A DNA stretch of 32,000 nt from Ruminococcus albus 7 = DSM 20455 (GTDB taxonomy: Bacteria; Bacillota; Clostridia; Oscillospirales; Ruminococcaceae). Below, piece by piece: positions 1 to 32,000 of the stretch. The stretch covers positions 3,060,001 to 3,092,000 of the forward strand of contig NC_014833.1 of assembly GCF_000179635.2 (NCBI RefSeq), read 5' to 3'. How positions within the stretch are numbered: position 1 is the first letter of the stretch; the number at the start of each line of letters is the position of its first letter. The position numbers and the translations under genes were made by a program. Below the pieces are notes generated by a model. That model did not search any database. It was not told the origin of the DNA and was given only the letters and a program-made list of their open reading frames with translations.

Positions 1-173
1 AGGAACTGATACAGGAACGATGGTCGGAGAATTTTCGATATACTTTTCACGAACTTTTCTTAGGCGGTTGTAATACGTGTTTGGCTTGATCCCTTTTTCT
101 TTGCACCATTCCCGGATCGTCAGACCGCTTGCCTGCTGTGCTTTGATCTGCGCAGACCATTCCTGAAGCTGCA
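1..173 (-). CDS. IS66-type accessory (Orf1/TnpA-like) HTH protein, N-terminal part; continues beyond the window start
   Basis: The minus-strand ATG at 173 gives MQLQEWSAQIKAQQASGLTIREWCKEKGIKPNTYYNRLRKVREKYIENSPTIVPVSVP... The W-x7-SGLT-x3-WC-x3-GI-x4-YY-x2-RK pattern is what I associate with IS66 helper ORFs. The strong RBS (AAGGAGGT) instead precedes an out-of-frame ATG at 215 that opens only a 30-codon frame, so the start or frame is uncertain. Confidence 0.4.
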
Positions 174-341
174 TTTCTTTTTGATTGTTGTGATGGATGT
201 TGTTTTGTCCATACCTGTTACCTCCTTGTCTAATCGTCTCCAATGAACTCCATGGATCAATTTGGATTATTCAATTTACTTCATGGTGTTCCTTGGAGTT
301 TATTATACTTTATTAGACTTCGGTGGGGTAGGTGCTGGGGG

Positions 342-974
342 TTATACGCTTACTTTGTCTATTATACTATTTGCTATATCTCCGAGTTTATCTTTTATCT
401 CTTGTTTCATCATTCTATCATATTTATCCTTGTGTACAAACAAATATCCTTCTGCATAAAGCATATCACGGTTTTCTTCCAAAATCCTCTTTACCTGTTC
501 TTCCTCATTATCATCTGTGGTATTACCTGCATTATCTCTGCGGCTTTTAGTTACGTGTATCAATTGCAGAACTTCTTCAAATTCCCCGTGAACTATCATG
601 TCACTCACAATGCTGAGATATATGTCATTAAGCTCACCAAAATCATTATAGTCTTTGTGCCAAATATGACGAAGTCTTTTTACAGCTGCTTCACTTAATC
701 CCGTATATTCACAGATCATTTGAATATCAGGGCTTTGGGCTTTTGTTTCACCGAGCAAATATTCATAGCTAACACCGAAATATTTATGATAAGCTTGAAG
801 CTGTTCGATTGTAGGCGGGTTCTTGCTTTTTTCTATATCTGAAATGGTTGAGTGTACTATATTTAGAGCTTTTGCTAGTTCCTTTTGTGTCAATCCTTTA
901 TCTGTTCTCAACCTTTTATAGTTTTCACCATAGTTATTACAAAACTCAAAATTCGGCTGCGGTTTATTTGCCAT
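342..974 (-). CDS. XRE (Cro/CI) family HTH transcriptional repressor, phage-type
   Basis: 210-aa ORF. LTQKELAKALNIVHSTISDIEKSKNPPTIEQLQAYHKYFGVSYEYLLGE is a classic XRE helix-turn-helix. RBS AAGGGAG lies upstream of the ATG. The gene is divergent from a + strand early operon, which is the repressor position. Confidence 0.85.
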   Translation of the reverse strand: MANKPQPNFEFCNNYGENYKRLRTDKGLTQKELAKALNIVHSTISDIEKSKNPPTIEQLQAYHKYFGVSYEYLLGETKAQSPDIQMICEYTGLSEAAVKRLRHIWHKDYNDFGELNDIYLSIVSDMIVHGEFEEVLQLIHVTKSRRDNAGNTTDDNEEEQVKRILEENRDMLYAEGYLFVHKDKYDRMMKQEIKDKLGDIANSIIDKVSV

Positions 975-1047
975 AAAATAACACTCCCTTGATTATTCTA
1001 AATCGAATTCATGATTTTAGTATAATTTAAAACATTTATGGAATCTC

Positions 1048-1076
1048 TTGCATTTTGCTGAAAAACCATGTATACT
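1048..1076 (+). promoter_or_regulatory. SigA-type promoter for the early (+) operon
   Basis: TTGCAT (1048-1053), 17-nt spacer, TATACT (1071-1076), with TG directly 5' of the -10. It lies in the repressor/early-operon divergent region. Confidence 0.4.
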
Positions 1077-1181
1077 ATAGTTAGCGATTAAGATAAACGA
1101 TAAGTAAAAATTTAGATTAATGATAGTTTACCACATTTTTAATCGCTTGTCAAGCTGTTTTTTAGGATTGGGGGTGAAACT

Positions 1182-1337
1182 ATGACCAAGCAGGAGCGTG
1201 AGCAGGTTAAACAGGTGCAGCGCGAGTATTACCGAGAATGGCGTGCACGAAACAAGGACAGGGTCAAAGCTGCAAATCAGCGTTACTGGCTGAAAAAGGC
1301 TCAGGAAGCTAAGCAGGAGCAAAAAGAGGGGGAATAA
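1182..1337 (+). CDS. Small basic helical protein (51 aa), first gene of the early operon
   Basis: Not in the supplied track because it is under 60 aa. ATG 1182 is preceded by GGGGGTGA. Translation is MTKQEREQVKQVQREYYREWRARNKDRVKAANQRYWLKKAQEAKQEQKEGE, stop TAA 1335-1337. It resembles small conserved ORFs at the head of early operons in Clostridia mobile elements (recollection, unverified). Confidence 0.5.
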   Translation: MTKQEREQVKQVQREYYREWRARNKDRVKAANQRYWLKKAQEAKQEQKEGE

Positions 1338-1497
1338 TTTTTATGCATGAAAAACCGCCCGAGTGCTGCGAACACTCAGGCGGCGGGCAGGTTCAAGCCT
1401 GCTGAAAACATAAGCATTTGGTTGTAGTATGCTCCATTGGTATTATAACATATATGGAGCGGGTTTGCAAGAATATCTTGCAGAAAGGGTTTTTACT

Positions 1498-1695
1498 ATG
1501 GAAAATATTTATACAAGACCGCTTCCAAAAATGCGGACTATAAAAGAAACTGCGGCGGAGCTTAATGTACCCGTTTACGCACTTCGTCAGTGGGTAAAGT
1601 CGGGGGAAGTTCCTGCCGTGTATGCAGGTAGAAAAGCTCTGCTCAATCTCGATCTAGTCATTAAGTTCCTGAACGGGGGTGAGGATAATGACTGA
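1498..1695 (+). CDS. Excisionase/AlpA-type (MerR-like) HTH DNA-binding protein
   Basis: Track ORF 1429..1695 trimmed to ATG 1498 (RBS AGAAAGGG). MRTIKETAAELNVPVYALRQWVKSGEVPAVYAGRKALLNLDLVIKFL is the typical Xis-type HTH. Confidence 0.7.
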   Translation: MENIYTRPLPKMRTIKETAAELNVPVYALRQWVKSGEVPAVYAGRKALLNLDLVIKFLNGGEDND

Positions 1696-2005
1696 TATCG
1701 AAAAGGCGCTTATATCCATCATCGGGCGCGGTGAACACAACGCTGTCAAGCAGTCCGAGATCACGCGGCTGACTGGTTTGTCCGATCGGGATACCCGTGC
1801 GATCATCGAACGCTTGCGGGCAGGTGGTATGGTGATCTGTTCAAGCAATGCAGGGCGGTTCTTCCCTGAGAGCATCGAGGAACTTGACAGCTACATCAAA
1901 CGGATTCAGGCGAGTGTCCGAGCTGAATGTATAGCTCTTGCGCCTGCAAGGCGGCTTTTGAAAGAATGGCAGCGAGAGGGGGGCTATCAGAATGGCAGAA
2001 CGTAG
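1688..2005 (+). CDS. Winged-helix DNA-binding protein (replication-module accessory)
   Basis: ATG 1688 is preceded by GGGGGTGAGGA. SEITRLTGLSDRDTRAIIERLRAGGMVICS looks like a wHTH. The ORF overlaps both the upstream stop and the downstream start, which indicates an operon. Confidence 0.55.
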   Translation: MTDIEKALISIIGRGEHNAVKQSEITRLTGLSDRDTRAIIERLRAGGMVICSSNAGRFFPESIEELDSYIKRIQASVRAECIALAPARRLLKEWQREGGYQNGRT

Positions 2006-2567
2006 GATGTTCAGTAAAACTATTGTCGATAGCGATCTTTTTCTTGAAATGCCACTTTCAGCTCAGTGTTTGTACTTCCACTTGTCGATGAGGGCAGATG
2101 ATGACGGATTTGTTAACAGTGTGCGGAAGATAATGCGCGTTGTAAACGCTTCTGACGATGATTTTAGGATTCTGGTCTCTAAGGGCTTTGTTCTTTTGTT
2201 TGAGAGTGGGGTCATCGTCATCAAGCATTGGCGCGTGCATAATTGTATCCAAAAAGACCGATATCGCCCGACTATTTATAGTACTGAAAAATCTCGCTTG
2301 TCTACGGACGGAAACAAGGTTTATTCATTGGATACGACTTGTTTACAACATGAATCCAATCTGGATACGCAATGTATACAAAACGTTGCCGATATGGATA
2401 CTCAGGATAGTTTAGGCAAGATCAGTTTAGGCTATGCGAGAGAAGAACAGGAAAGACAAGGTGAGGGAAGGAGTTTCGAGGAAACCCAAGCAGCGCTGCA
2501 GGCAGAGCTTCATGCTCAATTATTAGAGTCAAAAAAACGCATAGATCAGATAACACAGCAGGCTTGA
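1992..2567 (+). CDS. Phage replisome organizer (DnaD-like), N-terminal domain family
   Basis: MAERRMFSKTIVDSDLFLEMPLSAQCLYFHLSMRADDDGFVNSVRKIMR...VIKHWRVHN matches the conserved N-terminus of phage replisome organizer proteins. RBS GAGGGGGG. Confidence 0.8.
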   Translation: MAERRMFSKTIVDSDLFLEMPLSAQCLYFHLSMRADDDGFVNSVRKIMRVVNASDDDFRILVSKGFVLLFESGVIVIKHWRVHNCIQKDRYRPTIYSTEKSRLSTDGNKVYSLDTTCLQHESNLDTQCIQNVADMDTQDSLGKISLGYAREEQERQGEGRSFEETQAALQAELHAQLLESKKRIDQITQQA

Positions 2568-2604
2568 CCTGCTGTGCTATCTAAATAATAAGGAGCTGAT
2601 TATA

Positions 2605-2952
2605 ATGATAGACATTGCAACCCTTAATCAACGGATAGAAATACAGCAGCTGACCTCTGATAAAGATGATAGAGGAAATCCCGAGCAGGTCTGGACAACG
2701 ATATATAAACGCTGGGCATCTGCAAATGTTACGGGTACAGCATTTTACGATGCTAGGCAGGAGCTTGTCAAAGCTCAGGTTGAATTTGTAACTAGGTATA
2801 ATAAGCAGCTTGCTATGATCGACACGACTAAATATCGCATCATCTGGAAAGGTGATATCTATCACATTCTGTTCGTTGACAATTACAAGGGATTGAATGA
2901 GCAGCTAAACATAACTGCGGTATGTTACGATCAAAACGATTCACTGAGGTAG
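2605..2952 (+). CDS. Phage head closure / head-tail joining protein (SPP1 gp16-like)
   Basis: 115 aa with RBS AAGGAG. LNQRIEIQQLTSDKDDRGNPEQVWTTIYKRWASANVTGTAFYDARQ...VEFVTRYNKQL...YRIIWKGDIYHI follows the head-tail joining protein pattern (RIxIQ, D-x-G, W, VWA, RYR, YxI). Confidence 0.7.
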   Translation: MIDIATLNQRIEIQQLTSDKDDRGNPEQVWTTIYKRWASANVTGTAFYDARQELVKAQVEFVTRYNKQLAMIDTTKYRIIWKGDIYHILFVDNYKGLNEQLNITAVCYDQNDSLR

Positions 2953-3104
2953 CAGCGGGCTTAATGCTCATGAGAAGATACACCGAGATCATAACGCTTG
3001 TCAGATGCACACAGAACAACGCTGTGAGCTTCTACGGGCTTATGACTGAATGTTTCTCTACAATGCTAACGTCACACAGAGCTTATATGTAGGCTTATAA
3101 TGAA

Positions 3105-3146
3105 AGCAGGCTTGCGGTGTTGAACCGCAGGTCTGCTTTTGCTTTA
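3105..3146. terminator. Bidirectional rho-independent terminator
   Basis: 14-bp stem AGCAGGCTTGCGGT (3105-3118) / ACCGCAGGTCTGCT (3124-3137) with two G-U pairs and a 5-nt loop. It is followed by TTTTGCTTTATT on + and TTTCATTAT on -. It sits between the convergent phage module and the RHH operon. Confidence 0.6.
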
Positions 3147-3539
3147 TTCGCTCATCATATAATCGAAGTGTCTGCGGTATCTTTTCGGTATGTTTATACC
3201 CACCATAAAGCCCAGCTCTGAAAGTGCATCTGATATCACTGCAAAGCCGTCTTTGTAGAAAGCTGTTATTCTACGCTGCTTGTCTGCTATGCCCTTGTAA
3301 TCAGGCGGACAAACGAAAGTCCAGTCAGCGCCGTCCTCATCAAGCACAATTCGGAAATACTTGTCAATATCCGTACTCGGGAAGCCTGCTTTTGCAAGCA
3401 GTATGTGATGTTCCATAGCTTCATCTATCTGGCTGACTATTGCTGTTTTACCGTCAAAGGATATAAGCACAAGCAAAGGTTCTTTCTCGGATATAGCTGT
3501 GTTAACATCGTTCTCTGAGGGGTATTTGATTATGGTCAT
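3144..3539 (-). CDS. Hypothetical 131-aa protein, translationally coupled to the RHH gene (candidate effector/toxin)
   Basis: The ATG overlaps the stop of the upstream RHH gene (ATGA at 3536-3539). The ORF ends at the bidirectional terminator. I recognise no PIN, RelE/ParE, Doc, HicA or Fic motif. Confidence 0.7.
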   Translation of the reverse strand: MTIIKYPSENDVNTAISEKEPLLVLISFDGKTAIVSQIDEAMEHHILLAKAGFPSTDIDKYFRIVLDEDGADWTFVCPPDYKGIADKQRRITAFYKDGFAVISDALSELGFMVGINIPKRYRRHFDYMMSE

Positions 3540-3727
3540 TCGGTGTCACCGTCCTTTTTTATATCTTCTTTCAAGAGGTCATTAATAAGACCGTTCAAAC
3601 TCTTGCCTTTATTTTCTGCGTGTTGCTTGTATTCTTCTTTCATGCCCTTTGGAAATGTGGCGGTAAATCTATCATATTTTTCAGCAACATATTTATTCTG
3701 CCGTTTGATCTGCTTTTGCTTGTCCAC
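3536..3727 (-). CDS. Ribbon-helix-helix (Arc/CopG/MetJ-type) DNA-binding protein, antitoxin-like
   Basis: 63 aa with a GTG start preceded by GAGGTGA. RFTATFPKGMKEEYKQHAENKGKSLNGLINDLLKEDI fits the beta-strand/helix/helix RHH layout. Confidence 0.7.
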   Translation of the reverse strand: MDKQKQIKRQNKYVAEKYDRFTATFPKGMKEEYKQHAENKGKSLNGLINDLLKEDIKKDGDTE

Positions 3728-3795
3728 ACTATCACCTCACACTTAAATATATTATACTCGATTTTGAGATATTACACAATACATATTATTTACAA

Positions 3796-3807
3796 TATTA
3801 CGTAATA
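3796..3807. promoter_or_regulatory. Palindromic operator candidate, copy 1 (TATTACGTAATA)
   Basis: Perfect 12-bp palindrome in the divergent intergenic region. The same core recurs at 3843-3856. Confidence 0.5.
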
Positions 3808-3837
3808 CTAAAAATGATACTTTGTAAACTAATAATA

Positions 3838-3866
3838 TTGACGTATTACGTAATACTATGTATAAT
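3838..3866 (+). promoter_or_regulatory. Strong SigA-type promoter for the 3918..4211 ORF
   Basis: TTGACG (3838-3843), 17-nt spacer, TATAAT (3861-3866). Confidence 0.6.
3843..3856. promoter_or_regulatory. Palindromic operator candidate, copy 2 (GTATTACGTAATAC)
   Basis: Perfect 14-bp palindrome lying exactly in the spacer of the 3838-3866 promoter. Confidence 0.5.
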
Positions 3867-3917
3867 AAAATACATTAAATCACTTTTGACCATAAGATCA
3901 TGAAAGGAAGAATCATA

Positions 3918-4211
3918 ATGAACAGTACTGAAATTGCAAACGCCTACCATACTTTGATTTCAGACAGCGAACAAGCCAAAGCGTTAATTGAATCAATATG
4001 GGTATTGGGGAAAATGGATAACACCACAGACTTTGACCTGATATTGCAACCGTCTGAACTAAGAAAACCCGAAAACGATAATGCTTACGGAATTATATGC
4101 AGCATCATACAAAATCATAACACAGTATCAGGCTTATTAAGTATCTTATCTGATAAAATAGAGGAAATAGAAAGAACTGCTGAAATACTGGATAACTTCA
4201 CAGATCACTAG
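3918..4211 (+). CDS. Hypothetical 97-aa protein
   Basis: Track ORF 3900..4211 trimmed to ATG 3918 (RBS AAAGGAAG, 8-nt spacing). It lies downstream of the consensus promoter. No motif recognised. Confidence 0.55.
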   Translation: MNSTEIANAYHTLISDSEQAKALIESIWVLGKMDNTTDFDLILQPSELRKPENDNAYGIICSIIQNHNTVSGLLSILSDKIEEIERTAEILDNFTDH

Positions 4212-4314
4212 CCCTTAGACCGCATATAACATAATTATTCCCCCTTGACATTAACAGTTTGTCGGGGGGATTTCTCTATATATGAAAGGAAAATGCAGGA
4301 AAAAAGCCCGCTTT

Positions 4315-4363
4315 TTTTGATTAATTTTGATTTTTTTTGATTTATTTTACTAGGAAATCAAAA
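4315..4363. repeat. Helically phased iteron-like repeats
   Basis: TTTTGATT starts at 4315, 4325 and 4335 (exact 10-bp period). An inverted copy AATCAAAA is at 4356-4363, and a further TTTGATTTT is at 4402-4410. Confidence 0.5.
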
Positions 4364-4541
4364 TTTTGTACTATTTTAAAACTAAGGGGTTATATCCCCC
4401 CTTTGATTTTAAGATAATTCACACGTGAGCAGGCAACCGTTGTTTTGACCTTTTGTGAAGTTTTCAGATACCCCCTGCCCCTATGCTTACCAAATTACTC
4501 TGATAGCTTGAAATACTATTGTACAATAAATCGGATTTGTT

Positions 4542-4563
4542 TTTGGTCATTATTTGGTCATTA
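4542..4563. repeat. Perfect tandem duplication, 2 x TTTGGTCATTA
   Basis: 4542-4552 equals 4553-4563. Candidate recombinase arm-type site. Confidence 0.45.
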
Positions 4564-4650
4564 TAAGTGTCAAAAAATCCAATAAATTGTACTGCAAAAC
4601 GCTAAACGTTATTTATCACTAACACGCATAAAACTGCGTAAAATAGGGCT

Positions 4651-4669
4651 TTGCTTAACATTGCTTAAC
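4651..4669. repeat. Direct repeat, 2 x TTGCTTAAC with 10-bp period
   Basis: 4651-4659 and 4661-4669, about 25 bp from the tRNA-like core. Candidate arm-type or core-proximal recombinase sites. Confidence 0.45.
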
Positions 4670-4691
4670 GTCACTTTTCAAATCTCCGAGT

Positions 4692-4715
4692 GTTCAAGTC
4701 CCGTTTGCCGCACCA
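4692..4715 (+). other. tRNA 3'-end fragment (att-type core duplicate), not an intact tRNA gene
   Basis: GTTCAAGTCCCGTTTGCCGCACCA reads as T-loop, 3' T-stem, 3' acceptor strand, discriminator A and CCA. The preceding bases (GAGTG) cannot form the 5' T-stem. No GCGGCAA 5' acceptor strand occurs in the roughly 100 nt upstream that I checked. Confidence 0.5.
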
Positions 4716-4721
4716 AAACAA

Positions 4722-4754
4722 AACCTCGTAAACACGGCGTTTGCGAGGTTTTTT
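4722..4754 (+). terminator. Rho-independent terminator directly after the tRNA fragment
   Basis: 12-bp stem AACCTCGTAAAC (4722-4733) / GTTTGCGAGGTT (4739-4750) with one G-U pair and loop ACGGC. It is followed by TTTT (4751-4754). Confidence 0.7.
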
Positions 4755-5005
4755 CATGTCCAAAATCCAGGCTTGGACTTTATTCTGGACCTTATTGGGG
4801 AAAAACGCTATCGGGAGATTGCGCAGATGAGCGGTCTCCCGAATTTTGTTTGGGTGTTAGCTTGCTTCTTTTTTCTCTATGATCTCCGCCATAATAATGT
4901 TGTCGGTAGTTGACTTTGCTGGTGGGAGATAGTATAATGATATCATGAGTGAGGGTATACAACGAAGAATTAATCTGTGCATGTGAAAGATAAGGAGAAC
5001 ATTTT

Positions 5006-5484
5006 ATGGAGTACAATTTTTATGTTGAAAAGCCTATCGACAGAGATGAATTACACCAAAGTATAATAGACATATTAAAAGAGTTATCAAATAAAAACAG
5101 GTCGATGATGACGACGATATTATTGCATGTTATCCTCTTCTAATATTTATTTATGGTCCTGAATATGGAGCAGATTGTGTTAAGGAAGAATATGGATTCG
5201 AATTGAGCTGGGAATTAAGAGTTGATGTCTATTCAAAAAATGAAACTGATAATGAAGTTGAGAATTTAAGGTTTTTCTTTAAGGTAATTAATTATTTGGT
5301 TGAAAAGTTTGATATTGACATCTTTGTCTTAGCGGATACGGGTGGTACTTGGATAATGAAAAGTCTGGGAGAAATAAAGGAATTACGAGATACAGATATA
5401 TTTAATTATCCTTTTGAACTGCTAAAGTGTGCAGCGGATTTTGAACGCTGTGAAGCAGAAAGATTTGGTATGAATATTTTATAA
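5006..5484 (+). pseudogene. Frameshifted gene for a ~159-aa cytoplasmic protein (immunity-protein-like, family not recognised)
   Basis: RBS AAGGAGAA plus ATG 5006 opens MEYNFYVEKPIDRDELHQSIIDILKELSNKN..., which stops at 5141-5143. A second frame is open from 5095 (..VDDDDDIIACYPLLIFIYGPEYGADCVKEEYGFELSWELRVDVYSK.. to 5484). One extra A in the A5 run 5093-5097 would fuse the two. Confidence 0.5.
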
Positions 5485-5487
5485 AAG

Positions 5488-6036
5488 TTATACTTCTTCA
5501 GATATGATGACTTTTGAACACGGATTTGTATTCACCATGTCAAGCCTTATCGCATACTCGAATATGGATGAGATGAAAGATAAATGATGTCGCATGGTCT
5601 TTTGCGACAGCGGTTTTCCGTTCCGCTTGTTAGCACCGGGCTTTGCAAGACTGTTTATGAATTTCTGAATGTCCCGAGCAGTTATCTTGTCGATGCGAAG
5701 ATGTCCAAGCGCAGGGATGACCCTGTCCGCAATGAGATGTTCAAGCTGAAGTGTAGTACTGCGGTGATTGAGTTCAGCATACTCAGTCGCCCACATCTCA
5801 ATTACTTTCTGGAACTTTACAGCCGATGTTACCTGACCATGTGCGCACTCCTCCTCGAACAGCACAGCCAAGCGCTGTACCTCTTTCTCTGCCTGTTTAG
5901 CAGACATATTTTCGGGTGGTTTCCATGTCCTGAACCGAACCATCTGCTTTCCGTGAACATCATAACCACAGTATGCACGAATGCGGTATGAAGTGACTTC
6001 GCCTTTCTTGTTTTTACGTTTTTCAATGTACGCCAT
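5488..6036 (-). pseudogene. Tyrosine recombinase/integrase, N-terminal half only (arm-binding and core-binding domains); catalytic domain missing
   Basis: MAYIEKRKNKKGEVTSYRIRAYCGYDVHGKQMVRFRTWKPPENMSAKQAEKEVQRLAVLFEEEC and ..RIDKITARDIQKFINSL..LSQKTMRHHLSFISSIFEYAIRLDMVNTNPCSKV are typical of Firmicute phage/ICE integrase N-termini. The ORF stops after 182 aa, 3 nt from the convergent stop of 5006..5484. No R/HxxR/Y catalytic region follows. Confidence 0.75.
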
Positions 6037-6040
6037 GCTA

Positions 6041-6069
6041 TTGTAATCAGGATAATTTTATGATATAAT
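6041..6069 (+). promoter_or_regulatory. SigA-type promoter with extended -10 for the DUF4132 gene
   Basis: TTGTAA (6041-6046), 17-nt spacer, TATAAT (6064-6069), with TG at 6061-6062 (TGaTATAAT). It starts 5 bp from the integrase-remnant ATG. Confidence 0.5.
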
Positions 6070-6127
6070 GATTTGTATCATAAATATATGAGATCTGTTA
6101 TCAATATACTGAAAGGAATTGATATAT

Positions 6128-9100
6128 ATGGATTTCCCGAAATTTGAATCGATACTGCTGCTATGTGCAGCTCCTAAAGAGGTAGCTGATGCTGCGGTTA
6201 AATGGCTGGATATTAACAAAGAGCGTGATTTTGGATTGCTCGAAAAGCTGTCCGAAATCGATAAAAGCAAAGTATTATTTTACAAAATCGATTTTTATGA
6301 ATATGTCAAACAAGAGATAATGCCTAACATCTGCGATGAACTATATCAGCGCTACATGATAATGGCATATAAGCTTCTTGACGCTTCTGCATACTGTCTT
6401 ATCAGTTTTTTACGTTATGAAGAATGGAAGCATATAAAAGAACTTTTCAGCAGAGAGATGGAAAATATATATGGTGATGAAGCGCCTGCGCGTATGTTGT
6501 CGGTTGACTGTGATGCATTTATAACATCAAGTCGTTATTTCAATATGCCTGATGATCCCGAACTTATACTTAAAGCAGCTGAGCTTACATCTGAGAAGCA
6601 CATGATAACAAAAGCATATCTTGCCGCAGCTGCCCTCGACCATATGTCTCTGCCGGATGACGGAAAACTTTCCAAAAAAGCAGAGATCGCAGTAACGATT
6701 ATTAAAAATGCTGTAAACAACAGTATAGAAAAAGATAACATATTTCTCCTTAATGCACTGGCAAATGCATCGTATTTTGATGAGGTTATAAAAGCGCATT
6801 TTGAAGAATATGCGGCAGCTAACGCCGAAGAACTCTGCAGCCTCATATCTCGTGGATCAACAGACATCGAGCGCGCAGCCGATGCATTGTTTGCTGTTGA
6901 AGGTACTTTCAGCAGAGATGTCCTATTCCAGTTGATGCGCTATGGTATAAATGAAAAACTGATGATCTCTGCTGCAAAAATGCAGACAGAGACTTTCAAA
7001 AAGCTTATTTTATGTAGAAAGAACACAACCGATCTTGTGAAAATGAATAGTGCACTGAAAACTGTAAGTCCTGATGAAGCTCTTAGTGATGACGCCATAA
7101 AAAATATATCCGATGACAAGATAATTGATGGAGTAGCTTCGTGCTACAAGGACGTTGAAAAAATAAAAGCATTCCTTAAAGATGAGATATCCTTTGATGA
7201 GGTATATCCGGCAATTAAAAGCACAAAACTGGAGTACACATCACCTTTGAAATCTAACTATATTCCAGTATACGGCATAGATGACTTTATACTGCGCTGT
7301 GTTGTCGTGCTGGGCGGAAGTGTGGGCAGATACAGTCATCATCTTAAAGAAATCACAGGTTTTTCAGATAACGATATACCGAGCCTGATAAACTGGTTTA
7401 ATTCACATGATGCAGATATGGCAAAAGCTCTGGATATATGCGGCGGGATAATTGATAATTGCTATTATCCCGAGGACCGAATAAAATTATTTGCTGATGC
7501 TTTATCGGAACGTACTGATGATATCGCAGCAGCAGATCTCTCAAAGTGTAATACAGTCGCAAAGTTCATTGCACTGAAACTTTTCGGGAATAATGAAACC
7601 AAATACCACAAAAGCATAATCGCCCTTGCAGGTGATACTTCAAAAGTTATACGTGATATCGTAATGGAAATAGTTATGCGTCACCCCGACTGGAACGATG
7701 ATATAAAAGTGCTGCTCACGTCAAAAAAATCATCGGCAAGAGAATTTGCTCTCAATGTGATCGAAAGACATGGTGCAAAGGCTTATATACAGGAGCTCAG
7801 AAAAGCTCTTGAAGCTGAAAAGACAGATAAACTGAAAGCTCGTATAGGCAGTATGCTCGCGGTGGTATCGGAAAACTTGGTCGTTGAAGATAAGGTCTCC
7901 GCCGAAGATACAGTAAAGGAAATGACCAAGGGCAAAAAGGCATCGAAGCTTGACTGGCTGTTCAAGGAGCCATTTTCACCTGTTCACATGAAAGATGGTT
8001 CGGTGGCAGATGAAAGCTATCTCAGGGCACTGATGCTCTGTTTTGCGAATTCGGTTGGTCTGAAAGATCCGAAAGCGGATATCATCACCGCTGAACTTGA
8101 TGAAAAAGATGTATGCAGATTGGCAAATGAGGTACTGGTGAGATGGCTTCAAACTTCTCCCGAAGTCAAATCTGAGTCGCTGGAGTTTTTTGAAGAGTTT
8201 ACGGGATTGGAAACTCTTGGTGCGCAGGCAAAATACAAATGGGTTCTGTACTTTGCGAGCGTATACGGCGGCAAAGAAGCACTTGAGGTGTTTGAAGATC
8301 TAATGTCCACATGGCCGCTGTGGCAGAAAGGCGCACTTGCAAAAGAGATACCCCATGCCATAGTTCTTAACGGCAGCAGCAGTTATATAATGTTGGTGGA
8401 AAAGATGTCCCGCAAACACAGATTCAACTCCATACGCAAAGCATCGGCAGATGCCCTGTTATGTGCTTCTGAGAAACTTGGTATAAGCAAAGAGGAATTT
8501 GCTGACCGCATGATCCCCGACCTTGATTTCGATAAAAATATGTGCAGGACTTTCGACTACGGCAGCAGACGGTTCGATGTATATATCACCCCTAAGCTGG
8601 AGCCCGAGATATACTGCGACGGCAAGAAACTGAAGACAATGCCCAAGCCAAGCGCAGATGAAGGAACTAAAGCAGCAGAGGTGTACAAGGAATTCACGGC
8701 GATGAAAAAGCTGATGAAGAATATCGTTGATGCGCAGAGAGTTCGTCTTGAAAACACTCTGCTTACCGCAAGAAACTGGACAGCGGAAAACTGGAAACAG
8801 ATATTTATGAAAAATCCCATAATGCACTGCTTTGCCATCGGTCTTATCTGGGGCGTATACAAGGACGGCAGGCTTGAAAGCAGTTTCAGATATCTTGATG
8901 ACGGCAGTTTGACAACTGTTGATGATGAGGAATTCACCTTAGCTGAGAACTCGGTCATCGGGCTTGTTCACCCTGTTGAACTCAGCGAAGAGGAATTGGA
9001 AAAATGGAAGCAGCAGCTGAAAGATTATGAGATAGCTCAGCCGTTTATACAGCTTGGCAGAGGTATATCCAGACCCACCGAAGAAGAAAAGGAGCAAAAC

Positions 9101-9433
9101 TTCATCGGACGTTTCAAGGGTAATGTTATCAAAAGCAGAGAATTTGTCTCGGCTATGAACAAGATCGGCTGGAGCAAGGGTAAAGTCGGAGACGGCGCAA
9201 TATTCGATGATTTTGTCAGAGAAGAGATTTTCAGCCGTAATGATGGTATCAGGGCGAGCCTTTTGCATTCGGGCATTCCCATTGAGGTATTCAGAGAAAA
9301 AGAGACTGACATCACGGTGGGTAAGCTGATATTTGAAACACTCCCGAAACAGGAATCCATAAAGATCGGTGATCTCAGCGACAGATATTTCAGCGAGATC
9401 ATGTACCAGCTGGGTAAAATATTTGCAGATTAA
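6128..9433 (+). CDS. Large helical-repeat protein with C-terminal DUF4132 (MolR/YehI-like) domain, 1101 aa
   Basis: ATG 6128 is preferred over the track start 6119 (RBS GAAAGGAA at 6111-6118). The C-terminal ~330 aa (DFDKNMCRTFDYGSRRFDVYITPKLEPEIYCDGKKLKTMPKP..QRVRLENTLLTARNWTAENWKQIFMKNPIMHCFAIGLIWGVY..VHPVELSEEELEKWKQQLKDYEIAQPFIQLGR) follows the DUF4132 pattern as I remember it. The N-terminal ~750 aa looks like HEAT-type helical repeats. Confidence 0.75.
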   Translation: MDFPKFESILLLCAAPKEVADAAVKWLDINKERDFGLLEKLSEIDKSKVLFYKIDFYEYVKQEIMPNICDELYQRYMIMAYKLLDASAYCLISFLRYEEWKHIKELFSREMENIYGDEAPARMLSVDCDAFITSSRYFNMPDDPELILKAAELTSEKHMITKAYLAAAALDHMSLPDDGKLSKKAEIAVTIIKNAVNNSIEKDNIFLLNALANASYFDEVIKAHFEEYAAANAEELCSLISRGSTDIERAADALFAVEGTFSRDVLFQLMRYGINEKLMISAAKMQTETFKKLILCRKNTTDLVKMNSALKTVSPDEALSDDAIKNISDDKIIDGVASCYKDVEKIKAFLKDEISFDEVYPAIKSTKLEYTSPLKSNYIPVYGIDDFILRCVVVLGGSVGRYSHHLKEITGFSDNDIPSLINWFNSHDADMAKALDICGGIIDNCYYPEDRIKLFADALSERTDDIAAADLSKCNTVAKFIALKLFGNNETKYHKSIIALAGDTSKVIRDIVMEIVMRHPDWNDDIKVLLTSKKSSAREFALNVIERHGAKAYIQELRKALEAEKTDKLKARIGSMLAVVSENLVVEDKVSAEDTVKEMTKGKKASKLDWLFKEPFSPVHMKDGSVADESYLRALMLCFANSVGLKDPKADIITAELDEKDVCRLANEVLVRWLQTSPEVKSESLEFFEEFTGLETLGAQAKYKWVLYFASVYGGKEALEVFEDLMSTWPLWQKGALAKEIPHAIVLNGSSSYIMLVEKMSRKHRFNSIRKASADALLCASEKLGISKEEFADRMIPDLDFDKNMCRTFDYGSRRFDVYITPKLEPEIYCDGKKLKTMPKPSADEGTKAAEVYKEFTAMKKLMKNIVDAQRVRLENTLLTARNWTAENWKQIFMKNPIMHCFAIGLIWGVYKDGRLESSFRYLDDGSLTTVDDEEFTLAENSVIGLVHPVELSEEELEKWKQQLKDYEIAQPFIQLGRGISRPTEEEKEQNFIGRFKGNVIKSREFVSAMNKIGWSKGKVGDGAIFDDFVREEIFSRNDGIRASLLHSGIPIEVFREKETDITVGKLIFETLPKQESIKIGDLSDRYFSEIMYQLGKIFAD

Positions 9434-9522
9434 AACAACGTATAGATATTTTGGATATAGATCAATCGGCAAACCATGCAAGATCCTTCCGTATTATCGT
9501 GAAGTAATATCGGAGTGAGAAC

Positions 9523-9822
9523 ATGATCGCATTGGAAACTATTAAATGCTTTGATAGTAAAGGAAAAATTCATTCTGAAGACGCGATGATTGAATACTTA
9601 AAAAATAATATTAGTGGTGAAAATGTAAAAAGAATATATAGTGAAAGAGAACCGTGTGTTCGTACCGAAACTAATCCAGATAATGATTGCGCACACCATA
9701 TTAATGATTATGCACCTGATGCCGAGGTTACTTACTCCTATGATTATGGAATAAAGGCGGAAGAAGGAAGGACTGCAAGGCTAGCCCTTAAAGAATTTTT
9801 GCGAGGTGTATTTGGCAAATGA
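9523..9822 (+). CDS. Stand-alone deaminase-fold (polymorphic-toxin-type nucleic-acid deaminase) domain protein, 99 aa
   Basis: RBS GGAGTGAG, with an in-frame stop 18 nt upstream. H17-S-E19 (KIHSEDAMIEYL) is followed ~25 residues later by E-P-C45 ... C56 (SEREPCVRTETNPDNDCAHHI) and then AEVTYSY. This order and spacing match the HxE / PC..C zinc motifs of toxin deaminases. Confidence 0.5.
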   Translation: MIALETIKCFDSKGKIHSEDAMIEYLKNNISGENVKRIYSEREPCVRTETNPDNDCAHHINDYAPDAEVTYSYDYGIKAEEGRTARLALKEFLRGVFGK

Positions 9823-10382
9823 GAAATGCTTTAATTAATTATTTTAACCGTACTTCATCAAATGAACAGTGGTGGAGTAAAGATGATCTTGATAAATTCG
9901 GAAAAGAATTTTACCCGTTCTTAAATAAAAAAATATATCTCATTGAAAGACGAGATAAAACGGATTTCACAATTTTAAAAAACAGATTCGGTTATGATAT
10001 TCCAAATGATATACAAGAATATATTAACTTGTTTTGGCACCCATATATCAAAGGCTTTTATAAGGAAGATGAGTGCATTATTCTGTTCCCAGTAATTAAA
10101 TATGATAATGAATCATGTGATGATGTACTTTATCATGAAAATGGCTTGATCAAGTTGGCTGATGAATGGGAATCTGTGTTTGAAGGAAATATACAGGAAT
10201 TTCTTCCTATAGGGTGGTTAGTCTATACAGGAAGATATGTTTTATATGAGATTAAAACAGGTAAAATTTATATAGAAAAGTATGGTTGTGAAGGTGTACC
10301 ATCTGAACGACCTATATCTAATTCTTTTACAGAATTGATAAATAATTTAAATATCGATAGTAGTATGAACGAATTAAATTGA
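9819..10382 (+). CDS. Syd-like / SUKH-superfamily immunity protein
   Basis: The ATG overlaps the deaminase stop (ATGA). DIQEYINLFWHPYIKGFYKEDECIILFPV...IQEFLPIGWLVYTGRYVLYEIKTGKIYIEKYG...RPISNSFTELINNL parallels the motif order of SecY-interacting protein Syd and SMI1/KNR4-type immunity proteins. Confidence 0.6.
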   Translation: MRNALINYFNRTSSNEQWWSKDDLDKFGKEFYPFLNKKIYLIERRDKTDFTILKNRFGYDIPNDIQEYINLFWHPYIKGFYKEDECIILFPVIKYDNESCDDVLYHENGLIKLADEWESVFEGNIQEFLPIGWLVYTGRYVLYEIKTGKIYIEKYGCEGVPSERPISNSFTELINNLNIDSSMNELN

Positions 10383-10404
10383 AACAGTAAAATAGGAGGA
10401 AATC

Positions 10405-10848
10405 ATGTATAAGATTGAGTCTGCTCAGAAAGAGCTTTGTGAGTACCTTATTAGTATTATGCCGGTTGAGTGGAAGAGAATTTGCTACTACTCAGAATGC
10501 ACTACGGGAAGTCGCACTTCATGGATAGCGTTGATCGAGGAAAAGACAGGAAGGATTTGTACGCAGGAAGCCTTTTGGAAAAGATATACTTCCTATCCGT
10601 ATGACGAAATGAAGGCTTATGTCATGCTTAACAAACTCACCCGTAATCTTTATAATGCTTATTTGGAGAAGTTTGGTGAGGATAAGATTTGGTGTACCTA
10701 CTACTTGACCATTGAAAGCGACTATACGTTTCACGTTGATTTTGGTTATGAAATGCCTGAAGGCGATATCGTAGAACAGCATGATGCTGTTTTTGAAAAG
10801 TTTTTTAATACTAAATATGAGTATCTTGAGGGTAAATATCCATATTGA
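10405..10848 (+). CDS. YezG/DUF600-like immunity protein
   Basis: RBS AGGAGGAA. MPVEWKRICYYSE...WCTYYLTIESDYTFHVDFGYEMPEGD...FEKFF matches the pattern of YezG-family antitoxins of LXG toxins (..mPeeW..i..yaE.., ..W..l.ltle..gkF.vdf.Ye..). Confidence 0.6.
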   Translation: MYKIESAQKELCEYLISIMPVEWKRICYYSECTTGSRTSWIALIEEKTGRICTQEAFWKRYTSYPYDEMKAYVMLNKLTRNLYNAYLEKFGEDKIWCTYYLTIESDYTFHVDFGYEMPEGDIVEQHDAVFEKFFNTKYEYLEGKYPY

Positions 10849-10929
10849 TACAGCATAAGTATCTGGTATTGAAGATCAACTTTGAATATGCTTCGGAAGT
10901 AGCATATTCCTAAAATAGTAGGAGAACTT

Positions 10930-11469
10930 ATGAATAATAACTACAAAAACCAATTCGTCAACATAAAACAACAAAAACTAGATAAAGAGAGAACTGCGTT
11001 CAGTAACTGTCGTTTGGATATGACCGATGTCAGCTTTGAAATAGGAAAAAGCAGTTATACTGCGAAGCTTTTCGGTTTTATCGTTTTATTTGCCATTTTC
11101 TTTGGAGGACGAATACTTGCAAGGCAATATGTAGGAAATCCGAATATGACATTCTCGGTGGGAGATATTATATTCTGGTGCTGTATAGGAATGATCGCCA
11201 TACTCGTCATTGTAACTTTCATCCATGAGAAAAACAAGCCCACTATATCTGTTTTGGGTAAAAAAATATTTTATAACGGAAACTGTTGGACAAGCGATGA
11301 TATTTCATTTGTCAGGTGTACGAAGTGGTTTGAGCGGGTCGAGGTTTACTCAAACGGTAAGAAAGTATTGACTTTCCCATGGGAATTGGATAATTCCGAG
11401 CTATTTATTGCTTGGGTCAACAAATGCGGGATAACATTTGAAGATCATCGTATGAAGGCTTTTCAATAA
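10930..11469 (+). CDS. Two-TM membrane protein with a cytoplasmic C-terminal domain, unknown function
   Basis: RBS TAGGAGAA. Hydrophobic segments are AKLFGFIVLFAIFFGGRILA and VGDIIFWCCIGMIAILVIVTFIH. It is part of the A+T-rich immunity-gene run. Confidence 0.6.
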   Translation: MNNNYKNQFVNIKQQKLDKERTAFSNCRLDMTDVSFEIGKSSYTAKLFGFIVLFAIFFGGRILARQYVGNPNMTFSVGDIIFWCCIGMIAILVIVTFIHEKNKPTISVLGKKIFYNGNCWTSDDISFVRCTKWFERVEVYSNGKKVLTFPWELDNSELFIAWVNKCGITFEDHRMKAFQ

Positions 11470-11576
11470 TCTAATAATAGTTGGCATTATTGCGACTATT
11501 CAAATTATACGATATAACAGATAATGGTGGAGATTTTGATATTATTCCAAAATCATAATTTTGATGGTGATACATT

Positions 11577-12380
11577 ATGAAAAAAACAATCCTAGTCATT
11601 ATAATGATAATAGCTATTACTGCAACAATTGTTTGTTGTATATTTTTTAACACCCACACAATTATAGGTAAAAAAGTTTATGACAACAAATCAACACGGT
11701 TAACTATCGATAAATTAACGCTTTACGATGATTTTGATAAGCTCAAACGACTTTCAAAATTAAAAGAGTTAATTTTTTCCAGAGATGATGTGACGAATAT
11801 TGATTTCCTTACAGAATTAAATGACTTGGATTATTTGTATCTAGAAACCCCTAATGTCACCGATTTTAAGCCGATTTCAAGCTGCGAAAAACTTAGCATT
11901 TTATCTACTTTTCGAACAAGTTTTTCCGATCTGAGTTTTCTATATAATAATCACAAACTAAAAAAACTTAAAATAATAAGCGATGACTTAGTATCACTTA
12001 ATGGACTGGAAGAACTCTATGAGCTCGAAGACCTGACTTCTTTTGCACCACATCTGAACGATATATCTGCACTAAAAGAAGCAAAACAAATCAAAAAAAT
12101 CATAATAACCACAAATGAAAATATTGATTTACAGTGTATATCCTGCTGTACTGATCTTATTGAACTAAGTTTGCATGGAGTGAAAAATTTAAGTACACTT
12201 TCAGTTGATGGTCTTGATAATTTACATCAGATAAATATAGCACATACTGATTTTACAAACTTTGAATCGTTGCTAAACCTCAAAAGTTTGAAAAAAGTGA
12301 TTGTATCAAATGGTCAGCTAAATGATGAAATAACAGGAGCACTTGAAGAAAAAGGGGTCAGCATAGAATACGTAGAATAA
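11577..12380 (+). CDS. Leucine-rich-repeat protein with an N-terminal membrane anchor or signal
   Basis: N-terminal TM is ILVIIMIIAITATIVCCIFF. It is followed by ~22-aa LRR units (LKELIFSRDDVTNIDFLTELNDLDYLYLE..., LKKLKIISDDLVSLNGLEELYELEDL...). Confidence 0.75.
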   Translation: MKKTILVIIMIIAITATIVCCIFFNTHTIIGKKVYDNKSTRLTIDKLTLYDDFDKLKRLSKLKELIFSRDDVTNIDFLTELNDLDYLYLETPNVTDFKPISSCEKLSILSTFRTSFSDLSFLYNNHKLKKLKIISDDLVSLNGLEELYELEDLTSFAPHLNDISALKEAKQIKKIIITTNENIDLQCISCCTDLIELSLHGVKNLSTLSVDGLDNLHQINIAHTDFTNFESLLNLKSLKKVIVSNGQLNDEITGALEEKGVSIEYVE

Positions 12381-12416
12381 TCTGATCAATGACCAATGAA
12401 CCACCAACACAACAAA

Positions 12417-12454
12417 AGCTCAGCGATATATTTGTCGCTGGGCTTTTGTGTTTT
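12417..12454 (+). terminator. Rho-independent terminator after the LRR gene
   Basis: Stem AGCTCAGCGA (12417-12426) / TCGCTGGGCT (12435-12444) with one G-U pair, followed by TTTGTGTTTT. Confidence 0.6.
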
Positions 12455-12479
12455 CTATCGGATAAGGATCGTGGTCTCC

Positions 12480-12707
12480 TTACTGGACCTTATTTGGACT
12501 TCGTTTCTGCCAAAGACTGCTTTAGACCACTTCAAATCACTTGAAACGCAGACCTCAGAAACGTCGCAACATCGTCGCCACCGTGGTCAGGTCAACTCCT
12601 GCTTCGATCTCAACCGATGCGAAGAAATGCCTGAAGCTGTGAAGTCCATAGAATGGGAAATTCCTGCGTTCACACTCCCGCATCATCCATTCGGTATCGA
12701 ATCCACA
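12480..12707 (-). pseudogene. Tyrosine recombinase C-terminal fragment (decayed)
   Basis: The minus-strand frame reads CGFDTEWMMRECERRNFPFYGLHSFRHFFASVEIEAGVDLTTVATMLRRF-stop (stop at 12555-12557). This matches the HxLRH..a....G.d...v...LGH box of tyrosine recombinases, but it is bounded by stops on both sides and the LGH..Y end is scrambled. Confidence 0.55.
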
Positions 12708-12910
12708 TCATACAAAGCGGCAAGAGCGAAGCTCATGTCTATCAAGAATGATGTAATCAAGGGTTTTAAGGCTTTCGGAGTCGAAGCGGAACTGCTTGAC
12801 GGCAAGTCCACAAGCTACACATCTAAGGGCAAAAAGACGATCGTCCGTCCTGAGATCCTGGAAAATCCGTACAATGGCAAGGTTTACTATCAGTGGAAAA
12901 CGGAGAGTGG

Positions 12911-12942
12911 TAAATAAAAAACAGCAAGGGTGTCCTTGCTGT
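12911..12942 (-). terminator. Rho-independent terminator for the isochorismatase-family gene
   Basis: Stem ACAGCAAGG (12921-12929) / CCTTGCTGT (12934-12942) with loop GTGT. On the minus strand it is followed by TTTTTTATTTA; on + only by TTTGGGG. Confidence 0.65.
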
Positions 12943-13067
12943 TTGGGGATAGCTTTACAAATTAGAATTTGTGTAGTTGGCGTTGGTGATATGTTTACTA
13001 TCAGACAGTACAATCGCCCCTGCGCAAGGCGTTCCGGGCACTGTGCCTGTCCGGTTATGCAGATCAG

Positions 13068-13601
13068 TCAGGATTTCTCATCCATCATCAAGCCGATTGC
13101 TTCATCAAATGAAATGCACTTGGCATATCTTCCATTCCATATGAATTCATTGTAGTACTTGTATGTCATTTCAGAATCCATGAACCGATTATCAAATGTA
13201 CTGTTCGTGTTTTCTGGCACAATCATTTCAAAGCCGTGTTCAAATCCGCTTTTAATCGTGGCATCAATGCAATACTCTGTTTGCAGTCCGATAATCACAA
13301 TGCTTTTTTCATTTTTTCGCTTCAAATATTCTGACAGGCCGGTATTGATAAAAGCACTGTTTACGTATTTATCAAAAATAGCCTCATTGTCAGCAGGGGT
13401 AAAATCAGCATATATTTCGTAGCCATCCTTTCCTCTTGTCAGCTCGCTGTCTGAACCGTCATCATGTCTTACGTAAATGACTTCAACATGATTCTTCCGG
13501 GCAGTATCAATCAGCTTTTTCACACTGGAAACAAACAGCTCAAACTGATACAGTCTGTTGTTTACGATCGCTTTTTGCGTATCAACAACCAAAAGCACCA
13601 C
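13068..13601 (-). CDS. Isochorismatase-family cysteine hydrolase
   Basis: Track ORF 13068..13817 trimmed to GTG 13601 (RBS AGGAG 8 nt upstream, in frame). VLLVVDTQKAIV...VEVIYVRHDD...IFDKYVNSAFINTGLSEYLKRKNEKSIVIIGLQTEYCIDATIKSGFEHGFEMIV carries the D, K and C (EYC) catalytic-triad contexts of the family. Confidence 0.8.
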   Translation of the reverse strand: MVLLVVDTQKAIVNNRLYQFELFVSSVKKLIDTARKNHVEVIYVRHDDGSDSELTRGKDGYEIYADFTPADNEAIFDKYVNSAFINTGLSEYLKRKNEKSIVIIGLQTEYCIDATIKSGFEHGFEMIVPENTNSTFDNRFMDSEMTYKYYNEFIWNGRYAKCISFDEAIGLMMDEKS

Positions 13602-13649
13602 AAAACCATCTCCTAAATTCCGATTTGTAGGGCAGTCAACCCGCCCATT

Positions 13650-14306
13650 ACTCACCCTTATTATACCAAACCGCCCCGAAAAAGTCAATCGCTTGCGGTG
13701 CTGAATCCAGAAAGGAGTGTTCATTATGAACAGTAACCAGCTTGCGGAAGTCGCAAAGTCAACGGGTATCACCATTGAACAGATCGCTGTCTGCCGCTTT
13801 GCACAGATGATGAACAAGAACTATGCTGATGCCAAGCGTTTCTGCAAGAGATTTCAGCGGTAGAAGTTCAGCATAATCGCTGCCATAGCTACTGTCCGTT
13901 TCGCTCCGTACCATCTGCAACGTATCGATGACCACCAACCGCAGGTCATCATGTTCAGACTTGAACTTTACTATCTGTTCTTCTCGCTGATGGTGTCTGC
14001 TTTCAGCGAGAAGAACAGCTTCTCCGATGGCTCATCGGTCAGTTCATACAGCCTGGATTGTATTCTCTGCCAGCTGTCCTCGAGACAAAAATACAGCGCC
14101 AAGCCTTGTCGTGTCGAACGATCAAGCAACTTTTCTCCTTTCGATATTGCAAGACATAGCTCAAGCGCAAGCTACGATTTCCCCACCTTTGGTGAGCCTG
14201 CAAGAATGTACAGTCCCTGCGTGATGAGTCCTTCTACTGCGAACACAGTCGGCTTGTAAAGCGTGGTCATGATCTCTTCGAACGTTTTGGTTTTCAGTTC
14301 TCTCAA
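13650..14306 (-). pseudogene. RepA-like AAA ATPase of a mobile element, inactivated
   Basis: RBS AAAGGAGG plus TTG 14306 gives LRELKTKTFEEIMTTLYKPTVFAVEGLITQGLYILAGSPKVGKS, then TAG (14172-14174) where family members have W. It continues LALELCLAISKGEKLLDRSTRQGLALYFCLEDSWQRIQSRL. After further stops and a frameshift it reads ..DDLRLVVIDTLQMVRSE.. and DYAELLPLKSLAETLGISIVLVHHLCKAADSD. The 3' limit is approximate. Confidence 0.6.
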
Positions 14307-14334
14307 TATATCGACCTCCTTTTCACTTGTATAC

Positions 14335-14604
14335 CAAGATCAAAATTTAGATTTGATTTATGAAGAAGGCTCGTTTGATAATTATGAAAGCGCTGAGATA
14401 TTGGAAAGCCCTTATTATATCAATAAGTATCTATATACTGATAGAGGATATGCGGAAGGATCGACAAACGATAATGAAAGTCAAGTATATGGTGTATATA
14501 ATGGCGTAACTGTTGGTGTAATAACTGATGCTAATGGCGGGCTGACCACGACTATCGGAACGATCTTTCCGGATAGTTTACAGAGATCAACAGGAGATTT
14601 TTGA
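14335..14604 (+). pseudogene. Possible C-terminal fragment of a secreted toxin (EndoU-like ending?), no start
   Basis: QDQNLDLIYEEGSFDNYESAEILESPYYINKYLYTDRGYAEGSTNDNESQVYGVYNGVTVGVITDANGGLTTTIGTIFPDSLQRSTGDF. The G-x-Y-x-G-x-x-V-x-V...G...TI-x-T-x-FP ending recalls bacterial EndoU-type toxin tips. The upstream part of track ORF 14263.. is antisense to the ATPase pseudogene leader. Confidence 0.3.
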
Positions 14605-14701
14605 TTGATATGATCGATACAAAAAAGGCTAGACTTTTGGTATCTGAGCGGCAAAGACCTGTTCTCCGCTACTTTTGGTGTGTTAAAAGTATAACCATAT
14701 A

Positions 14702-14732
14702 TGAAAAAGCCATCGGAACAATCCCGAGGGCT
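14702..14732 (-). terminator. Candidate terminator after the xylanase/esterase gene
   Basis: On the minus strand, AGCCCTCGG / CCGATGGCT form a 9-position stem with one mismatch, followed by TTTTTC. It lies 27 nt after the stop. Confidence 0.4.
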
Positions 14733-14758
14733 CTCATCGTTATTCTATAATAGAAATT

Positions 14759-17245
14759 TTACTGTCCTTCATGGAAGAAAGAAGGAAGTGCATCGTAAAC
14801 ATAGTGTCTTACGTAGCCCCACCAGTGTGTTTTGCCTGATGCAACAAGGAAGTAGAGATTACCCTTGGAGAAGTCAGATGTGTAAACGAACTGGCTCATC
14901 TTCTTCATTTCATTGATCTGAGGATTTACGTTGGGATAAGCTATATCGTCCGAACCTGTTGCTGCGAAGATGAAGTACTGATTCTTCTGAAGACCTGATC
15001 TGTCTATCGCATTGGCTATGGACTTAGCCTTATCGTAACCGGAGTTTCCGTTCCAGTGGTCGCCGCTGAGAGGCATGAAGTAGCCGACGATGTCAAGGCA
15101 GTTCTCCATTACAGCCCATGTTGAAACGCCACCCATCGAGAATCCGCCGTATGCTCTGTGCATTCTTGAAGCCTGGAGCGATGACTGTGAAGTATTTCTG
15201 CCTGCATAGGTAGAATATTTTCCTTCAACGAAAGGAACAACGCTCTGACGGAACTCGTTGTAGAATTTGCCTGCCTCAGTCTTGTTGAAGGTAGGTGTAA
15301 CAACGATCAGAGGATCGAGTTCGCCGTTCTTTATCATGTTGTCGAAGAGATTCTGCATCATTGTATCATCCTGATAGAACAGAGTATTCTCATTCTCTCC
15401 GCCGCCGTGCATCAGGTAGAAGATGTTGTACTTCTTGCTGCTGTCATAGCCGTAGGGGAGATATACATTAAGTGAGTTATATCCGTTGATGCCGTTATAG
15501 GATTCCTTTACTACCTTGCCGGCCTGTGAGCAGCTGTTGAAATAGTAGCCGGGAGCTTCCTTGAACTGCATATTTGATGCGTAGTTATAAGAAGATGTCT
15601 CAGGCTGCTGATTGTTGTTAGTGTTTGTGTTTGTATTAGTATTAGTATTTGTGTTTGTGTTAGAAGGTGTGTGATACTGAATGTTGTTGTAGGATCTGGT
15701 CGTAACAACAACATAGTTGTCAATAGCAGCTGTAGTATCCCACTTGCCGTTTACTCTAGCAGCGATAGCTACCTTGTAAGACATACCGGGTGTCAGTCCC
15801 TTGGGAGTAGTGTAGGAAGTACCGGAGATGTTGGAATCCTGAACTCTCCACTTGCCTGCCAGGTATACTGCGATGCCGTACTTGTCAGCGCCATTTACAG
15901 CGTCCCAAGTAAATCTCATCTGCTTGTACTGGCTGTTGTATTCCATCTTTACGTTGGAAGGAACATTAGCATTGTTGTATACCGGGGTATCACCGGAAGC
16001 AACATAGCCCTTGTCTGCGATTATAGCTCTGTCAACATAGATGTCGCACAGGCTGTCGGGAGCTTCAACATACATCTTTACATTGGATGCGCCCGAAGGT
16101 ATTGTGAAGCTGGTGTTTTCCAGCTTGGTCCACTTGCCTGCTGTGCAGGAACCCTCAGCTATCTGAGTGTACTTTGTAGTACCGTTCTGATCATACTGCA
16201 TGGAAAGCTGAACAGTTGTGCTCTCGGCAGGATTTACCATAGCGCTGAAGCTGTAGGAGTTGCCGGGCTTGAAAGTAGATGTATTGACTTCTACTTCGCC
16301 GCCGTTCCAGTTAGCAGTTCTGCCGCTTACATACAGGGACTTACTGCCCTCATAAGCCTTGGAAGAAGATGATGCTACACTAGCAGAACCTCTGCCGCTC
16401 CAGTAATTGGTACCGTTCTCGAATGTAGCTGAGTACAGTGTACCTTCGATCTCCGACTCCTCCGGCTCGGGATCGGGATGGTAGCCACTTTCGCCCTCAT
16501 ACATATTCAGAGTAACATCAGCCTGACCGTCGGACTCCCAGCCTTCAACGTTGAAAGCAACTTCGTACAGGTTGCCCATCTTCATACCCATGGACTCCCA
16601 AACCTTGAAGTGCTCGGAAACGCTGATGGTACCCTTGGTTCTCAGGTTCTGACGGATGCTTATATACTGTGTGAAGTTCTTGTTGCCTTCAATGGTGTAA
16701 GAATTTCTGCTGGTAGTATATACCTTGTATACACTGCCGTCGATAGTGGTCTGACCCTTGTACTGTGCAGAACCGTCCTGTGCAGGTGACCAGTTCTTCC
16801 AGTCCTCGATGATGTAGTACTCTACCAGAGGATTCTGTGCCCAGCCGTAGATACAGATACGGGAGTTACCGGATGAACCTGCATACCAGCTGCAATCGTA
16901 GTCACAGTAGAAAGGCTTATAATCCTTATATGTCTTGGGGTTATTCAGGCCCCAGTACAGACCACGACGTGCAAGGAAGTTACCTCTCGAGTTGTTAGGT
17001 CCGCACTTCCACTGTGTGCTGAAACCGCCGTCATTATCGTGCAGTGTCATTGTAGAAGAGTTTGGGGTATCTGCCTGCCAGATCTCATGGTGGTAGTCAT
17101 TGTACCAGCCGACTTCCTGTGTGTGTGACGGGCTCGTAGTGAGTGTCTTAGCAGCAGATGCTGTAACTGATGATATAATAGGTGAAACCATCAGCACTCC
17201 GGCAACAAAAGCGCTGGCAATACGCTTTGAAACGGGTTTCTTCAT
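14759..17245 (-). CDS. Multidomain xylanase/esterase: signal peptide, GH11, CBM22-like (CBM_4_9), Fn3-like module, (Thr-Asn)n linker, CE1-type esterase; no dockerin
   Basis: GH11 motifs are NPLVEYYIIEDW and YEVAFNVEGWESDGQADV. The CBM reads NGTNYWSGRGSASV..GRTANWNGGEV..GKWTKLENTSFTIP..MYVEAP. The esterase reads YNIFYLMHGGGENENT and GGFSMGGVSTW. The N-terminal signal is KRIASAFVAGVLMVSPIISSVTASA. Confidence 0.9.
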   Translation of the reverse strand: MKKPVSKRIASAFVAGVLMVSPIISSVTASAAKTLTTSPSHTQEVGWYNDYHHEIWQADTPNSSTMTLHDNDGGFSTQWKCGPNNSRGNFLARRGLYWGLNNPKTYKDYKPFYCDYDCSWYAGSSGNSRICIYGWAQNPLVEYYIIEDWKNWSPAQDGSAQYKGQTTIDGSVYKVYTTSRNSYTIEGNKNFTQYISIRQNLRTKGTISVSEHFKVWESMGMKMGNLYEVAFNVEGWESDGQADVTLNMYEGESGYHPDPEPEESEIEGTLYSATFENGTNYWSGRGSASVASSSSKAYEGSKSLYVSGRTANWNGGEVEVNTSTFKPGNSYSFSAMVNPAESTTVQLSMQYDQNGTTKYTQIAEGSCTAGKWTKLENTSFTIPSGASNVKMYVEAPDSLCDIYVDRAIIADKGYVASGDTPVYNNANVPSNVKMEYNSQYKQMRFTWDAVNGADKYGIAVYLAGKWRVQDSNISGTSYTTPKGLTPGMSYKVAIAARVNGKWDTTAAIDNYVVVTTRSYNNIQYHTPSNTNTNTNTNTNTNTNNNQQPETSSYNYASNMQFKEAPGYYFNSCSQAGKVVKESYNGINGYNSLNVYLPYGYDSSKKYNIFYLMHGGGENENTLFYQDDTMMQNLFDNMIKNGELDPLIVVTPTFNKTEAGKFYNEFRQSVVPFVEGKYSTYAGRNTSQSSLQASRMHRAYGGFSMGGVSTWAVMENCLDIVGYFMPLSGDHWNGNSGYDKAKSIANAIDRSGLQKNQYFIFAATGSDDIAYPNVNPQINEMKKMSQFVYTSDFSKGNLYFLVASGKTHWWGYVRHYVYDALPSFFHEGQ
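15611..15664 (-). repeat. Hexanucleotide coding microsatellite encoding the (Thr-Asn)n linker
   Basis: GTGTTT/GTATTA units on + encode SNTNTNTNTNTNTNTNNNQQ on the minus strand. Confidence 0.8.
15698..15964 (-). repeat. Fn3-like ~85-aa module, copy in the GH11 protein (internal)
   Basis: PSNVKMEYNSQYKQMRFTWDAVNGADKYGIAVYLAGKWRVQDSNISGTSYTTPKGLTPGMSYKVAIAARVNGKWDTTAAIDNYVVVTT. Confidence 0.75.
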
Positions 17246-17827
17246 AAACTAATTACCTCGCTTTCTAAAAAGATTAAAACTATAAACCATAAAATAAATA
17301 CTTAAATGATACGGCACATTGACTCTTGCGCTTCAATGTTAACTGCTATATCATTTGATTATATTTTATAATTTATTAGTCATTGGTTCTAATCAAATTT
17401 TGCTCATTGTGATATAGGCAGCACCAAAAATTGCGATTTTCACCTTTGGTACATTAATTATTTACTATTTAAATTATAATTATCGAAAATCTTTTAATCT
17501 TTTCCGAAATAATCATTTAACACATAAAAGCCCTGAATTGCGCAATTCCAACCGATCAACAGCATAAAAAATGTATGTTCACAAACAAGGATCCACCTGA
17601 CATTAATGTAATTTTTATGTCAAATTCTTAACATCTTTCGCGCTAATATTGAGAAGTTGAAAACCGTTCATCATGATCAGAGTTTCAGTTGGAAAATATG
17701 CGAAGATAAATACATTACCTGAATATTATAACTCCGCAGCACACGATCGACACCACCACCTATAAAAACTCCTACGATATTTCAGCGTTTTTTCTTTAGC
17801 CTTTTTTTGCGTTATTTATCATTATAC

Positions 17828-17872
17828 AGAAAAAGAACAGGTAACAGCGACTGTGTCGGCTGTGACCTGCTC
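17828..17872 (-). terminator. Candidate terminator downstream of the GH53 gene
   Basis: Long imperfect hairpin GAACAGGTAACAGCGAC (17835-17851) / GTCGGCTGTGACCTGCTC (17855-17872). On the minus strand it is followed by TTTTTCTG. Confidence 0.45.
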
Positions 17873-18007
17873 TTTGTGTTTATTCTGCTTTTCTCTTCCT
17901 GCCCTCTGTCATGATATCAGCCAACGCTCACAGCGCCTGAGCTTCACGATCCCGAAGGGCTGCGGCATAGATATCAAGTGTAACATACCATAAGCCACAT
18001 CTTTTTA

Positions 18008-19573
18008 TCACTTGAGTTCAAAGCTCCTGCTCTTGCCAATAAGATCCATACCGCTTCCATGCTTGTTGGAAAGATATCTGTCCAGCAGGATGATATCATT
18101 GATATCCACCTTTTTATCAGCATTGACATCGCCTACCGCGAACTGCTCATCATCAAGCTTGCATTTTTTTATTACGGCATTTTTCAATAGCGTGAGATCA
18201 GATCTGCTAAGCGAGCCGTCACCGTCGAGATCGCCGTACAGACGGGTCTTCCATTTAATTTCGGGCTTATTTTTTTTCGGGTAAATACGGGTGAATACAT
18301 CAAGCGACTCAAGAGGATAGCCCCTGAAATCGAACAGTGCCTGATTATCAAAGGATGAACCTCCTGCCGAAGTGACGTCCTGATCGTACTCAGATGCATA
18401 AGATGATGCCCAGCCCGAACCGTATCTGTCCCAGTTATCTCTCTGCTGCGACTGCGAAATACCGCTGACACCCAGCCATGCAGGCTCCCAGTAGAATACG
18501 CCTATACCCTTTCCGCCGCAGTTTGCGATCGCCTGAAATGCATCTGTCAGGGACTCTGCCTGTCCTTCAACGGATATATCATAGTCAAGATCAACACCCG
18601 TAGACCATTGTGAGATAGTATTGCCGAATCCGTCACTATCATCGGAGGTATACGGATATGCCGTTTCAGCGACCATGACGTATTTGTTGTATGTGTTGCC
18701 AATGGTACTCAGCACGTTTGTGAGGTTTTCAGGTGTGCCGTGCCAGTACGGATAGAAAGATGCGGCAAATACATCGTAATCGAGCTTGCATTCGTTCATG
18801 ATCTTTGCATACCAGTAGAAGTGATCTGCTTTTGCAGGATTTGCAAAATGATGAGCGATCAGGATATTCCTGTCAAAGTCACGCACCGCCTTGTTACCGC
18901 TTGCAAACAGCTCACATATCTTATACATATCCGTTTCGCCGCAGAAGAAGCAGTTTGTCTCGTTGCCCACCTGTACCATACCTATATCGCCGCCCGCCTC
19001 TGTGATAGCTGTCAGCACCCAGGTAGTCCATTTGTATATCTCTCCCGAAAGGGTATTGTGATCGTGAGAAGCCCAGTATTTCGGGCGTGTCTGCTTGGCA
19101 GGATCAGCCCAGAAATCCGAATACTGAATGTCCACCAGCAGCTTCATACCATATTTTGCCGCACGTCTGCCGATCTCACAGGCAGTTTTCACATCGTTGT
19201 TTCCGCCGCCGTATCCGTGACCTTTACCGTCATTCGGTTCGTTCCAAACACGTACACGGATGTAGTTCACATCATGGTCGTAAAGCACACGGAATATATC
19301 TTCCTCATTTCCCTTATCGTCATGGAAAACTACTCCTGCCTCCTCGATAGCTAAAATGGAAGAAATATCCACGCCGCGGATAGGCTCACCGCCATTTACC
19401 GCCGCAGGGAAAGTATCAAAGGTGACGCTCCTGTTATAAGAAGAAGTTCCCGCCCGAGAATAAGCAGATGATGTCATAAGATTTGCGGACGATGTCATCA
19501 TCAGTACAGATGCTGTCAGTGCCGCACAGATCTTCACTGAACGCTGAAATATTTTAGTATTCATAACACTCAT
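18008..19573 (-). CDS. GH53 arabinogalactan endo-beta-1,4-galactanase with C-terminal type I dockerin
   Basis: Start moved to ATG 19573 (RBS AGAGAGGAA). GH53 motifs are RGVDISS, NYIRVRVWNEP, LLVDIQYSDFWADPAKQTRPKYW, VQVGNETN, FYPYWHG and VAETAYPY. The dockerin is GDLDGDGSLSRSDLTLLKN...GDVNADKKVDINDIILLDRYL. Confidence 0.9.
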   Translation of the reverse strand: MSVMNTKIFQRSVKICAALTASVLMMTSSANLMTSSAYSRAGTSSYNRSVTFDTFPAAVNGGEPIRGVDISSILAIEEAGVVFHDDKGNEEDIFRVLYDHDVNYIRVRVWNEPNDGKGHGYGGGNNDVKTACEIGRRAAKYGMKLLVDIQYSDFWADPAKQTRPKYWASHDHNTLSGEIYKWTTWVLTAITEAGGDIGMVQVGNETNCFFCGETDMYKICELFASGNKAVRDFDRNILIAHHFANPAKADHFYWYAKIMNECKLDYDVFAASFYPYWHGTPENLTNVLSTIGNTYNKYVMVAETAYPYTSDDSDGFGNTISQWSTGVDLDYDISVEGQAESLTDAFQAIANCGGKGIGVFYWEPAWLGVSGISQSQQRDNWDRYGSGWASSYASEYDQDVTSAGGSSFDNQALFDFRGYPLESLDVFTRIYPKKNKPEIKWKTRLYGDLDGDGSLSRSDLTLLKNAVIKKCKLDDEQFAVGDVNADKKVDINDIILLDRYLSNKHGSGMDLIGKSRSFELK

Positions 19574-19702
19574 GGTTATTCCTCTCTTTACTGTTTGTAT
19601 CATCGCCGTTTTGGCAATCATATTATAACAGCAATTTCGTCACTTGTCAACCTCAAAAAATATCACGCTTTCTGTGCACGTATCAAAAATACCGCCTGTC
19701 GT

Positions 19703-19744
19703 ATACACAAAAGACCACAGACGCATATCCGCATCTGTGGTCTT
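19703..19744 (-). terminator. Rho-independent terminator after the SGNH-dockerin gene
   Basis: Perfect 11-bp stem AAGACCACAGA (19711-19721) / TCTGTGGTCTT (19734-19744). On the minus strand it is followed by TTGTGTATAC. Confidence 0.6.
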
Positions 19745-19774
19745 ATAGCTTTTATGTGGAACACTCTGCTCTTA

Positions 19775-21580
19775 TCATGCAAGAGCCCTGATATTCTTTA
19801 CCTGTGCCGCAATAAGCACAACATCAGTAATATTTATATTGCCGTTGTGATCCGCATCTGCACAAGCCGTACCTTTTTCAAGGATATTATTGCCCTTTAC
19901 ATACGAAGCCGCAAATGCGATATCCGATACGTTCACAACACCGTCACCGTTTATATCACCGATAACACCTTTATCTTCACCCGCACTTACTTCAGCGCCG
20001 TCAGATATTGTAGTGTCATCAGCCACAGGCTGCTTACCGCCATTCATTCTTGCTTCGGCAGTTTTGGAAATATCAGCAAACAGTATATCAGCTATTTCCT
20101 TATGTCCGTTGGCATTTGGGTGAGGGTCAAAGTCTGTTTCGGGCGAGATGTTGTATACATCAACATATACCGCACCTGTTTCAGCTGCTATGGCTTTCAG
20201 CTTCTCGTTAAGCAGCTTTATCTGAGGGTCAACGTTCTTCCCTGCCATCTGCATAGCAACAGGCTCAGCTATCTGCTGTGCAAAAGCCTTAGCCTCAGCT
20301 GCAGCTTCTGAATTGCTGAACTGTCCGATTATCTCTGCCACATCAGGAAGCTCGCTTACGTCCGCACCGCTGCTTATAACACCGATGATATTCCTGAGTT
20401 CTTCTATGTCCACATACTCACCGAGCAGATCGTTCAGCGCCTTGATATCTGCCATGTTCTCATCTGTTGCAAGTGCAGCAAGGTTCTTCTTTAACTGATC
20501 TATATCCTCAGCCAGTGTGAAGGCATCTATTACCTTTGTCATCTTCTCGTAGTCAAACACCTTATCCAGTGCCGCCTTCAGCTCTATGATCTTGTTTACC
20601 TTATCGTTGATATTCTCGGTGAATTCCTTGGTAGGCTCACCCTTTGCATCGGTCTGATCCTCTGTTTCCGCTGCGGCATCAGATGCCTCTGCAAACAGCG
20701 GTCCGATAACGGAGAATATATCCTCCTGTATATCTTCTGATCCTTCTGCTGTGCGGTAAGGGTTGAACAAACTTACAAGAGCGATATCAGCTTCACCGTT
20801 CACTTCCTGTACAGCCTTTACAACGCCCTTTACCTGCTCTGCAGAGTTGTTGACCATATTCTCCGCATTCTCGCCCACGTTCTTCATATAGTTTGCAGCC
20901 TCAAGGAAAGCATCTGCTGTTACCTTGTCCTTTTCCTCGTTTATCACCTGTAAGCCGGCACCGACTGCTACTTCGGGCTCAGCCCCGAACAGTGTCATCA
21001 TAAGTGACATAGCAGATGCCTTGATAACAGGATTCTCACTCTGCAGCATCTCAGGTATTATGCTCATGATGATATCATTTCCGCCAAGCTGTATGCTCAC
21101 AAGGTCAGCCTCTGTAAGATAACTTGTATAGATATCGTGGTACGGAGCCAGTACTTCGCTTGTTCCCTTTCCCACAAAGCTTTCGAGTATCTGTGAAGCA
21201 AATTCACCCTTGTAGCCTGCCTGTCTGATGACCTTCTCTATATCAGCCGCACGGAATGCAGTTGAAGCCAGATTTGTACCCTTCACTTCAACACCGTTCT
21301 TTTCACCCAGTTCCTTCAGGTATCCTGTGAATATTGCAGGGTATGCACCCTTTACAGGGTCAGCCAGCAGCTTATCGGTTATCACCAGTGCAGGGTCGCC
21401 CATAATACCCTTGTCCTTGTTAAGACCATAGCCCGCTGCGATACTGTCACCCAGCGCTACATAGTTATAGGTCTTTTTTTCTGCAGCCTTTTCCTCATTT
21501 TCAGCAAATGCCGAGATCCCTGCAGTTGTGCTCAGCATAGCTGCTGCTGTCAGCACCGATAATATCTTATTTCCTCTCAT
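19775..21580 (-). CDS. Secreted SGNH/GDSL-family hydrolase with a long acidic helical insert and a C-terminal dockerin
   Basis: Signal peptide is ILSVLTAAAMLSTTAGISAFA. Block I is YVALGDSIAAGYG, block III is IQLGGNDI, and block V is DFDPHPNANGHKEIA. The dockerin is GDINGDGVVNVSDIAFAASYV...ADADHNGNINITDVVLIAAQV. The RBS AAGGAGG lies inside the 3' end of the upstream gene. Confidence 0.85.
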   Translation of the reverse strand: MRGNKILSVLTAAAMLSTTAGISAFAENEEKAAEKKTYNYVALGDSIAAGYGLNKDKGIMGDPALVITDKLLADPVKGAYPAIFTGYLKELGEKNGVEVKGTNLASTAFRAADIEKVIRQAGYKGEFASQILESFVGKGTSEVLAPYHDIYTSYLTEADLVSIQLGGNDIIMSIIPEMLQSENPVIKASAMSLMMTLFGAEPEVAVGAGLQVINEEKDKVTADAFLEAANYMKNVGENAENMVNNSAEQVKGVVKAVQEVNGEADIALVSLFNPYRTAEGSEDIQEDIFSVIGPLFAEASDAAAETEDQTDAKGEPTKEFTENINDKVNKIIELKAALDKVFDYEKMTKVIDAFTLAEDIDQLKKNLAALATDENMADIKALNDLLGEYVDIEELRNIIGVISSGADVSELPDVAEIIGQFSNSEAAAEAKAFAQQIAEPVAMQMAGKNVDPQIKLLNEKLKAIAAETGAVYVDVYNISPETDFDPHPNANGHKEIADILFADISKTAEARMNGGKQPVADDTTISDGAEVSAGEDKGVIGDINGDGVVNVSDIAFAASYVKGNNILEKGTACADADHNGNINITDVVLIAAQVKNIRALA

Positions 21581-21581
21581 C

Positions 21582-23486
21582 TTAGTTGTCCTCCTTGCTC
21601 TTCTTTTCGTTTATCTCTATTTTATGATCTTTTCTTATCCTTATCTTTACAGTGTCACCGTTTTCCGAATAGTTTATCAGCATGAGATGGTTCTTGCTGC
21701 AGGGAGCATAGTATCCGTCATAGTCGTGAGTAAGGAGTATGTAATCTCTCTTTGCCGTTATCTCACCTATCTCAAATTCGTTATAGAACTTTACAGCATC
21801 AAGACCGTATTTATTGCAGAGATATTCTACCAGTTCAGGTGTGGGTTCTGCACGATCAGGGTCGAGTATGATCTGTCCTACTACATCATAGCTGCCCTTG
21901 TCATTTTTAAAAGCACTTATCTCCCACTCGCTTATGGGATCATTCTCGTCCAGCGAACTTTCTTTCATAAAGAGGTATACACGTTCGCCGTTCTCGTTCA
22001 CGTATGAATCCGAACCTCTGCCCATTATGGTGTAGGAGCCGTCTGCGTGCCTTACAGCGATATCTCCCGTAACGCCCCACTTGGTACCGTCCTCGTCATA
22101 GTACCAGCGTGCCGCAGTAGCCTCGGGATCACCAAGGTAACGGTCAGCCGATGCAGGGCTGGTAGCGTGCAGATTTGCAAGCACCTCATTCTCCTCAACA
22201 AGATCTCCGTTATCGTCCACCAGCTTGACATGAACATGGGGTTCAAGGGGCTTGCCTGTTTCATTGGTCTTGGTCTGTTCATCCATGAAGTATGTGACCA
22301 GTGTTACGCCGCCCTCTTCGCTGGCACCGCCGCCGAGAGAATATCTTACATTACAGCCGTTGTCACTCAGCCACTTATCTATCTTGCGCACCGCACTTAT
22401 ATTTACAGCCTCACCGCCCGATGCGGGACGCTTCAGGCACTCCAGTGCAGTAGGCGAAAGCACTCCCTGTCTTACGCTCATCAGGTAGAAGCTTGCAGTT
22501 GCTACCACACAGTTGCATCCCGTCTCCGAAAGATCTCTTGCAAATGTGTATTTGTTGTATATAGGTCTGGGAACAAGAGTGCCTCCCCTAGCCAGCGGCA
22601 TTATACCGCACACTCTCTCGCCTGTCATATGCGTAAGGGGTATGCACTGGAAATTTCTCTCTCCCACATAGTTCTGTGTATCAAGTCCTGCGTGCATCTC
22701 TACGTATGCATTCAGGGAATATTCTTTATATACCACGCACTTGGGTCTGCCCGTAGTGCCGCTGGTGTAGAAATAGCTTATATCACGGTCAAGATCGGTG
22801 GGTCCCAGATCGAGAGGTATATCGCTCTCCTCTCCTGCCTTTCTGAGTTCCTCAAGCTTAATGAACTCAACGCCCTTGATCTTGTCAAGATCGTTCAGGC
22901 ACTCCACTATCTGCCCGATATCAAATACCTCCTGCATCTGTTCGGGCATCTCGGATGTATCAAGGAACATCCCCTTTTTATCCTCGGGAAGAAAATCATC
23001 AAGGTTCATCACGATGACCTTCTTTACACCGCTTCCGCTGAGATGATCTACGAAGTAAGGCAGAAAAGCATCCAGCGTTACTATCACCTCAGAACCCTTG
23101 TCCTTTGTGTAAAGATCAAAATCATTCTTCAAAAACAGGAAGTTGACATTGTTGCTTATCGCCTTGACAAGGTTCACCGCGAAAAGCATCATCATGTTCT
23201 CGATGCTTACAGGCATACAAAGTGTGACCACGTCGCCCTCTTTTACTCCTGCCAGCTTCAGACCCCTCGCATAAGACTCGCGCAGTGCAGGCAGTTCACC
23301 GTATGTAACTATCCTTCCGAAATAGTCAAAAGCCGCTCCGTCAAGGTTGTCCTGATTGAATGTCATGATATTGTCAAAAATATTCATGTTGTAGATCTCA
23401 ACGCCGTTTATGACGCGGTCTACCCTTGCCCACTCGGGAAACTTCCTCTCGATGGTACAGGTGTTGATCTGTGTTGTCGTTCTCAT
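21582..23486 (-). CDS. ANL-superfamily acyl/aryl-AMP ligase (acyl-CoA synthetase-like)
   Basis: Start moved to ATG 23486 (RBS GAAAGGA); the track start 23507 lacks an RBS. Motifs are YFYTSGTTGRPKCVVY, TGDIAVRHADGSYTIMGRGSDS and EIGEITAKRD. The stop TAA at 21582-21584 is 1 nt from the next ATG. Confidence 0.85.
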   Translation of the reverse strand: MRTTTQINTCTIERKFPEWARVDRVINGVEIYNMNIFDNIMTFNQDNLDGAAFDYFGRIVTYGELPALRESYARGLKLAGVKEGDVVTLCMPVSIENMMMLFAVNLVKAISNNVNFLFLKNDFDLYTKDKGSEVIVTLDAFLPYFVDHLSGSGVKKVIVMNLDDFLPEDKKGMFLDTSEMPEQMQEVFDIGQIVECLNDLDKIKGVEFIKLEELRKAGEESDIPLDLGPTDLDRDISYFYTSGTTGRPKCVVYKEYSLNAYVEMHAGLDTQNYVGERNFQCIPLTHMTGERVCGIMPLARGGTLVPRPIYNKYTFARDLSETGCNCVVATASFYLMSVRQGVLSPTALECLKRPASGGEAVNISAVRKIDKWLSDNGCNVRYSLGGGASEEGGVTLVTYFMDEQTKTNETGKPLEPHVHVKLVDDNGDLVEENEVLANLHATSPASADRYLGDPEATAARWYYDEDGTKWGVTGDIAVRHADGSYTIMGRGSDSYVNENGERVYLFMKESSLDENDPISEWEISAFKNDKGSYDVVGQIILDPDRAEPTPELVEYLCNKYGLDAVKFYNEFEIGEITAKRDYILLTHDYDGYYAPCSKNHLMLINYSENGDTVKIRIRKDHKIEINEKKSKEDN

Positions 23487-23600
23487 TGTTTTGTCCTTTC
23501 TGTTCATACACCGGGCAATTTTTTATATCTGCGCCCGTATCGGTCTTTTCTTCTGACTTCTCCCCTTTGGGATCGGTACCTTATCTGTTCCGACAGCTTT

Positions 23601-23609
23601 ATTATAGCA
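23601..23609 (-). promoter_or_regulatory. Candidate extended -10 promoter element for the ligase operon
   Basis: The minus strand reads TGCTATAAT. I found no good -35. Confidence 0.3.
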
Positions 23610-23649
23610 TATAATTCTTAAATAATCCTTAACTTCTATAAAAAATAAT

Positions 23650-24670
23650 ATGGTTATCCCTTTAACACACCACAAGTAAGATCACTGCACCAAAGCAGCC
23701 AAAAGCCTTAAATACGCACTGTTTCCCAGCTTACGACGGTTGAATTTGTAGCAGTATTCGGCAGCATATAACGCTGTGTGGATCTTTTCGTTTCCGTGGT
23801 AAGTTCCCATGATCATTGCTTTGAAGTTTGATATAACTTTATGCATCCAGTTCAGCTGACCGCTTGTCGGATCATATGTTTCAAAAACATGGAAGTATTT
23901 CTGTGCCAACGGTTTCTTGTAACTTCGAGCATTATCACTCTCGATCTTCGAGCCTGCGCGGATATTATCCCTGGCAAATCTACCAACAGTTATACCCTTT
24001 AAATTCGGCACATCGCTCATTTTAACGTACTCGGGATTTCCTGCTGCGTTCTTTGACAAAGCTACTATCATCTTGACTTTTTCAGTTCCTCTGCCACGCT
24101 TTTTACCGTGAGTCGGAGCACCGAGATACGTGTCATCAAGTTCAACGATCCCGTCAAGCAAATAGCGTTCTTCACGGCATTTCATAGCTTTTCTGATGCG
24201 ATGAAGGATGTACCATGCAGTCTTGTAGGTCACCCCCAAAGACCTCATCAGCGTAACAGCAGAAACGCTGCATTTGTTGCTCATAATGAGGAATGCGGTG
24301 ACTATCCACAGTCTGAGCGGAATATGTGTTCTGTGCATAAAAGTTCCGTTTGTGGCGGATATATCTGCTTTACAGAACTTGCATCGCAGCAGATGGCGTG
24401 ACCTTATCCTGCGGTACTCAGAGCCACCGCAAAACGGGCAGGCAAAACCCTTTTCAAAGCGGATATCAAGCAGAAAATCCTTGCAAAAGCTTTCATCTGC
24501 GAACTTTGAGTATATCCCATCAAGTGTGATCTCAGGTTTCGGAAATCTTTTTGACATAGCGACAGCTCCCTTCGGTTTCTGTCACTATTATACTATATTT
24601 TCTGAGTTTTGAGGTCTGTTTATTTGGACAGCATTGTAAATTATCTGTGGTGTGTTAAAGGGATAACCAT
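23650..24670 (-). mobile_element. Intact IS1595-family insertion sequence (~1.02 kb)
   Basis: Perfect 25-bp terminal inverted repeats, ATGGTTATCCCTTTAACACACCACA at 23650-23674 and its reverse complement at 24646-24670, enclose a single transposase ORF. AAAAATAAT flanks both ends (23641-23649 and 24672-24680). Confidence 0.85.
23682..24557 (-). CDS. IS1595-family (ISXO2-like) DDE transposase
   Basis: The N-terminal zinc ribbon is CPFCGGSEYRRIRSRHLLRCKFCKADIS. It is followed by VELDDTYLG...GRGTEKVKMIVAL...ESDNARSY, which fits the DDE_Tnp_IS1595 layout. Confidence 0.9.
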   Translation of the reverse strand: MSKRFPKPEITLDGIYSKFADESFCKDFLLDIRFEKGFACPFCGGSEYRRIRSRHLLRCKFCKADISATNGTFMHRTHIPLRLWIVTAFLIMSNKCSVSAVTLMRSLGVTYKTAWYILHRIRKAMKCREERYLLDGIVELDDTYLGAPTHGKKRGRGTEKVKMIVALSKNAAGNPEYVKMSDVPNLKGITVGRFARDNIRAGSKIESDNARSYKKPLAQKYFHVFETYDPTSGQLNWMHKVISNFKAMIMGTYHGNEKIHTALYAAEYCYKFNRRKLGNSAYLRLLAALVQ

Positions 24671-24717
24671 GAAAAATAATAACTCAAAATAATTCACATT
24701 TAGCGCTTCAGCCTCAC

Positions 24718-24797
24718 GATTTTGCACATATGATTTTCAAAATATTTGATTTTTGTTACGATTTTAATTCGTTTTCAGCGATTTTTCGTCGAATTTT
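24718..24797. repeat. Phased T-tracts (GATTTT-type) upstream of the GH74 gene
   Basis: G(A)TTTT starts at 24718, 24732, 24748, 24760, 24771, 24780 and 24791, a spacing of 9-16 nt. Confidence 0.5.
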
Positions 24798-24971
24798 ATG
24801 AACGCATTCTTAATTAACGCAAATATTTTGAATTATTTCTGCGGTTTATTAGTATATGCAATAATATTAAACTGCTTTTGCAAACATCCCGGCGCGCTGA
24901 AAATCGGGTCAAAAGCCCCATATCCATGTAAAAAATATTTAAAAATTTACCGAACATTCGCAATAATACTA

Positions 24972-24980
24972 TGATAAAAT
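24972..24980 (+). promoter_or_regulatory. Candidate extended -10 element for the GH74 gene
   Basis: TGATAAAAT lies 55 nt upstream of ATG 25035. There is no convincing -35. Confidence 0.3.
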
Positions 24981-25034
24981 TACAATATCTAAAGGTAAAA
25001 TGTTATGACCAATTATGATCAAGGAGGTATATCT

Positions 25035-27971
25035 ATGAATTTATTCAAGAAAACGCTTGCAGGTATAATGGCTGTATGCCTGACAGCGTCTGCTGTGCCT
25101 TTCGCAGACATGAGCATCAACACTGTAAAAGCGTCCGCTCAGGATATTTCATCGTCTATGGAATGGGGTACGCTCAGGATAGGCGGCGGCGGATTCGTAT
25201 CGGGCATCGTTACGGGCAAGGACGTTATGTATGCGAGAACTGACGTAGGCGGAGCTTACAGGTATAACTATGATACCGAGTGCTGGGAGCAGCTCTTCGG
25301 CTTCATCAATGAGGCTGACCGCGGTCTGCTCAGCGTTGACGCTATGGCTGTCGATCCCACTGATGACGATACCGTTTACTTCCTCTGCGGCTGTGCTTAC
25401 TTCTCCGCTGAAAAGACCGTTATCTTCAAGACCACCGACGGCGGCAAGACCTTCAAGGAGATCGACGTTACAAGCCTCATCAAGGTAATGGGCAACGGTG
25501 ACGGCAGACAGTGCGGCGAGTCCATAGCTGTAGACCCCGATAACCCCAATATCATCTATGCAGGCGGCGACGTTACTTCCGATGCGAACTCCAAGTCCGC
25601 ACTCATCAAGTCCACCGACGGCGGCAATACCTGGAAGCCCGTTATAGGCTATGATGATCTCGGTCTTTTTGATAAGACTACCAAGTGGCCTACATGGGGT
25701 AATGTCAATGCACGCTCCGTTACCGACGGCGCATACCAGACACAGAACGGTGTTGCAAATATCGCCATAATAGGCGGCAAGGTCTATGTCGGCACATCCA
25801 AGAAGGGTGTTGCGAATGTACACGTTGCTAACGTCAAGGATGATAAGTTCAGCGTACTCAGCGCAGACCTCCCCACTGATGTATTCCCCTCAAGGATAAA
25901 TATCGACCCCAACGGCGATCTGCTGATAACCTATATCGCAGGTCTGGCATTCAACGGTGCAAGCGGCGGCGGCTACAAGTACTCCCCCAAGACAGGCAAG
26001 GTTTCTCAGATATTTGAATCGGGCTTCGGTCTTGGTTCTATATGGGCTGACCCCACAAACCCCGACCACCTCATCGCAGGCAGCTGCGGCAAGTGGCAGG
26101 CACAGCTGTGGCAGGAATGGACTGACCAGCACGGCGCTACATGGGGCGACCAGTACTTCCGTTCATTTGACGGCGGCAAGACCTGGCAGAACTTCTCCCC
26201 CGGACAGACCTACGGCTGGAACCAGCCTCTGGTATCCAACTACCTCCGGGACGGCGGCTATGACTGGATAGTTGATAAGGCTATACACTGGTCAGGTACC
26301 GTTGTTACCGATCCAAGGAACCACAACAGGATGTTCATAACCTCCGGTAACGGCGTGTTCGTATGCGATAATCTGTGGAGCACAGATCAGGATAATCTTC
26401 CTACCTTCACATTCCACCCCGACGGCATCGAGGAAGTTGTATCTCTCGACTTCGTAAGCACCCCCGACGGTCTTGACCTTTCGGCAATAGGTGACTATGA
26501 CGGCTTCGTTCACGAGGAGGATGACAAGATAGGTCTTCAGTATCAGCCCAACATGGGTTCTACCTCTGCTATAGCTGTATGCCCCCAGAACACCGATGTA
26601 TGGGCAAGAACAGCCGAAAACGGCAACAGCGGCGGCAGTGCATATTACACCCTCGACCGCGGCAAGACATGGACTGCCTTCACACCTGCCTGCACAGGCG
26701 GCAAGCTCTCCATAACCAAGCTGAAGAACGGTGCTTACAGGATCATAAATACAAGCACTAACGGTGCAGTAAGCTATAGCGATGACTTCGGCAAGACTTG
26801 GAACAAGTCAAGCGGCATCGATGCTTCAAAGACCGTGTATACCCTCGTTGACCCCAAGGATCCCTCGATAGTATATGGATCGGGTGTTAAGTACAATGAT
26901 TACTGGGCATCTGATATGACCAAGACCGAGCCTACCCTTGACGAGTGCCACTACAGCTTCTACATAAGCACCGACTACGGCGCTACCTTCTCCGCAAAGA
27001 CCGTTTGCAAATATGATATGTGCGACAGCACAGGCGATCCCGCTTATCTTGGCGACGGCTCAATAATAATCGCAGGCGGCTGGAACGGTATGTACAAGGT
27101 ATCAGACAAGGGCTCAAAGATAGAAAAGCTGGATAATGTATACTATGCCAAGACAGTCGGCTACGGCTGCCCCGAAAAGACAGGCGGCATAAATACCCTC
27201 TTTATGTACGGCAGACCTTCCGCGTCCGACCCCGAGGGCATCTACCGTTCAACTGACGGCGGCGCAAGCTGGGATTGCATCAACACAGACCACCTCTACG
27301 GAGGCACAGGCAACGGCAACTATCTGGTTGGTGATATGGACGAATTCGGCAAGGTATATATGTCTACCGTCGGATGCGGAATAGTTTACGGAAAGATCTC
27401 AGGCAATACATCCAGCGGAGATATCAAGGCTCCCAAGATAACAGCAGATGCACAGGATAACAGCATAAAGCTCAGCTGGAACAAGGTATCGGGCGCAACT
27501 AACTATGCTGTGTACGGCTATCAGAACAATAAGTGGGCAAGGCTTGCTGTTACAGACGGCACTACTCACACTATCAAGAACCTGACACCCGACACAGATT
27601 ACAAGGTTGCTGTCCTCGTTTATGCAAACGGCAAGTGGAACAATGATTACTCCAATGCTATCACCGTTACCACTAAGTCTGCATCCAATGATGGAACATA
27701 CCCCACCAACATCAAGGTTAATTACAGCGAGAAGTTCCACCAGCTGCAGTTCGTATGGGACAAGGTACAGGGCGCTGACAAGTACGGCATCGCAGTATAC
27801 CTTGCAGGCAAGTGGAGAATACAGACTTCCAACATTACTACAAACAGCTTTGTAACACCCAAAAACCTGACTCCCGGCATGACCTACAAGGTAGCTATCG
27901 CCGCAAGAGTAAACGGTACATGGGATACTGCAAACGCTATCAAGAACGCGGTAACAGTAACTGTTAAATAA
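25035..27971 (+). CDS. GH74 xyloglucanase-type enzyme (BNR/Asp-box beta-propellers) with two C-terminal Fn3-like modules; no dockerin
   Basis: Start moved to ATG 25035 (RBS AAGGAGGT). The signal peptide is TLAGIMAVCLTASAVPFA. WGTLRIGGGGFVSGIVTGKDVMYARTDVGGAYRY is the GH74 N-terminal signature. Asp-box repeats occur several times: TTDGGKTF, STDGGNTW, SFDGGKTW, TLDRGKTW, SDDFGKTW, STDGGASW. Confidence 0.9.
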   Translation: MNLFKKTLAGIMAVCLTASAVPFADMSINTVKASAQDISSSMEWGTLRIGGGGFVSGIVTGKDVMYARTDVGGAYRYNYDTECWEQLFGFINEADRGLLSVDAMAVDPTDDDTVYFLCGCAYFSAEKTVIFKTTDGGKTFKEIDVTSLIKVMGNGDGRQCGESIAVDPDNPNIIYAGGDVTSDANSKSALIKSTDGGNTWKPVIGYDDLGLFDKTTKWPTWGNVNARSVTDGAYQTQNGVANIAIIGGKVYVGTSKKGVANVHVANVKDDKFSVLSADLPTDVFPSRINIDPNGDLLITYIAGLAFNGASGGGYKYSPKTGKVSQIFESGFGLGSIWADPTNPDHLIAGSCGKWQAQLWQEWTDQHGATWGDQYFRSFDGGKTWQNFSPGQTYGWNQPLVSNYLRDGGYDWIVDKAIHWSGTVVTDPRNHNRMFITSGNGVFVCDNLWSTDQDNLPTFTFHPDGIEEVVSLDFVSTPDGLDLSAIGDYDGFVHEEDDKIGLQYQPNMGSTSAIAVCPQNTDVWARTAENGNSGGSAYYTLDRGKTWTAFTPACTGGKLSITKLKNGAYRIINTSTNGAVSYSDDFGKTWNKSSGIDASKTVYTLVDPKDPSIVYGSGVKYNDYWASDMTKTEPTLDECHYSFYISTDYGATFSAKTVCKYDMCDSTGDPAYLGDGSIIIAGGWNGMYKVSDKGSKIEKLDNVYYAKTVGYGCPEKTGGINTLFMYGRPSASDPEGIYRSTDGGASWDCINTDHLYGGTGNGNYLVGDMDEFGKVYMSTVGCGIVYGKISGNTSSGDIKAPKITADAQDNSIKLSWNKVSGATNYAVYGYQNNKWARLAVTDGTTHTIKNLTPDTDYKVAVLVYANGKWNNDYSNAITVTTKSASNDGTYPTNIKVNYSEKFHQLQFVWDKVQGADKYGIAVYLAGKWRIQTSNITTNSFVTPKNLTPGMTYKVAIAARVNGTWDTANAIKNAVTVTVK
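27429..27677 (+). repeat. Fn3-like module, GH74 copy 1 (divergent)
   Basis: APKITADAQDNSIKLSWNKVSGATNYAVYGYQNNKWARLAVTDGTTHTIKNLTPDTDYKVAVLVYANGKWNNDYSNAITVTTK. Confidence 0.7.
27699..27968 (+). repeat. Fn3-like module, GH74 copy 2 (C-terminal)
   Basis: YPTNIKVNYSEKFHQLQFVWDKVQGADKYGIAVYLAGKWRIQTSNITTNSFVTPKNLTPGMTYKVAIAARVNGTWDTANAIKNAVTVTVK. A 36-nt stretch (27783-27818) differs at one position from 15845-15880 on the opposite strand. Confidence 0.75.
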
Positions 27972-27991
27972 TGATACGCATATAGAACTAT

Positions 27992-28031
27992 GTCCCGAAG
28001 CATTCAAGGTGCTTCGGGACTTTTCTTTTTT
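27992..28031 (+). terminator. Rho-independent terminator after GH74
   Basis: Perfect stem GTCCCGAAGC (27992-28001) / GCTTCGGGAC (28011-28020), followed by TTTTCTTTTTT. Confidence 0.8.
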
Positions 28032-28032
28032 G

Positions 28033-28072
28033 CATAAAGAAATATGCCCCTCTGCAAAACGTGCAGAGGGGC
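28033..28072 (-). terminator. Rho-independent terminator after the LRR surface-protein gene
   Basis: Stem GCCCCTCTGCA (28046-28056) / TGCAGAGGGGC (28062-28072). On the minus strand it is followed by ATATTTCTTTAT. Confidence 0.6.
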
Positions 28073-28117
28073 AGAAATAAGATAGAATATATTCAAGCCT
28101 TTTATAGGCTACCGTTA

Positions 28118-29395
28118 TTACCTTACTGTTACAGTAACAGCGTTCTTGACGGACTCATAAAGTGTCCATTCACCGTTGATCTTAGCACCGAGAGCGACCT
28201 GATAGGACTTGCCGGGTGTAAGATTCTTAGGAGTCATATATGAGAAAGTATTGCCGGAAAGCGTACCGCCCTGAACTCTCCACTTGCCAGCCAGCTTAAC
28301 AGCTATAGCGTAGTTTGTAGCACCGCTTATCCTGTTCCAGCTGAATCTGATCTGATGATACTGGGAGTTGTACTCGATATTCGAGAACTTGGGGCTCACA
28401 GTAGGCTGAGGGTCGGGGGTGTAGTGGCTCTCATCGAATACCACGTTAGCATTGTTGAGGAATGTACAGCTGGGCTTTTCCAGGCTGTTCCACTTTGACT
28501 GACTTCCGTAGAAGGTTATTGTAGCAGAATTGTTTGTATCCAGGAAAGCAAATTCATGGATGTATGAAAGATCACCGGATACCTTCAGCTCTCTCAGGCT
28601 GGAGCAGTCACCAAGTGCCAGAGCCTCTATCCTTGTAACAGAGGGCAGATCAACAGATCTCAGGTTAGAGCACATATAGAATGTGTCATCGCAAAGCTCG
28701 GTAACACCTGCAGGGAATGTGACCGATGTTATAGCAGTGTTTCTGCTGAATGCACCGGGGCATACATACTTGACATTCGAGGGAACGGTAAAATCGCCCG
28801 AAGCCTTGCTTGCATCCAGAAGTGCGCCGTTTATTATAACGTATGTATTGCTGTTCTTCTGTGCGCTGAGCCATGGTGTAGAATCAAAACACTTCTCGTG
28901 TATCTTTACCAGCTTGCTTGGGAAGTTTACTGTATCAAGATTTGAGCAGTACTCAAATGCGTGCATCTCCAGAACTTCAAGACTGCTTGGCAGGGTCACA
29001 GAAGTAAGACTGCCGCAGAAGCCGAAAGAATAGTATCCTATAGTCTTTATAGACGAAGGGAATGTTATGCTAGTCAGGTTGCTGCAGAACTGGAAGCTGT
29101 TGCGTGCAACGGCTGTAACAGGCACACCGTTAACTGATGAGGGTATCACCAGTGATGATGCAGATGTATTGCCCGAAGAAAAACCGCTTACCTCAGCATG
29201 ATCGGAATACTTATTGAATTTCAGTCCGTTATACTCAACGGTGGTGTAATTCATATCAGCGTCTTCATAAGCATATGCAGTTATTGCAGCAGGCTGAACA
29301 AAACTGTTCTGCACTGAAGGAGCAGCAGCAAATGTCAGCATAAGTGCAGCTGTCAGTGCTGTTACCTTTAACATTTTTCCACTAGTATTTTTCAT
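28118..29395 (-). CDS. BspA-type leucine-rich-repeat (LRR_5) surface protein with a C-terminal Fn3-like module
   Basis: The signal peptide is MLKVTALTAALMLTFAAAPS. The repeats are NSFQFCSNLTSITFPSSIKTIGYYSFGFCGSLTSVTLPSSLEVLEMHAFEYCSNLDTVNFPSKL. RBS GGGAGGAAAG. Confidence 0.8.
   Translation of the reverse strand: MKNTSGKMLKVTALTAALMLTFAAAPSVQNSFVQPAAITAYAYEDADMNYTTVEYNGLKFNKYSDHAEVSGFSSGNTSASSLVIPSSVNGVPVTAVARNSFQFCSNLTSITFPSSIKTIGYYSFGFCGSLTSVTLPSSLEVLEMHAFEYCSNLDTVNFPSKLVKIHEKCFDSTPWLSAQKNSNTYVIINGALLDASKASGDFTVPSNVKYVCPGAFSRNTAITSVTFPAGVTELCDDTFYMCSNLRSVDLPSVTRIEALALGDCSSLRELKVSGDLSYIHEFAFLDTNNSATITFYGSQSKWNSLEKPSCTFLNNANVVFDESHYTPDPQPTVSPKFSNIEYNSQYHQIRFSWNRISGATNYAIAVKLAGKWRVQGGTLSGNTFSYMTPKNLTPGKSYQVALGAKINGEWTLYESVKNAVTVTVR
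28121..28396 (-). repeat. Fn3-like module, copy in the LRR protein (C-terminal)
   Basis: SPKFSNIEYNSQYHQIRFSWNRISGATNYAIAVKLAGKWRVQGGTLSGNTFSYMTPKNLTPGKSYQVALGAKINGEWTLYESVKNAVTVTVR. Confidence 0.7.
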
Positions 29396-29627
29396 ATCAT
29401 CTTTCCTCCCGATACGGATAACGTTTCTTTGAACATATCACACAACAGTTTTCATTTGATTTGATTAAATATGTTTCATCCGCATAAAAGCATTATAGCA
29501 TATAATACGTAATTAATCTTTATGATTATATGAATGGGCAAGTAATTTTTTTATTTTTTTGTTTATTACACAATACATATTATTTTAAGGCTGTCCCTTA
29601 ATCCCCCGTTTTTATGTATCATGCCCC

Positions 29628-29661
29628 ATTAAAAAGAGCGGGAACCGTTCTTCCCGCTCTT
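29628..29661 (-). terminator. Rho-independent terminator after the M23 peptidase gene
   Basis: 11-bp stem AAGAGCGGGAA (29634-29644) / TTCCCGCTCTT (29651-29661). On the minus strand it runs into TTTAAT. Confidence 0.6.
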
Positions 29662-29681
29662 AAATAGCAATTTACCTTGTT

Positions 29682-31472
29682 TCAGGCAGCATTCGGATCT
29701 TCTTCTGCTTTGGAGTTTTCTTCCTTTTTAGAACTTTCTGCCTTTTTATCCTCAGCCTTTGAACTCTCGTCATGCTTCTCTTCGGCCTTTACAGTTTCCG
29801 AGTCATTATCCTTCTTTCTCTCCGTAACGATTATCTCATCCTTGTCATCAACGATAGGTCTTCCCCTGGAGGGATCAATAGAAAGATCCACATAGTTTAT
29901 GGGGTTGAGTATATATCCCTGATACCTTATCTCAAGGTGCAGGTGTTCGCCCGTAGAGTAACCCGTCGAACCCATAAGTCCGATGAGATCGCCCTGCCTT
30001 ACCACATCTCCCGGCTCTACAAGTACCTTTGTCAGGTGACCGTAAAGCGTCAGGAAATCATTTCCGTGGTCTATTATTACGAAGTTTCCGTAACCGCCGC
30101 CGCAGCCGCAGGACTCGTACTTGCCGTAGTCATGTGTGCAGGTGGTGTTAGTCATTATAACAGTACCGGTTTCGCAGGAATGTATCTCGTAGCCGTGATT
30201 GCCGTTGATGTCTATACCCGTGTGATAGGTACCCCAACGCGCTCCGACACCGGAATTTATGGTATGATCCTGAGGAACAGGCCATGCGAAAGTATACGTC
30301 GGTTCACTTTCGGGTATCTCCTCACCGTTCTTCAAGCGCTCCTTGATGCTGTCATGGAGCTCTTTCAGCCTCTCGTTTGCAAGTTCCTCTGTTGCCGCAA
30401 CCTCCTCATCGAAGGGCACCGCGCCTATGGTAGGTTTAAGTATAGTGCCAAGGCTCTCAGCCGTCTTTATCTTTTCAAGATTGAACTGTGCTTCCTGCTC
30501 CTTCAGCTTCTTCTGCTTTTCTCTCAGCAGATCCTTCGCCTGGGTGGAGGAATTGTATATCTCATCAAGCTTGGCTTTCTTCGCATCAAACAGTGCGTAC
30601 TGCTTATCCAGCTCAGCCTGCTGATCATCCAGCGCTGCCTGCTTTACGCTGCAGGTCTCCTGCAAAGCGTACAGCTTGTCTATAATGTTGTCATCATGTT
30701 TAGCTACCCTTTTGATAAGCTCCATTCGCATGAGTATATCATAGAAGCTGTCAGATTCCAGCAGTACCGTGGTATAAGAATCCGCGCCCGAAAGATAAAG
30801 CGCTCTCATCCTCATTTTCAGACGTTCCACACCGTCCTCGATATTGCTGTTTATACGTTCAAGCTCGCGCCTGTTGCTGTTAACACGAAGTTCCAGCGCA
30901 GACATTGATCTGTTGAGTATATACAGTTCGTTGTCCAGCTCCTCGGTGCGTTTTCTGATGCTCTTGAGCATCTTTTCCTCTTCACGCAGAGCCGTGTCCG
31001 CATCGGATATCTCCACCTTCAGCGCCGACTTCTTGCCGATCATATACCTCAGATCCTCGGATATCCTGGTAATATCGCTTTTTCCGGCAGGTACATCTGT
31101 TACCGTCGTTGTGTCAGCCGCCGATGTATTATCTGTCGTGCCTGCATTCGGATCCGTCCAGGTCTGATTCGGGTCAGTCCACGTCTGATTCGGGTCAGTC
31201 CACCCGTAATCGCCGCTGTAGCCATAGTCACCGCTGTAGCCGTAGTCGCCGCTATAACCGTAGTCACCGCTGTATCCGTAATCGCCGCTATAGCCATAAT
31301 CACCGCTGTAATCATAGTTGGTATATCCGCCGTAGTCATATCCGTAATCATAACCGTAGTCATAATCCGCCCTGACCCTTTCAGCATCTATACCGCTGCT
31401 TACCGCAGTAAACGTAATGCATACCGCCGCTGTCAGCGACAGTATCCTGATAAAGCCCTTTCGCTTGTTCAT
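29682..31472 (-). CDS. M23 (LytM-type) peptidoglycan metalloendopeptidase with a Tyr/Gly/Asp repeat region, a long coiled coil and a Lys/Glu-rich tail
   Basis: RBS AAAGGAG. The N-terminal anchor or signal is FIRILSLTAAVCITFTAV. The M23 zinc motifs are YHTGIDI (HxxxD) and GEHLHLEI (HxH). A ~250-aa heptad-rich segment (EELDNELYILNRSMSALELRVNSNRRELERINS...) resembles EnvC-like activators. Confidence 0.9.
   Translation of the reverse strand: MNKRKGFIRILSLTAAVCITFTAVSSGIDAERVRADYDYGYDYGYDYGGYTNYDYSGDYGYSGDYGYSGDYGYSGDYGYSGDYGYSGDYGWTDPNQTWTDPNQTWTDPNAGTTDNTSAADTTTVTDVPAGKSDITRISEDLRYMIGKKSALKVEISDADTALREEEKMLKSIRKRTEELDNELYILNRSMSALELRVNSNRRELERINSNIEDGVERLKMRMRALYLSGADSYTTVLLESDSFYDILMRMELIKRVAKHDDNIIDKLYALQETCSVKQAALDDQQAELDKQYALFDAKKAKLDEIYNSSTQAKDLLREKQKKLKEQEAQFNLEKIKTAESLGTILKPTIGAVPFDEEVAATEELANERLKELHDSIKERLKNGEEIPESEPTYTFAWPVPQDHTINSGVGARWGTYHTGIDINGNHGYEIHSCETGTVIMTNTTCTHDYGKYESCGCGGGYGNFVIIDHGNDFLTLYGHLTKVLVEPGDVVRQGDLIGLMGSTGYSTGEHLHLEIRYQGYILNPINYVDLSIDPSRGRPIVDDKDEIIVTERKKDNDSETVKAEEKHDESSKAEDKKAESSKKEENSKAEEDPNAA
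31140..31367 (-). repeat. In-frame tandem DNA repeats (21-bp x3, 18-bp x6, 12-bp x~4) inside the M23 gene
   Basis: 31140-31202 encodes WTDPNQT x3. 31203-31313 encodes (YSGDYG)n with mostly synonymous differences between units. 31314-31367 encodes a YGYD-type repeat. Confidence 0.85.
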
Positions 31473-31599
31473 TTTACACTCCTTTTAGGCAAAAGAAGGT
31501 TTCTCACCACATAAAAATATCATATAAACAACAAAAACTCACACCCATCCCGACAGCAGTGTTACTGCCGTCGGGACAAGTGAAAGAAAGCAATAAATA

Positions 31600-32000
31600 T
31601 TATACGTAGTTAGAGGGATCCACCTGACCCATATAACCGCCCATATCCACCTGTACCTCAAAATGAGTGTGAGGACCTGTGGAATGACCTGTTGAACCTA
31701 CATAGCCAAGTACCTGTTCCTTTTCTACGCGCTGTCCCACAGATACGATGATGTTGTTTGCGTGGCCGTAAAGAGTCCACTTGCCGTCATCATGCTCGAT
31801 TATGCAGTATCTGCCGTATCCGCCGCCGCAGCCGCAGGAATAGTTCTTGCCGTAATCGTGAGGACAATAGTTCTCTGCCCTGATAACGACACCTGCCTCA
31901 GCAGCGCATATCTCTGCATTGTATATCTGACCATCGTAGATATCTATACCCTTGTGGTTACCATAAAGTGAACCGGAATTACGCCATCCGAAACCGAATG
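31600..32000 (-). CDS. Second M23 peptidase, C-terminal catalytic part; the gene continues beyond the window end
   Basis: Minus-strand stop TAA at 31600-31602. Translation is ..GNHKGIDIYDGQIYNAEICAAEAGVVIRAENYCPHDYGKNYSCGCGGGYGRYCIIEHDDGKWTLYGHANNIIVSVGQRVEKEQVLGYVGSTGHSTGPHTHFEVQVDMGGYMGQVDPSNYV, with HxxxD and HxH motifs present. Confidence 0.8.
   Translation of the reverse strand, partial: FGFGWRNSGSLYGNHKGIDIYDGQIYNAEICAAEAGVVIRAENYCPHDYGKNYSCGCGGGYGRYCIIEHDDGKWTLYGHANNIIVSVGQRVEKEQVLGYVGSTGHSTGPHTHFEVQVDMGGYMGQVDPSNYV

Follow-up and report, generated by a model that had tools for sequence, protein, structure and literature searches.

Our analyses point, with a probability that we place slightly above even, to a bidirectional cassette of accessory genes, autoregulated by an RHH protein and located at the cargo hotspot of a satellite-like island, with the 131-aa protein p131 as a candidate conflict or defence protein. 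The cassette comprises the genes RHH63, p131 and p97 around one divergent control region, and it lies in the window, that is, the whole 32,000-nt stretch of Ruminococcus albus 7 DNA that was analysed.

RHH63, its predicted operators and the divergent p97 gene

RHH63 (3536..3727, minus strand) encodes a 63-aa Arc-family ribbon-helix-helix (RHH) protein. Its GTG start codon has GAGGTGA upstream, at 3732-3738, and an 81%-identical homologue begins ATG-MDKQKQ at the same codon. The original prediction had named the first gene as an RHH regulator and, indeed, the protein matched Pfam PF03869 (Arc) over residues 17-60 with 24.9 bits, above the gathering cutoff of 20.4. It also matched phrog_13890 and Arc-like PHROGs, gave weak PDB matches to P22 Arc (residues 6-49) and AmrZ, and aligned end-to-end with the 53-aa P22 Arc, while a search of viral contigs with RHH63 returned no match. 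The fold takes up the protein as far as residue 60 of 63 and leaves no segment that could neutralise a toxin, and RHH63 is a bare Arc-type repressor for which DNA binding is predicted. The RHH63 and p131 genes overlap by ATGA at 3536-3539, the arrangement on which their predicted translational coupling, already proposed from the first reading of this DNA, is based.

Two promoters were assigned in the region between RHH63 and p97. The p97 promoter (3838..3866, plus strand) is a near-consensus sigma-70-type site, with TTGACG at 3838-3843, a 17-nt spacer and TATAAT at 3861-3866 (11/12 match), and it is the top promoter-like site within 3000-4500. As had been described, a palindrome sits in its spacer: putative operator box O2, TATTACGTAATA at 3844..3855, takes up the first 12 nt and is contained in the perfect 14-nt palindrome GTATTACGTAATAC at 3843-3856. 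A second exact copy of TATTACGTAATA, the central putative operator O1, is located at 3796..3807 between both promoters; two exact copies compare with 0.00 expected from 100 dinucleotide shuffles. The earlier count of two boxes was right for the exact copies and missed a third, degenerate palindrome, box O3 (TATTACACAATA, 3770..3781), which lies over the -35 element of the RHH promoter and is the proposed autoregulation site. The RHH promoter itself (3751..3779, minus strand) was inferred from a -35 TTGTGT (3779..3774), a 17-nt spacer and a -10 TATAAT (3756..3751). It was missed by the promoter scan because its -35 matches at only 3/6 positions; the geometry (TTGTGT or TTGCGT, 17 nt, TATAAT) is kept in 13/13 aligned control regions, namely those of the window and 12 related loci.

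Across these 13 control regions the boxes hold their places. O3 lies at -54/-50 and O1 at about -80 from the RHH start in 13/13, and O2 was located at -128/-124 in 12 of them; its distance from O3 is invariably 74 bp, a separation of the outer boxes of ~7 helical turns. The three copies share the consensus TATT[AG][CT]G[CT]AATA at fixed positions, and the DNA between them has diverged while the box positions were kept. The motif was confined to the 12 loci with an RHH63-like gene and was found in 0/70 other loci. Loci with more distant RHHs have different palindromes at the same places: L009 and L023 carry ACTATTCACGTGAATAGT plus partial copies and L060 carries ATATTGNNNNCAATAT, one copy of which lies inside the promoter spacer of its p97 homologue. 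The TTGACG-box-TATAAT design is also present on the divergent side in L062-type loci. Thus, by being conserved in position, specific to the loci of this RHH and shifted in sequence with divergent RHHs, the palindromes behave as expected of RHH operators, and we infer that the three boxes are the predicted operators of RHH63, both the operator and the promoter assignments being computational.

We propose that RHH dimers bind the boxes and occlude both promoters, which would hold RHH63 plus p131, and likewise p97, at a low steady-state level. In this arrangement O2 fills the spacer of the strong p97 promoter, O1 lies centrally and O3 covers the -35 of the weaker RHH promoter. When the island enters an RHH-free cell, an expression burst would be expected by analogy with P22 Arc, R-M controller proteins and Aca regulators.

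The third predicted ORF, p97 (3918..4211, plus strand), encodes an acidic (pI 4.3), predicted all-helical orphan of 97 aa. Its start is most likely the ATG at 3918, rather than 3900, because a Shine-Dalgarno sequence, AAGGAAG, precedes that codon and P0249, a homologue with 72% identity, begins MNNTEIAN; the ORF boundaries first proposed therefore stand. By its dN/dS of 0.21 against the L060 homologue, p97 is under purifying selection. Only 2 homologues were found among 5.8 billion proteins, the Pfam, PHROG, NCBIfam and PADLOC HMM libraries gave no match, and the ORFs at the equivalent position in L007 and L062 resemble it marginally at most. The AF2 model has low confidence (pLDDT 50.6), which is too poor for a usable fold search. 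Within the proposed cassette, p97 would be a second, lineage-specific cargo under the same RHH switch, a step that we count among the least certain. Both transcription units end in probable terminators. Behind p97, RNA folding predicts a hairpin at 4239..4270 (plus strand; CCCCCUUGACA...UGUCGGGGGG, then AUUUCUCU), and behind the p97 homologue of L060 lies a corresponding hairpin whose stem is built of other bases (z = -4.0). Directly 3' of the p131 stop, a terminator-like hairpin at 3101..3141 (minus strand; RNA fold -17.8 kcal/mol, z = -3.0) likely terminates the RHH-p131 operon.

Island context and the gene slot behind the RHH

On its right side the island is bounded by the att core, 24 nt at 4692..4715 (plus strand) that exactly repeat the 3' end of tRNA-Leu(gag) (0 expected by chance). 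The tRNA-Leu 3' end in L001 has the same 24-nt core, a further copy of which lies at the opposite end of L001's island, and homology between the window and L001 ends at 4716. The att repeats and integrase were observed in this ~6-kb sister island; the copy in the window runs past the window's left edge, and its own integrase lies outside the window. XRE, HTH_17, a DnaD-like loader and Phage_HCP were detected on the window's island with Pfam and PHROG, and its cI-like XRE (342-974) lies at the opposite end from p131 and RHH63. The gene order that we propose is int-XRE / xis-like - p108 - DnaD-like - head-completion protein / p131<-RHH / p97-> att. These data support a small phage-related integrative island at tRNA-Leu with RHH63, p131 and p97 as probable accessory cargo at its att end, which is where the original prediction had put the three genes.

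Relatives of the cassette differ in the gene that follows the RHH. Eleven metagenome loci have an RHH 79-85% identical to RHH63, and an intact p131 was present in 0/11. AbiD takes its place in 6/11 (Pfam Abi_2, 3.9e-49; PADLOC AbiD, 1.5e-93), and a Zeta_toxin-like kinase lies directly downstream of the RHH in 1/11. What is left of p131 in L061 is a 16-codon remnant behind the zeta gene, followed by the start of the same hairpin as at 3101..3141 in the window, and in L060 a p97 homologue is divergent from an RHH that precedes an N-terminal fragment of Abi_2. The RHHs of all these loci form one family (33-83% identical). The nearest relatives of RHH63 and of p131 have different partner genes, the closest p131 relatives (89-93% identical) being without an RHH. 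Judged from these comparisons, the slot behind the RHH is swappable: p131 occupies it in the window, and the closest RHH relatives are followed by AbiD or a zeta-like P-loop kinase. Arguments from slot-sharing and neighbourhood rely on guilt by association across ~25 distinct locus types rather than on an enrichment statistic. The shared occupancy by AbiD in sister loci fits the earlier description of this slot as a position for defence or moron genes.

The p131 family and the weighing of its possible roles

p131 (3144..3539, minus strand) is a 131-aa cargo protein of an orphan family with a predicted alpha/beta fold. It gave no meaningful match in the Pfam, PHROG, NCBIfam and PADLOC HMM libraries and no match in the PDB by single sequence or by profile; in PADLOC-DB 2.0 its only match was a CARF model at 13.6 bits, and p97 had none. 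All of its 1857-1910 homologues are from Oscillospiraceae and labelled 'hypothetical', and the profile search of the 5.8-billion-protein set (1910 vs 1857 matches) gained no annotated relative. The family is confined to Oscillospiraceae and forms 127 clusters at 50% identity. Its near-invariant residues are limited to W73, P78, Y81, D97 and G98, so that it has no catalytic signature, and neither HEXXH nor another protease motif was found. The AF2 model is confident (pLDDT 93.5, pTM 0.86), and the Foldseek check proposed at the outset returned no relative in PDB or BFVD at E<=0.001. The observation that p131 has no recognised toxin motif thus extends to HMM, PDB and BFVD searches, which revealed no toxin or other family. 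Foldseek matches to ADF-H/gelsolin-like and 'polyvalent protein' folds were set aside as noise (best TM 0.3-0.45, E>0.3). Apparent fusions of p131 with four HTH domains (P0121), an ABC domain (P0125) and a KH domain (P0208) were rejected as read-through or chimeric calls, because the p131 Met start is kept internally or strand 1 is missing.

The original prediction asked whether p131 homologues always follow an RHH gene, and they do not: p131 often lacks any upstream regulator and stands alone in at least five chromosomal contexts, including core operons. These settings include fabH-p131-fabK (7 GTDB species plus metagenome contigs; L013-type loci), rqcH-p131-valS, metG - tRNA-Arg - p131 (L004) and a position downstream of htrA. 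Gaps between p131 and its neighbours in fabH-p131-fabK and rqcH-p131-valS are only 7-81 nt, which leaves no room for an antitoxin gene beside it in these operons. R. albus AR67 has at least two copies (L001, L004). Elsewhere p131 is found beside genes of mobile elements, as PD-Lambda-1 - p131 - integrase (L002, L003), XRE - p131 - integrase (L008, L028), XRE - ParE TA - DUF2442 - p131 - serine recombinase (L052) and, in an IMG/VR phage, XRE - p131 at the contig end (L037). Its defence neighbours include PD-Lambda-1/SNIPE (2e-150), a GajA/OLD-like nuclease and, in L072, AbiD. By this distribution p131 is a portable stand-alone gene without need of a partner. Two further ideas were discarded: that the 3' end of p131 is the integration target of adjacent integrases, XRE, p131 and integrase being one module in L008, L028 and L052, and that p131 replaces acpP in the fab operon, where an ACP-like ORF or motif was not found. 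With the patterns used, p131 was detected in 1/50,697 catalogued phage genome records and 1 IMG/VR contig. The p131 locus in viral contigs had no stretch conserved enough for alignment-based search.

These settings bear directly on the type II toxin-antitoxin or abortive-infection pair first suggested, in which RHH63 would be antitoxin and autorepressor and p131 a new toxin freed on phage attack. The antitoxin-first bicistronic order with its ATGA overlap and the palindromic operator-like boxes agree with such a pair, and p131 belongs to no known family that would exclude a toxin role. The overlap recurs in L001, L007, L010, L040 and others, which hints at a closer tie of RHH and p131 than that of a regulator and arbitrary cargo. 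Yet RHH63 stops 3 residues past the Arc fold and has no neutralising domain, p131 shows neither a catalytic signature nor a recognisable toxin fold or family and is kept without an antitoxin in its solitary contexts, where the tightest gaps are those given above, and AbiD and zeta-like genes too are preceded by RHHs of this family; we therefore regard the toxin-antitoxin reading as highly improbable. It is also unlikely that p131 acts in the converse way, as antitoxin or immunity protein; it could, for instance, take the place of epsilon between the RHH and a zeta-like kinase in an operon of omega-epsilon-zeta type, and its orphan copies would serve anti-addiction or counter-defence. This role is suggested by RHH - p131 - zeta-like kinase in L010 (16-nt gap) and L011/L040-42/45, by zeta-like - p131 in L036, by a chromosomal site at which the zeta gene is present or absent beside an identical p131 (L040 vs L043), and by p131 being small, acidic and non-enzymatic; the regulator of omega-epsilon-zeta is likewise a separate RHH (PMC10532202). 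However, the zeta-like family also occurs without intact p131, as XRE - zeta - int (L081), as XRE - ImmA - zeta - lipoprotein - int (L082) and with the remnant in L061, which weakens any role of p131 as obligate antitoxin of the kinase. Moreover, unrelated small genes lie upstream of plasmid zeta homologues, the window has no zeta-like gene, and adjacency may merely reflect two morons in one hotspot.

The XRE-linked loci would also suit a p131 that assists in switching between lysis and lysogeny or in induction, as anti-repressor or repressor partner in the ImmA slot (cI-like XRE, p131, int; L008 and L028, and XRE - p131 in L037) or at the position of Ant in an operon like arc-ant of P22 immI (a region described in PMC11016777), which the Arc-family first gene and divergent promoter resemble. 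We consider this quite unlikely, given that p131 has no HEXXH or other protease motif, that a ParE TA pair and DUF2442 part the repressor from p131 in L052, that no repressor is available as a target for the solitary copies in core operons and that the window's cI-like XRE is at the other end of the island. The core operons might instead point to a cellular housekeeping or accessory-metabolic protein, linked to lipid synthesis or translation and acquired by mobile elements. That origin is improbable: the fab, rqcH-valS, metG and htrA contexts are unrelated to each other and p131 is a single-gene insert in each, the family's restriction to Oscillospiraceae with only 127 clusters is narrow, R. 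albus AR67 has more than one copy, and MGE, integrase and defence neighbours are frequent. The preferred reading of an RHH-controlled cassette would make p131 a non-enzymatic binding protein in phage/MGE-host conflict, as a defence, exclusion or counter-defence factor, and this is its least certain step. Counterpoints to a defence role are that p131 has no PADLOC 2.0 model and is rare in catalogued phage genomes; its many copies in housekeeping operons are unusual for defence genes, and a cellular role could be possible.

Comparison with known systems and significance

In Acr-Aca and R-M controller (C-protein) circuits, a small dedicated repressor acting on promoter-overlapping inverted repeats shuts a strong promoter, which permits a burst in a naive cell. 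By analogy, the cassette would share the dedicated small repressor and the promoter-overlapping inverted repeats, but its regulator comes first in the gene order, not last, and its cargo is no known Acr or R-M gene. With P22 immI (mnt / arc-ant; PMC11016777) it has in common a ~55-60-aa Arc-family RHH that opens the operon with the payload next, an operator in or over the promoter, a divergent promoter run from the same short region (here predicted) and a negative-feedback logic that would limit the payload after entry. It differs in that the payload is no Ant homologue, the divergent gene is the acidic orphan p97 (a 37-aa hydrophobic peptide in sister loci) rather than the Mnt repressor, three 12-bp palindromic boxes take the place of one 21-bp operator, and the host is a Firmicute satellite-like island.

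Similar to omega-epsilon-zeta of pSM19035 (PMC10532202), a stand-alone RHH lies upstream of a small non-DNA-binding protein, and a Zeta_toxin-family kinase comes next in some relatives (L010, L011/L040). In contrast to that system, the window lacks a zeta gene and with it the full module, the zeta-like kinase (~185 aa) is also found without p131, p131 is unrelated to epsilon, and omega binds heptad repeats, not palindromes. Compared with the ImmR-ImmA-Int modules of Firmicute phages and ICEs, p131 occupies the ImmA position between XRE and integrase in L008 and L028 and follows an XRE repressor in L037, and a true ImmA fills that slot in L082. However, p131 has no metalloprotease motif or M78 match, and its partner in the window is an RHH, at the island end opposite the XRE. 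Defence and cargo hotspots of satellites and prophages, a general concept described in PMC13586616, offer a further parallel: as in P4/P2 hotspots and PICI accessory regions, a variable slot lies at a fixed place near the element end, and sister elements carry different genes there (AbiD, zeta-like kinase, p131). Unlike those hotspots, the slot has a dedicated RHH switch with conserved boxes, the element is far smaller than classical PICIs, and the slot's occupant in the window, p131, is without known defence function.

A bolder extension, which we regard as possible but doubtful, would make p131 the founder of a new family of phage-conflict effectors that act as single proteins, without enzymatic activity, and whose fold is unlike any in the PDB. 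Satellites and prophages in Oscillospiraceae of gut and rumen would spread these effectors, with repeated domestication into housekeeping operons. In that scheme the RHH and its three boxes would form a portable plug-in module: whatever gene came under it (p131, AbiD, the zeta-like kinase, p97 or the 37-aa membrane peptide) would be expressed in a burst on entry and then tightly repressed.

Our findings turn a 'possible TA' call into a defined cassette open to testing, with one repressor, three mapped boxes and two promoters, all computationally assigned. Judged by its relatives, the cassette appears to be a portable control unit whose cargo can be exchanged, a bona fide Abi gene included, and it would show how cargo genes are swapped in nature on a satellite-like island of very small size. 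p131 itself belongs to an abundant orphan family (~1,900 sequences) in the poorly studied fibre-degrading Ruminococcus/Oscillospiraceae, with a confident model and no detected fold relative. Its genomic behaviour, in lysogeny modules, satellite cargo slots, defence neighbourhoods and single-gene insertions in core operons, is typical of phage-host conflict genes, and p131 is a reasonable candidate for defence-system discovery.

Cassette architecture, conserved operators and swappable cargo

The p131 gene (3144..3539, minus strand), encoding a 131-aa orphan protein, and the upstream gene for RHH63, a 63-aa Arc-type ribbon-helix-helix (RHH) protein (3536..3727, minus strand; GTG start), lie where the original prediction placed them and share the ATGA overlap it described. 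The RHH63 start is preceded at six bases by a GAGGTGA Shine-Dalgarno sequence, and an 81%-identical homolog begins ATG-MDKQKQ at the equivalent codon. The divergent ORF, p97, is best read as a 97-aa protein starting at ATG 3918, given its AAGGAAG ribosome-binding site and a 72%-identical homolog that begins MNNTEIAN. Comparison with this homolog gave a dN/dS of 0.21 and, therefore, p97 is a real gene. Both transcription units end in predicted hairpins fit to serve as terminators. By sequence, RHH63 is an ordinary Arc family member: residues 17 to 60 match Pfam Arc (24.9 bits; cutoff 20.4), and the protein aligns to residues 6 to 49 of P22 Arc and also to AmrZ. It consists of a basic 16-residue arm, the β-strand and helices, with only three residues after helix B.

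The palindrome TATTACGTAATA occurs at 3796-3807 (O1) and 3844-3855 (O2), two copies where shuffled sequences gave an expectation of 0.00. The p97 promoter, TTGACG(3838)-TATAAT(3866), is an 11/12 match and the top promoter-like site of the region; O2 takes up the 12 nt of its 17-nt spacer that follow the −35 element. The earlier claim of a twice-occurring palindrome, once inside a near-consensus promoter, thus stands, and is extended by a third, degenerate box, TATTACACAATA, at 3770-3781 (O3).

To these we added a comparative alignment of the 200 nt upstream of the RHH63 gene with the matching stretch from 12 relatives (79-98% identical; L001 and L061-L071, from our 82 fetched comparison loci). 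Three boxes fitting TATT[AG][CT]G[CT]AATA are found at about −128/−124, −80 and −54/−50 from the start codon, the distal one not being visible in L061 because that contig starts too near the gene. Window-type and L062-type loci differ widely in the sequence between the boxes, and the boxes are kept. The distal box falls every time within the spacer of a divergent TTGACG-17-TATAAT promoter, and the proximal box overlaps the −35 element of a conserved RHH promoter (TTGTGT or TTGCGT, 17 nt, TATAAT; in the window, −35 at 3779..3774 and −10 at 3756..3751, minus strand). The outer boxes keep a constant 74-bp spacing, about seven helical turns. The motif is restricted to 12 of the 82 loci, those with an RHH63-like gene, and there to that control region. 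Where the RHH is a more distant family member (33-57% identical), other palindromes occupy the equivalent places: ACTATTCACGTGAATAGT plus two partial copies in L009 and L023, and ATATTG-N4-CAATAT in L060, present twice and again with one copy within a promoter spacer. There is thus good comparative evidence that the boxes are RHH operators, to which RHH63 would bind.

The O3 region (TATTACACAATACATATTATTT, 3770-3791) recurs as an exact 22-nt copy 26 kb away at 29564-29585 (E = 3.7e-7 within the window), in the intergenic region 5′ of a gene for a BspA-type LRR protein (28118-29395, minus strand); 50 nt from this copy is a box-like TAATACGTAATT (29503-29514). This site could be a second RHH63 target or the relic of another cassette.

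The gene behind the RHH varies. At six loci the RHH63-like gene is followed by a 313-aa AbiD (Pfam Abi_2, 3.9e-49; PADLOC AbiD, 1.5e-93) and at one, L061, directly by a Zeta_toxin/AAA_33-type P-loop protein; other RHH63-like loci have neither downstream. In L060 the order is p97 homolog, RHH and an Abi_2 N-terminal fragment. In the AbiD-bearing sister cassettes L062 (3200-3380, minus strand) and L063-L071, p97 is replaced at the divergent operator-controlled promoter by a 37-aa hydrophobic peptide, LDKKIKKLVKLVQQLNKLMIEIIGLIGYILIIKDLLK. This peptide may be an RHH-controlled small membrane toxin or resemble a holin.

A small island at tRNA-Leu

Upstream of the cassette lie genes for an XRE repressor (342-974, minus strand), an HTH_17 excisionase-like protein, a phrog_2113 protein, a DnaD-like loader (phrog_8489, 2e-69) and a phage head-completion protein (PF05521, Phage_HCP, 2e-18). 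In L001 (R. albus AR67), where p131 is identical and the DNA is 92% identical over window positions 2497-4716, the same module is flanked by an integrase and tRNA-Leu(gag), and the 24-nt 3′ end of this tRNA is repeated at the island's far end and at window 4692-4715. Thus, the cassette is the final cargo ahead of the att repeat in an island at tRNA-Leu, which by sequence is small and satellite-like (∼6 kb in L001) and whose integrase end falls left of the window. The remaining window encodes dockerin-bearing glycoside hydrolases.

The L001 island (∼360-6380; window counterpart 1-4715) carries Phage_HCP, integrase, XRE, xis-like and DnaD-like loader genes, and would be unusually small for a satellite-like element in a Gram-positive host. 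In sister islands (L062-L068), a sigma-70-like gene and a HIRAN-domain gene are found instead. Just past the att core is a cut-off tyrosine-integrase N terminus of 182 aa with nothing but SAM-like domains (5488-6036, minus strand). It shares 45% identity with the L001 island integrase, adjoins an orphan 93-aa ORF (5203-5484, plus strand) and appears to be left over from an older island at this tRNA-Leu site, a case of tandem occupancy. Directly past this remnant is a 1104-aa protein (6119-9433, plus strand) with a C-terminal DUF4132 domain (3.9e-50) and no other family match.

p131, its neighbors and the antitoxin question

The AF2 model of p131 is confident (pLDDT 93.5, pTM 0.86) and predicts a sheet of five strands flanked by helices, with a long helix at the C terminus and a basic tail, IPKRYRRH; Foldseek searches of the PDB and BFVD returned no match at E≤0.001. 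Clustering at 90% gives 1,857-1,910 family members and at 50% only 127 clusters; no member is named, and almost all are stand-alone ∼130-aa proteins from Ruminococcus and Oscillospiraceae. Sequence-family searches matched no toxin family or any other, and 39 diverse members revealed no conserved catalytic constellation, with only W73, P78, Y81, D97 and G98 near-invariant. We describe p131 as an uncharacterized cargo family with a predicted structure lacking a detected relative. The p97 protein is acidic (pI 4.3), predicted helical at low confidence, and has two homologs among 5.8 billion proteins.

Of 36 species-level genome loci, about six have an RHH gene immediately 5′ of p131. Seven of the 36 are fabH-p131-fabK, their gaps measuring 7-54 nt. 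The fabH/fabK arrangement extends to several species of Ruminococcus and Oscillospiraceae, some of which have gaps of just 7-54 nt. The p131 homologs in the fabH/fabK setting (L013, L014, L016, L017, L019, L020, L026 and L076-L078) are 72-78% identical; acpP is absent between fabH and fabK in these genomes, and L076 has a 300-nt non-coding gap with hairpins ahead of p131. Lone p131 also occurs in metG-tRNA-Arg-p131 (L004, L005), in rqcH-p131-valS, 3′ of an HtrA-like protease and in another fab arrangement. Mobile settings include the position between a cI-like XRE repressor and integrase (L008, L028), the end of an IMG/VR phage contig, after an XRE repressor (L037), and a prophage operon, XRE-ParE TA-DUF2442-p131-serine recombinase, with an Abi_alpha gene nearby (L052). 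Recombinases are 10 of the 28 downstream neighbors examined. The gene also adjoins a GajA/OLD-like nuclease. In a phage record from faeces, p131 and an AbiD-like gene converge next to an integrase, and in two unrelated settings p131 lies directly 3′ of PD-Lambda-1/SNIPE nucleases. In the latter (L002, L003, L046-L051), p131 follows the nuclease (DUF4041 + T5orf172; 427 or 546 aa) by 22-58 nt with unrelated flanks, and L046-L051 have two more orphan ORFs, of 137 and 63 aa, after p131. The nuclease and p131 may be a pair of genes that recurs, not neighbors by chance.

The type II toxin-antitoxin (TA) or abortive-infection pair originally proposed for RHH63 and p131 is very unlikely. RHH63 lacks any segment able to neutralize a toxin, p131 has neither a toxin-family match nor a catalytic constellation, and it very often occurs without a regulator, as in the fabH-fabK, rqcH-valS and metG-tRNA-Arg contexts. 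The two genes also have discordant histories: the nearest p131 relatives (89-93% identical; L002-L004) have no RHH, and the nearest RHH relatives (79-85% identical; 11 metagenome loci) have no intact p131. The cassette falls outside every TA family tested. A live rival is that p131 is the epsilon-like antitoxin of a zeta-like kinase, as such kinases (52-82% identical to one another) adjoin p131 in three independent locus types, and some relatives mimic the omega-epsilon-zeta gene order (PMC10532202). However, in the IMG/VR loci L081 and L082 the kinase holds the repressor-integrase slot without p131, and L061 keeps only a 16-codon p131 remnant; the adjacency is therefore read as two morons sharing hotspots.

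In L061 (355-1016), the kinase gene comes directly after that of an RHH sharing 81% identity with RHH63. The kinase stop codon overlaps (ATGA) the remnant, MIDMIKYPMRCKHSNT, which starts like p131, and then comes the beginning of the window's post-p131 hairpin; L061 records a p131 deletion from an RHH-zeta-p131 operon. The ∼185-aa zeta-toxin-like P-loop kinases of the temperate phages L081 and L082 lie between a cI-like repressor (or ImmA) and integrase with no obvious antitoxin gene. That is not where a "zeta toxin" would be expected, and it suggests expression in lysogeny with a moron or defense role.

A proposed circuit

RHH63 dimers would bind the three boxes, the spacer box occluding the strong p97 promoter and the −35 box RHH63's own weaker promoter, with the central box assisting cooperativity. 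An established island would then be under tight negative feedback, and one entering an RHH-free cell would produce a transient burst of p97, RHH and p131. P22 Arc in immI likewise shows negative feedback and a burst on entry (PMC11016777), and the cassette's proposed circuit is nearest to P22 mnt|arc-ant and, in its logic, to Acr-Aca or C-protein systems. The predicted defense or moron position is supported by the slot shared with AbiD; the location matches satellite and prophage defense hotspots (PMC13586616). The least certain part of our proposal is that p131 may be a binding-type effector in phage/MGE-host conflict, to which the AbiD-shared slot, the lysogeny-module and defense-island neighbors and its portability as a single gene point. 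The cassette would be more notable if p131 proves to be a defense or counter-defense effector.

Follow-up and report, generated by a model that had tools for sequence, protein, structure and literature searches.

A truncated deaminase toxin domain and a probable orphan immunity gene in Ruminococcus albus 7

Polymorphic toxin systems are diversified by stand-alone cassettes, and orphan cassettes have been described (Zhang et al. 2012, PMC3482391). The displacement of effectors, with retention of their immunity genes and of the 3' ends of the old effectors, is also a known model (Kirchberger et al. 2017, PMC5361080). The toxin domain that concerns us belongs with the XOO_2897-like deaminases, a clade in the Helix-4 division that is related to AID/APOBEC and to OTT_1508 (Iyer, Zhang & Aravind 2011, PMC3239186). 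[quoted passage not shown] Members of the corresponding Pfam family (PF14440) are reported to deaminate cytidine in single-stranded DNA when they are fused to nCas9 (bioRxiv 10.1101/2023.05.21.541555). The deaminase clade, the PT-HINT polymorphic toxins, orphan cassettes, and orphan immunity genes were all described already. What is new here is a subgroup of PF14440 in Clostridia of the gut and rumen, together with its partner family of immunity proteins, which was previously unnamed and is caught by no curated model.

We analyzed a 32-kb window (i.e., the whole stretch of 32,000 nucleotides of the R. albus 7 genome) in which an ORF of 99 amino acids is followed by an ORF of 187 amino acids. 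We think it quite likely that these are a decaying orphan toxin tip and a retained orphan immunity gene. The features that we will refer to are:

5488..6036, - strand: N-terminal fragment of an integrase
6119..9433, co-directional with the genes below: gene for a DUF4132 protein, upstream of the remnant
9418..9522, + strand: open stretch in the deaminase frame, 5' of the ATG, broken by a TAA at 9505-9507
9523..9822, + strand: remnant ORF, 99 aa with an ATG start; a cytosine deaminase toxin domain of the XOO_2897-like type that is truncated at its N-terminus
9819..10382, + strand: putative cognate immunity gene, 187 aa, from a family with sub-threshold similarity to SUKH-1; its start overlaps the stop of the remnant (ATGA)
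10405..10848, + strand: YezG-like immunity-type gene, 147 aa (matches PF04634 with E = 1.9e-6 and a score of 28.6 bits, where the cut-off is 21.7)
10930..11469, + strand: membrane protein with weak similarity to DUF6560, also present at loci L002 and L008
11577..12380, + strand: leucine-rich-repeat (LRR) protein whose N-terminus has a hydrophobic segment; its gene is the final one in the co-directional block
12412..12449, + strand: strong intrinsic-terminator-like hairpin (a 17-bp stem and then a run of T) that closes the block

Between 9 and 12 kb, the GC content drops to 33%, as opposed to 45-50% in the flanks. The YezG-like gene belongs to this co-directional, low-GC array and has no toxin gene alongside it. 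A promoter scan of 9300-12600 gave no signal above that of shuffled sequence. No N-terminal module of a toxin was found among those ORFs of the window that we scanned against Pfam, and we did not find a full-length or resident toxin gene in the 32 kb. The window also encodes a GH11 xylanase as well as GH53 and GDSL enzymes with dockerins, and these genes suggest a host of the cellulosomal Clostridia type.

A deaminase domain without its first helix and strand

The 99-aa ORF had been picked out by a sequence-only reading as a candidate toxin with the deaminase fold, and its basic description is accurate. A Shine-Dalgarno-like GGAG (9512-9515) lies 7 nt before its ATG, the in-frame TAA at 9505-9507 starts 18 nt 5' of the ATG, and its stop and the start of the 187-aa ORF overlap as ATGA at 9819-9822. 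The translation contains H17-S18-E19, E43-P44-C45, E49, and C56, with 10 residues separating C45 and C56, and also the segment A67-EVTYSY-73. Its single match in Pfam by hmmscan is to PF14440 (XOO_2897-deam) with E = 2.6e-11 and 43.9 bits, and the curated cut-off for this family is 27 bits. We also built a family HMM, of length 147, without the window's sequence, and the ORF scores 125 bits against it (E about 1e-40). The H, the E, the P-C, and the C are invariant across our alignment of 31 deaminase sequences. A search of PDB sequences with the 99-aa ORF gave zero matches.

For the fold, we turned to a complete homologue, P0002, which has 126 amino acids and is 57% identical to the 99-aa ORF. 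The AlphaFold2 model of P0002 (from the 31-sequence alignment) has a pLDDT of 93.3 and a pTM of 0.85, and it has four strands and a long helix at the end. In order, its elements are a helix at 2-10, strands at 19-25 and 31-37, a helix at 44-54, a strand at 62-69, a helix at 83-90, a strand at 95-100, and a helix at 106-124. When we compared the model to the PDB with Foldseek, all of the top 50 matches were cytidine-deaminase folds (APOBEC3H, APOBEC3B, AID, CDA, and DddA), with E values from 8e-4 and TM-scores of 0.4-0.56. Given the match to PF14440 above its cut-off, the model of P0002, and these structural matches, we take the 99-aa ORF to be a genuine deaminase homologue of the XOO_2897-like clade, in the Helix-4 division. 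The earlier assignment to the YwqJ-like or SCP1.201/DddA-like clades was mistaken, as those two belong to the C-terminal hairpin division. The 10-residue gap between the cysteines, which had seemed unusual, is the insert of the XOO_2897-like clade and is typical of it: the consensus of this region in the PF14440 relatives is EREPCV.T.TN..H(N/D)C. Similarly, AEVTYSY had been read as a terminal strand; judging from the model of P0002, it is Strand-4, with the long Helix-4 after it. The aromatic segment that follows Strand-4 in the 99-aa ORF is Y73-D-Y75.

The 99-aa ORF is not the whole domain. In the alignment to PF14440, its residues 10-84 correspond to positions 22-93 of 101, and it covers positions 53-145 of the 147 in our family HMM, while complete relatives cover 1-144. 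Because it starts at profile position 22 and at family-HMM position 53, it is a fragment of a family member. More specifically, M1 aligns to residue 27 of P0002 (alignment A1, an offset of 26 residues), so the ORF begins after Helix-1 (residues 2-10 of P0002) and Strand-1 (residues 19-25), both of which are missing. Strand-2, Helix-2 with the HSE motif, Strand-3, the PC...C zinc ligands, Helix-3, Strand-4, and Helix-4 are kept. In other words, the ORF begins essentially at Strand-2, and the complete deaminase core is not present. Since the sheet order is 2-1-3-4, a product without Strand-1 would lack the central strand. From these alignments, we consider the 99-aa ORF to be an N-terminally truncated remnant of the tip of a deaminase toxin.

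Some observations run counter to the remnant reading: all three of the zinc and catalytic motifs are intact, the frame is open for 99 codons, and the GGAG is well spaced. The 99-aa product may be translated and may retain some function.

What lies upstream of the ATG is less clear. The stretch 9418..9522 may once have been the 5' part of the toxin domain and have decayed since, or it may be the junction at which the domain was truncated. By eye, ..RSFRIIVK*YRSEN resembles the Strand-1 region of the family (..GRNVCVVEY.D), with the TAA at a conserved Glu. Extending the family HMM alignment through the TAA (IVK*Y against vvEY) adds only 0.8 bit, and the stretch upstream of the ATG scores -0.8 bit on its own, so the homology is not significant. 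With a gain of just 0.8 bit, we do not claim that a nonsense mutation at the Glu of Strand-1 was the origin of the truncation. The route may have been a nonsense mutation followed by decay, a deletion, or a junction from illegitimate recombination.

Large toxins and their neighbors in related bacteria

A word-indexed search of 5.8 billion protein clusters found only two relatives, and we obtained 61 from an exhaustive HMMER search, which covered 1.84 billion representatives. Among these 61, the deaminase domain is almost always at the extreme C-terminus, and complete matches occur in proteins of up to 1617 amino acids. Some of the long proteins bear matches to eCIS-core or weak, sub-threshold matches to VgrG-like domains (Phage_GPD). 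The relatives with the architecture of a large toxin are L006 (with PT-HINT), L011, L012, P0015, P0018, and P0033, and toxin relatives occur in metagenome-assembled genomes (MAGs) of Ruminococcus and Lachnospiraceae.

The most telling loci were reached through the neighboring gene. In three lineages, the gene after a complete toxin encodes a homologue of the window's 187-aa protein. First, at L006/L007, a toxin ORF of at least 500 amino acids contains PT-HINT (E = 3.5e-24), which a linker joins to a deaminase that is complete (profile 2-94). The deaminase of L006 is 67% identical to the 99-aa ORF, and the stop of the toxin overlaps the start of P0005, a homologue that shares 53% identity with the 187-aa protein. 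Second, at L011 (a Lachnospiraceae MAG), an ORF of 935-965 amino acids ends in a complete deaminase, and the next protein, of 179 amino acids, shares 41% identity with the 187-aa protein of the window (E = 1e-55). The third lineage is L032. More broadly, toxin sequence and immunity homologue are paired in the window and at L002-L004, L006/L007, L008, L011, L013, L014, L026, and L032, and the identities of the two proteins co-vary across loci. Because homologues lie directly 3' of complete toxins in three lineages and because of this co-variation, we infer from gene context that the 187-aa protein is the cognate immunity protein.

The sequence-only reading called the 187-aa protein Syd/SUKH-like. 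That similarity is not directly visible in the window's copy, as it has no match in Pfam or NCBIfam at E ≤ 1. We scanned 12 diverse members of the family, and SUKH-1 (PF09346, SMI1_KNR4) was matched by 8 of them. These matches extend across positions 3-124 of the 125 in the profile, with E values of 7.8e-4 to 0.03, and at 15-18 bits they are below the cut-off of 25.4 bits. One of the 12 members matched SUKH_6 (E = 0.006), and none matched Syd (SUKH-2, PF07348) at E ≤ 1. Similarity to SUKH-1 shows up below threshold and in relatives only, and for the Syd part of the description we see no support. In Brevibacillus and Paenibacillus, the genes that come after the XOO_2897 toxins encode SUKH-4 proteins, and an hhalign comparison of our immunity family to these neighbors was not significant (E = 0.11-0.25). 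Searching PDB sequences with the family profile at E ≤ 10 gave nothing but one chance-level match. The AlphaFold2 model of the 187-aa protein was built from 4 sequences and has a pLDDT of 41.5, and Foldseek returned only noise (E > 1) for this model. The immunity family likely belongs to the SUKH superfamily.

Members of the immunity family occur at about 55 loci from metagenomes, many of which come from the human gut, and three bacterial MAGs have members as well. We found none in GTDB genomes, plasmids, or viral contigs. A scan of viral contigs with the deaminase gave one marginal match. No link of the pair to phage or plasmids is evident.

The complete 126-aa protein P0002 is encoded at L001 as an orphan. 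Immediately before it are the genes for another PT-HINT toxin and that toxin's putative immunity protein, and this is the classical layout of an orphan cassette. This raises the idea that the DNA of the remnant and its immunity gene is a silent cassette, which would recombine onto the gene of a resident full-length toxin and switch the toxin's type. There is precedent in orphan cdiA-CT/cdiI modules and Rhs tips (the work of Koskiniemi, as it is cited in PMC5361080), and polymorphic toxins are known to diversify by stand-alone cassettes (Zhang et al. 2012, PMC3482391). The cassette of L001 is complete. The window's version has neither the opening third of the toxin module nor a homology arm from the pretoxin region, and it could restore a working toxin only by recombining with a closely related deaminase toxin. 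Also, the 32-kb window contains no resident toxin gene onto which it could recombine (the upstream gene encodes DUF4132), and disabling changes accumulate in the relatives. We consider a silent cassette to be quite unlikely.

Decay of the toxin piece beside intact immunity genes

The most similar locus, L008, is about 99% identical to the window over 9.4-10.4 kb and 92% identical across the whole aligned stretch of 4.2 kb, and it has the DUF4132 gene upstream, as in the window. In L008, codon 26 of the remnant has become a premature stop (TTA>TAA), and the remnant also has a 3-nt insertion and the substitutions L4W and D20Y. The 187-aa gene of L008 is intact and has just three substitutions relative to the window's copy.

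At L002-L004, the similarity to the window begins no earlier than codon 27, which leaves these loci without the HSE motif. At L003, the end of an IS1595-family element abuts the deaminase remnant: the 142 nt just before the remnant match positions 24531-24672 of the window with 100% identity. In the window, these positions form the outer end of an IS1595-family element, which has its transposase gene at 23682..24557. In more distant lineages (L013 and L014), stubs of 74-88 amino acids or frameshifted copies precede intact homologues of the immunity gene. Altogether, immunity homologues adjoin remnants on their 3' side at L002-L004, L008, L013, L014, and L026. Thus, an intact immunity gene next to a truncated or disabled piece of toxin is found repeatedly, and the state of the toxin piece varies among strains.

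We also surveyed, with both HMMs, 54 metagenomic loci that contain an immunity homologue along with the loci that we had fetched earlier. Complete toxins were present in three lineages and remnants in six. At about 40 loci, the immunity gene was present and the deaminase signal was absent. Decay of this kind follows the pattern already known from displaced effectors whose immunity genes stay behind as orphans (PMC5361080) and from the orphan toxin cassettes of polymorphic toxin systems (PMC3482391).

Could the 99-aa ORF instead be one half of a self-contained pair, i.e., a reduced deaminase that is expressed from its own ribosome-binding site and held in check by the 187-aa protein? The sequence-only reading offered this as one of two alternatives, the other being an orphan tip left by cassette displacement. 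A complete stand-alone orphan does exist, but it is the 126-aa P0002, which has the Helix-1 and the central Strand-1 that the window's copy lacks. The ATGA coupling to the 187-aa gene would suit a pair, but an overlap of this type is found with a full-length toxin (at L006), and the remnant would have inherited it. And although the frame is open, the ATG has a GGAG 7 nt upstream, and the HSE and PC...C motifs are intact, we found no second form of about 99 amino acids among the 5.8 billion clustered proteins or the 1.84 billion representatives. Instead, the short matches to the deaminase are either N-terminally longer than the 99-aa ORF or are stubs that are truncated further; the closest relative has a premature stop and others are cut at codon 27, with the immunity gene kept. 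So we think that a self-contained pair is very improbable, and it is the orphan tip that agrees with our results: the homologues occur as the tips of longer toxins and the window's copy is without essential strands, an outcome that the sequence-only reading had itself named as counting against its proposal. We would put even less weight on the more specific proposal that the 99-aa product is a working reduced deaminase, with its sheet completed by a homodimer or a partner, and that it and the 187-aa protein make up an autonomous pair of the toxin/antitoxin type. If this proposal were true, then the 99-aa product would be the smallest known scaffold for a nucleic-acid deaminase. In a milder version, which we also consider improbable, the remnant frame would be kept by selection, because translation through it drives the expression of the immunity gene.

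Proposed history and comparison with known systems

We return to the preferred reading, a decaying orphan toxin tip with a retained orphan immunity gene. The intact ancestor would have been a large secreted polymorphic toxin with a tip domain of about 125-145 residues and, in some cases, a self-cleaving PT-HINT module. Its tip, a zinc deaminase of the XOO_2897 clade, would presumably deaminate cytosine in the DNA of the target cell. The next gene, which overlaps or abuts the stop of the toxin, would encode a protein of about 180 amino acids that binds the deaminase and so protects the producing cell and its kin from it. At the locus in the window, the body of the toxin is gone, and so are Helix-1 and Strand-1, which made up the first 26 or so residues of the catalytic domain. 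This loss, presumably by displacement or by deletion, left a 99-codon open frame with an ATG and a GGAG that are there by chance. [quoted passage not shown]

The part under selection would be the intact 187-aa gene. It may serve as orphan immunity against neighbors that fire the complete toxin, and if neighbors still deploy the toxin, this would explain why the immunity gene was kept after the body of the toxin was lost. The 187-aa gene sits together with a second orphan immunity-type gene, the YezG-like one, in a low-GC block that was probably acquired horizontally. The remnant frame may aid the expression of the immunity gene via translational coupling.

These results have a few implications. 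For annotation, a toxin remnant that has all of its catalytic motifs and a ribosome-binding site looks like a tiny stand-alone enzyme, so the spotting of motifs will overcall by itself. A toxin remnant beside an intact immunity gene is a common outcome of the turnover of toxin genes and is not a new miniature enzyme. For base editing, the sequence-only reading had suggested that very compact deaminases such as this one might be useful scaffolds. We do not agree, as the 99-aa ORF is a fragment without Helix-1 and Strand-1. PF14440 has already been mined for base editors, and the useful objects here would be the complete domains of about 125-145 amino acids (i.e., P0002 and the tips of L006 and L011). 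Finally, the locus adds a case from Gram-positive Clostridia of the gut and rumen to the orphan immunity genes that outlive their toxins.

How does the locus compare to known systems? Like other members of the XOO_2897 clade (PF14440), the 99-aa ORF has HxE in Helix-2 and aromatic residues after Strand-4, and it ends after Helix-4 and has no Strand-5. Also as in that clade, polymorphic toxins have the domain at their C-terminal end, and immunity genes of the SUKH type are neighbors. [quoted passage not shown]

Compared to the SUKH superfamily (SMI1/KNR4, or SUKH-1; Syd, or SUKH-2; and SUKH-4), the immunity proteins have a similar length of about 180 amino acids and are encoded directly 3' of a toxin that targets nucleic acids, and most members match SUKH-1 (PF09346) over its full length, below threshold. 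Unlike the described SUKH families, this family is below the Pfam cut-offs throughout, has no match to Syd, and has no significant match to the profile for SUKH-4.

As with DddA/DddI and SsdA-type toxins, the family combines an interbacterial toxin that has the deaminase fold with an adjacent immunity gene, and structures of DddA (6u08 and 8e5d) are among the Foldseek matches of the P0002 model. DddA itself is SCP1.201-like and is from the C-terminal-hairpin division, and its similarity to the 99-aa ORF is undetectable at the sequence level.

The closest parallels for the arrangement as a whole are the arrays of T6SS immunity genes in Vibrio cholerae (Kirchberger et al. 2017), orphan cdiA-CT/cdiI modules, and Rhs tips, in which an intact immunity gene follows the 3' piece of a former toxin. 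As in the V. cholerae arrays, the gene in the window is co-directional with other immunity genes and the region is mosaic between strains. Unlike those arrays, it is in a Gram-positive host of the cellulosomal Clostridia type, and it follows a DUF4132 gene instead of a visible secretion or toxin locus.

A mosaic of identity around the deaminase remnant

We compared window positions 7257..11434 with the corresponding stretch of a related metagenomic contig, L008:2818-6999, and found that similarity along the alignment is a mosaic. Within the DUF4132 gene, at 7.2-7.8 kb, the two sequences diverge strongly (36-80 differences per 200 nt), and they do so again at 10.4-10.8 kb, in the YezG-like gene (34-36 differences per 200 nt). 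In the 7.8-10.4 kb stretch, identity is 94.5-100% in each 200-nt bin. This suggests that the segment carrying the truncated deaminase and its immunity gene recombined recently. The DUF4132 gene is directly upstream of the immunity-type genes in the window and in L008 alike.

6119..9433 (+), DUF4132 protein of 1104 aa; the domain is C-terminal (E 3.9e-50)

Traces of mobile elements

Two features of the window are related to mobile elements:

5488..6036 (-), integrase-like ORF of 182 aa; of the domains of phage-type integrases, it has the N-terminal SAM-like one and the central one alone
23682..24672 (-), IS1595-family element: outer end and transposase gene, whose product has a zinc ribbon and matches PF12762 (E 1e-21)

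The first lacks the catalytic domain of phage-type integrases. It probably represents an integrase that has been cut short and marks the old edge of a mobile element beside the DUF4132 gene. As for the second, the outer end, at 24531-24672, matches positions 1-142 of another metagenomic contig, L003, with 100% identity; there, this sequence abuts a deaminase remnant that has been cut back more severely than the window's. One IS family, IS1595, appears to be active around deaminase/immunity modules.

Related toxins and immunity proteins

The full-length toxins at L011:5565-8372 and L006:3-1505 share a conserved pre-toxin region, which reads ..NAGRIV(I/T)IPE..I(T)..DW.G.GY...P.TGAGAYM(L/I)SGGL.. 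and has hydrophobic segments after it. Pfam contains no model that matches this conserved region, and it could be a trafficking or pretoxin module of Clostridia toxins that has yet to be described. Also, an immunity-family variant of about 175 aa recurs in human-gut metagenome contigs (L037, L038, L040-L048, L052, and L053). An internal deletion at positions 121-152 of the immunity-family HMM removes the conserved PIGW...LYE hairpin, and the variant could be an immunity allele, widespread across human gut samples, that has degraded.

Downstream DNA and the host

Between the terminator (12412-12449) and the xylanase gene, the region 12400..14700 contains numerous short ORFs, which overlap and lie on both strands. 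Of the small ORFs that we tested from it, none had a Pfam match. This stretch resembles decayed accessory DNA. It also includes this gene:

13068..13817 (-), isochorismatase-family gene with a long N-terminal extension

Beyond it is a group of genes for plant-cell-wall degradation, at 14759..21580 (-), within which are:

(-), GH11 xylanase that also carries CBM4_9, an (NT)n linker, and an esterase domain
(-), GH53 galactanase bearing a type I dockerin
(-), dockerin-bearing GDSL esterase

These genes indicate that the host is a cellulosome producer among the Clostridia, similar to Ruminococcus.
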